DNA of 63,412 nt, counting the filler, from Sphacelaria rigidula (taxonomy: Eukaryota): assembly GCA_964200075.2 (NCBI GenBank). It is 11 parts of 11 records of this genome, joined end to end, with 100 filler letters (N's around TTAATTAATTAA, not from the genome) between each part and the next. Parts side by side here need not be neighbours in the genome. Positions count along the whole stretch, not along the records: positions 11,549 to 17,222 come from CAXNAA020025362.1; 10 more parts are not named here. The stretch is one strand, 5' to 3'. This document shows positions 1 to 63,412 of the stretch, one piece after another; positions within the stretch are counted from its first letter, which is position 1; every line of letters starts with the position of its first letter. The notes below the pieces were generated by a model. That model ran no database searches. It was not told where the DNA came from and saw only the letters and a list, made by a program, of their open reading frames with translations. Position numbers and translations under genes: made by a program.

Positions 1-1061
1 GGGGAAGTGATTCCTTCGGCCAAAGTGGCCGATGGAAGATCCGTGGTCATGATATTCTGCACGGGCTGCATGGTTGTTTGCAGCGGTAAGATTTGTATTT
101 TGGGGCCCTTTGCTGGGAGCGGGAAGCGATTGTTGCGTCGAAGATGGCCGATGGAAGAGACTGATTTCCCGTCACATGTGGGTACACTTTCCAAAAACAA
201 GGGTACAATTGGGAGGAAAGTAGTCACAACAGGGTACACCGTGGCCGTCTACCGCCGCCGCCGGGTGAAAATAGTCATTGGCCAATCAGCTGCGCTCATT
301 TCTCCTCCAAACAAGGAGGGTACCCAGGTTTGTCGCTGATGCACCATGGTATACCCTACTGTGCCGTTTGCCCTAATTCTTTAGTAGTTTGATCTCCCAT
401 CCGATGTCCGAGTTGTTGTTGTTGTTGTTACTGCAGTTTTATCTTCTGTTTTCATGTGCAGATCGGTGGTATGCCGTGGCCGTTTCTGAGACAGATTTCA
501 TGGTTCGGCTCTTCAAAGACGACTTCCAGCTTCGTTTTCTTTGTTGTACAGTTGCGATGCAGGCCTCTGCTGTGTCGTTTGTTTTTCAGCGGCATTTTGA
601 CATTAATCGCCGCTCCCCCCCCCCCCCTTCTTCGACGTCTTGGCACACGTTCAGTACACCACAGAACATGAAGTCATTTTCCATTCATGACTGTGGAATT
701 CGATGGAGAACATGCACTGTATAATATACGTTCCTCGCAACGTGCACGTGGCGGCCAGGATGTTTTTCACAGTGCCGGGAAAACGACGCAAAGGCACAGG
801 CCGTTCGAAGAAGGTGTTGTAGAATGACATACCGACGCTGGTACATTTCAAATGTGTCTGGCCTGTGCTACATGCGCAATAATGTCACATTGCCCCCCCT
901 CCCCTATCCCCCCCCCCCCCCTTTCTCTTGAAGTGGCGATGCCAGAAAATGAAGCTACTCATTGGAGGCTGTTATCCATATGCAAGATGATTAGTAGGCT
1001 TCGGAAATAACATATCAGCAGGATGCAGGTCACCCCTGATGCGATTCGCCGAGCATACGGC

Positions 1062-1118
1062 GCTTCGCGCTTGGTGCTTCGCGCTTGGTGCTTCGCGCTT
1101 GGTGCTTCGCGCTTGGTG
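1062..1118. repeat. 14-bp tandem repeat (GCTTCGCGCTTGGT)x4
   Basis: Four perfect adjacent copies read directly. Confidence 0.95.
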
Positions 1119-1475
1119 ATTGCAAGCCTGGTCCGACGAAAACCCGGCGTGCTTCGTCCCGGCTTTGTAGGAATGCGAGATCAATGGTCTCATGACTCTG
1201 GCATGCAGAATCATGAGTATCCCCCCTCCCCTTCTCCTTTCCTCCCATTTCAGGGAAGGGGTTTATACTGTAGGTACACTACGAGTGTAATTTAACGAAG
1301 CAGGGTCCAAGTCGGCCTCGTGGGAGAAGGGGTCGGATCCGTGAGGGGATCCTAGAGTCCATGCATGTGCTTTCCGCATTGTTAAGGTTCAGAACCAGAG
1401 TAAAACTGAAAACACTATCCGTTCTCCCCCCTTCCTTGCCGGTTTTTTCCCCTGTATCTCGCCCCCCTGCATCAG

Positions 1476-1778
1476 GAGTGGGGGTTGTATCCTGCACTGT
1501 CCCTGGAGGAAGGTGAGGCAGGCATCGTCAACCTGGGGCAAAGGCCCTTCGCGTACCCGCCGCCCGAAGGATTTGAAGCAGTAATAGGGGCGGTGACGAC
1601 GGGAGGTGCTGCGGGAGCGGCTGTGCCGTTGCCGTCCGCTCAGAGCGTGCAAGCCGCGGGGGAGGGGGGTGGAGGAGACGGGCAGGAAGATGAGGAGGAA
1701 AGGCGAACGCCGGTAAATCTGAACGAGTTCGAGTGTGCTTCTGACCTGGCGGCGAGATTTGGACCAAATCGTCTCAAG
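1476..1778 (+). CDS. Penultimate exon of SPRY-domain + SDE2 C-terminal-domain protein
   Basis: CAG acceptor 1473-1475, GT donor 1779, 101 codons. EWGLYPALSL...NLGQRPFAYPPPEGF resembles the SPRY C-terminal end. It is followed by a G/E-rich linker and PVNLNEFECASDLAARFGPNRLK, the start of an SDE2/SF3A3-type SAP-like domain. Confidence 0.8.
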
Positions 1779-2324
1779 GTTGGTTCAATTGGTTTGGTTT
1801 GTTTCAGTTGGTCGCTTGGTTTTGTGTGATGAGGGATAAGAGAGGTTGGGGCGGGACGGGGCGAGGGAGCTGCATGCTTGATATTTGATGCGTATAGCAG
1901 AAAAAAAATGGTCATTTTCAGTTTGTTCATGTGATGATCTCAGGATCGGTGGCGGGGAGATTTGACAGGCGTTTCGTCTTGAATTTTAAGGGGTAGCCGA
2001 TTCGCGTTGTTTTGTCCGTCCCACCTATTTCTTTGGTTTCCCAGTGTATACCCCTATATCAAAAGCCCCATCGACTGAATGCGATATGGTGCGCTCGCTG
2101 CCCCCCCCCCGCGCGCGCCTAAACCCCCTATTTTCCCCTCTTCTACCGTCACCTGTTTATCATCCTGCCTGTTTTCTGTCGGAGAACACCGAGGATGTTT
2201 CATGGGGCGTCGCCGGCATATGTATGCCATGTCCTTGCTCCAGCGTGTGCGTACCCTAATCATCACCACCACCATCGTGGCCGCCGCTTTTTATTGTTGT
2301 TGCTGCCCATGATATCTGTGACAG

Positions 2325-2471
2325 GAGGAGCTCGAGAAACGGGGCGCGAAGTGCGGAGGGACGCACTACCAACGCGCGGCCAGACTGTTTTCCTTGAAGG
2401 GATTGAATCCAGAAGATTATCCGCAAGGAGTCATGGCGGCCAACAAAAACAAGAGGATGAAGAAATCTTGA
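2325..2471 (+). CDS. Last exon, SDE2-type C-terminal (SAP-like) domain
   Basis: CAG acceptor 2322-2324, in phase with the previous exon. EELEKRGAKCGGTHYQRAARLFSLKGLNPEDYPQGVMAANKNKRMKKS* matches the LKCGGTLxERAxRLFSxKG motif of SDE2/SF3A3. Not present in the ORF track. Confidence 0.88.
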   Translation, partial: EELEKRGAKCGGTHYQRAARLFSLKGLNPEDYPQGVMAANKNKRMKKS

Positions 2472-4095
2472 CACCGGGGGGGAGCGGGGTGGGGGATGCA
2501 TTCCTCTCGCATATTCCATCAATACACATGTGTATAAGACGCGGCCCGGAAGAGATGGGCCAGACATCACGCAAGACCGTGTGAAAACTAAAGTTTTTTT
2601 TTTTTTCGCGTTTCCCTGTACTCTCTCTCCTGTGTTGTTTGTATTTGTAAATATTTCCCATCGTTTGTTCCTGCCAGCTCCTCACTTAGACTACATGCCT
2701 GTCCTGTCCGGACAAATATGTCGGCAAAAAAGCGCTGCGTCTTTCACGGCCGCTGACAACAGGGGGTATGCATTCTTGTTCAGGGCGTTTCCCTCGCATC
2801 TGCTCATTTGACTCCAAACGCCGGTATCTGCGCAGCAAGTTGTGTAAGCCAAACCATGACACGACGAGCATAGACTAAAACAAACATGGACACAAGAAAC
2901 AGAGACGAGGGGAGGAAGGCAAAGGCACGGGCGAGCACCCTTCGGATAATCGAACCTTGAAACTCGTAGAGCAGGCTCAGAATTGCCAACCCAACACTGT
3001 ACCCCCTATACCGCGAGGTCGGCGAAGACCGCTTGGCGAGTGACCGGCGAATCCGACACTGCCCGACATTTGCTCGAGGTAGCACCGGCTTCGACTACGT
3101 TGAACTTATGCTAAACACAGTATGTACGGCATTTACCGCATGCGGTACAACAATACAAGCTCTTCGGATTGATGGACCAGATGAAGGAAGACAAAAGCTG
3201 GGGTGCGCACGCACGTGGGCTTGTGCCGGGAGTAGATCAATGTTGATACCACTGACCATGTACCTCCATCAAAAGGAGAGGTGGTATCTTCCCAATGTAC
3301 GATTTTCAGCCCCGCCGTTGCATAGACGTTCCGGGTGGTGTACAATAAATCTTTCCGGCCGTCGCACCCGAAAAGAATTTCCATTGGGGCTGGAATCAGT
3401 GCATGAGTGCACGCCTTTTGCCTGCGTGAGCTTCATCCACCACGGCGATCTCAGTATGATGGATGTGTTTGGTCATTGTCAGTAAAGCCTTCTTTGGTGG
3501 CTTCCTAGTTGCAACAACAAGGCAGATGAATGGGAAAAGTGACGCATTTTGTTGAACTGCCAAGTAAAAACTCCGTTTCCCCAGTAAAGCAATCACGAAG
3601 GCTACTCGAAGAAACATGAAATGCGTCGTCAAACGCCGATTTTTTTGTAAGCACACAGCAATCGTCGTGATAATCGATAACAGTGGTGTGTGGTGTGCAT
3701 TTTCCCGACAAAAACTGTTTGCAAACTTCGGTGAGGTTTCGGAATATATATATATATATCGACCCGTAAGTAAGATCCCTCAGGCATTCCTTTTTTATCT
3801 TTATTCCTCAACTCTTCACCCTGAACCTCCACCAAAAACCCCTGAAAGACAGTGCTGCGTAAAAACAAAACAAAACAAAAAGATACCGGAATGCCCGCCC
3901 TATACAAAGGTAATTGCACTTGGCCCGCATACAAGAATTATTGCACTTTTGAACGGAGAATTTTGCATACTAATTTCTCGACCGTGGATAAAGACACCCC
4001 GATGAAATTCGGTGCATGCACTAGTCGGACATAACACGAAAGAGAGTATGCGCACCGGAAAACAGCTCCCTTCGGCCAATGAGCAAGTTAAACTA

Positions 4096-4684
4096 CGAGC
4101 TGGGCCAGCCAAGAGTACGTGTGAATCTCGCTCAGGCGACGCACGACGCGATATCAGGAGTTGGACGCTGAAAATTTGACAGCAGCTTTTCATGATCAAA
4201 ATGCAAAAGATCATGGGTCCAGCAAATAAAAAAATACGAATTTATGGGCATTTGAAATTTCAGCAAAAGAAGCTAATGCCATAAGTCCAGGAAAAAAAGG
4301 AGAATCTGCCGCTGGACTCGTGGAGTATCAGTCCCTTGGGCGCAGAAGGTCTCCCCGAAATTTCAGCTCAAGACTCGTCGAATTGGGCCGTGCGTTTAAC
4401 ATTTTCCGTGACGCTGCTGCACCCCTATAAATCAAGTGATGGGAGACTCCAATTTTGGGGGTCATGAGTTCGAATCCCGACATATTCTCTTTCTTTTTCG
4501 TCCGTCGTTAAGGTTATACATCATGCAGTACATTTTTTTCATTTTTTTTTCATTCAGCGGCGGTGCCGTGTGTCACCAGGTTGGTCTACACTTTACAGTG
4601 ATATGCTTACATCGAGTTCATTCGGGAAACTGGGGAAGCTGTGGTGTGAGCAAGTTTTGGCAGCATTTAAGCTGGCCCAGCTCG
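4096..4684. mobile_element. Tc1/mariner-like MITE (589 bp)
   Basis: Perfect TIR CGAGCTGGGCCAGC / GCTGGCCCAGCTCG flanked by TA on both sides (4094-4095, 4685-4686). No coding capacity. Confidence 0.65.
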
Positions 4685-5484
4685 TAAGCGAATACCGATA
4701 TGCCGTCGATAGACCCTCGAAACGGCTATCGCTCAGCCCAGATTCTGTACACTGTGAGTGAATGCTTGTGTGGATATGATGGTGCACCCACTTACACTTC
4801 ATGATCACCTGGGAGGGTACCGTGCTGGCAAATTAACATAGATCAGTACTGACACATCCTCGGGATGATGACATACTGTAGAAAAGTCATCCCCGTATCG
4901 CCTGTAGAGATGCTCAGCGCAGCAGGCACTTTCGTCGTACGCGCGCTATTGTTGCTGCACGGCGCTGAAACTTCGTCACATGTCATGTGAACCACGATCA
5001 ACAAACCTACGAGCATGGATCCGAGGTTGAGGGTTGCAACAGTGGCGAGGGGATGAAAAGAGCGCAGATTCTGTTCCGAAACAGTCGGGTTTTTGTACTC
5101 GGGCGCAGGACTGAAGAGCAAGCATGATGTCTACACTAGCCACAGTGCCATATAAAAAAATTGTATGGAAACAGCAACCGTCGCGATAATCGAAAACGGT
5201 GCGCAAGCACCACGACAGAAGGAGGGGGGAAAAGCAAGAACAGTGACACGACGCTCAGCTGCAGCAGCAGTACAACTCCATACAAAAAAAACATGAATAT
5301 TATTGTTGTTGCCGGCAGTCTTTGTTTGGGAAGCACACAGTTTACCCTTTGAACCAGTGACTCACTGGTTCAATGAGTAGCAGGTTAATCTGTTCGCTTC
5401 CTGGACAAAATATATGCTGTGTGGTCCGTCCCGGCATGACCCTTCAGTTATTTCTTTGCTCAGAACAGTGGCACGACGCTCAGC

Positions 5485-5539
5485 TAACAGTCGATTTCAA
5501 ATTTTGGGGTTCAACACTAAAATGGGGCTGAAGTCGCAT
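5485..5539. repeat. Dispersed repeat (probable DNA-transposon end), also at 22942-22996
   Basis: TAACAGTCGATTTCAAATTTTGGGGTTCAACACTAAAATGGGGCTGAAGTCGCAT versus TAACAGCCGATTTTAAATTTTGGGGTTCATACAAAATATGGGGTTGAAGTGGCAT on an unlinked contig. Confidence 0.75.
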
Positions 5540-5674
5540 TTCTCTCTTCTTGCAGGGAAGATACGAAAGAGTAACACAGAGCGAAAGTATCTTCCCCCCC
5601 CCAAACTCCGCAGGAGGGCTTGACCGTCAGACCGCGAGAGTAGGTCACCTGCTGAATCGGCATCAATATTCACT

Positions 5675-5774
5675 NNNNNNNNNNNNNNNNNNNNNNNNNN
5701 NNNNNNNNNNNNNNNNNNTTAATTAATTAANNNNNNNNNNNNNNNNNNNNNNNNNNNNNNNNNNNNNNNNNNNN
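5675..5774. other. Artificial contig linker (44 N + TTAATTAATTAA + 44 N); first of 10
   Basis: Identical 100-bp linkers at 5675-5774, 11449-11548, 17223-17322, 22997-23096, 28771-28870, 34545-34644, 40319-40418, 46093-46192, 51867-51966 and 57640-57739. TTAATTAATTAA gives stops in all six frames. Intervening contigs are 5674 bp (x9) and 5673 bp (x2). Confidence 0.99.
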
Positions 5775-5833
5775 AGATTTTGCATCCCAAAACCATGCAC
5801 TTTCCGGGGGGGGGCTATCGTAGAAAGTGTCTC
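5775..5833. mobile_element. Right end of GAG-terminal MITE family C
   Basis: AGATTTTGCATCCCAAAACCATGCACTT...GGGCTATCGTAGAAAGTGTCTC matches 17632-17691. Confidence 0.75.
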
Positions 5834-7854
5834 ACGCGCATTATCATTGCGAGGACGGTGTACACAAGGTCGGTAACAAATAAGACGGCAATGGCACAAA
5901 TCGCAAATCCGTCGAATCGACATGTGAACCTGAAACGTAATACGATTTTAGGCCATATCACCCCAGTACGAGAAAAAAACCCTGCTACAGTCAGTGCAAT
6001 GACGGGAAATAAGGTGCCAGACAGAAAAAATGCGAAAGAGGAATTACGTCCGGCTTGACGCAAAGCTTTCGAAAATACGACTTTTCCCCCGGAACAATGC
6101 TCTCAAATACGGGATCTTTGGGCAAAATACCGTTCTGTGTTTTCACTTAATCCGCAGGAGTTGGGCTGTTGTACGTTAGATAAAGCACGTTTTCCGCTCA
6201 AACCTGGGACTCAGCCGGTAGACCGAGCACCATATAGAGCAAACCCCAGAGTGCAAGACGCAATCGACAAATGCGTCGACCAAATGGAAAAAGATGGTAT
6301 AGTCGAACAACGCACAGGCCCGTGAGGATCAGCGGTTACAATGGTCGCAAAAGCAGATGGAACAGCATGATTTTGCGTAGATTATCGAGAAATGATAAAT
6401 AAGAACTTGGTTCACAAATCATGGCCCATGCCAGCTATCGAAAGTCACATAGAAACAGTAGCGGGGGCGAATTTCATAACAGTGTGCGATGTACAAAGTG
6501 CGCTCCACCAGATACCAGTAGCGGAAAGCGAAAAAGAGAAAACAGCGTTTGTAACTCAGAGAGGGAAATGGGTGTTCAACCGGTTACCATTTGGTTTAGC
6601 TTTCTGAACCTTTATCTTCTCACGCATAATGGCACTTGCATTTGCCCACTTCGGACCTAAGAGTGGCTTACTAGTATATATGGATGACATATTTTTTTGT
6701 TGTTCATCAAGCTGGGAGAGTCATCCCACCCTACTAGAAAGCACGTTCCAAGCACTGCAAACAGCAGGCCTTACACTGAAGCCGACAAAAATCCAATTTG
6801 GTTCAAAGCAAGTCAAAAATATTTGGGTCATGTACTGTTCGCAGATGGCATCAGAGTGAGTGATGAAAGAATAAAAGCTATCCTCGACTTGCCGAAACCC
6901 ACACATATCAAAGAGTCAAGATCAGTACTCTGTACAATAAATTTCGTACGGAAATTCGTACCAGACTTGGCTACAGCCATAGCACCACTGGTAGATCTAA
7001 CAAAAAAAGGGGCGGCAAAACAAATGTCGAAACTTTTGAATACTGAACATGATGAAGCCTTCGAGAAACCAAAATTGATGACTGAGGCACCCGTCCTTCA
7101 TTTTCCAGATTTCACGAAAGACTTCATCATAATAAACGTTGATGCTTCAGACCGTGGGGCCGGGGCCTACGTCTCCCGAAGGAAAGGCAAAGACGAGGCA
7201 ATCGTAGCATACTTCAGTCAACGTTTCAATGACGCCCAGGCCCGTTATCCGCTCACCATGAAAGAATGTTACGCGATCGTACTGGCGATTCAACATTTCA
7301 GAGCTTTTCTCTGGGGATGTCACTTTACGTGTGTAAGAGACCATGCCGCTCCTCGATATTTGTATGCGATGCAGGATACAAGTAATATGTTGACCCGATA
7401 GGCAATCGCATTGCAATCGTATGATTTCACGGTCAAACATAAACCAGGGAAACTTGATGTTACACCGGACACCCTCTCACGGCTATTTGCGTTTGAAAAG
7501 CGACAGGAAGCAGAAATCAAGCCGTTGCTTGCGCCGATATGTCGTAACGTCCCAGAAAACCATGAGTTACAGATAGCTAAGCCACAACATCAGTTCCAGA
7601 TTTCAGCTGAAAAGCTCGACAATTTGAAACCGGTGCAAAGTGATCGAGAGTTGTTCACCGTGAAATCAGTACACGTAAGCGCAGCGAACGTCTTCACGTC
7701 AATCAACCGCAAAAAATTGCGAGAAGAGCAAGCAATAGAGTACGGTCCCTACATCGAATATATCACGGAAAAAGATGCTCCGATACCAGAAAAAGAATCG
7801 CTCACATCGATGTCACATTATTCAGTACATGGCGGGATTTGATTCAAATCTTAC

Positions 7855-9333
7855 TTGCCGAGACACTTGAAAAAACGAAGCACAGTTTGTGATCAACTTG
7901 TGCTACCTAAGACCCTAATAGGCTCGGTGCTACATGCATACCACGACCATGCACTATCAGGAGGCCACTTAGGATTCAAGCGGACATACGACAAAATCCG
8001 ACCGAAGTGTTATTGGCCATCAATGAACCGCGATATCAAGGGTTGGTGCTTAAAATGTCAGAGTTGCCAACGCCGATCGACGCCCCGCCGGCAAAAATTG
8101 CCAATGGGACACATTCCAGTAGAGAGACCATATGAACGAGTGTCGGTTGACCTGGTTGAATATAAAACGGCTTCAATATCCAACGCCGGAGTACTATGTA
8201 AATACGTACTGACAGTAATGGACCACCTCACAAGGTATGATTTACTCATTCCAGTCCCGAATAAACAAGCCACGGCGATAGCCAAGACCCTTATCGACAG
8301 AGTTTATACAACATTTGGCATCCCAATGAAGCTCCACAGCGATCAAGGGGTCGAGTTTGAGAACAAATTAATATACGCACTGCAACAAGAGTTAGGTTCC
8401 GATAAGACACATACAACCCCTTTACGTCCGCAAGGCAACTCAGTGTCGGAACGCGTCCACTCCACTATGCACATGATGTTATCGATGCATATGTCAATCG
8501 GAAACAAAAACTGGGTATCCATGCTTCCATTCGTCCAAATGGCGTACAACACCTCTTATCATAACACGGTACAAGAGACACCGTATTTTATGTTGTTTGG
8601 AAGACAGCCCACGTTGCCAGTGGACATGATTCTCGGCATACCAGAAGAAGGCCAAGCGGCGACACCCGAGGAATCTTCCAAGGAAACACGGGAACACCTA
8701 CAGTTTGGATTTGAAATCGCGAGACAAGCCTTACGAGAAAGGGCGGACGAGCAAGAAAACAAAAACAAACTAAAATATTTCCCAGTGTTCGAACCGGGGC
8801 AAAAAGTTCCATTGTATCGACCATTTCAAGACTCAGAAGGGCCGAATCCCAAACTTCAGCTACCATGGAGAGGTCTATTCACGATAACCGAGAGACGATC
8901 GCCGGTTGTATACAGAATCAAAATAGACGACGGCTCTAAGGAAACATCAGTACATCTCGTTCATCTCAAGAAATATCACCCGCGAGAAACCGCACCAGCA
9001 CCAGACTTTGACAAGTTGAGCGAGCTGTTTTTAGGTAGACAGATACCTCTACCAGAGATAGACCAACCAGACGGAACATTGCCCACAATAGAACGCTACA
9101 CCGTCGAAGAAGTGGTGGGTCACGCGTCAGGCCCAGGTCGGAGGAGTAGCCATAACTATAAATATCGGTGGAGACTCAAAGGTTACGGCCCAGCGGCTGA
9201 CCTGACCTACCGTGCGGATGAAATACCGCAATGCAGACATCTCATTGATAAGTACCGTCATGACAATGGGTTAGCTGAACGCTCACATCCGGACTCGAAA
9301 TCCAAGACTACAGGGAAACGGAAACGGACGTGA
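7855..9333 (+). CDS. Gypsy integrase with C-terminal chromodomain (uninterrupted 492-aa frame)
   Basis: HHCC finger (HDHALSGGHLG...CLKCQSC), DDE core (SVDLV, HSDQG, NSVSER), GPY/F-like PKLQLPWRGLF, and chromodomain-like YTVEEVVGH...YRWRLKGYGPAADLTY at ~9091-9255. Confidence 0.9.
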   Translation: MPRHLKKRSTVCDQLVLPKTLIGSVLHAYHDHALSGGHLGFKRTYDKIRPKCYWPSMNRDIKGWCLKCQSCQRRSTPRRQKLPMGHIPVERPYERVSVDLVEYKTASISNAGVLCKYVLTVMDHLTRYDLLIPVPNKQATAIAKTLIDRVYTTFGIPMKLHSDQGVEFENKLIYALQQELGSDKTHTTPLRPQGNSVSERVHSTMHMMLSMHMSIGNKNWVSMLPFVQMAYNTSYHNTVQETPYFMLFGRQPTLPVDMILGIPEEGQAATPEESSKETREHLQFGFEIARQALRERADEQENKNKLKYFPVFEPGQKVPLYRPFQDSEGPNPKLQLPWRGLFTITERRSPVVYRIKIDDGSKETSVHLVHLKKYHPRETAPAPDFDKLSELFLGRQIPLPEIDQPDGTLPTIERYTVEEVVGHASGPGRRSSHNYKYRWRLKGYGPAADLTYRADEIPQCRHLIDKYRHDNGLAERSHPDSKSKTTGKRKRT

Positions 9334-10061
9334 CTGTTCAACAGACTGTGCGAGCGCCTTAGCAACACGCTCAAGGGTTGAACAGTAGCCTGGGGAAAAA
9401 AAATCAGAGATTAATGAGAGTCAACAACGTTAGAACAATACGGACATGAACAGAACGAGATCTGACATGTCAGCGGTGTCGGAGGTGAAACTTTCCGAGG
9501 AAGATCACCTCTCACCAATGGGGGTAGTTGCTGACAGGAAGTAAGGGTCATTTTTGCGATGTTTAGACAGAGGCACAATGCTCACAGACCGAAAACATCG
9601 TATCTACCGCTTTGTTACTAACGCAAGGACGTAGTCCCACGCAGGTGTCAGAGGAACCGAAGGTGTCCCAGTACCCGGGTGTGAATAACCCAGGCGCCCG
9701 TGGATCGATCAGTGTCCCAGTGCCCAGTCATGAAGACCAACAGAGGCAACCAGCACCTAAGTGCAAATAAATCTGATGGAAACATGTCACATATGACAAC
9801 TACATAACAGAAAACCAAAATAAAAAGGGTTTGCAATACATGCACTGTTACAGACATCAGGTAGCTAAAGTTTACTGGAGGTGTTTGCTCAATACCACAG
9901 TATAAAGAAGGGCTGCCTTTGCGAAGTCGTGGTGGCGTGACGTAATCAACGATAATCACTCAAGGATATTCCCATGGTTATATCATCAGCAAAGCTGATG
10001 ATCGCCTCGTCCCACCAGCCATAGCCTCCATGGGCTTCCGGCGCATAAGGGGGGGAGGAAA

Positions 10062-10438
10062 TGTGGGAGATATCCCTTTGCAATGACATATCAGAGACTG
10101 ATGTTACACATGTATACAGACCCAGTGCAAGCAGGGACGACGTAGGAACGTTCCGGAAGGACCAGATTCCCCGAGGACCCTGTAATGCCAACGAAACTAG
10201 ACAACTCGGGGCGATGCCAGGAAGAGCCTAATATTCAGGACGGTCCAACATCCCCCGAGGAACCCGGTCGCCTCCAGCGACCACCCTGTGCCTGACCCAC
10301 TTCTTGCCTACATCTCACAAGAGGAAATCATCATCAGCTTTGGAGTTCCTTCGGCATCAGGACGACATCTCTTGGGACAGCTTCTTCCTTAGTCTCTTCT
10401 TCCTTAGTCTGTCCCCTCTCGGATACGTCCTCCTTACA
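10062..10438 (+). repeat. Putative 3' LTR (377 bp)
   Basis: Starts TGTGGGAG directly after the PPT, ends CTCCTTACA, followed by a (TA)n run. The second LTR is not in the contig, so the end is inferred. Confidence 0.65.
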
Positions 10439-10949
10439 TATATATATATATATTTCACGATATAGTCGATATTTTTTGTCCCCGACTGCTCTGAAAAAAC
10501 TCCTGCATGAGAAAAACCCCGAAGCTAGATTGTCGATTTCCGGAGAAATCTGTAGTCCATGTTGAACCTAATCTTATTAATGGACCTGGGTAAGAAGTCT
10601 ATTTTCGCTTTTTATCGAAGATTGTTTCTTTCTCGAAAAAAAATGGAGATATTATAAGAAACAAGCAGACCCGTTGATCAGACCCCCTACTCATCGCCTC
10701 GGGCGACGTACTTCGTAGACTGCGATATACTCCTTGATGCCCTAGGAACCCAGCATCAGTGACAAGATAGGCGTGGTGGAAGCAACGGATGGAAGCACTT
10801 TCTGAAGGAAACTCGAGTAAGCGGGAAAGCCGAATGAGTGGGAATCTATACGTTGGCGCTCATGCATGCCTCAGCGATGGCGGGTAGCGGGATCTCGGTT
10901 AGGTCGATCAATGTCTGTCCGCTCTCTTGGTATGGGCGGTATGCCGTAC

Positions 10950-11042
10950 CTTGATGAAGAAGCCAGCATAGAGGAAGAGAAGGCCGAGCACCACCATGCT
11001 GAAGGTGCAAGCCAGCATGGCGTTCTTCAGGGCTTCCACCAC
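10950..11042 (-). CDS. Internal exon of an ABCG-type transporter (transmembrane region)
   Basis: VVEALKNAMLACTFSMVVLGLLFLYAGFFIK then a GTAC donor. The LFxGFFI motif is typical of ABC-2/ABCG membrane domains. The acceptor is weak (GAG, or an alternative AAG). Confidence 0.5.
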
Positions 11043-12123
11043 CTCGAGCACAACGTGGTACAACACAACACGGCACGACACGACACGATGCCAAAGTTTC
11101 TTTGTTTCTCCGCGCATTTACAAAAATTATCATGGCGGCAATACAGACGAAACACTACGCATGGAGGAGTCCACCAATTGAAAGTCTACTTGGGATGTAC
11201 ACAAATAGTGCATGATTATAACAAGCGCTCGGTTCGATGGTCAACACGACGACAACGTCTGACCGTCGCCTCGTCTTGTTTATCACGGTTGAAAAATTCT
11301 GCCATGCTAAATTTTGCGGCAGCTACGTACCGTAAGGCCGGATGTTATGGCAAACAGATTTTTGGCCCACGGATTGTTCACTTTCATGACGTTTGGCCCA
11401 CCTTTTGACCCCCAAGCCTAGAAAACCGCCAACACACGTCTTGGACACNNNNNNNNNNNNNNNNNNNNNNNNNNNNNNNNNNNNNNNNNNNNTTAATTAA
11501 TTAANNNNNNNNNNNNNNNNNNNNNNNNNNNNNNNNNNNNNNNNNNNNCGACTCATCATACTAAAACCAAGTAATTTTCGGACGAATCATTATTTGTCCG
11601 ACCCTTGAAAGATTCGATTCTGTGTTCGGGAGGAACCGATGTTTTGTGCAGGAGCGGGTAGAATTTCCCCAGATGTTCAGGGTGGTTGAAGCTTCAGAAG
11701 TCATGTCAGAACATTGGCCCAAGCGATCGCCTGTGAAATGACCCAGGTGGGACGGTCCAGTGTGGAAGAAGTAGCAAGGTGCAAGGGCAAGTGCATCTGC
11801 GGTGAAGTGACAAAAACGGTGTGTGGATGAAGCTCGAGGTTTGTGAGATCAGGGAAACGGGTGGATAGATCATCAGCGGGTGATATCATCTTGAACCATT
11901 GTTGCCCGAGTTTGTTTCGTGCGTATAACGCGACAAAATTCGACAGCAACTGCCTACCTTTCATGAAAGCTTCGTGCGGCGACTTTCTTTAGCTCACCAT
12001 TTCTATAGGTGTCGTCCATAGGATTCATGAGGCGAGATTTGAAGATCATTGTTGTATTTTACCTTCTCGTGCGTCGAGATAAAAATGACGTTTGATGGAG
12101 CATGATCATTGATGTACATGTAC

Positions 12124-12200
12124 CTCGTGGGGCAAATCGAGCCGAAGAAGCCTCTGCCGTCGGCGTGATGCTCCTTGCTTCCAGCAGCAATGTGTCCCAC
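12124..12200 (-). CDS. Exon 5 of lectin-like/Tweety-like membrane protein model (post-TM loop)
   Basis: CAG acceptor and GTAC donor. VGHIAAGSKEHHADGRGFFGSICPT(R), phase-compatible with the previous exon. Confidence 0.45.
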
Positions 12201-12562
12201 CTGCCAACCACAAACATTTCACACAAGTGCAAAAACAAAAGAGGTGACATGGAGGCTTGTCAAGAGCATCAACAAAAACACAACGGACAGAAGCAATCAA
12301 CCTAATTGGCGAGATCAGCGCGAAACAAGCGACCAAAAAGACAAAAAATGAAGATGAAGCATGAAACACGGGTTTCTCCCCCTCCTTCCCTCCCTTTCTC
12401 TCTCTCTGTCATCCCACAAAAAAACGGATAATACAATCAACAAAAGAAGACTGTAAGTACACCCCCCAAAAAACATCAGCGTTTTTTGTCGTTCTCGAAA
12501 ATACAAAAACATCGATTAGTGTGATGGGAACCCCGTCGTTCTCCGCTCCTCTCGAATCTCAC

Positions 12563-12633
12563 CGGAAGACAACAGCACGCCACGATAAAGCCAACGACCA
12601 ACACCGGTACGGCAGTAAAGATAATACCGTCGA
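12563..12633 (-). CDS. Exon 4: transmembrane helix + CCC
   Basis: GGCAG acceptor and GTGAGA donor. (V)DGIIFTAVPVLVVGFIVACCCLP, with a phase-1 start matching exon 3. Confidence 0.7.
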
Positions 12634-13669
12634 CTGCCACCGACAGAGAGATAGCGGCATCGTCGAACGACGAAAAAGAGAGGCGTAGACACGTGCACGA
12701 AGAACGGGCCGGGGAGCGGGGGGCGGGAGAGCGACATCGCTGACGGTGAACTTCACGCGAGCTCATAGTAAGTTATGCCTTCTGATCGATGACCCGTGCG
12801 TCGATTATTTTCGAGGTAGCGTGAATAGCTACGACAAAACTGTTTTGGCATTTCGAAACAAAATGAAAAACGACCAAGACGTGGGTGGGGATTTCGGGAG
12901 ACAAGACTAAATATGTCCCAACGGATAGTCCGAAGGCTCTGAGGCGGTACCGGCGTTTCCACGTAAGCCTGCCTATGCGAACGCGTCAACCGGGATATGG
13001 GTCTCTATCTGCTGTGAAGATAGTTCTGCGTACACAGAGGGGATGCTCCGGTCCCCTATATTAGCTTGATGTCATGACGCATCCTCCCAAAGACGCATCT
13101 AGCCATGCCCCTCAGAGCACTTCAGTTCTCTTCCTGTCTCAACCACTCCATGTTGGCCAGACTACCTACCACCGGCCTAGCGCACTCGAGTGAGAACATT
13201 CGAACGAGAGAAAAATACAACGCTATCAACAACGCCAGTCTATCTTACGTCCGCGTGACAAGGCTTCAACCAATCTACTGCGTGGCATTTCTTTTGGAGA
13301 GGTTGCGGATACGCCGGGATAGGTTTACTCGCACTTTCCGACGCCCTGACAGTAGACGAGGATACAGCGCAGAGTGAGTTCGTTCCTCTTTTCTGTGGTG
13401 GCGCTATAATGCATCCACCCCGTTCTACGATATAATCCAACATCTCGAGTGACGACAAGTGATGTGTACGTTTGACGATTGAACAACAGCGAATCAGTTC
13501 TCACTCAAACGGCACACCGTTACCACGAGCGGAGTCAGTAGCAACAGCAAGCACCAGCAGCACCAGGGGCTACTCAAGGCACAACACCGCCATTGCGCGC
13601 ATGCACAGCAGGAGTAATACCCAGCACCCCGCGCGCACAGCACAGCAGCTTCATATCGCAGGCACGCAC

Positions 13670-13859
13670 CGTATCCATCATCGGCCAGGTCGAACTCGTT
13701 ACTCCCGGCTACGCGCACCCAGCTATTCAAGTGCTCCACTGTGGGCGTAAGAGTGTACTCCGGTCGTGTGTAATTATCAACCTCCCATTCCGCTAATTGC
13801 ACGTCCGGCAGCGCCCCCGTGGTCACATCGATAGCCTCTGTAGAAGCTCCGGCGCAAGT
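13670..13859 (-). CDS. Exon 3: Tweety-like N-terminal segment
   Basis: TCAGASTEAIDVTTGALPDVQLAEWEVDNYTRPEYTLTPTVEHLNSWVRVAGSNEFDLADDGY with a GTGCGT donor. The acceptor is AAG at 13862-13860, or alternatively CAG giving a start at 13837. The pattern Y..xV..L....R....F......Y before TM1 resembles the Tweety/TTYH N-terminus. Confidence 0.62.
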
Positions 13860-14732
13860 CTTGAGTTTTGTGTGTTCATGCGTTTTCGTGTATTTGGGGT
13901 TGAGGGTGAGGGTGAGGGTGGGGGTGGGAGGGATCGCCACATGTGCATTGATCCTAATTTCGTGTTCATTATACTTAAAAAATCTACGAAATGTCTATCA
14001 TGCACGACCGTGTAACCATATGGATGCAACTTCATGGCAGGAGATCTTGAACTATATACACGGAAGGAACGATTTTTTCCCGGGGAGGGTATCGCCCAAA
14101 CCATTTTGGGGTCATGACTTGGATGCCGTAGAGAGAGTGCAGAGAGTGTATGAAAACGGGGTGGTCAAACGACAAGGAGGTCTTGTCACAAATGATCAAC
14201 GTCAGCATCGACGGAATGGAAGCGTCGCACATATTCACCGCGGTTCTGGTTGGTCATTTATTCCAAGCGTGTACTTCGAATTTGGCATCATGGCACAAAG
14301 GGAGAATAACTTTCGAGATAACCAAGAGATGACACGGATGCAATCCTTTTGAAATTGCGGTTGTTTTTAGTAAAATATACACACAAAAAAATCGATGCCC
14401 GGTAATGTAGTAGGGGTATAGCACAAATGAGTACTATAACCATGACACGAAACGTGGGGTAACACTTTCGAGAAAGCAACAGATGAACGAGTTTGATTCT
14501 TAACGGGTTGCCATTGTTTTTATTTTAGTATAATACGTCGACACACATAGCCATCCGGTGCCCCCGTATCCACGAGGGTATACAGGGCAGGATAAACCGA
14601 TATTACATAGAGAACCAGTGCATCTTGATATCTTCTATTGTGTGCACGCCACGGTCGGGTGACCCATGGCGTTGCCGTCGACACCCCAGCACCGTAACCC
14701 TTCATCCACACCATATCGCCTAGTCAGCTCAC

Positions 14733-14846
14733 ATCGTTTGCAGGGGGGCAGTACGATGGCCCCCCTTCCCGCGACCAGCAGAGCGAATCGCCGAGATCAT
14801 CCCCATCTGACGTGTAGCGCAGCCACACCGTCTCAACGCCAGCGTC
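14733..14846 (-). CDS. Exon 2: end of Mtc6/PI-PLC-associated lectin-like module
   Basis: CCCGCAG acceptor. DAGVETVWLRYTSDGDDLGDSLCWSREGGPSYCPPAND, then either a GTGAGC donor or read-through to TGA at 14726-14724. Confidence 0.72.
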
Positions 14847-16166
14847 CTGCGGGAAAATGACCACATCCCGCGAAAATGACGAAAACAACGAAGCAAAACC
14901 CAATGCATTAGTTGAGCTTTCGCGTTCTAGTTTGGGGATTTGAGGTGACACGCTCTACACATTTGGAGTTCAAATTAACCCTTGAGGAACCGACGCACTT
15001 CAGCAGTTTATTTTTCCAACCGTTCTTCTCATAGCTCAGCAAACCTCCCGCCCCCTCCCGTCACTTGCACTCGTTGGGACGGACCCGTAGTCTTGAGAGA
15101 TCCACTCTTCTCCCCTCTCGACATGGTCCCAAATGCCAGTACTCATACAACCTGTCGCTTATTTACCGATTCCTCTGTTCTCTTGCTTAGCGCGCGTTTT
15201 CACTTTTTGTACGATGACACACCTCAGGAAGAGGGAGAGGGAAAAAAGTAATGTGTTTCGTAATCGAATGTACGTGGATCACCGACGTTCAAATAAACTA
15301 CGACACCTGTCACAGCGAAAAACATCCCAGCTTCGTCACATGATCGTCCAAGTAGAGCACGGCGTATTACCACCCGGTCGTGTCACATGTTAGAGACATA
15401 TATTTTCACCCAGGCATGGCATTTAAGGGGTGGTATGCAACGTCTCGCGGTGCAGTACCATAGGTACCGATATGTTGCGAAAACCGCGGGAATCCTATTA
15501 CACGGGGAGAGCTATTCAGGGGGTGATATACAGCGCACGGGCGATATCTACATCGTGTTTGTTGATACGTCGCCAACAACCAGAGCCTTCAAGACTTCGC
15601 TGGGTCGTGCCTGAGCTCCGATGCCCCGAGGGTCAAATTCCTCGAAACGAAACTTGGTGATTGTAGTACAGTATGATAAACGGTACCCATGGAACAATGC
15701 GATATGAAAAAAATGTGATTGTAGTACAGATAGTTGCGAGTAAACGATACCACTCCAACATGATACAGCGTGGCTGCCCTTGAATCACTTGGTGAATTTA
15801 TGCCCCAGACGGGAGAAGAAAAAAGAAAGGTAAGTTATGCACTACCTCAACAAGGGCCTGCTATTTTACTAGTCTTTCATTACTTTCTTCTAACGGGCAT
15901 ATCCGTTCACTTAGCTCGATTGATTGATGTCTACATTTTGATTGCGGTTGGGTTCGAGGTGGTTAACTCAATTGTGCGACAGTCCATCGATTGATGAAGC
16001 AACCACTCGATCCACCAGCGTGGACCACTTCACTTGCAAGGATGCAAGGATAGTACACGTTGAACACTCTAAAAATAACACTCGATCGGCACGTACAGAT
16101 TGTACGAACGCGAATTGTTGACAGTAGACAGCCTTGAGGGAGAAAAATAACACCTGTTTCACTCAC

Positions 16167-16492
16167 CTCCATTGCCCTCCGAACAGCCAAATTCTCGAAT
16201 GCAGTCCTCGGCGCGCTGAACACAAAACCTCCCCCAAGGGAAGCGCACGCCTCATCAGCCAAGTCAAACAGCCCAGTGTACTGGTACGACCCTCCGCCAT
16301 CATCGTCCTCGCTATCATCCTCCTCACTATCGTCATCATCCTCGCTATCATCATCATCCTCCTCACTATCGTCATCATCTTCGTCTTCACTATCTCCATC
16401 GTCGTCACTTTCGTCGCCATCATCATCCTCTTGTAAAGATGCCGAGGCGTTGTATACGGGCACTACTCTCCAAAAGTACCGCTCGCTTTGGT
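16167..16492 (-). CDS. Exon 1 (internal): acidic tract + lectin-like module
   Basis: TTCGCAG acceptor and GAG|GTGAGT donor. DQSERYFWRVV-(D/E/S-rich tract)-FDLADEACASLGGGFVFSAPRTAFENLAVRRAME. The C..G..F..PRT..EN motif resembles the C-terminal module of fungal Mtc6 and PLC-like phosphodiesterases. Confidence 0.78.
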
Positions 16493-17437
16493 CTGCGAAA
16501 TGGAACATGACACACGAATCGGGATGAGAGGGCGGCGGGGAGGGGGAGGACAAGATCAGCCAAAGCAGGGAGAGTTTATTCTTGATGCTGTTGTTGGACA
16601 TGTTTGACGACGTACGTGCTGCGAGTTTCGTCAGATAATGTCTTCACATTCATGTTGAGTGTACAAATACGTCCATCTGGTACCATGACTGGTGAACCAA
16701 TCGGTTATTGCTTAACGTGCGACAATCAATCGAACCAACTCACCAAGAGAGACACGGTAGTCCGAAGTACAAAACTTAGCAAAACGGTTCGTGTACAAGC
16801 TGCTATGTATACTCAGAGGACAAGACTATGTGTGATTTCCGGTCTTCGAGACTGCCAACAGCAAAGCAAGGCACATCCCCTTGGAAATCATGGAGAGCGC
16901 GATGTTGCAATCCGTCTCGTGCCTTCGCTGTTGGACATTGGCTACTGTGGCTCAAGAAGACAGAGGCATGGACAGGGAGCGATGCCGCATGCCATCACCG
17001 TGGGGGCCATGAACCATCTCGTTTTTTCCCGGGGAGCGCTTTTTGCATAAGATGATCCACCAAGACCGCTCGTTTCTGTCTTGTAAAAAAATGGCCAAAC
17101 AAGGTTTGTCCCAGTCCCACCTACCCGTAATCCCCATCTGAGAGCCGGGTGAGGGAAGGGGAACGAAGCGGGGTGGGGGGGGGTGTACTCATGATAATGC
17201 TTGCCATAGTCATCAGACCATTNNNNNNNNNNNNNNNNNNNNNNNNNNNNNNNNNNNNNNNNNNNNTTAATTAATTAANNNNNNNNNNNNNNNNNNNNNN
17301 NNNNNNNNNNNNNNNNNNNNNNCGAATGTTCGGATAACATGCCAAACTATCATTTTTGCGCATAATCGGCTCGCGTGCTTTGGTACACGTAGAACGTTAT
17401 ATGAATAAATTAGAGCAAAAGTCATGAGAAGATGTCT

Positions 17438-17691
17438 TAGACACTTTCTACGATAGCCCCCCCCCAAAGCCAGCCCAAAGGTGTCACAAAACAAATGGCT
17501 ATACAGCTCCTGATGCTTCGGTTCAGGCCGCATGAAGCGCCTCATATTGGCGATAGTGGCTAAAACGAACCCAAGCGTGGGAATCCCCAGCTGCTCGTTG
17601 TGCTCGACTTTTCCCACTTCGATTTATGTGAAGATTTTGCCTTCCAAAATCATGCACTTCTGTGAGAGCGGGCTATCGTAAAAAGAGCCCC
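17438..17691. mobile_element. GAG-terminal MITE family C (254 bp) inserted in copia pol
   Basis: Left TIR (T)AGACACTTTCTACGATAGCCC and degenerate right TIR GGGCTATCGTAAAAAGAGCCCC. It splits the copia ...CL|VGYD..SPSYRIYN motif. TSD unclear. Confidence 0.75.
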
Positions 17692-18159
17692 TAGTAGGCT
17701 ATGACTTGTAGCCCGTCTTATCGTATATACAATCGAGAAACTGGTTGAATTGCAAGTTCGAGGAATGTTACCTTCATAGAACAAGCAACCGGGATTATCT
17801 CCAATTATACACATGCTACTTGGGGGAGAGAAAACGGGGATAGTAATGATGATATTTTCGAACTTCCAAACGATGAACAGCAAGAACATTTCAACTTTAG
17901 CAACGATATATACGACGGTATCACTCGATTAGAGCACTCACCTATTGAGCAAACTACACCGATGCGACTTCGTTCTGCGGGTAGCCCAGATCGTGATACA
18001 TCTCAACAAATGAACACCCGGCAAGCCAGAGAATTGCGCAAATTTGCCATCAACTCTGCTGAGTACTATCAACACTCGAAAATAATTCTCGATAATGTTA
18101 CCCAATATATAGAAGTAGTCGGTATCGAAGATGTACCACCTGCATCCATCCCACTTCCA

Positions 18160-19714
18160 AATACCTATAAACAGGCGTTATCTTCACCATTTGCAACGAA
18201 GTGAAAAGCTGCCATGCTAGACGAACTACAAAGCATATCGGACCACAAAGTGGCAGATACTTTTCCAGCAAGTTTGGTACCTCCAAACAACAACATAGTT
18301 GGTATGCTTTGGGTGTACAAAGTTAAAGCAAATGAAAAGATTCAAGGCTCGTTTAGTTGTTCAAGGTTGGGCACAGAAATATGGGTTTGACTGTGGAAGT
18401 ACCTCCGCACCTTTATGTAGACTAGAAAATCAGAGGACTTCATTAGCAATAGCTACAGTGAAAAATTGGCCCATAATAGCTCTTGATGTGCAAACCGCAT
18501 TTTTTAACGGCAGATTGAAAGAAACTGCGTTCTGTAAACAGGCACCTGGATTTGAAACATCAGATCCAGATACTGGTAAACCACATGTGATGCGTCTTAG
18601 GCGTGCTTTATACGGGCTACGCCAAAGTCCTAAAGTGTGGAATTTTACAATTGAGACTGAACTACAGAGCATAGGTTTCAAAGCGACTGCAAGTGATCCG
18701 TGTGTTTATACAAGGGGGCAACAAGAACACGACGTCATGATCACTTTGTTCGTTGACGATATCCTAGATACAGGACCATGCATCGAAATCTCACAAAGTG
18801 TACAAGACACTCTCAAAACAAAAATTGCAATAACAGACTTAGGACCTGTTTCACTTATTTTAGGCATGGGGGTAATCATAGATTCTGAAAGAGGGTTCGT
18901 GAAACTTTCACAGCATAATATGTACCAAATATTCTACAAAAGTTCAAAATGGACTCCTGCAACACCGTACATACACCAGGTATAGCAAATCAGTATACCG
19001 AAGAACCAGAAGAAAATCTTTCAGACCAAGAACAGACGAAACAATACCAAGCAATGGTGGGTAGTCTAATCTTCTAGCACAATGCACCAGATTCGACATA
19101 GCCTTCAGCGTTACTCAGGCAGCTCGCCATATGAGTAAACCAACTACCCATCATTCAGCTGCAGTGAAACGTGTATTTCGGTCCTTGAAAGGGATACCGA
19201 ACCTACCTATCACGTACCGCTTCTCGAAGAATAACTCGAAACTACGAGGATATAGTGATTCTTCATACGGTAACTCAGGTTCACAAGGTAGAATGAGATC
19301 AACCACAAGAACTATGTTTTTTTATCTCACGGATTACTCCACTTTTCTTCAAGTCTGCAGAAAATTTCGGCTTCTTCAACTACTGAAGCAGAACTGATAG
19401 CTTCAGCCAAGGGGGGAAAATTTGGAATGCATTTACTAAATCTCCTACGTGAACTTGGCTGGTCATCGATGGAAACACCCACTATTCTTTCAGATTCTCA
19501 AAGGGCACTCAATTTATCATCAAATCCTGACTATAGCACGAGTAGCAAACATCTAGCTATAAAGTGTTTTAATCTGAAAGATATGATAAGAAACGATCAA
19601 GTAAGAATCAATCATGTGAAGTCAGAAAATCAACTTGCTGACATCTTCACAAAATATTGCAAAAAAATAGTACACCACAGACTCTTGCAACAGGTGGAGG
19701 ACTTTGGGAAATAA
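18160..19714 (+). pseudogene. Copia RT-RNase H pseudogene
   Basis: ORF fragments 18299-18985, 19131-19397 and 19427-19714 are separated by frameshifts and stops. Confidence 0.9.
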
Positions 19715-20507
19715 CTATTCAAGTGGAGCAGATACTGACGAGGGGAAGAGATCAGCATCGCTTCCAAGATCGCAGGTCAAGAAAAATGGATGGGCGCATC
19801 GGCAACGATGACAACAACATCCACAACATCACGAGACGCTCTGGTCACCGCCGACGCTCACATCGTCACCACGTAAGAAACAATGTCACCAGGCAAGGAG
19901 CTAGTAGAAGTGTTTGGGGAGAAAGAAGGAATATAGTGGAGGAAAGTTTGGTACCCGGGCAGTCGATATTCGGAAGGAGGAAATTGGCACATATTCTGAA
20001 ATGGCTAGGATGTATGGATACCAGTATTTACCCTACAATTGTTACATTTCTTATGAGCCTTCCAGCATTTCATAAATAGTGATTTAATTTTCGTTCTAGA
20101 TCCAAAGATATTCAATTTTGTGTAAGGCATGGTACAAGGGAAATGTCGATGAGTTTGATTTTATTTTACTGAAAAGGGTTCACGGAGCTATAGTGTCTAG
20201 GGCCAATGCAACAAGATTGAACACTCAACCTATATTTCGTTCAAGCATATATTTTAGGGATCCGAATGTTGTAACTTCGTGGCAAATGTAGTAACTTCGT
20301 GTTGGGTGGTATAATTGAGTGGATATCTACGGGTAAGTTTATTTAGTGCTTTTCATGGAGAAGATTTTCATCATATGTTTGCTTATGTTTCCTGTACGGT
20401 CATGTTTATTTTTAATCAAGATATACAAATACTTTCCAGGGGGGGTGTTGGAAAGAAATCTATTTCGTAGATGCATGCAACTTTAGCGTAGATTACGTTA
20501 CGGTTCA

Positions 20508-20764
20508 GAGTGATGCTACGGTAGGGGTGCAGTCATATTTTCTGAGGTTAGAATTATTAGGCGCCCTTTATCTCATGCGAAACACGACCTATGAAAAAAT
20601 ATGAAAGTACTTCAGGATTACTACTCCAACGTGCTGGGGATATCCCGAATCAATTTGTAAACGGGGATGCCCTGACCCATATTTTCGTGCATCTAGAATC
20701 GTTAGTAGTCCCTGAAATAGACATAATTTCGCGAAAAAAGTGCACCCCTACCGTAGCATTGCTC
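20508..20764. mobile_element. GAG-terminal MITE family A (257 bp), 4-bp TSD TTCA
   Basis: TIRs GAGTGATGCTACGGTAGGGGTGCA / TGCACCCCTACCGTAGCATTGCTC. TTCA at 20504-20507 and 20765-20768. Inserted in the copia LTR. Confidence 0.92.
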
Positions 20765-21044
20765 TTCAGCATGAACAACAACATACGTAGAACGTAGAAC
20801 ATACAGTACGAATGGATTTTGACTGTGGGGTTACGCAGGATTGATGAATGCATAGGTCGAACTGTTTCTGTCAGAATGGTGAAGAGCTTGAGTCGAGGAG
20901 TCTACAGTATTAAGAGTTCATGGATGTCGAGTGCATGGTCATAGAGTTCAGGTCGTACAGTTTATAGTACGAAAGGCTTTGTTGGGATAGCACAGTTTTC
21001 TGAGATGCCACCTCGTGGTCACTCTCCACTTTTCTCCATTCAAG

Positions 21045-22144
21045 AGAGAGTTTCGGAAGATTTTGTTTCCGATCATAGAGTCAGAGTGCAGTAGGAAGCG
21101 TTGAACTTCAGAGTGGACGCTGAAAAGTTCATAGTGGAAGCTGATGTGACTTGATGTGGACTTTTTTTCCCCGCAGTGATTGGCCGCAGGTTGTGCCGCC
21201 AAATAAATGTGCGATCGCCCAGCGTGCAGTCGGGTGCAGTCCGAAAATGCATCAGTCAAGACAGCATGTATTTGCTGTACCATACCCTGCGGCACCGTAC
21301 GTGCCGTACACCACCCTTCATTGCACCTGTAGTACTTCAATCCACCACGGTGCACCACAGGGTGCTGTAGTGCTGTAGGACTGTGCAGTGTAGAGTACAG
21401 CCAGTGCAGTATAGAGAGTGCAATGCAGAACCCTACAACAGTACATCGAGGTACGGTGAACTACAGCGATGCCGTACAGACAGTCAGTTGTACAGTAATA
21501 CAGCAGCACAACGATACAATAGTATGCAGCACTTTCAAACAACATACAAGGCCGCATCGTGATGGTTTCCCAACATACCACCCATAAGTGTGGTGCAAGA
21601 AGTCATGACCTCTAACGAAATGGTAATGTAGCCAGGTGTAGTACTGTTTGTGCGTTGTAGACTACGAATCGTTCACACCGTCTTCTTACAGCTGAGGCTG
21701 GCAAGAGTGAGGAACTGCAACTCAAGGTCAACGTGTGCCCGTCGAGCATTTAAATATTCACGCAACACAACCAAGCGAATGCTGATACCATGGCGGCGTC
21801 AGGCAGGTGTTCTGATTGTCATGCCAAGCTTTTCTACTTCGTGAATATCCCATTGTGATGAGTATATCAGTTTCGATGGATGAGGAATGTCCCACTTTGC
21901 TTTTTAGAGTGTATTGACTTTGGACTGGACGTGACCACGGCGGTGAAGATTGGCGTGGTTCTTCTTCACTCCGCTATGAGCTCTGAAGAGGAACAACGGT
22001 TTTCAGAGTGAAGCGGTGCAAACGGCACTCTGACTCTGAAAAATTAGCTCTGAAAAGAACTTCATAGCAGAAAGTGCACCGGTACCGGCTATTTTTCCTC
22101 CCACTCTGACTCGAAGATTTGAAAAATGTTTACCGAAACTCTCT
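21045..22144. mobile_element. ~1.1-kb non-autonomous DNA element
   Basis: Inverted ends AGAGAGTTTCGG...GAGTCAGAGTG / CACTCTGACTC...CCGAAACTCTCT with repeated CAGAGTG/CTCTGA subterminal motifs. TSD ambiguous. Confidence 0.6.
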
Positions 22145-22370
22145 AATCAAGCCTATCAGCTTGTTATCGGTTTCTGCGTTAATAAGAAACCAAGTATTTT
22201 ATTGTGTTTGTTCGATCGAATGAAGAGCCAACCTTGAAACATCATATCTTCTTCAATTGCAAAACCAAGTGTTTAACAACACTGTGCGGCCTCTGCGAGC
22301 TCTTTTGTCAGAGCTGGGTTCACGTGGGGGACCGTGTTCCTGTCGAATTGACAGTCGAACGTTGCAAGGG

Positions 22371-22935
22371 TAGGTCGAGTACAGTATACTCAATACTCAG
22401 TATTTTTGAAGAGTCATACTTTCAGTACTCAAAATTTTAGTCGAGTATTTGAAACCATACTCACCCTACTCAAACTTTGAGTTGAGTATTTGAGGCCGCT
22501 CTCGACCTACTCAAATTGTGAGTGGAGTATTGAGGTCACACTCAAGTGAAACCCTATACTCAAGTATTACTTAGAGTACTTACTCAAAATTTGAGTAGAG
22601 TATTTGATGTCGTACCCGATCTACTCAAGATTTGAGTTGAGTATTTGAGACCATACTCCACGTAATCAAACTTTGAGTTGAGTATCGGAGGCCGTACTTG
22701 ACCTACTCAAACGTCGAGTAGAGTATTGAGGTCATACTCAAGTAATACTCTATACTCAAGTATTACCGAGAGTGCTTACTCAATATTTGAGTAGAGTATT
22801 TGAGGTCGTACTCGGTCTACTCAAAATTTGACTAGAGTATTGAGGTCATACTCGGTGATACTCTATACTCAAGTATTACTGAGAGTGCTTACTCAAAAAT
22901 TGAGGAGAGTATCGGAGGCCGTACTGGACCTACGC
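22371..22935. repeat. Higher-order palindromic minisatellite (TACTCAAAnTTTGAGTA core; ~41-bp and ~74-bp units)
   Basis: About 10 diverged units, e.g. CTACTCAAACTTTGAGTTGAGTATTTGAGGCCGCTCTCGAC. Three longer units carry TATACTCAAGTATTAC. Confidence 0.9.
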
Positions 22936-23237
22936 ACAATTTAACAGCCGATTTTAAATTTTGGGGTTCATACAAAATATGGGGTTGAAGTGGCATNNNN
23001 NNNNNNNNNNNNNNNNNNNNNNNNNNNNNNNNNNNNNNNNTTAATTAATTAANNNNNNNNNNNNNNNNNNNNNNNNNNNNNNNNNNNNNNNNNNNNTGTT
23101 CAGGGGTCCACGGGGATAAAGTTTGGGGGGTGTTGTGAGCTCGGGCGTGAGGGATGGGGAGATGGTCGGTGGTCTCTTCACCGCTAGGCTAGTTTGTCAA
23201 CATGGTAACTCGGTCGAAGCAACCACACTTATCAATA

Positions 23238-23502
23238 GAGATTCATGTTACGATAGGGATTGCACATTAGGGCCCAAGTCTTTCTCATTCAGGAGCGCCT
23301 AAAGTTGAAGTTGGGAACTACACAAGAATATGGGTCAGGACATGCCCGTTTAAACATCCATTCGGTGCATCCTTACCTCATTGAAATTCTAATCGTAGCT
23401 TGGTCTCACATATTTCATGGGTCGCTCTTTTGGATGGGATGGAGGGCTCCCAATGGTTCGAACCTCAGAAAAAAAAAGTGCACTCCTTCCGCAGCACCAC
23501 TC
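23238..23502. mobile_element. Diverged copy of MITE family A
   Basis: GAGATTCATGTTACGATAGGGATTGCAC...GTGCACTCCTTCCGCAGCACCACTC. The internal CACAAGAATATGGGTCAGG is shared with 51214-51477. TSD AATA/AAGA. Confidence 0.7.
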
Positions 23503-23700
23503 AAGAGTAAAATTATAAATATTATGGCAGCGATAGATGACAGTTTCGGTACCTCACGACACAATACACTTGCCCAATCCTGGCAGTACTTGCAGAACAG
23601 AAAGTGAACACACGATCGTCATCAGTGATAGCGCCCGTTTCTTCAGCAATATACATATGTATGATTCCCTTTGTCGTCGGCGACGAGCAACTGCACTCAC

Positions 23701-23833
23701 ATGATTCAACTTCTTTGAGCCACTTTTTGGAGCCTTCATCATCACCACCGCCACCGGCACCATCATCATCACCATCATCATCATCACTCTTTCGAAACAT
23801 CTTGGTGGCATCCTGCCGAGCCGTTGGTTCGTG
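23701..23833 (-). CDS. Possible isolated exon, unknown protein
   Basis: TTTCAG acceptor and GTGAGT donor flank HEPTARQDATKMFRKSDDDDGDDDGAGGGGDDEGSKKWLKEVES. No recognisable domain. Confidence 0.3.
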
Positions 23834-24009
23834 CTGAAAGCGTGCAGCAGGGGAAGTCGATGGGGACGGAAATCGCAAGTGAGGCTTGATGCATTATCGT
23901 CTCACATCTGTCAGCTGTGATCGGGAAGTATCCCAGGCCGTATTCACACAACACGCACACACGAACAGATTGCGGTTTCAGAGGAGGAAGGATTCCGCTG
24001 AGATTCGGG

Positions 24010-24235
24010 TGTAATACGTGGGAGGAGCGCGCGTGCTATAAGGACTGCGTCGAAGTTCAAAACACGTCAGGATCGGCTCTTTCAAGCCAATCGGGCCAGT
24101 CTCTATAGGGACCACGTCCCTGACCCTAAATCCTAACCCACACCCTAATCCTAATCCTACTCCCAAACAAAGGGGTGCTTCAAACCCTAAGCGCCGGTGC
24201 GGTCCAAAAAGCACGCGGTCCGTTCAGGTATTACA
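24010..24235 (-). mobile_element. Diverged TGT...ACA MITE with telomere-like repeats
   Basis: Reverse-orientation homolog of 49714-49923 and 50654-50863, with internal CCCTAA-like repeats. TSD not preserved. Confidence 0.8.
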
Positions 24236-24876
24236 ATGACATTGTTAGTGGTGTATCATATGCCCCTTTGAGCATCAAAACACATACACGTTATTATGTC
24301 TGCAACGACAGACTCATTCAAACGGCGGTGCTAGCATGTGCCCACAATAGGTTAACGGGTGTATATACAGTTTCCGAAACCACTGCATCAAGCGCTGGCG
24401 CCCATAATGTTCTATCTGTGCCCTGTAGCCAAATGATTCCAAGCCGTAGGTTTCAGTATAATCGCATACATGATTAAAGCAGTGGTAGGGGACAGAAGAT
24501 CTTGGATTGATTACCCTTATCTGTGTGACCCCTTGCTGTCTGGCTCTTGATGTGGCCTGTTGAGGACCATTCCGTGATAATAGTAAGTGAAAAGGAAGGA
24601 CATGTCGAGCACGAGGCCAGTGATACTGGAGGAATCCCTCGTTGAAAGTCCTCGTTGTCTAGATCGTCTGGTAGAGGCTACAATATCTAAATATTCTTCC
24701 GGCACTCTGTTAAATGGATTTTGGCTAAGGAGAAAAGTGGGCTGCAGCTGGAAGCCAGTTTAGCCCGCAGACAGAGAGACCAACTTGAAGCGCACAGTAG
24801 TGGGGGACGCTCCGTGGGCTGGGGGACGCACAAGTCAGGCAAGAGTCTCCTCGTGAAGTGTTGAATTATAGTCGAC

Positions 24877-27800
24877 ATGGCTCAAGAGGCGGCAGCGCCG
24901 CTGGTGTTGGGTGAGCCTCTAGAACCGCCAAAGTATGGCAAAGTGTGGACTGAAGAAGCGTCAAGAATTTTCTGTGCCAGATATCTTGACCGCATCAAGA
25001 GGTTATATTCAGCCAATGCAAGAGGAGTCATAAGGCATGAGAGAGTGGGCATCAGACAACTCATCCCTACCTATATTCACCGGTGCTTTGAAGGCATGTC
25101 CAAGGACCGTCGGGCTATCACTCCCGACGAATTGCTAGATGCTGTGAAGCCCCATACCGGGTACACCACAACCAGCGGCAAGCGTGACACTGCGCGGGCT
25201 GCAGCAGACCTTCGTAGAGTTCTTACGATGCAGCAAAGCGGCGGAACGTCCGTCAAGCATCGTGCGGTGATGATCAGTTCATCGATGGAAAAGTGTCTCG
25301 CTGAAAACCCCACGGTGCAAGCCATGTACCGTGCGGACGACATGAGCTGGTTGCCAGGCCGGCCGAGTCGGTTTCCACAGCTTTGGTGGACAGGAATTTG
25401 TCTCGGGAATTCAAGGCGTATGTTACAAGCATGCTAACATATGTAGAAGGCTGGGAAAAGAATCCGACGGTGGTGTTCAACAAAACATTTGATGCCGCCG
25501 ACCACTGAAAGTTCATTGAAGCACATGGCCGGCGAAATTCTGCAACAAGTGCAGGCGGTGCGCGTCGCGAACAACAACAGCAACAGAATCAGCATCCATC
25601 TCCGCGAGCGTCGTCCACTATCACATGTTACAACTGCGGCGACACCGGACATAGGATCAAGGATTGCCCCAAGCCTCGCGCTCAAGGCGCTGCTCAAGGA
25701 AATGCGTGAGATTCATCAGGATCTCGAGGCGGTCGTCACGGTGGACGGGGCCGTGCCAACCAGGGATGCGGCCGCGGCGGCCGCACTAGCAAGCAACCGG
25801 CGGCGGATGGTGATCCCTCCGCTTCCACTACGTCATCAGGTGGTGACTCTGGATCTTATGGTTCGTCCGTAGCGGTGCGGACAGCGTACGTGGGAAATGC
25901 AAATACTTCGGTGGGAAATGCTGGGGCGAATAGTTCGCAATCCCTCGGCCAGGCAGGATCTGTGTCTGGTGCATTTCCTACTGCTGCGACGGCTGTAACA
26001 GCGCCGTCTGCATATTTGGCGACGTGGTCTGGTTGGACCGATGATTCTCAGTTATCGATGTCAAGTGCTGGAGGGCAGCCCTGGCGTCAGGTGATTCTTG
26101 GTACCGACCAGGGTTCTTCGGCAGGCGTGGTACCTGTCGATCGCAAGGCTGAATGACAAATGTCTTCGCAGTTTGGTGGCGCTCAGCTTCAGATTCCATG
26201 AAAAATCGGACCGCAAACTGCACAGACCGCCACGGGTGCTCCCGTGACGGTTACACGCAAAACGGTCCCGATTACTGTTAGCGTGCGTAAGCCGTTGGGG
26301 GCTGTGGAGTTGCAGCCCATTACTTTTGCTGCCATGCCTGGTAGGGGCAACGTCGTTTAATTTGGGATGGCGACGATAAAGGAGCTCGGGATTGATCTGT
26401 ACTCGCTGGCGTTGGATAAGTTACCACCGCGTGCTATGCCGGTGCAAATCGGCGTGGAAAATCCCAGCTATCTTGCTGCAAGGCGTATGACCGTATCCAT
26501 ACGGTCATTCCAGAGCGCCAGTGAGGAGGAGGCTCCTGCGGATGAAGCGATGGAGCGCTTGGTCGATCGGGGATCCGACATGTTTATGGACCCAGCGGAC
26601 GAGAGAGGTGCAAAAGAACGTGCGCTTGAAGATAGCGTGCAGCAGGCCGAGCAGAAGGGCGCCGATGGCGTACATTGTCTGCGTGATATTTTGGCTCGTC
26701 GCGTCGATACATTTCGTCGTGCGCTGCGTGGTGATCCGCCAGCGCGCGTAGAGCCCATGAGGGTGCACCTCAAGCCACAGGCAAATGCGGTGAAGGCCCC
26801 AAGCCCAGACGCTATGATCCGGTGAAGACCGAGTGGCTTGTCTCATGCATCGCAGCTTTGGTGGTGTTTGGTTTAGTGGCCAGGAATATCCGGGCTATGT
26901 GGGCGAGTCCGGCGTTAGCGGTGCCGAAGCGAGACACATTCCGTTTGGTCAGCGACAATCAGGCGGTGAACGCGCGCAAGTGAAACAGTCTCCGGGGTTG
27001 ATGCCAACCCAAGAAGACGTGAGGGAGTTGCTGGGAGCCCAATGCTTTGGCAAGTTGGACCTGCTCCAGGGGTATTGGCAGATGATGCCTCTGGCGCCGG
27101 AGGCTCAGGAGATCTTCACGATCGTCACGCCGGACGGTTTGTGTACGCCTACTCGTGTCCCGCAGGGCGTGTTAAACGCCACGGCGTATTTCCAAGGTGT
27201 GCTGACTGACATTTTGCAAGGTTCAGACTGTAAAGTGTGGGTGGATAACGTTTTCTATATTGCTGAAACCGAAGAAGTATTGTTAGCTTTGCTTGACGAA
27301 ATTCTCGGCCGCTTGGAGAGTGTTGGTCTGCTCGTCGCTGCGCATGAGTGTACTGTTTTTGCCCGCAAAGTGGTTTGGTGTGGTAAGGTGTACTCCAAGG
27401 GTACTGTTTCGCATGATCCCGTCTGCATCCAAGGTTTGAGCAATATGCGACGTCCTCAAACCTCTAGTGAGCTGATGCAGTTTCTGCAGGATGTGAATTG
27501 GTTGCAGACTTCGCTCCCGCGCATGGCGGGAGTAGTTACGCCGCTCCGAGTGTTTTCGGAACAACTTGTGGTCGGGGCTTCGCGTCGGACCAAGCGGGTG
27601 GCGCGTAATCGTATTATCCAGGAGGACGCTTGGACGGAGGATCGTGTGCGGTCATGGCGTGCTGCGCAAGATTTGGTGGCGCAAGCGGTGCCGCTGTATC
27701 ATCCTCGTCCAGGGTGCGTTGTTCTCATGTTTCCAGATGCTTCGGATTTTCACTGGGGTAGGTTTTTGACGCAAGTGCGTGTCGCAGCGTTTAGTAGTGG

Positions 27801-28365
27801 CATTGCGCTCGACAGGATGTCACACGAACCGTTGGCTTTTCCGAGTGGTAGTTTTTAGGGTTCACAGTTGCGGTGGGCGACAGTGGACAAAGAAGCTTTC
27901 GCGAGAGTCAATACATTCCGAAGGCTAGAGTACTTGCTCTGGGATGGTGTTCGCATTTTCATCAATCATCGCAATCGAAAATACATTTTCAACCCCGAAG
28001 AGTGTGTCACATCGGTGACGAAGGCCATGGCAAAACGGCTTGAAAATTGGAAAGCAGTACTAGGCTAATATCGGTATGTCATTGAGCATATTCCTGGAGA
28101 GCGCAATTGTTGAGGAGATTTGTTATCTCGCTGGGTGAAGGTTCCTACCGTGCCTATTCGTTCGGTTGCCGTGTACAGCCCGTGTGACGCCGATGATTTG
28201 CTTCCCTCGTTAGATGTCATTCGTACCGCGCAGCGCAAAACAGCCGGCGACGGTTTTCATTCTTTTCCTAAGACTTTCTGTCAAGCCGCTTTGGCTGACG
28301 ATGGTTTGTTTCGCGTGCGTGTCGGCAGCAGTGATATTTTGGGGATTCCGTCGGGTGATGAGGCT
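24877..28365 (+). mobile_element. Degenerate Ty3/gypsy element (gag-like, RT, RNase H)
   Basis: GDPPARVEPMRVHLKP, FGKLDLLQGYWQM, VPQGVLNATAYFQ, WVDN (decayed YxDD), FPDASDFHWG, WATVDKEAF. Many frameshifts and stops; truncated before the integrase core. Confidence 0.9.
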
Positions 28366-28993
28366 TGTGACGCTAATACAATATTTCGTACATGCATGCC
28401 AATATTTGACTCAGGACCTGCAATGAAACTCGTGTTGCACAATCCATGCATCATGCATGCTATTCAGAGCAGCACGACACAAGCATACCAAATTCGACGC
28501 GTACACCGGCATTTTCCAGCGAACGCAACACGAGCACACCCGCTCTACTGTCATGCTTCATGCGCGAACAGCGACACAAACAAACATGACCCAAAACACA
28601 CACCATAACAACTTTTATTCGTCAGAAAACGATTCGAAAATATCAGTCATCATGTGTTTCCTCATGCTCTACAAGCCTTTCACATCTAGCACCCCCATGG
28701 TGCATCTCAGCATGCCACCAAACAGCATATCCTTACTGCCTAACCGATGTGACAAATACTCTGCCTTCACNNNNNNNNNNNNNNNNNNNNNNNNNNNNNN
28801 NNNNNNNNNNNNNNTTAATTAATTAANNNNNNNNNNNNNNNNNNNNNNNNNNNNNNNNNNNNNNNNNNNNGAGCTGATTTGGTAAACTTGACGAGTTATG
28901 GTTGGAGATGCAAATGCGGCACTCTTTGCTGGCCCAGCCTGTAGGATATCGATGTGTAGCTGGTAAGCACACGGCCTTGTTCCAGGTGATGAA

Positions 28994-28994
<1 letters not shown>

Positions 28995-29042
<48 letters not shown>

Positions 29043-29044
29043 CA
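28995..29044. repeat. (CA)n microsatellite
   Basis: About 25 CA units with one interruption. Confidence 0.97.
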
Positions 29045-30486
29045 AGATAAACAATTGGTGAAGTTGGAGCGAATAATAGAACTCACTCTCAATTAACTGC
29101 TCGGCTCTCAATCTGGCGACAATGTTACCGTCAGGCCTGTCAGTCTTGTCAGTCTTGTAAGTGGACTTGGACGTCCAGCGAAGAGAAGTGGTGTGGTGTG
29201 GTGTAGTTTCGGTTGTTCGCGAGGAGCGGCAAGCACTCTCCACTCCTTCATTTATTGTCTCTTGAGGGATAGTAGGTATGTCCGCTGGCCGTTCTGTATT
29301 CACCAATGGTACCCCGCTTGGAGTCAGTCCATCAACGCACGGTTGGCAGAGGGAGAGACGCAGGTGTTTTCCTCGAGAGACGGACGGCATGCTGGTCGCC
29401 GTGTTGTTTCCAAGTGCGTGGAGATGCCCCTTCCCTATCTCATCATGTCTGGTACTTAGCGCCCCGGGTTCCACACCGGGTATTTCGAGGGGGGCGATCC
29501 CTAAGATATCCTGAGATGCTTGGTACTTTTGTCTGTCAATATCCTAGGTACCCTGGGATACGGGATGCTTGTGCTCAGTGCTGCGGATGCCGCTTTTTGG
29601 GGGGTGGGTACCCGTTATACCTTGGGGGTAGGTTCCCCTGGTACCCCATAAATACTGAGGAATTTCGACTGTTGATACCCTGGGTAAGCTGGAAAATCGA
29701 GTGTTTTTGACAGGCGATACCTCTGCGTGCCATCGAGATTTGGGAGCGACAAATAACCTGAAAATGCGGGGTACCCCGATTAGTCGGTATCGCGAGTTTT
29801 CACGTGAATTTCGGCATTTTTTTTTCAGTGGTTGGCAGTGAGGCGTTGTCGAATTACAGTGTTGTTATTCTTTCGTGTGTTTTGAAAGTGGTGTGGAACC
29901 TCCCCACCTCCCCCCCCCCCCCCCCCCCTCTATCTCTTCTCTCCCTTCCTCTCTTTCTCTTCAACACGTTGTAAAACCTGAAAGGAAGCACGAAGATGAT
30001 TCAAGACAAGCAGACCCGACGCTCAATTTCCCTTGATTTCGTAGAGCATATGGGGTCGGTGGTTGCAACACCAATCGCGTAACTTATTGGAAAGCTGCGC
30101 TCGCGGGCTTGTTGGTACCGGTACGATGTATCCCTTCACCCCCCTGATCGCTAAGAGCGCCAAAACTTTTTTTTTCTCCTGATGTGCCACGTCTTGTAGA
30201 AGTTCTTGACCCCAAAACAAGCAAATATGTCTCTCTGCCTTGGGAAGCCCTCGACGAGAGCTTCCACTCGATTTCCATTCCGACACCGGAGGTGATCACC
30301 CCACTAAATATGGAAACCGAACGAGTGTCGGCATATTAGTATTTTGCGCTACTCCGCGTATCGTGCTCTCCAGCAAGTGCTTTTCATGTTTCGGCGAGGC
30401 CGGTGATCACCCCGCTTTTCCCCCCTGTCCTTTATCCCTACCGTTGCACTCGTGTTTGCCCTCCACGATGTCCCGATGACGTTCAG

Positions 30487-30570
30487 ATCAAGACCCCCAC
30501 CATGGACTGTCCCACTTGCCGCGTTTCCGTCCCCTGGAATGACTTGAGACGATGCGTGGTGCTCGACGAG
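30487..30570 (+). CDS. RING-finger protein exon (C-terminal half of RING)
   Basis: TTCAG acceptor and GTAGGA donor. IKTPTMDCPTCRVSVPWNDLRRCVVLDE matches the CPxCR...LDE end of RING domains. Confidence 0.72.
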
Positions 30571-31233
30571 GTAGGAGTGGTGGTGTTGGGTTTCAGCTGC
30601 TCGTACCGTGTCGCCAGCGTGTTCAACTTGTCCTCCCGTCAATATTTTGTCTTTCCCTCGTCCAAAAAATGAAATTCAATCAACCATCCAACCATCCATT
30701 CAATTTCAACCAATTGATAAAATATCTTGATTTATTACTCACACCGCAAGATTTTCTCTGCGACTTATTCTTGTGACTGTGAAGCGCTGATCGTTGATGT
30801 TTTGTGGGCGGTATCATGAAAGAAGAAAAAAACAAGAACGACGCTTCGCCCCGGGGGGCTAGCTGACGCTGTAACGTTGGAGGTCTGCCCTCACAATTTT
30901 TGTTGGGATATTGCTGCATGATCGGGCTTCACCACGCGATTTAGAAGACATTGGAACCTGCATCATTCACACTCGAAAAAGAAGTGAAGAATGGTCGATT
31001 TGAGAACTGGACACCTCCGGCGGCCAAAGGGTTGCCAAGTGCTCGATTGTAGTCGCCGTGGTAATACTCATCTTCCAACAATTTCAAGTGGTTATTCACA
31101 CGGATTATTTTGAGTTGAAAGTGAGACGTCATCATCCACCATTTTTTTCGAGGAATCATACTCCAACGTCCGTCAAAGTTTCGAACGGAAAAAAATATTG
31201 AGACATGGGTCAATTCGAACGCGCAATATAAAG

Positions 31234-31470
31234 GTAATCGAACGAGAGGTTGTCGCAGCGAACCTGGACGGGGCCGAATGGAGAAGAAGACTGAAGGAGA
31301 GCCAGGATCTGGCCAGAAGCGCGGAGGCCGCAAGGCGAACAAAACGGGACGCGCAGCGTAACGCCGAAGAGACTATCGCGAAGCAGAATACCGAGCTGGA
31401 ACGACTGCGCGAGGAGGCGGCGTCTCGTGCAGCTAACCGTCGAATGCGCAGCAGTAGAGCCAATTTGGAT
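31234..31470 (+). CDS. RING-finger protein exon (coiled coil)
   Basis: AAG acceptor and GTGAGT donor, phase 0/0. Joins as LDE|VIEREVVAANLDGAEWRRRLKESQ...RANLD. Confidence 0.7.
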
Positions 31471-32419
31471 GTGAGTTTTAACCCTTGGACCGCGAGGGTA
31501 GTCTTATCTGGATCATGCGTACTTTTTTCAAGAGAAATTGATGCCGATTCAACAGATGACCAACTCTCGCTGTCTAAGGGTTAACCCTCTGCGCGTCCGC
31601 AGTGAGCAGCCGCGGTAGGCGAAAAGTGAAGTCGATCTCGAAAAAACGCTTTGTTGGGCACACTGATGCAGTCAGTCGACCGTGGATTCAACCGATGGAG
31701 ACATGTGAACGGTCAGGAGGTTGAGGACTGGACTAGGTACTATTTATTTTATATTATCTAGGCCCCCCCGTCCTCTCGGGGGAAGTGAGGTGAGTTATGC
31801 GTGAGTGCACGCTGTCGGGCTGTACTACCGGCATCAAGAATCGACGATACGCTTGTGGTTACTCGAGGTCGTTACGGTCTGATCATGTCGCTGAGGACAG
31901 CGAAGGCAGCTTTCGTCGCTGCTCTTTTGTGGTACACCGCTTGCGAAATTTTATCCTTGACTTGCTTCGCGGGCAGTATGCTGTTACGACGGCATGGCAG
32001 TCAAGGTGGGTATGCCATCTGACTGACTAAGATGTAGGGTGTAAAGCTCAGGCGGAGGATGAATTGTCAAAGCCTGTCCTGCGAACGCAGATGCGTCGGG
32101 CAAGCCCTTTCGCCATGTCACTACGAGTTCACGGTAGTCTGGGTATGCACCTCCTATCGAAAGTCGAAATATTCCCTAATTCTTGGCCCCAAATATGGGC
32201 GATATTTGCTTTGAAATTCTGAACGATTCCGACTCTTTTTTTTTATTCCTCTGTTCTTATGAGCATCGCGGGCAACTCAGTTGAATGGGTGCCATTTTCA
32301 TCCCGTAACCGACTTCACTCATAGAACAGAGAGATTATATATGGATTGAAACTAGTTCCCTTCCTTTTTGGCACATGTTTTCCCCTCGCTCTTCCCTGCC
32401 CCATGCAAAATTACACCAG

Positions 32420-32898
32420 CGAGGTCTGGGCGGCATGGCGGATTACAGCTTGCGACTCATGAGGTCAGGTGCAACTCGGGAGGCCTGGATGGACCCCGAA
32501 TCGCAGCGCGACGCCATGGAAGAGCTCGCCCGATCCATCCGCGTCCGCAGGACGGACGCCGAGCCTTCCTCCTCTGTAGCCGCGGCAGCCGCCGCGCCGT
32601 CGCGCGCGGGCGATTCCCAAGCTGCTAGCGCAAGTCCGGCCTCCGCCATGGTCGCCGCCGCCGCCCTGGGGATGCCGCACTACGGTGGTTCCGCTGGTCG
32701 CTTGCGGGGATCGGCCGCCAGTGGGCAGCCGCCGGCGGGTGCGGTGGGATTAGCAGAAGGCAGGGCGCGGTCCGGTGGTGGCGCGGATCCGTGGTTCTCG
32801 CTTAGGGGGCATCAGGCGGGGAGGATGGTGATGGGGTCGGCAGGTGGGATGGGAGGGGGTGGAGGGGGAGCAGCGGGGCTTGGACTCACAGGTCGACG
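32420..32898 (+). CDS. RING-finger protein exon (Ala/Gly-rich)
   Basis: CCAG acceptor and CG|GTGAGT donor. GC-rich open frame (ORF 32375-32902). Confidence 0.72.
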
Positions 32899-33536
32899 GT
32901 GAGTCTTGAAGAAGATTATGTGTTGAGAATATTGATTGCTGTTGGTGTTTTTGTTACCGTCGAACGTGGTGATGATAGCAGGAATAAAGATGCCTCCGCG
33001 CCGGAGTTATCGCGGCGTGTGTTTATCTCCGCTAGCTTCGGATAAGCCGGAGTGAAGGTCTCGCCTTCGTGGCGACCAGAGCGTGCTTGCTCTATGGAGA
33101 ACGGCCGTCAATATCTCACAGTATGGCCGTGGGGTAAGTGCACAGCGTGATAGCTGTGAGCAACCAAGATACTCTCGCGCTCGATGTTGTGGTGCCTTGG
33201 TCGAGAGAGCACGAGTTCATGTTCGGTTTTGCAACGGCAGATCACATTTCGCCGCAAGTTACGGCGACAAGTTGTTCGCTACCCACCATCGCCAGGGCAG
33301 AAACTCGATACAAATCCATGTCCAAAGTTCCGGAAAGACACGCTCCCCTTTCGCTACAACGGTACAGCGCTTGTATGAAAAAATTTCGGTGGTTCTTTTG
33401 GCTGAAGGCGATACTCGTTTGTTGTGCCCTCACTTTCAACTCCGCGCGGCACATGTCTGTCCCCTGTCCCCTGTCCCCTGCCCCCCCTCCTCCCACCCTC
33501 ACCCCCCAACCTGGTTTTCACTTGAATCTACAGCAG

Positions 33537-34380
33537 GTACGCCGACTCTCATGAAGCAAATCCTGACGTGATCAGAACGAACGCTGCAGACACCACGCGA
33601 AACGGTGGCACAAGCCCCCGCGCCCTACACCGCATGTCGGTCGGCGCATCAATAGGCCGCTACGACGTCAATGGCAACGCAATCAAGTCCAACGCTAAAA
33701 CCACCAAAAACAGCAACATCAACAACAGCGCCGTCGGCGTCGCGTTCCCCTCTTCTTCTGCAGACAGGCCGCCCCCCGCTCACGGCGTCGGAAATTTCCG
33801 CATGGCCATGGGGCGCTTCCGAGGGCAGCAGACGGAGGCGGCGGCGGCGCCGGTGGCAGCGACGTCGGTGGTAGGAGGGGGCGCGGCGGGTGGGAGGCGT
33901 CCCGCCGCGGTCACCGCAACGCGTGCCCCTCGCAGCAAATCGACGCTCCATGCCGCTGCGAACCCGTTCTCTGTGTTCGGGACTCGCCGAGCCGGCGACC
34001 CCGTTGCGGAAATGTCTTCTGGGGCCGTCCTGCTGGGTGGCGGGGATGGAGTGGCGGGTCACCGTTCTCCCCCGCCGCTGCCGGCCTCGCTACCTTCGCA
34101 ATCCATATTCGCGGGAACCGTGGGGCGGAGGGGAGCGGCGCAAGCTATCGGGGGAGCCGTGGGCGGGGGTGGGCGACGGGAGGGAGCCGCAGCGGCGGCG
34201 GCCGGGACTGAGGAGGGTGACTCGGATTTGGATTTGCTGGATGTCATGTCACACCATGGGGAGTTGGACAAGGACTGGGATGATATTCTGGCGGCTGTCT
34301 CGCTACCTTCTCAGCATCAACAGGCAGGGGGTGCCGAAGGCCGCGGGCTCGGAGGTGGCGCAGAATCTTCACACGCGTGA
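33537..34380 (+). CDS. RING-finger protein probable last exon (low complexity)
   Basis: CAGCAG acceptor. Phase 2 matches the previous exon and runs into ORF 33568-34380, which ends in TGA. Confidence 0.72.
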
Positions 34381-34644
34381 AGGCTGTTTCTATATGTGGC
34401 TGCGTTGTGTGCTCGGAACCGCCGGTTGTTTATTTTTGCGGTGTTGACCTTGGGTGACCTTGGGAACGAGAGAGCGCTAACGTGGAATTTTATTTCTGGC
34501 ACACAGTCGCCCCGCGCCACTCCCCCGGGCTCCCCCTACACCGCNNNNNNNNNNNNNNNNNNNNNNNNNNNNNNNNNNNNNNNNNNNNTTAATTAATTAA
34601 NNNNNNNNNNNNNNNNNNNNNNNNNNNNNNNNNNNNNNNNNNNN

Positions 34645-37600
34645 TCACGCGCCTCTCACGCCGTAGCCGCTCCTCGCTCCCACCGCACGCCATCCCCACC
34701 CCCCCCTACTTCGACCGCCCGCCCCGACACCAGTGCCGAACCGTGCCGCTTCTCCCTCCACTGCGATGACATCCCTTGGTTCACGCTTTCTGTGCAGACT
34801 CTTGCATACGAGTACACCCCCTCGAATCATTTGCAAAGCACTCGCGACGCTTGGCTGACGCTCGCTCGACCGCTTCAAACCGCCGTAGCTTCCTACTTCG
34901 ACCATGGCGGGGTCTCTCCTTCCGATGGTCCCCTTTCGATCACCATTGGCCAGTTAGTCCGGTACATCGAACACACCACCAACTCCTATGAACTCTTCAT
35001 TGTGGAGCTCTTCGACGCGTTGCGCGCCGCCTCCACATCCACCACAGCCCACGTTGATGACGCCTGAACCATGGTGACTTCTCGTAGCCGACGCCACAGA
35101 CATGATGTTGCCGACCTTGAGCGCAATCGCAGCGGTGATTCTCACAACCACCATGGAGGATCAAGCTCCTCCCCTGGGAGGACCCCACCACACCGTGTGA
35201 ACCGTTCCACCACCGGTTTGACCAAGACACACCAGAGTAGTGGCTCATCGAGCTCTTCTTCCACCAAGCCCAGGATTCGGTCTGCCACAAACTCGCCTGC
35301 GTCGGCTTCTGCCAACCTAAGTCGCGCTACACCGCATTTAGCAGATGTTTCGCGCCAGATTTTAGGCCTTTCGGACGACAACTCGGATAAACCGATATCT
35401 TCCACTTCGGCTCGCACTCTGGCTGCCGCTGCCGCCGAGCGAGATCAAGCCGCTGCTGGTACAGCAGCGGCCGCCGCTCGAGTGGAATTCGTCCGCACCG
35501 CAGCCATCCAGAGAGAATACATCCAAGTGGACGTGAAAAAAATTTGGCATGTGAAATCCGTGCCTGCAGCAGACAACGAAGACTCGGGATAATTTACTTC
35601 TGCTCTCATCACCTCTATACGCCGCACTCTTCGAAACATCCTTCAGCTAGCAGACTCTACGGGTGCTCAATGTTTCGAAAATTCCAACTGGGTTGATGGT
35701 TGGCAGACTCCTCTCCACAAAGCTCTGCACCGCGCCATCAACCATCGCTCGCCCAACAATACCGCTGCTTTGACACAAGTCCTTGATGGTTTCATAGCCG
35801 CTATGGATGCGAACCGCGCCTCGGGAAGTCAGGCCCGGATTTACTCCGTGATCTGGAGCGCCGCTTGACCGGCTACTTCGATCGCAGCACTCAAGGGAGT
35901 GCTATCCAACGACTTAGTTCTTTTGGTGTCGCAACTGATGTCCCAATCGCGGACTACCTCCGAGAGTTCAAGCTTCTCGTTTCCAGTACTCCGGGAGTAG
36001 GTCGCCAGACTGGCCCATCAGACGCCATGTGTCAATCATATGTGAGGAATAGTGTTTCCGAGCAGTTCCCACCATTCATACCGTCGCTGTTTCCAGGTGC
36101 TTTAGCCCACCGCGAAGTGCCCTATCCCTCTGTGGATGCGATGTGGAGTGCGTTCGTTCATCAAGAAAACATTTTGACGCCAGTCATTCGCGGCGACAAG
36201 TATGCTTCAGCTCGTTCCCAGTCTGTTTCTGCGCCTTCTTCGACCCCCTCAGGGTCCCGCCACCGGTCTCACACCTCGCTTCGTTCCTCGTGGATGCCCG
36301 CCTCCGTGGCCGGCTCCGTCATGAGCGTTGCAGACAAGAGAGATCCGTTCAGCGCCGGTTTTGACGGATGGCTGTACTCCGCCGAGACTTGGGATGATGT
36401 TTACACTGTATCTACGTCTGCGTTTACTACTGATGACCCACATCTGTCGAACCCCCCCTCCTCTCGTCTACTGCCAGACACGAGGCCTTCAGCCGCCACG
36501 CAAATAGTTGCATCAATTGTAACACCGAGGGGCACAGTATGCGCGATTGTACTCGCCCTTGTATCAACTCTTTCGACCTCATGAACTCTGAGCTGCAGGA
36601 CAATTAGCCGGCATGGCGCCGATGGCAGAAACGAATGCGTGAATACCGCACACCCAACCGTCATTCTCGCCGCCCTTTCAACAACCGCGACAACACTCGC
36701 TCGAATCGCGACAGTCGCACCCTTAACTACGACAACTCTGGCTCCCAGCGAAGAGAGAGTTCTTCTCACCGTCACCGGAATTCCGCCGATAGACACCAGC
36801 GCACGGGGCCGAATCACAATCACTCGAACCCCAACGCCAGAAACCCTGGTTCTTTCATGACTGATCGTACCGATCCATGACATGCCGACGCCGGCGTTTT
36901 CACGTCTTCGGCGCCGCCGACAGCACACACGAAGACTACTTCAACACCAACCGCGGAAGGACTGACCAAACTTTCTCGCTCAACCTCCCCGGCATTATGC
37001 AGGAGTTCTAATGACAGTCGCTCATATCGACCCCCGTCTTCACCTCTTGGCACACAGCGTAAGAGTTGCGTTGACTCAAAACTTAGCCCTACCCTCGGCT
37101 CTGGCCTTGGTCCTCCAGAACTGAGCGTAAGTCTGAGGTGTGGGAACACCAACCGCCCGTCTCTGAGGCACAGGCTTCCCTCAGCGACCGCACGCACAGG
37201 CAGTAGTGTAACTCACTCGACTGGTTTAAGTGTCGCTGGTCAGAATTTAACCGCTTCGGACCAGGTAACACCCACCCAGGTCGAACAAGTTCATTATTCG
37301 CGTTCATTGCACCATGCGAAGCTACCCCTGAATGGTTCCCACATAAACCATCCTACTATACCTTTGGCTATGACTCCTCAGCCAAATTTGCCAGCGGACA
37401 GTCCACAGGCTTCGCCCGAGCATGCCCCGATGCTGATCCCATCCACTCAACTGGACGCAGTTGGGTTTTCCCCAAACATTTTGGAAGTTCCCCGTCCTTT
37501 GTCACGGCGAGAGAGAAAGCCCCGTGAACATGCCCCCACTGAAGCGCGCGCAGCAACACGTACGCCTCCCTCGAGCGGAAACTCTCGACTTCACTCTCTC

Positions 37601-40273
37601 CAAAATGCGACGACTTTGAGCTCGATGAATTTATCAAGTGTCCTAGAAGAATCCAAATCAGATACTTTGGATATTTCTATCTCTTCTGCGGACTACACTG
37701 AACAAGACGGGTCTACTTGAGACGTTGATCCCTGCCTTCCCAACACGGTCATATATGAAAATGACTAGCTGACCTGTGCTCACCCTGTGGACTACACATC
37801 ATCCACCAAACTTTCTGGTGAGAAAGTTGACCCCCCGGCGGATCACCCGCCCTCCGTTTTCGCCGTCAGCACTACTGATTCCGATCAATTTACCTTGGCC
37901 GAACACGGTTCGGAGCTTGTCAGCGGTAAAGTGTCTGTTGACCCTGCCACTTTTACTACTCGCGTAGCGCTCCATTGCGGACCATACGCACACACGACGG
38001 CCAAATGCGTCTCTTTGTTAGACAGCGGCAGCTTACAAACATTTATTAGTGAATTAATGGGGGAACATATGAAACAGATTGGCGCTGCTTCAGCAGCTTG
38101 CAGAATCACCACCAAACCTCGAATATGGGGCGGTTTTGGTGACTCCACCGCACCTTTGACCACACGAATATCAGCTCGTCTCAGTGTGCAATTCTTTCAC
38201 AACACAACTCGTTCTGCCAGCCTTGCAGTCTGGGCATATGTTGTCGCCGACAGCACCATGGCTCACGCCTTACCCATGAGCCGAGGTAGTTACATGCGGT
38301 TTGATTAACGCACCTACCGCACGCTACCAGCATTTTCGCCACAGTCTGCGCCTCGTGGAGAACTCAACCTTGAACATTTCGGTACTCTTCACCGCGCCTT
38401 GGCCTATAAAAAAATGAACAAGCTCCCGGAGCTGCTTACCACCTTCGATACGATGATACTACTGGTGTCACCCTCTCCGATGATCCTCAACTGCTAGAAG
38501 TTGCCTTAGTTCGCCGGAATGGCATGCCTGCCCTTACGGGACATTATCTCGCTAAAATGCTTCCTCGGGTTGGTGCGCCTGCCGGCACAGAACACTTCGT
38601 CTCCGCAGGGAAACAGCTTTTGCCACTCACGGGTAACGCTAGCTTGGAACCCGGAGATGTTTTGGGTATTGCTGCTGCTCCCCTCATGCACATTCCACTT
38701 GAGACATGTGCCACTGAACCCTCTACGCCCAACCCAGCGCCTCCGACAGACGGCTCTGTCAATTTCGTCGATGAGCCTTACTTCGATGTAACCTCTTCGT
38801 CTTCATCACGTATTCACGCCTTGGATCCTGCACCGTCAACGTCCGAACCTTCTGCTGAAGTGCTGCAACGCCTATCACCAGAATCTCGGACAAGTTTCTT
38901 GCACATGTGGGATCAAGTTCCACCCCAATTACGTGACATCAATTTCGACCTACATGGACCCGGTTGGGAACCCGCTGTAATCAAAGAATTTAGCGATGTT
39001 TTATTGGAGTACCAAGACAGATTTTCTCTATCCAAAATGGATCTGGGACATTGCAAAACGCTGCCCTTTGAAATCACCCTTCAACCTGGCGTTTCGCCAA
39101 TCTCTTCTCGACCATATCGGACGAACCCCTATCGGACGAACCCCATCCTTACCAGAAACATTAACGCCATTTTAGATGCGTACTTAGGTGCCGGATTAAT
39201 CCAACACTCCTCTTCTCCGTGGGCTTCACCGTTAGTGGTAGTTCCCAAAACAGATGGAGACATACGCATCACCGTGAATTATCAACGGTTAAATCGCGTT
39301 ACTGTAGTGGGAAAACTTCCCATTCCTCGCATAGATGAAGTCTTCGACTCTCTAGGCGAAGGCAAAATATTCAGTACCTTCGACCTTGCTTCTGGGTTTT
39401 TCCAGAACCCCATCCACCCTGATACAGTCCCACTGACAGCGTTCTGTACATCTTCTGGGCTCTACGAATGGCGCCGTATGCCACAAGGTGCCGCCACTGC
39501 ACCAGGTTGTTATCAACGCTTAATGCAACGCGTTACAGAGAATCTCGAACACGCCATCATGTACTTTGACGACGCTATCACATTCGATGCCTCTCCTCTT
39601 GCGCATGTGCGCACCTTGCGAGAGTTTCTTTCTCGCCTGCGGAAGCACGATTTGAAACTGTCTGCATTCAAACCTCGCCTTGGCGCGACTGACTTGGATT
39701 TTCTGGGACACTCAATTTCACCGGCGGGTCTACACCCCGAAACCAACGAAGTCAGAGCAATGGCTGAATTGCCGATGCCCACGAACATTACTCAGCTCCG
39801 CTCATTGCTGGGTGGACTATCCTACTGTCGCAATTTTTTGCGTAACCTGTCCAAGCGGATTCGCCCCATTACGGACTTGCTTAAGAAAGGCGCCGCGTTT
39901 GTCTTCACCAACGATATGGAAGCTATCTTGCGCGACTTACTGAAAACGCTCACTGAAAAACCAGTCCTTTGTTTCCCGGACTGGGATGCCGTACAAGACG
40001 GCTGTAGCCTCTTTCAACTACATACAGATCCGAGCATCGACGGGCTCGGCGCGGCCCTGGATCAGTCTCAACTCGATGGCTCTATTCGACCCATCCTCTA
40101 TATCAGTCGCGCCACCCTTCCAAACGAGGCCAACTGGAGTCCACTGGAGCTGGAAGGCGGAGTCATCACTTGGGCCATAAAATGCCTTCAACAATATTTG
40201 TTCTATGTGCCTTTCCAAATCCACACGGATCACGGAGCACTTGAACAACTCGCCAAAGTTGGCGAACATAACC
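34645..40273 (+). mobile_element. Ty3/gypsy element (gag with CCHC knuckle, protease, RT, RNase H), degenerate
   Basis: CINCNTEGHSMRDC zinc knuckle at ~36509-36550, LLDSGS protease at ~38015, and RT/RNase H in ORF 38524-40290. Cut at 40274 by a MITE. Confidence 0.93.
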
Positions 40274-40290
40274 GAGCAATGCTACGGTAG
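38524..40290 (+). CDS. Gypsy RT-RNase H open frame (588 aa; last codons come from the MITE)
   Basis: SPWASPLVVVPK, FSTFDLASGFFQ, MPQGA, YFDD, ELEGG, HTDH. Contains a 15-bp duplication (PYRTNPYRTNP). Confidence 0.88.
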   Translation: MPALTGHYLAKMLPRVGAPAGTEHFVSAGKQLLPLTGNASLEPGDVLGIAAAPLMHIPLETCATEPSTPNPAPPTDGSVNFVDEPYFDVTSSSSSRIHALDPAPSTSEPSAEVLQRLSPESRTSFLHMWDQVPPQLRDINFDLHGPGWEPAVIKEFSDVLLEYQDRFSLSKMDLGHCKTLPFEITLQPGVSPISSRPYRTNPYRTNPILTRNINAILDAYLGAGLIQHSSSPWASPLVVVPKTDGDIRITVNYQRLNRVTVVGKLPIPRIDEVFDSLGEGKIFSTFDLASGFFQNPIHPDTVPLTAFCTSSGLYEWRRMPQGAATAPGCYQRLMQRVTENLEHAIMYFDDAITFDASPLAHVRTLREFLSRLRKHDLKLSAFKPRLGATDLDFLGHSISPAGLHPETNEVRAMAELPMPTNITQLRSLLGGLSYCRNFLRNLSKRIRPITDLLKKGAAFVFTNDMEAILRDLLKTLTEKPVLCFPDWDAVQDGCSLFQLHTDPSIDGLGAALDQSQLDGSIRPILYISRATLPNEANWSPLELEGGVITWAIKCLQQYLFYVPFQIHTDHGALEQLAKVGEHNRAMLR

Positions 40291-40318
40291 GGGTGCACTT
40301 TTTTCGCAAAAATTTGTC
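40274..40318. mobile_element. End of MITE family A inserted in gypsy RNase H
   Basis: GAGCAATGCTACGGTAGGGGTGCACTTTTTTCGC is the reverse complement of the right end of 20508-20764. Confidence 0.9.
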
Positions 40319-40418
40319 NNNNNNNNNNNNNNNNNNNNNNNNNNNNNNNNNNNNNNNNNNNNTTAATTAATTAANNNNNNNNNNNNNNNNNNNNNNNNNN
40401 NNNNNNNNNNNNNNNNNN

Positions 40419-40486
40419 TTTTGTGGATTTGTTTTTTGGGGCCGTTGTCGGTGGTTTTGGGGGGGGGGGTATCGTAGAAAGTGTCT
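40419..40486. mobile_element. End of MITE family C
   Basis: GGGGTATCGTAGAAAGTGTCTG is the reverse complement of the family C left end. Followed by a (CTG)n tract. Confidence 0.7.
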
Positions 40487-42049
40487 GCTGCTGCTGCTGC
40501 TGCTGCTGCTGTTTCTACCGTGCCTTCTACTACCCTGGTTTGCTGTTGTTGTCCCGCTTGTTGTGTTGGTTTTGCCTCTACCGCCTACTGTCGGCTGTAC
40601 TTTTCTCGCTTGCTATCGTATCGCATGTTGTCATGTGCACGCGTATTTTCCGCCCTCATGTTCTTTTTGAACCTTGCTTCGATCTGATGGCACAGTTTCT
40701 GTTTTGTCATTGTCGCCTGCATTGTATCACCTTCGCCTGACCTACACCTGTTCCGCCATACTATCATCGCTGTACCTAACCAACAATGATCGTGTTCTAG
40801 GCCTTCTCCATACTATTTCGGTAGTTTTGTTGCATATTGAATTGGGACAATCAACCCACCATGATCAGTATGTATTTTGCATTTTTATTGTGGCCATGGG
40901 GATTTGTGAAATGTACGTGCGGTAAAGCTTTCATTTTTTTCGGTCTTGATTGATTTTCTTTCATCATGCACTCAATATTTTCTGCATTTCCGGGTGTCGT
41001 GTCTACCATAACTTTCTTTTGAGCCACCCGACTGTATTGCGTGTTTTATAATTTTGCGCCGCCGTCGTCTTGATCTGTAGAGCTGCACGATTTTTCATTT
41101 CATGTTTAGGTAATTTTGTTTTTGGCAATCGTGATGGTTTTTTTTTACCGTGCGGGTGTAGGCTATCTGCAGGGCCTTGTCGGTTGCGCTGCCTGTACTC
41201 ATCATGGTTCAGCAGGATTCCGCTTGTAATCGTTTCATTTATCTGGTTCGCCAGGCCGAAACGTCGAGTTTACCGCCCGGCACACGACATTTCGATCTGC
41301 GTCACGTGGTATACAACCGAGCCATACTTTCACGGACTCCAAGACTTTCAACGCATACTAACCGTGCCCTCTATTACTTCCTCCCTTGTTTCACGTACAC
41401 TCTTGCCTTGGGTGTGTCACATCCCGATGAGGGAACCGGCGCTGGACGTGATTGCTTTGGGGAGGACACGCAGGAAACACTGAACGGTTTGCTCATGACG
41501 GTATGTTCCGGCGTGGAGTGTCAGCAATCTGGCTTGGTTTAGCTAATCCCGTGTACCTTTTTATTGGATTCTGGTGGCAGGGTTATTGCCTTGGTGTCAC
41601 TTGACATGATCTCCATTTTTACCCCACTCTGGTGATCGATTGTATGGTTTGCTATTCAACAGGTTGACTTCTTGACGCACCCTGTGCCGTAGTTGATTAC
41701 TATCTTGTCCCTTCCTGATACCGTAGTTGGATACTACTTTGTTCAGTTGCTTTAAACTTGGCTTTCGATACCATGCCACCACAAGTATTTCCATGCAATG
41801 TCTTGTCATTACTTATGCAGTAGGGAGACTTAGTTTCCCTGCTTTATCTTTTTGCCCTTCATGCCCAGCGTACCATGCAAGTTGACTACACGACTACAGA
41901 TCGTGTCTTTGACAGTTCTCACAGACCCTACATATAGTTTTCAGATACCCATTCCGCTGAAGTGGTCGCTGAAACCCCTTGGGGGGGGCGAAGCACGAGT
42001 TCCATATTTTTTGCTGATTGTTGTCTCGCGTGCACACCCTTTGCCACAA

Positions 42050-44090
42050 AACAACGCGGCCTCTCACCATAAGAACGCCGCATGATCAGAGAAGAAATGC
42101 ACAAGCTTCTTGACCGAGATGTTGCTCACCCAACTTTCCCCGGCAAAGTTTGTCGACTACACGATTTTATGTTTGGTGAAATTTGCCAAATTCGCCAAAT
42201 GCATCTTTACTGCAGGGTCTCACAAGTTCCTTGGCCTGTTGATCGATAGTACCGGCATACAACCAGCCCCCTCCAAACGCAACGCAATTGCTCAGATGTC
42301 ACGTCCGTACAGTCGAAAAACTACGTTCGTTTCTAGACCCACCGGGTACCTTGGACAGTTTGTCCAGGAGCGTAGCATTCTATTCGCCCCGCTGACCGAT
42401 GTTCTAAATAAGTAGTAAAGCCAACAGTATTGCTACACGATGTAGGTACAAGCGCGCTCTCCTTTTGCTGTCAAACTTATGTGTCGTACAACTGCATCAA
42501 GACTTCACTACCACAATCCGCTCGTCTCATGGCGGCTCAGCCAGGATATGGCATACGAACTAGAGACTCGCCTAGTGACCATCAATGGACGACTCATGCG
42601 TGTGAGGTCACGTTTCTTGTCATTTCTGTGTTTTTTCTCCGTATATTTAGTACAACCTACCTCATTATTATATTTTTATTCAGCATGCGTTGTCTATTTT
42701 TATTTTCGCCATGATTATGTCTACAGTTTTACAGGATTCGAGAACCTAGGGAGACGGCTACTGAAAAGGTTACAGAATTGTACAAATCTTGGCCCCAGAC
42801 AGAGTACGTTTCACGCACACTCTTGCGCAATCGTACCCTACCCGACGACCCGACGCCATGCTACCGTCTGACACGTTTCTCTTCAAGCTCTGTACTAGCC
42901 ATAAACATTACACACGTACCACCGCTGTCTCAATAGCAAGAAGTTCCTTCCATATCCGCCCACCCCATCCGAAACACCTCATACCCGAAGTGTTTGCGTC
43001 CCACCTAGGGGGGAACCAAAGTGGAACGCCACACCCACATTCCATCTGACCCCTGAATTTGTCCCCGTATTGGACTGCATTGCCTGTATCTATCACCATG
43101 TTGGATTGTCGAGAACTCTAAGTTGTTTCAGGCACTGACGGGTGGGGAAAAGGGAACGACTTTGAAGGGGGGGGGGGGGGGGGGGGGAGGGGGGGGGGGG
43201 GGGGGGGGGGGGGCGTACTCATTTGTTTCGAGCATCCAAGTAATCCCTCTAGCTGCTGTAATCTGCACTGTTCCCAACTCCTTCACCAAAAGGGGGGGCG
43301 TTCTCATTTGTTTCGAGCATCCAAGTAATTCCCCTAGCTACTGTCATCTGTACTGTTCCTAACTCCTTCACCAACTTCACTGCATCCAAGTACTCTCTGA
43401 GCTGTTGCAATCTGTACTGTTCCCAACTTGTTCACTCATTTTATTGCATCCAAGTATTCTTTTACCAGCTGCCATTTGCACCGTTTCCGCATCAAAGTAA
43501 TATTTTAGCTGCTGCCAGCTGCCCTGGTTCCAATTTCTCAAGCAACTTTACCCCTTGCTTTGCAATGTCTAATGCTAGTATCAGATCGTCAAAGAATGCC
43601 TCGATTAGAGAGGGTGACAACGTACATCCTGGTGCGACTCCTTGCAAAATATCGAAATATTTCGATATTTCCCTGTCTAGCATCATCGCACTTTTGCGCA
43701 TTTCTGTCGTCTTCATCGTCCACACCTTTCCTTTGATCACAGTTCCTCATATATTTTCCCACAGCCCATTGCCCCATACTGCGTCATGAGCCTTTTGCAC
43801 CTGTATCACCCCACAGTTTCTTCGACCCCGCCATCGCACTCGAAGCACCTCACTTCCCCACGTAGTGATGCCTTGAAGCTTTTGCCCATAGGTGCTACCT
43901 CCTGGAAAGGCTATAGCAGTGCCGAGCTGAAGCACCACGCGTATGATTATGGGAATATCTTTCGGCGAGTGCGATACGAAGATGGAGACTGGAAAGAGCT
44001 ATCTCGCCGGGAACTTAAGCGCCCCAAGCTGGAACGGAGGAACCAAAGAGACTGGAGCCATGGACGTTTACGAATAGCTATTGTGTGATG
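42050..44090 (+). mobile_element. Highly decayed gypsy pol remnants, interrupted by a LINE fragment
   Basis: KFLGLLIDSTGIQPAPSK...IAQM (RT thumb) at ~42220-42300. C-terminal YDYGNIFRRVRYEDGDWKELSRREL at ~43940-44020. Confidence 0.6.
43215..43810 (-). mobile_element. LINE (non-LTR) RT fragment with tandemly amplified 3' segment
   Basis: QVQKAHDAVWGNGLWE and KYFDILQGVAPGCTLSPSLIEAFFDDL. About 4 diverged copies of a 60-80-bp unit encode VKELGTVQMTxA-like sequence. Confidence 0.85.
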
Positions 44091-44599
44091 TGATATATGA
44101 TGTTATTGCGAGAGAAATGCGGTGATGAGATAAGGGAATGAGTAACTATATAAGGCTGCTGCCGTACGCTTCAGTAATCAATTTCGAGTGTTGTTGTCCT
44201 TTTCTTTTGTCGCTTTGTTATTGATTGCTCCCCATTTGGCAACATACGAGCAGATGTGTAAGCCAAGGCGCGTGGGCTCTATCTCCAGTAGAATAGGTGT
44301 CAGTAGTTACAGAAGAGCACCCCGCAAATGCTGCACTCCTGTAACTATTGATCAGTTCGTGAAAAGGTTGTTTTTAGCGAGGTTCAAGCCCCGCACTACC
44401 CCAGAATCCAGTGTAACTGATCCGGGGTGTCGACGCGCGATCAAGCTCACTAGCCGATCGTTCTCCAGTCTAACTGAGATCCCGGGAAAACGACAGCGAC
44501 CGTGCTTGTCTGTTGTTTCTGTCGTGGGAAAGGGCGTTATAGTTTTTTTCCTTTCCTAACGGATGGAGTTTCCCCCTGCTTATCAGGGTTCACCCATTC

Positions 44600-45380
44600 A
44601 TTTGATCTGCAACGAGGTTTCCCCTGTACTGTAATTCAGCAGGTTTTTCTCGTTTACTTTCAGGCGTATGATGCACAGGCTTTGTTTTTGTTCTGGCCCT
44701 TCCAGCCCTCCAATAAATATGTGTTTAGCCATATAAATACGGCTAGGGGGATGTTACAGATTTATTGGTCATTTTCCAGTCGACTAGGTTCCATGTGTCA
44801 TACTTTGTCATGCTTGGTATCTGATGGGTCATACTACATTGTTTGGTAGAATCTGGCCGTGTGCCCCCCTGTGTGCCCTCACGTGTCACAGCGTTTTGGA
44901 CTATGCATCTCCACTAGCAAAGCACAAGTTAGCCTGTACGCCTATCATACAAGAGTATCTACGCCATCACGGACTGCGATCTCAGAGGATTCTCTGGTCT
45001 TCACTAAATGTAAGCCTGACCTCCATGCAAGACTTGTTGTTCTGGCGTTCGAGCGGCTCATCGGGTATATGCAGTCCGACGCTGCGAACATGACTGGCTC
45101 TGCACTCGATAACGTCGAGCTCAATGGATCCCATATTCATGATCATGTTTGAGCCCGCTAGCCCAGGTGCCCACTGAACTGGCACCATTCCCAGCTAGGC
45201 GGTGAGTATCGAACCATGACATATACACTGCCTCATGGGCGTCTCACCACTTGAATACCACGTAGTGGTCCTTTCTTATCGAAAGTCTTCTTTTTAAAAA
45301 TCTTTTTCGACATCGCCTTTTGAAAGGAGATTGCCCCCAAAACGACCAGTTTTGAATCCTATCAAGAACAGTTTTGTACA
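44600..45380 (-). mobile_element. Decayed gypsy RNase H/integrase remnant; homolog at 63240-63412
   Basis: 45300-45370 aligns with 63340-63412 (CCTTTTGA..GG..ATTG.CCC.A.AACGACCAG...GA.TCCTATC). Minus-strand IRKDH / VKTDP resemble the RNase H TDH motif. Confidence 0.5.
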
Positions 45381-46203
45381 GATCGAACCCCAGATCTGCA
45401 CGTGGGTTCAGAAAGTGATCAAGGAACATGGACAGAAAACGAACGGTGTGATCGGCTTTGCGACGTTCGTATATTTACTTCTGCCCGTTGCCCGCTCTGT
45501 CACGATGACCTCGGATGCCGGCCAGGCTCACACACATATATGCGACTTTTGAGCGCACGGTAGCGACAGCCTATAGCCAGAGTAGCAACAAATATCTCAT
45601 GCCGTGCAACACTCGCTCCCGCTGCTGGCAGGTACTCGAGGCACTCGATACGGAACCGGTGCCCTGTTTGAAGACACCCTTCACCCCTTGACATTCAAAA
45701 CAAACAGTGTCATGGACGAGGCAGAATCGGTTGTACTTCCACCTTGACTGTTGTCAAGTTAGGGAGAACCATCTGATGCGAAATTGCCGGTGACGGGTTC
45801 AGCACCTGCACCACGACTGACCACGCCACTCATGGTGTAGAGTTGCGTGTAACCCTGAGCGCACCGTTTCACTGATGTGCTGTGTGGCGTGCGGTCTATT
45901 GTGTGCTGCTGCTGCCATGCGTGGACAATACAGTGTGCATCTGCTGTAGCCGTGTATCGTCGACTTGAGTAGGTCCATTATTTGCTCCCACTCGCCCTAG
46001 GCAAAAAGATGGCGTTATACGGGCTGTTTGGGTTATGTGTATATTGGTGGTATGCTCCTTGCACTCTGTGACCACGGGTTCGAGAGATCGAGNNNNNNNN
46101 NNNNNNNNNNNNNNNNNNNNNNNNNNNNNNNNNNNNTTAATTAATTAANNNNNNNNNNNNNNNNNNNNNNNNNNNNNNNNNNNNNNNNNNNNTTGGCCTG
46201 CCT

Positions 46204-46460
46204 GTGTCATTCTCCGATAGGGGGGGGGGGGGATGTTTGATTCCACCAAAAATGGGCTCATCGGTGCGTCAAACGACCTAAGACGCTTGTGGTGCGCTTG
46301 TATTTGGGTAAAAGCGGTGTCATGCAGTATGAATGAACGCTATTTATCGAGAGCAAGCGCGTTCGAACAATCGTTGGCTCTGCTTTTAACGACGAATGAA
46401 GTGAACTCTCGTGGAAGAAAGCAGCCCGAAACCCCCCCCCCCCCTATCGTAGCATGACTC
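46204..46460. mobile_element. GAG-terminal MITE family B (257 bp), 4-bp TSD GCCT
   Basis: GTGTCATTCTCCGATAGGGG / CCCCTATCGTAGCATGACTC. GCCT at 46200-46203 and 46461-46464. Confidence 0.88.
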
Positions 46461-46744
46461 GCCTGGTTTGGCCAAAAACAAAAGTAAGTTCGGCCAGCGG
46501 GGAACGCAAGAGTTGCCCTAGAACGGTCTCAACGAGTAGAGCAAGTCATTCCAAGGCATCAACATCTGCCTAGCCCTCTTTTCCGGCGTAAATCGACGGA
46601 GAAGGGCCCAAGAGGCAGTTTTAAGCAGGAATTTTGAACGGCTTCCTGTAGAGTTGGCCTAAGACACGCCCTTAGGCTACTTCTCATGTATCGAAAAAAC
46701 TCTTTCAGAAAACGCGTTTTCTGATGAAAACTTTTCTGATAATA

Positions 46745-46808
46745 TTTTTCGATCGCCCAAGGTTATCAGAAAATCACGATTTTCTGATAACCTTGGGCGA
46801 TCGAAAAA
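46745..46808. repeat. Perfect 31-bp-arm inverted repeat, 2-nt loop
   Basis: TTTTTCGATCGCCCAAGGTTATCAGAAAATC-AC-GATTTTCTGATAACCTTGGGCGATCGAAAAA. Confidence 0.97.
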
Positions 46809-49713
46809 CGTTATTGAAAAAGCGTTTGAACCTCGTTTGAACACGTTTGAACACACGTCACAGCCCGCTACAGCACCTGTGATGGCTTGGCTGCCATCAC
46901 TACTACTGCTGTCGCCAGTGCTCGCGGGCATTCAGCGTGTTGCATCATCGTCCTTCGCTCGCCAGTAGCGTGGTGGCACTTTATCCAACGAGAACAGCAG
47001 AGGGCAGGGTCGATGACGACTGCTGTACAGACAGGACAGTCTGTGATGTATGTCGTCCGTACAATATTGTAGCTCAGTTCAAGTCTGTGCACGCAGCATG
47101 TTGCGAAGAGCCGTCGCAATGCTTTTCAGACTGCCCACGCACCCAAGCCTTGTAGAGACAGGACCGGACTGACAGTACACACAAGACTATGAGATAGGTA
47201 CAGTAGTGGGCGGTCTAACTATTCATTGTGTGGCATTTTGTGATTTTTTCGTGATTGGCGATTTTCGTGGGCTCTATTCGCTTGCCACCGCTCACCACAT
47301 CGGGGATCTGAAGATATTGGTGTCCGCTCCACATTCCAAGGAGAAAAAATCATCTGTACTCGATATTGAGTGACTTACGGGCTGACCAGTCATCGGGGGT
47401 CCTGCCACGTTTCAGCCCAGATTCTTACTGTTCTATATTTTCGATCGATCGAGCCCGTCCTGATCATATTTTTCAAGAAGTGTACAGTTTCATTTTTTTG
47501 AAATTCTGCCTACTCATTGCACTAGGGCCGAAAAATTGTGTTTCACGGTCAATAACATCCTCCCGATCGAAGGTCTGCAAAACGTTGCAGTACCGTTGGG
47601 AAGAAGCGAAGCAAAGGGTACCAGCGTTTTGTTTGGCATGTATTCGAGGAACTTCAATGATTGGCATCTCGGAACCGTTTGGATGTGGGATGTGGGGGGT
47701 AGGTGGGAAGCCCACGTATATATATATATATTTATCTTGGCTTCCCATTCGGTTTTTTGTGTGTTTTGGTTCTGTACTTTCTCCGGCTACTTAATTCTTC
47801 TCGTATACTCCAGTATTTGAACCAATTTCTACCCCTTTTGCGTGTTTCCTTTCTTGCACCTTGTTTCCTGGGTTGTACCCATATCGCGACTTCGGCTAGA
47901 TTAGAAGCGGATCGAGTCATGCGAGACAATCAATCTAACACTCATTCATCAATAAACTGTCTGCTTTTCGTTTGTCGTTGTCCTTGGACACGAGTCCCTC
48001 GACATGGGACAGGCGACGAGTGTACAGATCATGCGGTTTCGTGACCTCTCATTTCGAGTGTGATGACGACATGCATCTGCATCGACCTTCGCAGGATGCG
48101 TACAACGTACACTAATGGTGCCAGATCGTGACGGATATTCGACTCAGCGCGTTGCCTGTCATATGTCTTGTCTACACGGCAGTGAGGGAGCGGCATCTAG
48201 CACGAGACGCAGTACATGTAATGCGCAATGATATACAATCATGCACCGTGTACGACAACAAGAAAATACGTCATCCAAGCGCCGTAATGCAGGCAGCAGG
48301 TAGTATTTATTTCTCATGCATATACCATGCATATAGTGATCGGTGGGTCTGTATTCGGTCGAAAATGGCATCCTTGCCGAATATAACGAGCATAATGTTT
48401 TTGGAAATGCGAGCATAAGTGCGGGCATAACTTCCGCTTTACGAGCATAATTGTTGGTGAGATTACTAGCAGAAAAAAATGACCTTACTAGCATAATAAT
48501 TCATTAAGTAAAAGCCTACATGGCGTGCAGTAGACTACGGGAGGGTACCGTACACACCAGCGCTGTGCAGTACAACGGGAGACCGCGGTGAACCGTGCAT
48601 GACAATTTCCACTACAGTCAGGTAACCAACAACACAACACGCAACGGCAGATGGCGGTAACAGTGTATCTTGTGTCGTCTTTCCCAATGCTCGCTGCACT
48701 GGACTACGGGCGACAGTATACAGTGCGGAATTGCACTGGAGACCACGGTAGTTTTGTACAGTAACACATGAGAGCAGGAGGGTACCGCACATGACAGATT
48801 TTCATACTGAAATTTATGTCGAGTTTTCACATTTGAAGGCGGCGCAATGGGCTTTACAAGGCATGCATGCACAAACTCGTCCCGTGTAACGTGGTCCCAA
48901 AAGCAAATGACTTAATTCTTTTTCACATGGATTGCATACATTATGCACTAGGCGACACGCATCCTCTTGGCTAATAGCCCAGAGCGTGGCCGCAACCTGC
49001 CGGCCTTGCATTGTGCACACACTGCACCAATGAAGAGCAACACTATTCAGACCACACCACGGGGGGAATCATCAACTTTCCAGCCAGAAATCCGCAGCAA
49101 CGATCCCTTCTTGAGCAAAGCTTGCCACCGGTGCCGCGCGCTCCGCCGGTACTCCTATTTGTCGGACCCGCCGCTCGTGTGAATTGTGTCTACTTTGCGG
49201 GTGATATCAGCTGAATGCTTGTCGAATGGTTTTCCTATGCAGGCATTCCGGTGGTGATTTTTATTTTATTTTTATGCAGGACTGATACGGAGTCATGCAG
49301 AATATGAGCTGCTCATTTTCAACAAGGAGCCTCATCTACACGCGAGTGCAATCTGGGTACTACTGTACTTTCGTTTGTTTGTTTTTTTGCAGACAGGCTT
49401 GAGGCGTACATGTTTCATATTTGGGAGTAGTGCTTCGGAGCAAAATACAGCGGTACTGCAGAAAGACGGGGTGCTTGAGTACAGATGCAGCAGGTTGAGC
49501 TCAAGTATCGAACACAAGACTACTATGCTGCTGTGGGCTTGCGTATATTCTACCTGAAAAAATCAACTAATCAAGTTAGTTGATTTAATTGACGTGTTGT
49601 TGACTAGTTGATTACGATTAATCTACTAGTATTCATGACGAAATCAAGCCGATTTGGAAGAAAAGTTCAAGTACAACAGGAGCAAAAACCACCCCTGAAA
49701 CTAGTTGATATAC

Positions 49714-49923
49714 TGTGATGCGTGGGAGGACCGCGTGCTGAGAGGACCGCATCGGAATTTGAAGATCCCTATCGTTAGGGCTAGGGTGAGGGTTAGTGTT
49801 GGGGTTACGGTCAGGGGCGTGGTACCTCCAGGAACTGACCCGATTGGTTTTGAAAAACGTCGATCCTGAGGTGTTTGAACTACGGCGCGGTCCTCTAAGC
49901 ACGCGGTCCTCTCACGCATTACA
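49714..49923 (+). mobile_element. TGT...ACA MITE (210 bp, ~37-bp TIR, TSD ATAC) with TTAGGG-like core
   Basis: TIR TGTGATGCGTGGGAGGACCGCGTGC... / ...GCACGCGGTCCTCTCACGCATTACA. ATAC on both sides. Confidence 0.92.
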
Positions 49924-50547
49924 ATACAACCCTAGTTTGAGGGTTATAAGCTCACTTGCATGCCGTGCAGCAGAAGGAAGAAGCCCACACTTTTCCCGGG
50001 CGACACATATTTTGCCAACACGGAATATACTGTAGTGCGACATTCAGGCTTTTCTTACCCCTGTCGGGATCGGAGTGGACTGAACACTGGTGAAGGCCCA
50101 TTTTTTTTAAATCGTCATCACATTCATGTGCGAACGACTGAAAATGATGCCGAATCGCAAATGGACCCTGCGCGCAGACCAGGTCCTCGCCCCTGGTTAG
50201 TGAGATAACGGATCGGAAAGGGTTGACCAAGCTTGGGTTGACCCTTACTCCATCCTCCATCTAGATCCTGCATAATTTTTTCGAGTGAAATTGATCCCGA
50301 TTCCACAGATGGCCTGCTAGTCTCGCTGTCTGAGGGTTACAGCTTGAATTGTCGGCTTTCTATTATAGCACGAAAACACGCGTGGACGCAGAGGATTCCA
50401 GTCGCGATGAAAACTTTGTTCCACTCGGAGAGTTCACCACTTGGGCTCACCTCCACATGTGGGCAATGTTCATCGTCCGTTCCGGCGCCGGTCACTCGCT
50501 TCACCTACCCATTTTTAACGCTCTGTTTGAACCGGCGATTTGTACAA

Positions 50548-51075
50548 TGAATACGGGATTTTACCAATCGGGGATGGATCTTTTATCGGGGACGAGAACC
50601 CGGAGAATACAAAAATACATGTTACGCGTATCCACACCAAATCTTCGAACCCCTGTAATGCGTGAGAGGACCGCGTGCTTACAGGACCGCATCGGAATTT
50701 GAACATCCCCATGTTTAGGGTTAGGGTGAGGGTTAGTGTTGGGGTTATGGTCAGGGGCGTGGTACCTGCGCGGACTGGCCCGATTGGTTTGGAAAACGTC
50801 GATCCTGAGGTGTTTTGAACTGCAGCGCGGTCCTCTAAGCACGCGGTCCTCTCACGCATTACACCCCCCAAAATTGGGCTTCCCCCTAGGACTTCGACAT
50901 TTCGGTTATGGGAATCCCCATTTGTATGGCGTGTAGCAGTTGTCAATAGCTACCAGCAAGTGAACAAATGGAAGCATACTCCAAAGATTTGGTGTGGATA
51001 CGAAGATTTCAATTCTCCGAGTTCTTATCCCCAGTGATGAAAGATCCATCCCCAGTTTGTAAAACCCCGTGTTAA
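50548..51075. mobile_element. Foldback element with ~100-bp imperfect inverted arms, hosting a nested MITE
   Basis: GGGGATGGATCTTT...CGTATCCACACCAAATCTT versus AAGATTTGGTGTGGATACG...AAAGATCCATCCCC. Confidence 0.8.
50654..50863 (+). mobile_element. TGT...ACA MITE (210 bp, TSD CCCC) with TTAGGG-like core
   Basis: Near-perfect TIRs TGTAATGCGTGAGAGGACCGCGTGCTTA. Internal TTTAGGGTTAGGGTGAGGGTTAG. Confidence 0.93.
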
Positions 51076-51213
51076 TGGGGGAACGAGTTTTCCCCACGAG
51101 AATGAAAACGGAGGCCGAAATTGTATATATATATATATTCATGTACTGTTTTGTATCACGTATGAATTAATCAATGAAGTAACTAAATAATTGATTAATT
51201 AATGAAAGACTGT

Positions 51214-51477
51214 GAGCAATGAAAATGCTACGGGAGGGGTGCACTTCTTCCGCGAAATCTTGTCTGGTTCAGGGACTCCCAACGACTCCAGATGCACAAG
51301 AATATGGGTCAGGGCATCCCCGCTTGCAAATTTTATTCGGGATATCCCTGGCACATTGAAATTGTGATCCTGGCGTGCTCTCACATATTGCATATAACTC
51401 GTGTTTGGACGAGATACAGGACTCCTAAAAATTCCAAGCTCGGAAAATATCTGCGCACCCCTACCGCAGCATCACTC
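51214..51477. mobile_element. MITE family A copy (opposite orientation to 20508-20764)
   Basis: GAGCAATG...ATGCTACGGGAGGGGTGCAC / GCACCCCTACCGCAGCATCACTC. TSD CTGT/TTGT. Confidence 0.88.
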
Positions 51478-51800
51478 TTGTTTGAGGATGGATTGCTGGA
51501 TGGTTGAGGATGGATGGTTGATTTGATTTTTTGAACAAGGATTGTTTGAGGATGGATGGTTGGATGGTTGAGGATGGATGGTTGATTTTATTTTTATGGC
51601 ATCGAAGAAGACTGGAATAAGCTATATCACCGCCGGCGCAGGGTACATCATCTGGATCTTCAACTCATTTCTCGAGAAGAATATTTCGATTGCAAAAACA
51701 AGAGCCAGATGTCTGCCGTGAAATCTTTGACGATTATATCCCCTCAGCCTCCGCGAGCGGGTGGTACGGGTCCGAAAGCGGAGAACTTCATGGAAGGTCA

Positions 51801-51831
<31 letters not shown>

Positions 51832-52448
51832 ACCCACCCACCTTCTTGCCCGCTGCGCTACACCTCNNNNNNNNNNNNNNNNNNNNNNNNNNNNNNNNNN
51901 NNNNNNNNNNTTAATTAATTAANNNNNNNNNNNNNNNNNNNNNNNNNNNNNNNNNNNNNNNNNNNNGTCATTCCTAACCAGCCTCGTTGGTCATTCTGGA
52001 GGCCCAGTCCCAAAAGGGTTAATGCCCTGAATTGCCATTTTCTTCATGGCAGTTTTGGGGTTGGTTTCAGGGAGGGGGGGGGGGGGTTGCTATCGCGGCA
52101 TGACTGAAACGTGATTCGCGTCTTTTTTCTCTCCGGTAGCGCCCGCGTATGGTCCATCTGATCTGAGGGGGGGGCGCCGCACGTCGAGCCAAGGGTGAAG
52201 AGGTTTGATGTTCAACCATGTTTTTTCGGAGAGCCGGGTCGGCCGTAACTCCTCATAGAATCTTATCCACGGGTTCGCTTTGCTTCTACATTAGAGTATC
52301 ATGTTTTTTTAACACGCACTACGCAAGTAAAAATATCGCCTCACACATCCACTCACTCTCATACTCACGAATCACACAAACGCCTCCCCCCCACCCCCAC
52401 CCCCACCCCCACCCCCACCCCTTCACTTGTCATCACAATATTGGGCAG

Positions 52449-52788
52449 ACCCGAAGCGAAGGAGGCATTGAAGCACCCGTGGATATTGTCGGGGCTCAAA
52501 TACTCTGAGGAAGAACTGTGGTACCCCCCGGAGCAGAAACACGCCTCGTCACGTTCCTCTTCGCTTTGTGCCGAAGAGGAACATGGTAACGGCCAACACG
52601 CGAAGGGAGGTGGAGCTGGAATGGCCGCCGCTGCGGAGGTGGGGGGGGCGGGAGGCGGTGGCGATGTGGGGGGAAAAGGCAGAAACTTGAGCAGGGCCGT
52701 CGGTGTCATGGGTAGTGGTGTTGTGGGGGACCCCGCTAGGTTGGTTGATGATGGCATTATAGGGAGGAAGCGTTACAATTCGTCGTGA
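52449..52788 (+). CDS. Last exon of a Ser/Thr protein kinase (subdomain XI + tail)
   Basis: GGCAG acceptor. (R)PEAKEALKHPWI matches the RPxAxEALxHPW motif. Gly-rich tail and TGA at 52786-52788, followed by UTR-like sequence. Confidence 0.8.
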
Positions 52789-54855
52789 ATTTGAAGTCTA
52801 GTGAAGATGTGGGCTTCTTTTTTTTTTCAAATCGAACGAATACCTTTCGCGCAAACGCGATGTGTGTGTAGTATGTGCGTGGGTGTGTGTATGCGTGTGT
52901 GCGTTCGTGTGGACTTGATGGTGCGTGGTGTGTAATATCTGCGTGGTATGTGTGTGTGTGTGTTTGTGTGCGCTCGCGAGATCGCAAAATCGCGTCAACG
53001 ATTCTTTTTCGTTTGCGTCGCTTCTGTCTACCTCACCCCCCGTTTTTCGGAATATTCGGAATATATACTGCAGGTGTAATTTCGGGTAATGTTCCAAATC
53101 TAAGTTGTATTTTTTCTAGTAGTGGAGGCAAAATCTCTGAAGCGCATGTTGTTGAAGTTTTAGAATATTTTGTGGTGATTTTACTCCTTTTCCCCGTCTC
53201 CCCACCTCCCGCCGCACCCTTTCCCTCGTGAAATAGATTCATGGCATTATTTGGTTTAATTTGGTGACCCAGAGACCGAGTTTTTGGTCGGTGAGTATAC
53301 CGTGGTTTTTACTCCACACAAAGACGTGCGCACACACAGCCACACACATGCTGTAGGCATAATACTCAACAGCGGCGAGAGCTGTACTTCTCCTTGTCTG
53401 TACCGCTGCTCTGCTGCCATGAGTTTTTTCTTCTTCTTCGAGCCATTTTATTTTTTATTATTTTTGAAGCAAAAAACAAAAAAAAGAGAAGGCGATAGCG
53501 TGACGTGTGTGTTGTCAAGGTTTTTTGTTCGTCCGTACGTCCGGCATTTCGTGCGTGGCCTAGCTCGATTAATTACGATGCAATCGGTGCGGTCGGTGCG
53601 GTCGGCATCATTTGCTCGCCCGTTTATTCGGCTGAGTCTAATCATTGGGTGACTCCGCTGCGAAGTCGGCCGTGGTGAAGTAAATCGAGTCAGTCAGATG
53701 AGTCAAATTGTTATTGATTTTCGTCAACTGCGTTGTGCTTTTGATCTATCGATCCCCCCCTCTCTCCCTGTAGACGTCCGTATATATACGTACATACATG
53801 AATCCGTGGACGCTTTTGAGTATGGCGTGGGGGAGAAAATCGACAGAATCGGTTGCCTATTGTCCGACTTGTGTTCGGACGATGGATGATGACAATTCTA
53901 GTCTTCTGCCGAAGTCGGACTGTTTATGGTGGTGAGGGGGGTGCACGGGGTCTTCTAGAAGGATGAGAGTTATCGACAGAGCACGAGATAATTATGTTTT
54001 GTTGTTGGAGTTTTGAATTTCGAATTTTGAGTTGTAGGGCTTGCTTGTGGAGGGGAGGAAATTTTTGTGTGTCATGTTTTCTTGTGTAGGCACCTTTCAA
54101 GGCTCGATTGTACAGTACTGCTTGTGTTGTGTTTTTGAAGTATATTTCTTGTGTTGGTGACGCGGTGTGTGGGGTGGGTTCGTGTGTGAGAGTGTTTGTC
54201 GCGGATGGACCGGAGTGGGGGCGGGGCAGCGGCAGAGGAAGGGGAAGAAGAGAGAAATCCGATGTGCGGGTGTGTGCTCCTGTAGAGAGTTTTTCATGTG
54301 CATCCTCTGTGCGGTAGTTTTGCTTGAGGTTGTCGAGAAAACGTTGGAGTAATTTATGAGTGATTTTGTGCTTTTATTTTGTTCACTTTTGGGGTACATT
54401 TGTGTGATGGGGGGGCAGGGGGGGGGAGTTGCTGTGCAACAAGTAAAGTATAGGCGGTGTTCGCGTGCTCGTGTATGTTGTGCGTACTTATTGCAAAATG
54501 CCGCGGCGCCTCAATAAGTTATGATCGCACACCCCCCAAACTCGGCCGTGTACTCTTGAAGGCCGTTCTTTCGTATACGAAAAGGTGGAATATTATACGT
54601 TGTTTGTTGCATGAAGATGTCGCTCTCGGTACACTGCCTGAAAATATGTGCTCGATGTTTTGTCATTTATTTTGCAGCGGGGGAGAGTAAAGAGGCGTTC
54701 ACGCCCGCCTAGGACAAAGTCAAGTTCCGCATATACACGTGTGTGCATGCTCGCATCACAACCCGGTGGTGGGGTATGATTGTCTGTTTCGTAGTGCTGC
54801 TAGAGCTACTCTGCAGTATATTGGGTAGTTTTTTTTCATGTGTATGAACGTATTA

Positions 54856-55029
54856 GGCCAACTCTTATGGGAGCGTTCGAAAAATTATTTTGCAACAATT
54901 TCAGAGGATTTTTTTTTTCTTTGTGATCATGATGAACGGGCACAAACTACACAACTACGGCAAAGCAAAAAAAAAGTCGTGTCAAATTATTGCAAAATAA
55001 AATTCTAAACGCTCCCATAAGAGTTGGTC
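54856..55029. mobile_element. PIF/Harbinger (Tourist-like) MITE, 174 bp, TTA TSD
   Basis: TTA|GGCCAACTCTTATGGGAGCGTT...AACGCTCCCATAAGAGTTGGTC|TTA. Arms pair imperfectly for ~60 bp. Confidence 0.88.
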
Positions 55030-57180
55030 TTAGTATGGCAAATTACGGGGGGGGGTTTCTCAGTTGTTCGTCGACCGTGATTTTATTTCTGTACAGTACA
55101 ACGTCATGTTGTTGCTTGGCCACGTTTTTTTGTTTGGAAAAAACAAATCGTGTGACAGACGCGATGGTGTTGCACCATCATCCTTGAGCTGCTCCCGTCA
55201 AATATAACACGGTGAAAAAGGGGGGCAGTGACGGGCTAGGGGCCAGCCGACCGGCCGGCCGGCCGGCCGGCGGACGGGCGCGGCTAAACAGCGTTATTAA
55301 AACCTCTTTTTTCCCCTTGCTGGAGTACGTGAGCAGTTTTGCACATATATGTGGACATATGTTCTCACTATTGATTGGTAGAGTCCACGTTTGAGGTTTT
55401 CTTGGAGAAAAGGAGGCGCCGGAGGGAGCGGCGCGGGGGGGGGGGAGTGGTTGCCTCAAGGTCACTGAGGTAGTGACCGCTTATTTGCATGGTCTTATTC
55501 CAGAGTCTGCTCATGAATTTGAAATTTGTAGGTGTTGAGGGACATGGATGCGGAAATTGAGTGCAAGAACCTTTCCCCCCGCTGGCGTTACTTTGCTCCT
55601 CGTTGCGTACATGCGCTGTCTTTTTTTTTTATTTTGCTCACGTCGCAGCATACTGCTAGCAGCCGTTACGTGACGAGGGGGTACGTCGGGTGACGGCGTC
55701 ATTTCCGCGGTGCTTGCTCTTTGCAGAGTAGGGTAGGAATGCTTGTGGAAAAAACGATTGGGTCCTTGTTTGTGCGTATATTTATTGCTGCAGAAGGCCT
55801 TGACGTGCGGCCCGTTTCCGTTCGGGCAGTCGTGGGAGTTTTGAGGGCTGGTTGAGTTGGAGGCCACGGGGATCTAGATGTTGAGCCGTATGCAGTGGAT
55901 GGGGGTCCGGTGAGTATAGCGACGGCGGTGTGCGCTTTGAGGGTGGGTCACGGACGGTTGCTGCGGTGGATGACGGCTAGCTGTGGCTTATCGCGCACCC
56001 TGGATAGCAGAAGGATTCTGCACACATTGTACACTGCCGGCGATGCGTGTGATTTTTTTGTGGGTGCGCTTTTTATTTTTTGTTGTCTGCGGTGGCGCTC
56101 CCTCCGCCTTGGTTTGAACACGCTCGTGCGGTAGTGGTAGAAACGAGCAGGAGGGATCGTGTATTTCATTGCACAGCAAAAGGTGGTGATATTCTCGATC
56201 TTCAGTGCGTGCTGTGTATTATGTGTGCTTGCTTGCTTGCTTGCTTGCTTGCTTGATGGACAGAGCATTCCCTTTTTTCACACTCAGTCAAGTCATTCAA
56301 GTCAGTTGGCGCTATACTATTATTGTAGTGGAACAAACTCCTTCTCGTGTATACAGTACATGAACTCGTGCACGGACGATCTGCGCTACGGGCGCGTACA
56401 GGACGTGTCTAGTGTAGTAGAAGTAGTAGTAGTCGTAGTAGTAGTACTGATGGTGCATATTTATGCTGTGGATACTTTTTTTTGTCACGACCCGCAATAT
56501 GGCTTTGATTTTAATTCTTAAGCTCGGGGAATGGGGCACTGTTGTTCCAAACCCCAAACGATACATGATCGACATATTCAGTACACCAAAAATGTACTGG
56601 ATCAAGTATAGGTATTTTGCAATTGTTGTCGATCGAGAACCGTTGCGATAGGCCTATACGTGAACCAGTACAGTTTTGGACCATCGCTATTTACCACATT
56701 TTGTCCAGGGTGTGTACACTTTCCCCCCTTGTATCTGCCCCCTACTTGATATGAAGATACAAGAACGCGAAATGTCGGTGGTTTTTGAGCGAGGGGAATG
56801 GAGAGATGGGGGGGGGGGGTCTATGGTGTGACAAGCATATGACAGGAGAATGTGTTGGGTCCATGGCCATTTCCCCCGTACCCTGGTGAAGAACAAACTC
56901 GAAGGTTTCGTGAAGGAACAAAAAAACGCGACGAGAAGAGATGGAAGAGAAGGAAAAAAATCCTCCATGTCACTTGATGATTTGCTGGGTTCGGACGGTT
57001 GAGTGGTGCCGAAGAATGTTTTTTCATGCGAACTGCACATGATGGCAAATGAGGTGTGTTGCCGTGATGGTGCTTTATTGCCCGCGGTGCGGTTTGTGCA
57101 CACAAAAGATAGTAGGAGGTTGAACCGGTACTTGCATACACTTGGCTCCCTATAAGGTGGTTACTCTGAGTTGTGCCAAT

Positions 57181-57452
57181 GAGACATGTTACGATGGGGA
57201 GGGCGGGCGGGGGGAGGAGGGGGAGGTGTTTGATTCCACGAAAAAAAGGGCTCATGGGTGTGTCGGGCGACTCAACACACTTGCGGTACGCTCATGTTTG
57301 GGTCGAAACGGTTTCAAGCGGCATGAATGAGCGTTGTTATCGGTATCAAGCGCATTCCAACAACCGCTGCTGCTTTCAGCGATCATTTGAAGGGGAGTTT
57401 CGTGCAAGAAATGGCCCAAAATGCGCCCCGCCCCGTCATCATAGCATGACTG
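57181..57452. mobile_element. MITE family B diverged copy
   Basis: GAGACATGTTACGAT...CATAGCATGACTG. The body aligns with 46204-46460 (GTTTGATTCCAC.AAAAA.GGGCTCAT). TSD CAAT/CGAT. Confidence 0.82.
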
Positions 57453-58052
57453 CGATTGTGATGTGAGTGCTCACTGATTGTTGTGCTCGTTTGACCTACG
57501 TGCTTAACGCTACCGTATTTGGGGTAGTGGCTATTGCGCGTTGCCTGCTGTTTTTTTCGGGGGCAGGGGGGGTGGCGAATGGCGTGGAGCGTTCGCGTTT
57601 TGTTGTTGAACATACATTAGCTGGGTTTGTGGGGGGGGGNNNNNNNNNNNNNNNNNNNNNNNNNNNNNNNNNNNNNNNNNNNNTTAATTAATTAANNNNN
57701 NNNNNNNNNNNNNNNNNNNNNNNNNNNNNNNNNNNNNNNGACCGGCCTGTTTTCTCCTCAGTTTAGACATCCATGCAAAAGAGGTGCCGGAAAGCACCAG
57801 ACACTACAATAGTAATTTTAAAAACCAAAATTGATCCCACAAGATAACAGTCATCTGCTGCTGGTAGAGAAGGCGGTGCTTCGACTTGAAGCGAGGAACG
57901 TTCCGCGGTTTCTTGTCAAAGCTGGGAGACAAGGAACCACAGTTCGGGTACGAATCAAACGTCAACTTGAAGATGGGACGAATCATGACTTTTTTGGTCC
58001 TACCCTTGGACATATATCGTAAGCTTTTTAGAAAATGATCCCATCGACAATA

Positions 58053-58240
58053 GTACCTGGATGCGAACCCTCCCCACTCCTCCCCAACTTCAAGGATCTA
58101 CATGTACCACCTAAACCACCAGGGCGCGGTAACAATGTGACTTGATCAATCACAGAGGTGATCAAGGGGAAGATTGTCCAGTTGTTACGTATCGCGTCCC
58201 AGTTTCCAAAATACACAAAACTAAAATGAAGGACACACAA
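58053..58240. repeat. ~190-bp diverged direct repeat, second copy at 61116-61295
   Basis: ACCTGGAT..AACCCT.CCC...AGGATCTACA...AACCACCAGGGCGC...CAAT.TGACTTGAT.AATCA...GATCAAG...CCAG.TGTTA.GTATCGC is shared by both copies. Confidence 0.85.
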
Positions 58241-60055
58241 ACTAAAATGGAGGAGGACACATGTATCAACTAGCTTTCGCCGAAAAGACGAACACATTGA
58301 CTCCATTGGACTACTTTCCGAAAACAAGGGTATTAAGAATGTAGCGACCAACCACCGGTCATCGAACATGTGTATAGAAAGCCATCCCGTTGATTGAAAA
58401 GCGATTAGATACAAACTTCCTCTCTCTCATATGTCTGGGTCGTTATGGGGAGCGGATCGTATCACCCCAACTTTGCCATGCTATACGTGGCGTCAGTTCA
58501 AGAAATAACCGAGGGGGAACGGTGCAACGGTGTATATATACATGAAATATTACCTACACACATTTGAAGTCGGGAGACCGATTTTGCTGTTTTTCGCCGG
58601 TTTTGAAAAGTAGCGAGTGATAGACCAAACACGCTCCGACGAGGCGTAGGTAGCGCAGCTTGAAGGATAACAAAGCGGTTTCAAGACATTTCCTCGCTTT
58701 TTGTTATTTCGCCGTTTTCCGGGATTTTCCATGTCCTTCACCTTCTGTCCGAATGGTGGCGGATACAGGCCATTCTCGGGCTGACTGAAGGAACTGGCAA
58801 CCCGCCACAAGAATTAATCGACTTTATCCCCCAAAATGCCCCAAGAATGCGACGAAAAACTACACAACGAATTCGGACACCGTCTACGGTCCGTACGTAC
58901 AGTTACAATCACCCAGACTCATGGGACGGAGGGAGAAAACATGTATATTAATATAGTACACAGGGCGATCATGCTCCAAATAACCAAAACAGTTTCCTTC
59001 CCTCCCCTCTGCTCTTCATGGTTGTGAGTCATGAACCTTCACGCCCCCCAGGTGGAGGTACAAATACCGTAACCGTTGCAAATTGCGTTCTCTTCACTCG
59101 CAACTCTAGGCACATCTTTAACTCATTGGTTCCGGGACATTTTCAGCGCCTCTACGTCGAGATATCTTGTAACCAGAGCCAACGGTACCGACACGTGCGT
59201 GGCGTTCTTATGTTCATCTGACACGTGTTCGTGAACGGTCGAATCGTGAGACGAATGATTCATGGATGCAAAAACCGAGTCTACCGTATACATCTTCACA
59301 TCATGTTTGTCCTTCATCCAGGTTGGAATACAGTACCTCCTAACACATCGTCATGATGTGAATTTTCTTGCACGTGGTTGCGTTCACGAACAAAGGCCGT
59401 TACGGTGCTCCATTTCTATCGCCGATTTCCAACTTCACGGAGGCGACAAACACGAACGGGACTGCTGCGATATAACCGATAGCTGAACATGATTTGCAAG
59501 TGAGTAACAATAACATTCATTGTGTTGTTACTGCATGGTGAACATGGGTGGTTTCGCTAAATTCACAACACATGCCATGAACGTCATCGAAACAGTTCCA
59601 CATATACTCTCAAAACCAGCTTGTATGGTTCGTGTCGTGAGACATTTACCCCGTTCTGTCACACACCACACAGACGCACCTTTATCAGGGTGGGGGTGGT
59701 TGTTCCGAATTTCAAAACAGTTGAATGCCTCGTCTCCAGGCGGAGGCATCTGTGGTCTTCCAACTTTTTTTCAAAAAGCTCTTGGAATTTGCCCTAGGGC
59801 TTTCCAGTTTTCTTCAAGAATAAAAAATGAAGGCATCAAAAAGAACCTGACCTGGAAGATAAGTTTCTTTATTTTTTTATGCGATAACCAATCTGGTGAT
59901 ATCAAAGTACATTGCGGTAAACGCTTCCTCTCATCAATACCCCGAGATGATTTCTATTTCCCCCAAAAAACGAAATTTCACAAGATACTGTGCATCTTGT
60001 TTAATCTCTGAGTGACCCCCACCAACACCACCGCCATCGCCAGCGGGAGGGTATT

Positions 60056-60458
60056 GGCTCAAAAGAATTGCAGAGAGAGTTCGGCAGAGATGAAGTGAAG
60101 GAGTGTGTAGCTAAACTCAAGAACAGAAAGGCAGCAGGGGCAGACGAGACAATGGATGAATTTGTAGGGCGCGGGGGAGAGGGAATAATTGTCATGACGG
60201 CTGAGCTGTATGATTGGATCTGGGGAAGCGAGCACACACCCAGGAGATGAAGAGAAGGAGTAGCAGTAAACCTTTTCAAGGAAGGAGACAAGGCTGACTC
60301 AGGGAAGTATAGAGGGAAAACGCTACCGGGCGCCGTAGGGAAAACACTCTGTAAGATTCTGAATGATAAGAGTGGGAACGATGCCAGAGAAGGAGGAAAA
60401 ATCAGCGAGGGCAAACATTTGTTAGACCAAACCGTGGTTGCGTAGACCATGTGTACAA
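60056..60458 (+). mobile_element. LINE RT N-terminal fragment (pseudogenised)
   Basis: EVKECVAKLKNRKAAGAD, P RR*REGVAVNLFKEGDKADSGKYRG, GKTLCKILND, RPNRGCVDHVY. Confidence 0.9.
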
Positions 60459-60816
60459 GTCAGGTAAGATCGCTCAAGGTAGAAACGACGCTGGACTGAC
60501 AACATGAACGGCTGGGTAGCACGTATGCAACGTGGGCCGCATGTGCGACAACTACACACGAAAGGACGTTGAACTTCGCCGCTGTAACCCATATGATCCA
60601 ACACACACAAGACGTACGGCACGATACCTGAATTATGTACCTCATATTTCTAAAGCTGTGTGTCTGTGCTCTCATCGTGCGTGCGAGGGACAGCGAGACA
60701 GTCAAATATCAAACCGACACATGACGGTCGTCGATAGACCTAACATCGGGCGTATATGCACAAACCTGCAAAGTAAAACGGCTTTCGCCGTGGTACTTTC
60801 TCGATTTTTGACTCAC

Positions 60817-60888
60817 CAGTTAGATTGTTTCTGAACAGCTTCAGCTTCCGAAGACGACGGAGGCGGGTCAGTTTCTCTGGGATGGGGC
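60817..60888 (-). CDS. Single 72-nt leucine-rich-repeat exon (phase 1/1)
   Basis: TTCAG|GC CCC ATC CCA...AAT CTA ACT G|GTGAGT encodes GPIPEKLTRLRRLRKLKLFRNNLT(G). This is exactly one 24-aa LRR per exon, as in brown algal LRR/ROCO genes. Confidence 0.9.
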
Positions 60889-61758
60889 CTGAACAAGGGA
60901 AGGGATCATGCCAAGGACAGAACACAACCACGTTATATACGGTCACCGACGAACAGTGTCAAGGCTACTACAGTGCGAACGTTAAACAAACGACGAGTCA
61001 GTCAAGTGCGGAACAGGCTAACCACAAAAGGCGGGAGAAGCGATTTGGTATAGCCACATCTACGAGCGACACGGTTGGCCATATACTCCTCGGAAAGTGA
61101 AAACATGTAGAGTACAACCTGGATTCCAACCCTTCCCCTCCCGCCATGACCCTCAGGATCTACACTTGAACCACCAGGGCGCCCTAGCAATATGACTTGA
61201 TGAATCAAACATAGGATCAAGCGGAGAGTTGCCCAGATGTTAAGTATCGCTTCTCAGCTTCCAAATACACACCCACTAAATACAAGGCGCACATCGAAAC
61301 CAAATGTCTATTGATGGTCATGACATCAATCCCCTCGTGCCATATATCCCAAAAACAAAAAAATCATCAAATACCAAAGGAGGGAACAACCCACAAACAT
61401 CAAACGTCTCACTTAAAACTCTCGTCATTGAACCAAAATATAGATTTGTCTTCTAGAGGAGTACGTTCCCCTAAACATCAAACCTGCACCCAACACGACT
61501 TCATGAATACAATGACTTCACTCTATTTCATTTTCGATTCGGCTGGTTGAGTCATCAGTTGGTCATAACTTGTATCATTATCATCATTGACTTTCGCAAG
61601 AAGAAGAACTAGAGAACAAACTATCACTATGCGCAACAGGCACGCGATAAGTTCACCCATTAAAATATGTTTCACACCCTGGACAATACAGTTTGTTTTC
61701 AATATGCATTAGTCGATCATATTGGAATAATGTGACGTATTGCCGGCGTAATATATAT

Positions 61759-62190
61759 ATGTATATATTGGTACGCTTGGACTGCACACATATTGTGCGC
61801 CCAATATATATCGGTGTCGTGGGACCACAAACATATTGCCCGCTCGATGTATATACCAATATATATAGTGGTACCGTGGTATTGCACACACATTGTCCCA
61901 TCAATATATATTGGGGCAGTGTGGGCGAAGACATATTGCACGGCAAATATGACAAATATATATTAGGGTCGCATTGGTGAGAACATATTGGGCGGTTAAT
62001 ATATATTGCGGCCGCGTGGGTGCCCACATGTTGGCCGGTCAGTATATATTGGGACCGTATGGATGCGAATATATTGCTCGGTCAGGGTATCAGTACCCCT
62101 GTGTACATATCGGGGTAGCGTGTGTGACAACATATCACCTACCCAATATACAGTGGGTGGGCGCATCGATGTCGAGTATATATTCCACCG
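61759..62190. repeat. 43-bp-period array with conserved CAATATATATTG and ACATATTG cores
   Basis: About 9 units, starting near 61759, 61802, 61857, 61902, 61954, 61997, 62040, 62101 and 62144. Confidence 0.85.
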
Positions 62191-63412
62191 AACCATATTA
62201 TTCAAGTACTGTCATGGGCGCGCCTGACCCCCCAAAATGGGCAACAAAAGTGTCACCGACCAATATCACGAACAGACACGAACAGACCGACTTCTGGGGC
62301 TTATCCAGGCTCGTGGGGTAAAATGTGCCTTGCGTCATCGGAAGAGAACGGCATGGATCCAAAATTTATATCGAGAAAAAGTGGACTGCATTCTAAAATC
62401 AGAACCCTACCGTTATTTCCGTTGTTTTCCCTCATATATTAGATACCACTGTGTCGCTTTTCGTCCGCGCTTGCGATACCCTGGCATGCAAGGAGGCTGG
62501 TTGGGTTGGTGAACCAACCCAACGCACACCGAAAACACTCGGGTAAGGGCGATATGTACATTCCCTGAAGAAAATGCGACCTTGGTAGACCCCAATTTTT
62601 TCAAACTACGCTCAGATATTTGAAATGACTCTTGATATCCGAGGAACTGCGGCTTCCCCGCCCCTCCGCTACGTATGAAAGAAGGGCGACAGAGTTTTTG
62701 GGAGGGCTTGTAATGCGCACGGGGGGACACGGCGTTTCTAGTGTATGAAAATCCCCGTTTTCCTACCTGCAAACAGTTTTATGTCTGTTGTTTTCTAATA
62801 AGAGCGTTAAACTGTCGATTTGTGGTCGGTACTGAACTGATTAGCGGATGCCAATGCCAGCAGAGTTTGATAGTGCTTTTCGACAGTATCTTCGAACGTT
62901 CGAACGGACCCAAAGCGGACACTTTCCCTCGGATATCAAGAGTCATTTCAAATATCTGAACGTAGTTTGAAAAAATTGAAATCTTTTCTGTCGTGAGACG
63001 TTCCGAAATTGAGCACATAATAACCTGTTCTTTTTGTTTGTCACCTCTCGCTGATGCTCGCTGCAGACGCGAGTCAGTCAGTCAGTAGAGTAGAAAAAGA
63101 CAAGCACCAGATTGCAGCTGACGCACCCCTCTGCACCACGCTAACAACAGTTAGGTCATCACCATATGTATCTGTTTTCACTCTGCATGTCAAGAAGGTC
63201 TCCACAAGTGTTTGATCTAACTCTCACACACACCCCAACTGGCCTGTGGCAGTCTCTTGGGGTCGGGCGCCTGGATGGTAAGATATCTCAGGGTAAAATC
63301 AACGATGAATAAGGGTCTGTCTTAACGAAGAGGATAATCCCCTTTTTCACAATCCCCTTTTGACAGGGAATTGGCCCCATAACGACCAGCCCCGAGTCCT
63401 ATCGACAAGCAG

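What the first reader, a model, noticed from the sequence alone, without database searches (positions are those of the whole stretch)
12124..16492. Possible fusion of an Mtc6/PI-PLC-type lectin-like ectodomain to a Tweety-like membrane protein
Seen in sequence: five minus-strand GT-AG exons (16492-16167, 14846-14733, 13859-13670, 12633-12563, 12200-12124) join with compatible phases. They read ...ACASLGGGFVFSAPRTAFEN...VWLRY...CWSREGGPSYCPPAND|TCAG...YTLTPTVEHLNSWVRVAGSNEFDLADDGY|VDGIIFTAVPVLVVGFIVACCCLP.... From knowledge: C..G..F..PRT..EN..VW....CW..GG...CP resembles the C-terminal module of fungal Mtc6 and PLC-like phosphodiesterases. The segment before the TM helix plus CCC resembles the Tweety/TTYH N-terminus. 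Inference: one protein may couple an extracellular glycan- or lipid-processing module to a Tweety-type lipid-handling membrane unit. I do not know this architecture from any described protein. The junction depends on an AAG acceptor; exon 2 could instead stop at 14724, giving two genes under 900 bp apart. The model is invisible in the ORF track.
Basis: partly seen in the sequence, partly recalled or inferred. Interest (0 to 1): 0.72.

Follow-up and report, generated by a model that had tools for sequence, protein, structure and literature searches.

The report
Brown-algal Tweety protein with phospholipase-lectin ectodomain
The five predicted exons are real and spliced exactly as proposed, and they form the middle of a brown-algal gene that joins an outward-facing phospholipase-C-like and lectin-like module to a Tweety membrane protein, an undescribed combination that hints at how the enigmatic Tweety family handles lipids.

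Summary
In each of 4 of 4 transcriptome-like runs, one ~6 kb contig joins the five minus-strand exons at the predicted borders, including the AAG acceptor at 13859.

The spliced 258 aa align colinearly (53% identity, E 1e-56) to residues 383-568 of a 924-aa brown-algal protein. That protein has a PI-PLC-like N-terminal domain, the lectin-like module, five hydrophobic segments, and a Pfam Tweety match of 53.6 bits against a cutoff of 31.8. It also matches solved TTYH1-3 structures.

The "C..G..F..PRT..EN..VW" module is the N-terminal half of a C-type lectin-like domain. The exon-4 helix plus CCC sits where Tweety TM1 is expected.

There are three limits:
- The window holds only the lectin-like module, stalk, TM1 and TM1-TM2 loop. 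It is a concatenation of 11 separate ~5.67 kb pieces, and the gene runs off both ends of its piece.
- Mtc6 kinship rests on an Atlas lead only.
- Both AlphaFold models have low confidence.

No paper found describes this architecture. I rate it a new variant of a known kind, interest about 0.57.

The parts
11549..17222 (.). The one contiguous piece of DNA that holds the finding (5674 nt). It is bounded on both sides by synthetic linkers of 44 N + TTAATTAATTAA + 44 N. The gene runs off both ends.
   Evidence: Searches show the linker structure and the 5774-nt period. One search shows high-depth repeat ends at 11549-11611 and 17177-17222 with many divergent continuations.
16167..16492 (-). Exon A (326 nt). 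It encodes the last residues of the PI-PLC-like domain, an acidic linker (78% D/E over 46 aa) and the first half of the C-type lectin-like module (helix 1 with Cys, then the APRTAFEN stretch).
   Evidence: for frame and composition. for contig cover 16166-16494. for homologues. for the CTLD profile match.
14847..16166 (-). Intron 1 (1320 nt, GT..AG, phase 0).
   Evidence: joint 14845>16166 (cut +1) in 4 of 4 runs. In 9 of 10 related read-through ORFs a V (GTx) follows the same position (read by eye).
14733..14846 (-). Exon B (114 nt). It encodes the 'VWL' strand of the lectin-like module and two conserved Cys.
   Evidence: In one search the alignment to bacterial CTLD repeats runs on across the exon A/B junction.
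13860..14732 (-). Intron 2 (873 nt, GT..AAG).
   Evidence: joint 13859>14733, no ambiguous letter, in 4 of 4 runs.
13670..13859 (-). Exon C (190 nt). It encodes the fourth Cys and the extracellular stalk or juxtamembrane segment, which is conserved in brown-algal relatives.
   Evidence: 63% identity to P0026 over 63 aa, E 2e-20..
12634..13669 (-). Intron 3 (1036 nt, GT..AG).
   Evidence: joint 12633>13670 in 4 of 4 runs.
12563..12633 (-). Exon D (71 nt). It encodes a hydrophobic helix followed by CCC. This is the first of five membrane segments and sits at the place of Tweety TM1.
   Evidence: hydropathy peak 2.75, residues about 207-241. (first of five segments in P0022, P0024 and P0028). (in 5 of 9 TTYH rows the alignment starts at model residues 510-514, before this helix).
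12201..12562 (-). Intron 4 (362 nt, GT..AG).
   Evidence: joint 12197>12560 (cut +3) in 4 of 4 runs.
12124..12200 (-). Exon E (77 nt). It encodes the first part of the cytoplasmic TM1-TM2 loop. The mRNA continues about 3.6 kb into exons that are not in the window.
   Evidence: contig cover 12122-12197 and a loose end before 12122. (69% identity to the Ectocarpus Tweety protein P0028 over 77 aa).

Best explanation
Positions 12124-16492 (minus strand) hold five consecutive internal exons of an expressed brown-algal gene with an mRNA of about 6 kb.

By homology the protein reads, from outside to inside:
- a signal peptide;
- a PI-PLC-like TIM-barrel phosphodiesterase domain (not in the window);
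- an acidic linker;
- a short C-type lectin-like module with four Cys;
- a conserved stalk;
- a Tweety (TTYH-type) five-helix membrane domain, of which the window holds TM1 with its CCC and part of the TM1-TM2 loop;
- a long low-complexity cytoplasmic tail.

The Tweety N-terminus is extracellular, so the fusion places the enzyme-like and lectin-like domains on the cell surface, directly above the Tweety extracellular domain.

The most likely mode of action is inferred, not shown. The Tweety part offers its membrane-open hydrophobic cavity to lipids of the outer leaflet or of bound particles. The tethered PI-PLC-like domain acts on their phosphodiester head groups. The lectin-like module positions the assembly on a glycan or protein ligand.

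I put about 0.85 on the architecture and about 0.35 on this functional coupling.
For: Splicing and expression: one ~6 kb contig in each of 4 of 4 runs joins the five exons.

Flanking exons: the loose ends of these contigs, translated by hand in frame, continue into sequence that matches P0022 on both sides. Upstream, 9 of 18 residues are identical at the end of the PI-PLC-like domain. Downstream, the C-K-x-G-D..GSG stretch of the TM1-TM2 loop follows.

Orthology: the spliced peptide aligns to P0022 383-568 at 53% identity, E 1e-56, colinear across all junctions. It also aligns to P0024 (48%), P0026 (56% over 146 aa in the composition-adjusted alignment, E 2e-46) and P0028 (69% over 77 aa).

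Tweety part:
- Pfam PF04906 scores 53.6, 53.5 and 48.1 bits against a cutoff of 31.8.
- phmmer of P0022 against the PDB gives 7 of 8 hits as TTYH1-3, best E 5.1e-5.
- P0022, P0024 and P0028 each have five hydrophobic segments.
- Foldseek ranks 1-11 are all TTYH, best E 5.6e-5.
- VIA ranks 1-9 are all TTYH, Z 13.4-15.4, 265-317 residues aligned.

Lectin-like module:
- The 44-aa piece of exon A hits 8 giant bacterial proteins, E 5.8e-9 to 1.7e-4. All 8 carry multiple Pfam Lectin_C domains.
- The family profile hits tetranectin CTLDs, E 5e-4.
- hhalign against Pfam-delimited Lectin_C segments gives probability 98.4%, E 6.4e-15 over 52 columns.

PI-PLC-like part:
- P0027 and P0029 carry precomputed PF26178, named PI-PLC_cat.
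- In VIA-wide, 7 of the top 8 rows are PI-PLC catalytic domains, Z 4.8-6.1.
- The motifs THNS[FY], G-V-R-G-L-E-x-D and C-H are conserved in 5 of 5 relatives.

Lipid role of Tweety: PMC8361169 (passages read) reports five TM helices, the N-terminus outside, and a hydrophobic extracellular pocket open to the bilayer. PMC12328215 (abstract read) reports that TTYH2 accelerates lipid transfer.
Against: - The window itself holds neither the PI-PLC-like domain nor Tweety TM2-TM5 (only the five exons hit). For this organism, continuity into a Tweety domain rests on 30 nt of loose end plus the length of the contig.
- Single exons give no Pfam hit at E<=10. The relatives give no Pfam Lectin_C or PI-PLC-X hit at E<=0.1 in the local Pfam copy.
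- The lectin-like homology covers only the first half of a CTLD. The long-loop, sugar-binding half is missing or unrecognisable.
- Both AlphaFold models are poor: mean pLDDT 51.7 and 47.9, and under 50 over the lectin module and TM1.
- VIA Z values of 13-15 lie only just above unrelated helical bundles at 12.8.
- All four runs come from one study, and their RNA nature is a guess by the tool.
- P0022, P0024 and P0026 are automatic gene models, and P0026 is visibly faulty.
- No evidence bears on catalysis or on coupling between the domains.
Confidence: 0.78

Rival explanations
1. The architecture is the same, but the ectodomain is a non-catalytic binding or sensing module. On this reading the PI-PLC-like barrel and the truncated lectin-like domain only bind a wall, matrix or partner ligand. 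They anchor or regulate the Tweety unit without cleaving a lipid.
For: The lectin-like module lacks the recognisable second half of a CTLD. Paralogues P0029 and P0030 have lost two of its Cys and carry a coiled-coil tail instead of Tweety, which suggests a modular binding domain. Bacterial and oomycete relatives combine the same barrel with various lectin domains. Fungal Mtc6, a structural neighbour by an Atlas lead, has no known enzymatic activity to my recollection.
Against: The motifs at the places where PI-PLC enzymes keep their catalytic His and metal ligands (the assignment is recalled, not tested) are conserved in 5 of 5 brown-algal relatives. This is not expected of a dead enzyme.
Confidence: 0.3
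2. The fusion is an artefact or a read-through. Two neighbouring genes, a secreted PI-PLC/lectin protein and a Tweety protein, are joined by gene predictors and by a minor chimeric transcript, and the cell makes two proteins.
For: P0022, P0024 and P0026 are automatic models, and P0026 is faulty. P0027 ends right after the lectin-like module. Free-standing PI-PLC/lectin paralogues exist (P0029, P0030).
Against: The frame is open and colinear across all four junctions. The stalk exon is spliced directly to the TM1 exon in 4 of 4 runs, with no alternative form among the listed contigs. Without exon D the Tweety part would lack its first helix. The same join is found in at least three other brown-algal gene sets.
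Confidence: 0.05
3. The copy in the window is a partial, non-functional duplicate. The ~6 kb mRNA comes from an identical full-length copy elsewhere in the genome.
For: The piece is only 5674 nt and ends in repeats. Relatives have tandem paralogues g7113 and g7114. Contigs cannot tell identical copies apart.
Against: The contigs show 0 other letters over all 782 exonic bases. A 158-nt low-depth piece matches intron 4 exactly, as unspliced RNA from this locus would. Short contigs that end in repeats are what a fragmented assembly gives for any gene.
Confidence: 0.07

Closest known systems
Tweety homologues TTYH1-3 (Pfam PF04906; PDB 7P5J, 7P54, 7RTT, 7RTW, 9G71)
   Same: Both have five membrane helices with the N-terminus outside and a helical extracellular domain. 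The brown-algal relatives of the window's gene pass the Pfam cutoff and match TTYH1-3 by sequence and by fold.
   Different: Animal TTYHs have only a short extracellular N-terminus with one small helix before TM1 (PMC8361169, passages read). Here about 500 residues precede TM1: a PI-PLC-like barrel, an acidic linker, a lectin-like module and a stalk. Identity to TTYH is only 10-19%. The cytoplasmic tail is long and of low complexity (P0028).
PI-PLC-like proteins with a C-terminal C-type lectin domain (Atlas clusters 'lectin-like protein' and 'C-type lectin domain-containing protein' in bacteria; oomycete PI-PLC X domain proteins; Pfam PF26146, PF26178, PF00059)
   Same: The ectodomain order is the same: a PI-PLC-like barrel followed by a lectin-type module. 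Atlas feature scores are 0.95-0.96 and structural TM is 0.73-0.77 for P0027. The brown-algal paralogues P0029 and P0030 are free-standing versions.
   Different: None of those clusters is reported with a Tweety domain. The brown-algal lectin-like module is shorter, with only its first half recognisable.
Fungal Mtc6 (maintenance of telomere capping protein 6; Pfam PF25506 TIM-barrel_MTC6)
   Same: It is a structural neighbour of the ectodomain in the Atlas: TM 0.70, aligned span 21-474 of P0027, feature score 0.87. To my recollection it is also a membrane-anchored luminal or extracellular glycoprotein.
   Different: This is a lead only, since a score under 0.9 is below the Atlas's own bar. To my recollection Mtc6 has a single membrane anchor and no Tweety domain.
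C-type lectin domains such as tetranectin (PDB 1TN3, 1HTN) and surfactant protein D
   Same: The first half is shared: helix 1 with its Cys, the helix 2 region and the 'WIGL'-type strand. The profile hits tetranectin at E 5e-4.
   Different: No Pfam Lectin_C hit was found. The half that binds Ca2+ and sugar in classical lectins is not recognisable, so sugar binding is not implied.

Membership tests
Tweety (PF04906) | Match to the family profile above Pfam's gathering score | tested here: met
   Met on the relatives: P0022 53.6 bits, P0024 53.5 bits and P0028 48.1 bits against a cutoff of 31.8. The window's own exons give no hit, because only TM1 and part of the first loop lie in the window and the profile alignments start at position 80 or later.
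Tweety (PF04906) | Five membrane-spanning segments, N-terminus outside | tested here: met
   P0022, P0024 and P0028 each have five hydrophobic segments, and the first is the counterpart of exon D. The outside orientation is inferred from N-glycosylation sequons and Cys-rich domains before TM1 and from the TTYH topology in PMC8361169.
Tweety (PF04906) | Fold likeness to solved TTYH structures, including TM1 | tested here: inconclusive
   Foldseek ranks 1-11 are all TTYH, best E 5.6e-5. VIA ranks 1-9 are all TTYH, Z 13.4-15.4, and 5 of the 9 alignments begin at model residues 510-514, before TM1. However, the model's mean pLDDT is 51.7 and is under 50 over TM1, and unrelated helical bundles reach Z 12.8.
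Tweety (PF04906) | In this organism, one mRNA runs from the window's exons into a Tweety domain | tested here: inconclusive
   The contigs continue 3601-3650 nt beyond exon E. Only 30 nt of that were shown, and translated by hand they match the TM1-TM2 loop of P0022 and P0028. The rest could not be read.
C-type lectin-like domain (PF00059) | Match to the Pfam Lectin_C profile | tested here: not met
   No Lectin_C hit on the single exons at E<=10 or on P0022, P0024, P0026, P0027, P0028, P0029 and P0030 at E<=0.1.
C-type lectin-like domain (PF00059) | Profile-level homology to bona fide CTLDs | tested here: met
   Met for the first half only. phmmer hits to 8 proteins, E 5.8e-9 to 1.7e-4, and 8 of 8 carry Lectin_C. 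Tetranectin at E 5e-4. hhalign probability 98.4%, E 6.4e-15 over 52 columns.
C-type lectin-like domain (PF00059) | Double-loop fold with two disulfides, and the Ca2+/sugar-binding long loop | tested here: inconclusive
   Four Cys are conserved in the fused forms, but the alignments stop after the WIGL-type strand. Both models are under pLDDT 50 in this region. The spliced module could not be handed to the fold tool.
PI-PLC-like phosphodiesterase (PF26146 PI-PLC_X / PF26178 PI-PLC_cat) | Profile match and TIM-barrel fold of PI-PLC catalytic domains | tested here: inconclusive
   This part is not in the window. P0027 and P0029 carry precomputed PF26178, named. No hit to these models appeared. 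Their absence from the local Pfam copy is my inference. PF00388 also gave no hit. In VIA-wide on a low-confidence model, 7 of the top 8 rows are PI-PLCs, Z 4.8-6.1. Foldseek found nothing at E<=0.001.
PI-PLC-like phosphodiesterase (PF26146 PI-PLC_X / PF26178 PI-PLC_cat) | Catalytic His pair and metal ligands kept | not testable with these tools
   The motifs THNS[FY], G-V-R-G-L-E-x-D and C-H are conserved in 5 of 5 relatives. That these are the catalytic positions is recalled from PI-PLC enzymology, not shown by an alignment here.
Fungal Mtc6 (PF25506) | Homology to the Mtc6 TIM-barrel and its C-terminal module | tested here: inconclusive
   Atlas only: feature score 0.87 (under the 0.9 bar) and structural TM 0.70 over residues 21-474 of P0027. 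No Mtc6 sequence was available to align.

The most novel reading that the evidence does not exclude
The fusion is a natural 'Rosetta stone' for the Tweety family. Tweety proteins lift lipids out of the outer leaflet or out of bound particles and hand them to a phosphodiesterase. Brown algae have fused the two into one 'extract-and-cleave' cell-surface machine, aimed by a lectin-like module. This would predict that animal TTYHs also work with a separate PI-PLC-like or GPI-cleaving partner.
Probability: 0.2. Interest if true: 0.8.

Novelty: new variant of a known kind. Interest (0 to 1): 0.57.

Why it matters
Tweety proteins were long taken for chloride channels. Structures showed no pore but a lipid-filled extracellular pocket (PMC8361169). 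In 2025 TTYH2 was shown to speed lipid transfer from APOE particles (PMC12328215, abstract). What Tweety proteins do outside animals is unknown.

A conserved fusion of a Tweety protein to an extracellular PI-PLC-like domain, a fold whose known members cut lipid head groups, gives an independent evolutionary argument that the family's business is lipids. It also yields a directly testable pairing of enzyme and lipid-presenting membrane unit.

For brown-algal biology it defines an unnamed surface protein family. The free-standing paralogues and the lineage-variable acidic linker point to domain shuffling at the cell surface.

In practice, the gene is invisible to ORF-based annotation of fragmented assemblies. 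It was recovered here only by splicing evidence.

Tried and rejected
- **Pfam on each exon and on read-through ORFs**: only acidic low-complexity noise.
- **phmmer of exon pieces against the PDB**: best E-values 1.4 and 0.46, meaningless.
- **Whole-genome search**: no genome is held.
- **The look-up of sequencing runs**: no RNA holder is listed as such. X1-X4 are 'RNA?' by guess and were judged by their joints instead.
- **Flanking exons in the window.** The two 30-nt loose ends have no match at up to 2 mismatches and no shared word of 11, 12 or 14 letters (words of 10-12 and 14 were tried). tblastn with P0022, P0024, P0026 and P0027 hit only the five exons. The Gly/Arg-rich faulty stretch of P0026 gave low-complexity hits elsewhere (E down to 2e-5), which I set aside. 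I first considered giant TE-filled introns or a gene fragment. That was rejected once one search showed the window is 11 linker-joined pieces.
- **Exon C as a search query**: only a read-through ORF from the same organism.
- **Spurious or unexplained hits:** P0002 and P0010 (internal repeats), P0018 (SRCR-like by eye), P0017 (Cys-rich repeats, no Pfam family).
- **Atlas search with P0022**: no usable hit.
- **NCBIfam** on five relatives: nothing.
- **AlphaFold of P0022 and P0027** with the thin alignments available: low confidence. The fold of the lectin-like module could not be judged. Foldseek on the P0027 model gave no match at E<=0.001.
- **Pfam on 181 other ORFs of the window**: only retroelement domains, all in other pieces.
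- **Earlier findings of this scan**: nothing on this genome or this family.
- **Papers:** no paper joins Tweety with Mtc6 (0 papers) or with PI-PLC (2 unrelated). Tweety with Ectocarpus gave 1 unrelated paper. None of the listed top rows for stramenopile or kelp terms mention Tweety.

Full report
**1. The observation**

The third acceptor is AAG. Joined, they give one open frame of 258 codons, while the other two frames are full of stops.

The frame holds, in order:
- an acidic tract, 78% D/E over 46 residues;
- four spaced Cys and three N-glycosylation sequons;
- one strongly hydrophobic 19-24 residue helix followed by CCC.

The decisive test was expression. The look-up of sequencing runs listed four runs of one study (X1-X4, 'RNA?' by the tool's guess) that hold only 0.12-0.15 of the words of window:11900-16900. 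It also listed four runs of a second study that hold 0.61-1.00. The exons make up 0.16 of that stretch.

I laid X1-X4 on window:11549-17222. Each of the 4 runs has one contig of 6029-6102 nt, depth 31.5-44.7, that covers 12122-12197, 12560-12633, 13670-13859, 14733-14845 and 16166-16494. These contigs show 0 other letters and four joints, all CT..AC on the + strand. The doubted joint 13859/14733 has no ambiguous letter.

Bins lying wholly within introns have depth 0, except one 158-nt low-depth piece in intron 4 of X1. The two-gene alternative (stop at 14724) is not what these contigs show.

**2. The window is not contiguous DNA**

The contigs extend about 1635-1670 nt beyond exon A and 3601-3650 nt beyond exon E. 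Their first 30 letters on either side are absent from the whole window.

The reason came from the N runs. Every one has the form 44 N + TTAATTAATTAA + 44 N, a six-frame stop linker. They recur every 5774 nt, so the window is 11 pieces of 5674 or 5673 nt joined artificially. These are most likely separate contigs of a fragmented, length-sorted assembly.

The finding sits in piece 11549-17222. Both ends of that piece are high-depth repeats with many divergent continuations, as contig ends usually are.

The retroelement ORFs found elsewhere in the window are therefore unlinked to this gene:
- gypsy-type, 6688-9333 and 38410-40287;
- copia-type, 17749-19714;
- a reverse transcriptase, 26818-27855.

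The gene simply runs off its contig.

**3. What the exons encode**

Single exons match no Pfam family and no PDB sequence.

I ran phmmer with the last 44 residues of exon A against 1.84 billion representative proteins. It gave 17 hits at E<=0.001:
- Five short ORFs that repeat the pattern 'acidic tract, then the conserved module, then read-through into an intron'.
- Eight giant bacterial proteins, E 5.8e-9 to 1.7e-4. All 8 carry multiple Pfam Lectin_C domains.
- Four hits that I set aside: two internal-repeat proteins, one SRCR-like, one Cys-rich.

A profile of the conserved 44 residues (A1) found 14 proteins:
- ten such read-through ORFs;
- EukProt models P0022 (924 aa) and P0024 (946 aa), both with precomputed Pfam PF04906;
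- P0026 (Undaria pinnatifida);
- P0027 (Discosporangium mesarthrocarpum, PF26178).

A further search with P0022 added three proteins:
- P0028 (Ectocarpus sp. 13, partial, PF04906);
- P0029 (Pylaiella littoralis, PF26178);
- P0030.

The spliced peptide aligns colinearly, across all four junctions, to these proteins:

| Protein | Region or span | Identity | E-value |
|---|---|---|---|
| P0022 | 383-568 | 53% | 1e-56 |
| P0024 | — | 48% | 8e-53 |
| P0026 | 146 aa | 56% | 2e-46 |
| P0028 | 77 aa | 69% | 1e-34 |

Translated by hand in frame, the two loose ends continue the match. Upstream, 9 of 18 residues are identical to the end of the N-terminal domain of P0022. Downstream, the conserved stretch of the TM1-TM2 loop follows.

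In 9 of 10 read-through ORFs a V (GTx) follows the position where exon A ends (read by eye). Intron 1 therefore appears to be conserved.

**4. The three parts**

*(a) Tweety.*
- P0022, P0024 and P0028 score 53.6, 53.5 and 48.1 bits on PF04906, against a cutoff of 31.8.
- phmmer of P0022 against the PDB gives 8 sequences at E<=10, and 7 of them are TTYH1-3. The best is 7RTW at 5.1e-5.
- Each of the three has five hydrophobic segments, and the first is the counterpart of exon D.
- The AlphaFold model of P0022 is poor, with mean pLDDT 51.7. Even so, Foldseek ranks 1-11 are all TTYH, best E 5.6e-5.
- VIA ranks 1-9 are all TTYH: Z 13.4-15.4, rmsd 5.5-6.6, 265-317 residues aligned. In 5 of the 9 rows the alignment starts at model residues 510-514, before TM1. 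Unrelated helical bundles reach Z 12.8, so the fold evidence only seconds the sequence evidence.

The Pfam alignments start at profile position 80 or later. The claim that exon D is Tweety TM1 therefore rests on position and topology, not on sequence likeness.

*(b) Lectin-like module.*
- The alignment to the bacterial CTLD repeats runs on across the exon A/B junction into the 'VWL' strand.
- The family profile hits tetranectin CTLDs at E 5e-4 and surfactant protein D more weakly.
- I compared the brown-algal module, including the window's, with Lectin_C segments delimited by Pfam's own best stretches. hhalign gives probability 98.4%, E 6.4e-15, but over only 52 columns.

So the first half of a C-type lectin-like domain is there. 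The half that binds Ca2+ and sugar in classical lectins is not recognisable, and no protein of the family passes Pfam Lectin_C. I call it lectin-like by descent and do not infer sugar binding.

*(c) PI-PLC-like domain (outside the window).*
- The Atlas names PF26178 as PI-PLC_cat and PF26146 as PI-PLC_X.
- It places P0027 next to oomycete PI-PLC X proteins and to bacterial clusters that combine PI-PLC domains with Lectin_C (scores 0.95-0.96, TM 0.73-0.77).
- The fungal MTC6 TIM-barrel cluster is a weaker neighbour (0.87, TM 0.70).
- My own model of P0027 is poor, with mean pLDDT 47.9. Foldseek finds nothing at E<=0.001.
- A PDB-wide VIA search puts PI-PLC catalytic domains at 7 of the top 8 rows, Z 4.8-6.1.
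- Three short motifs are conserved in 5 of 5 relatives. That they are the catalytic His pair and metal ligands is my recollection of PI-PLC enzymology, not a test.

P0029 and P0030 carry the barrel and the module but end in a coiled-coil tail without Tweety. Free-standing paralogues therefore exist.

**5. How it most likely works**

Shown:
- one mRNA joins the end of the PI-PLC-like domain, the lectin-like module, the stalk, TM1 and the first loop;
- relatives continue into a Tweety domain.

Taken from the literature:
- TTYHs are dimers with five TM helices and the N-terminus outside. A hydrophobic pocket in the extracellular domain opens to the bilayer and holds lipid-like density (PMC8361169, abstract and passages read).
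- TTYH2 binds APOE particles and speeds lipid transfer (PMC12328215, abstract read).

Inferred:
- The fusion sets an enzyme-like barrel of a lipid-head-group-cleaving fold on the outer face, right above that pocket.
- The economical reading is a surface unit that presents lipids and processes them, aimed by the lectin-like module.

I give the architecture about 0.85 and this coupling about 0.35. The main functional rival is a non-catalytic binding or anchoring ectodomain (0.3). Artefactual fusion (0.05) and a partial duplicate copy (0.07) are unlikely, for the reasons given under the rivals.

**6. Novelty and verdict**

The gene models exist in public sets but are unnamed ('unnamed protein product', g7114.t1).

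My literature searches found:
- no paper that holds Tweety together with Mtc6 (0 papers);
- two unrelated papers for Tweety with PI-PLC;
- one unrelated paper for Tweety with Ectocarpus;
- no mention of Tweety in the listed top rows for stramenopile, brown-alga or kelp terms.

These searches cover open-access papers and bioRxiv only.

The PI-PLC-plus-lectin ectodomain is a known combination in bacteria and oomycetes, and Tweety is a known family. Their fusion is a new variant of a known kind. The corrections are that the motif is a CTLD half, that the Mtc6 link is only a lead, and that most of both flanking domains lie off the contig.

Noticed in passing
window 5675-5774, 11449-11548, 17223-17322 and on, every 5774 nt to 57640-57739: Every N block has the form 44 N + TTAATTAATTAA + 44 N. 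The window is 11 equal-length pieces (5674 or 5673 nt) joined by six-frame-stop linkers, so features in different pieces are not genomic neighbours.
   Followed up: yes
window 11549-11611 and 17177-17222: Both ends of the finding's piece are covered at depths of thousands in runs X1-X4. The matching contigs diverge right after these ends. They look like dispersed, expressed repeats at contig ends.
   Followed up: partly
window 6688-9333 (+), 17749-19714 (+), 26818-27855 (+), 38410-40287 (+): Retroelement ORFs sit in other pieces. They comprise gypsy-type RNase H and integrase, copia-type RVT_2, an RVT_1 reverse transcriptase, and gypsy-type RT/RNase H. No LTR pairs were found.
   Followed up: partly
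window 22426-22945: A tandem array with a 196-nt unit and an internal 91-nt sub-repeat, copies 85-87% alike.
   Followed up: no
window 16299-16436 (exon A): The acidic linker between the PI-PLC-like domain and the lectin-like module is present in this organism and in several related read-through ORFs (P0003, P0007, P0011, P0013, P0016, P0020). It is absent from P0022 and P0024, so it is a lineage-variable insertion.
   Followed up: partly
P0022/P0024 (EukProt g7114.t1 and g7113.t1); P0026: The fused gene is present as two neighbouring-numbered models, 79% identical, in one EukProt genome, which suggests a tandem duplicate. The Undaria model P0026 has a long Gly/Arg-rich stretch where TM1 and the loop should be, which is probably a mis-called intron.
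   Followed up: no
many piece ends, e.g. 5780-5830, 17240 region, 40420-40470, 51867-51900: Long G or C homopolymer runs (9 to more than 30 nt) lie close to several piece ends. This may be why the assembly broke there.
   Followed up: no
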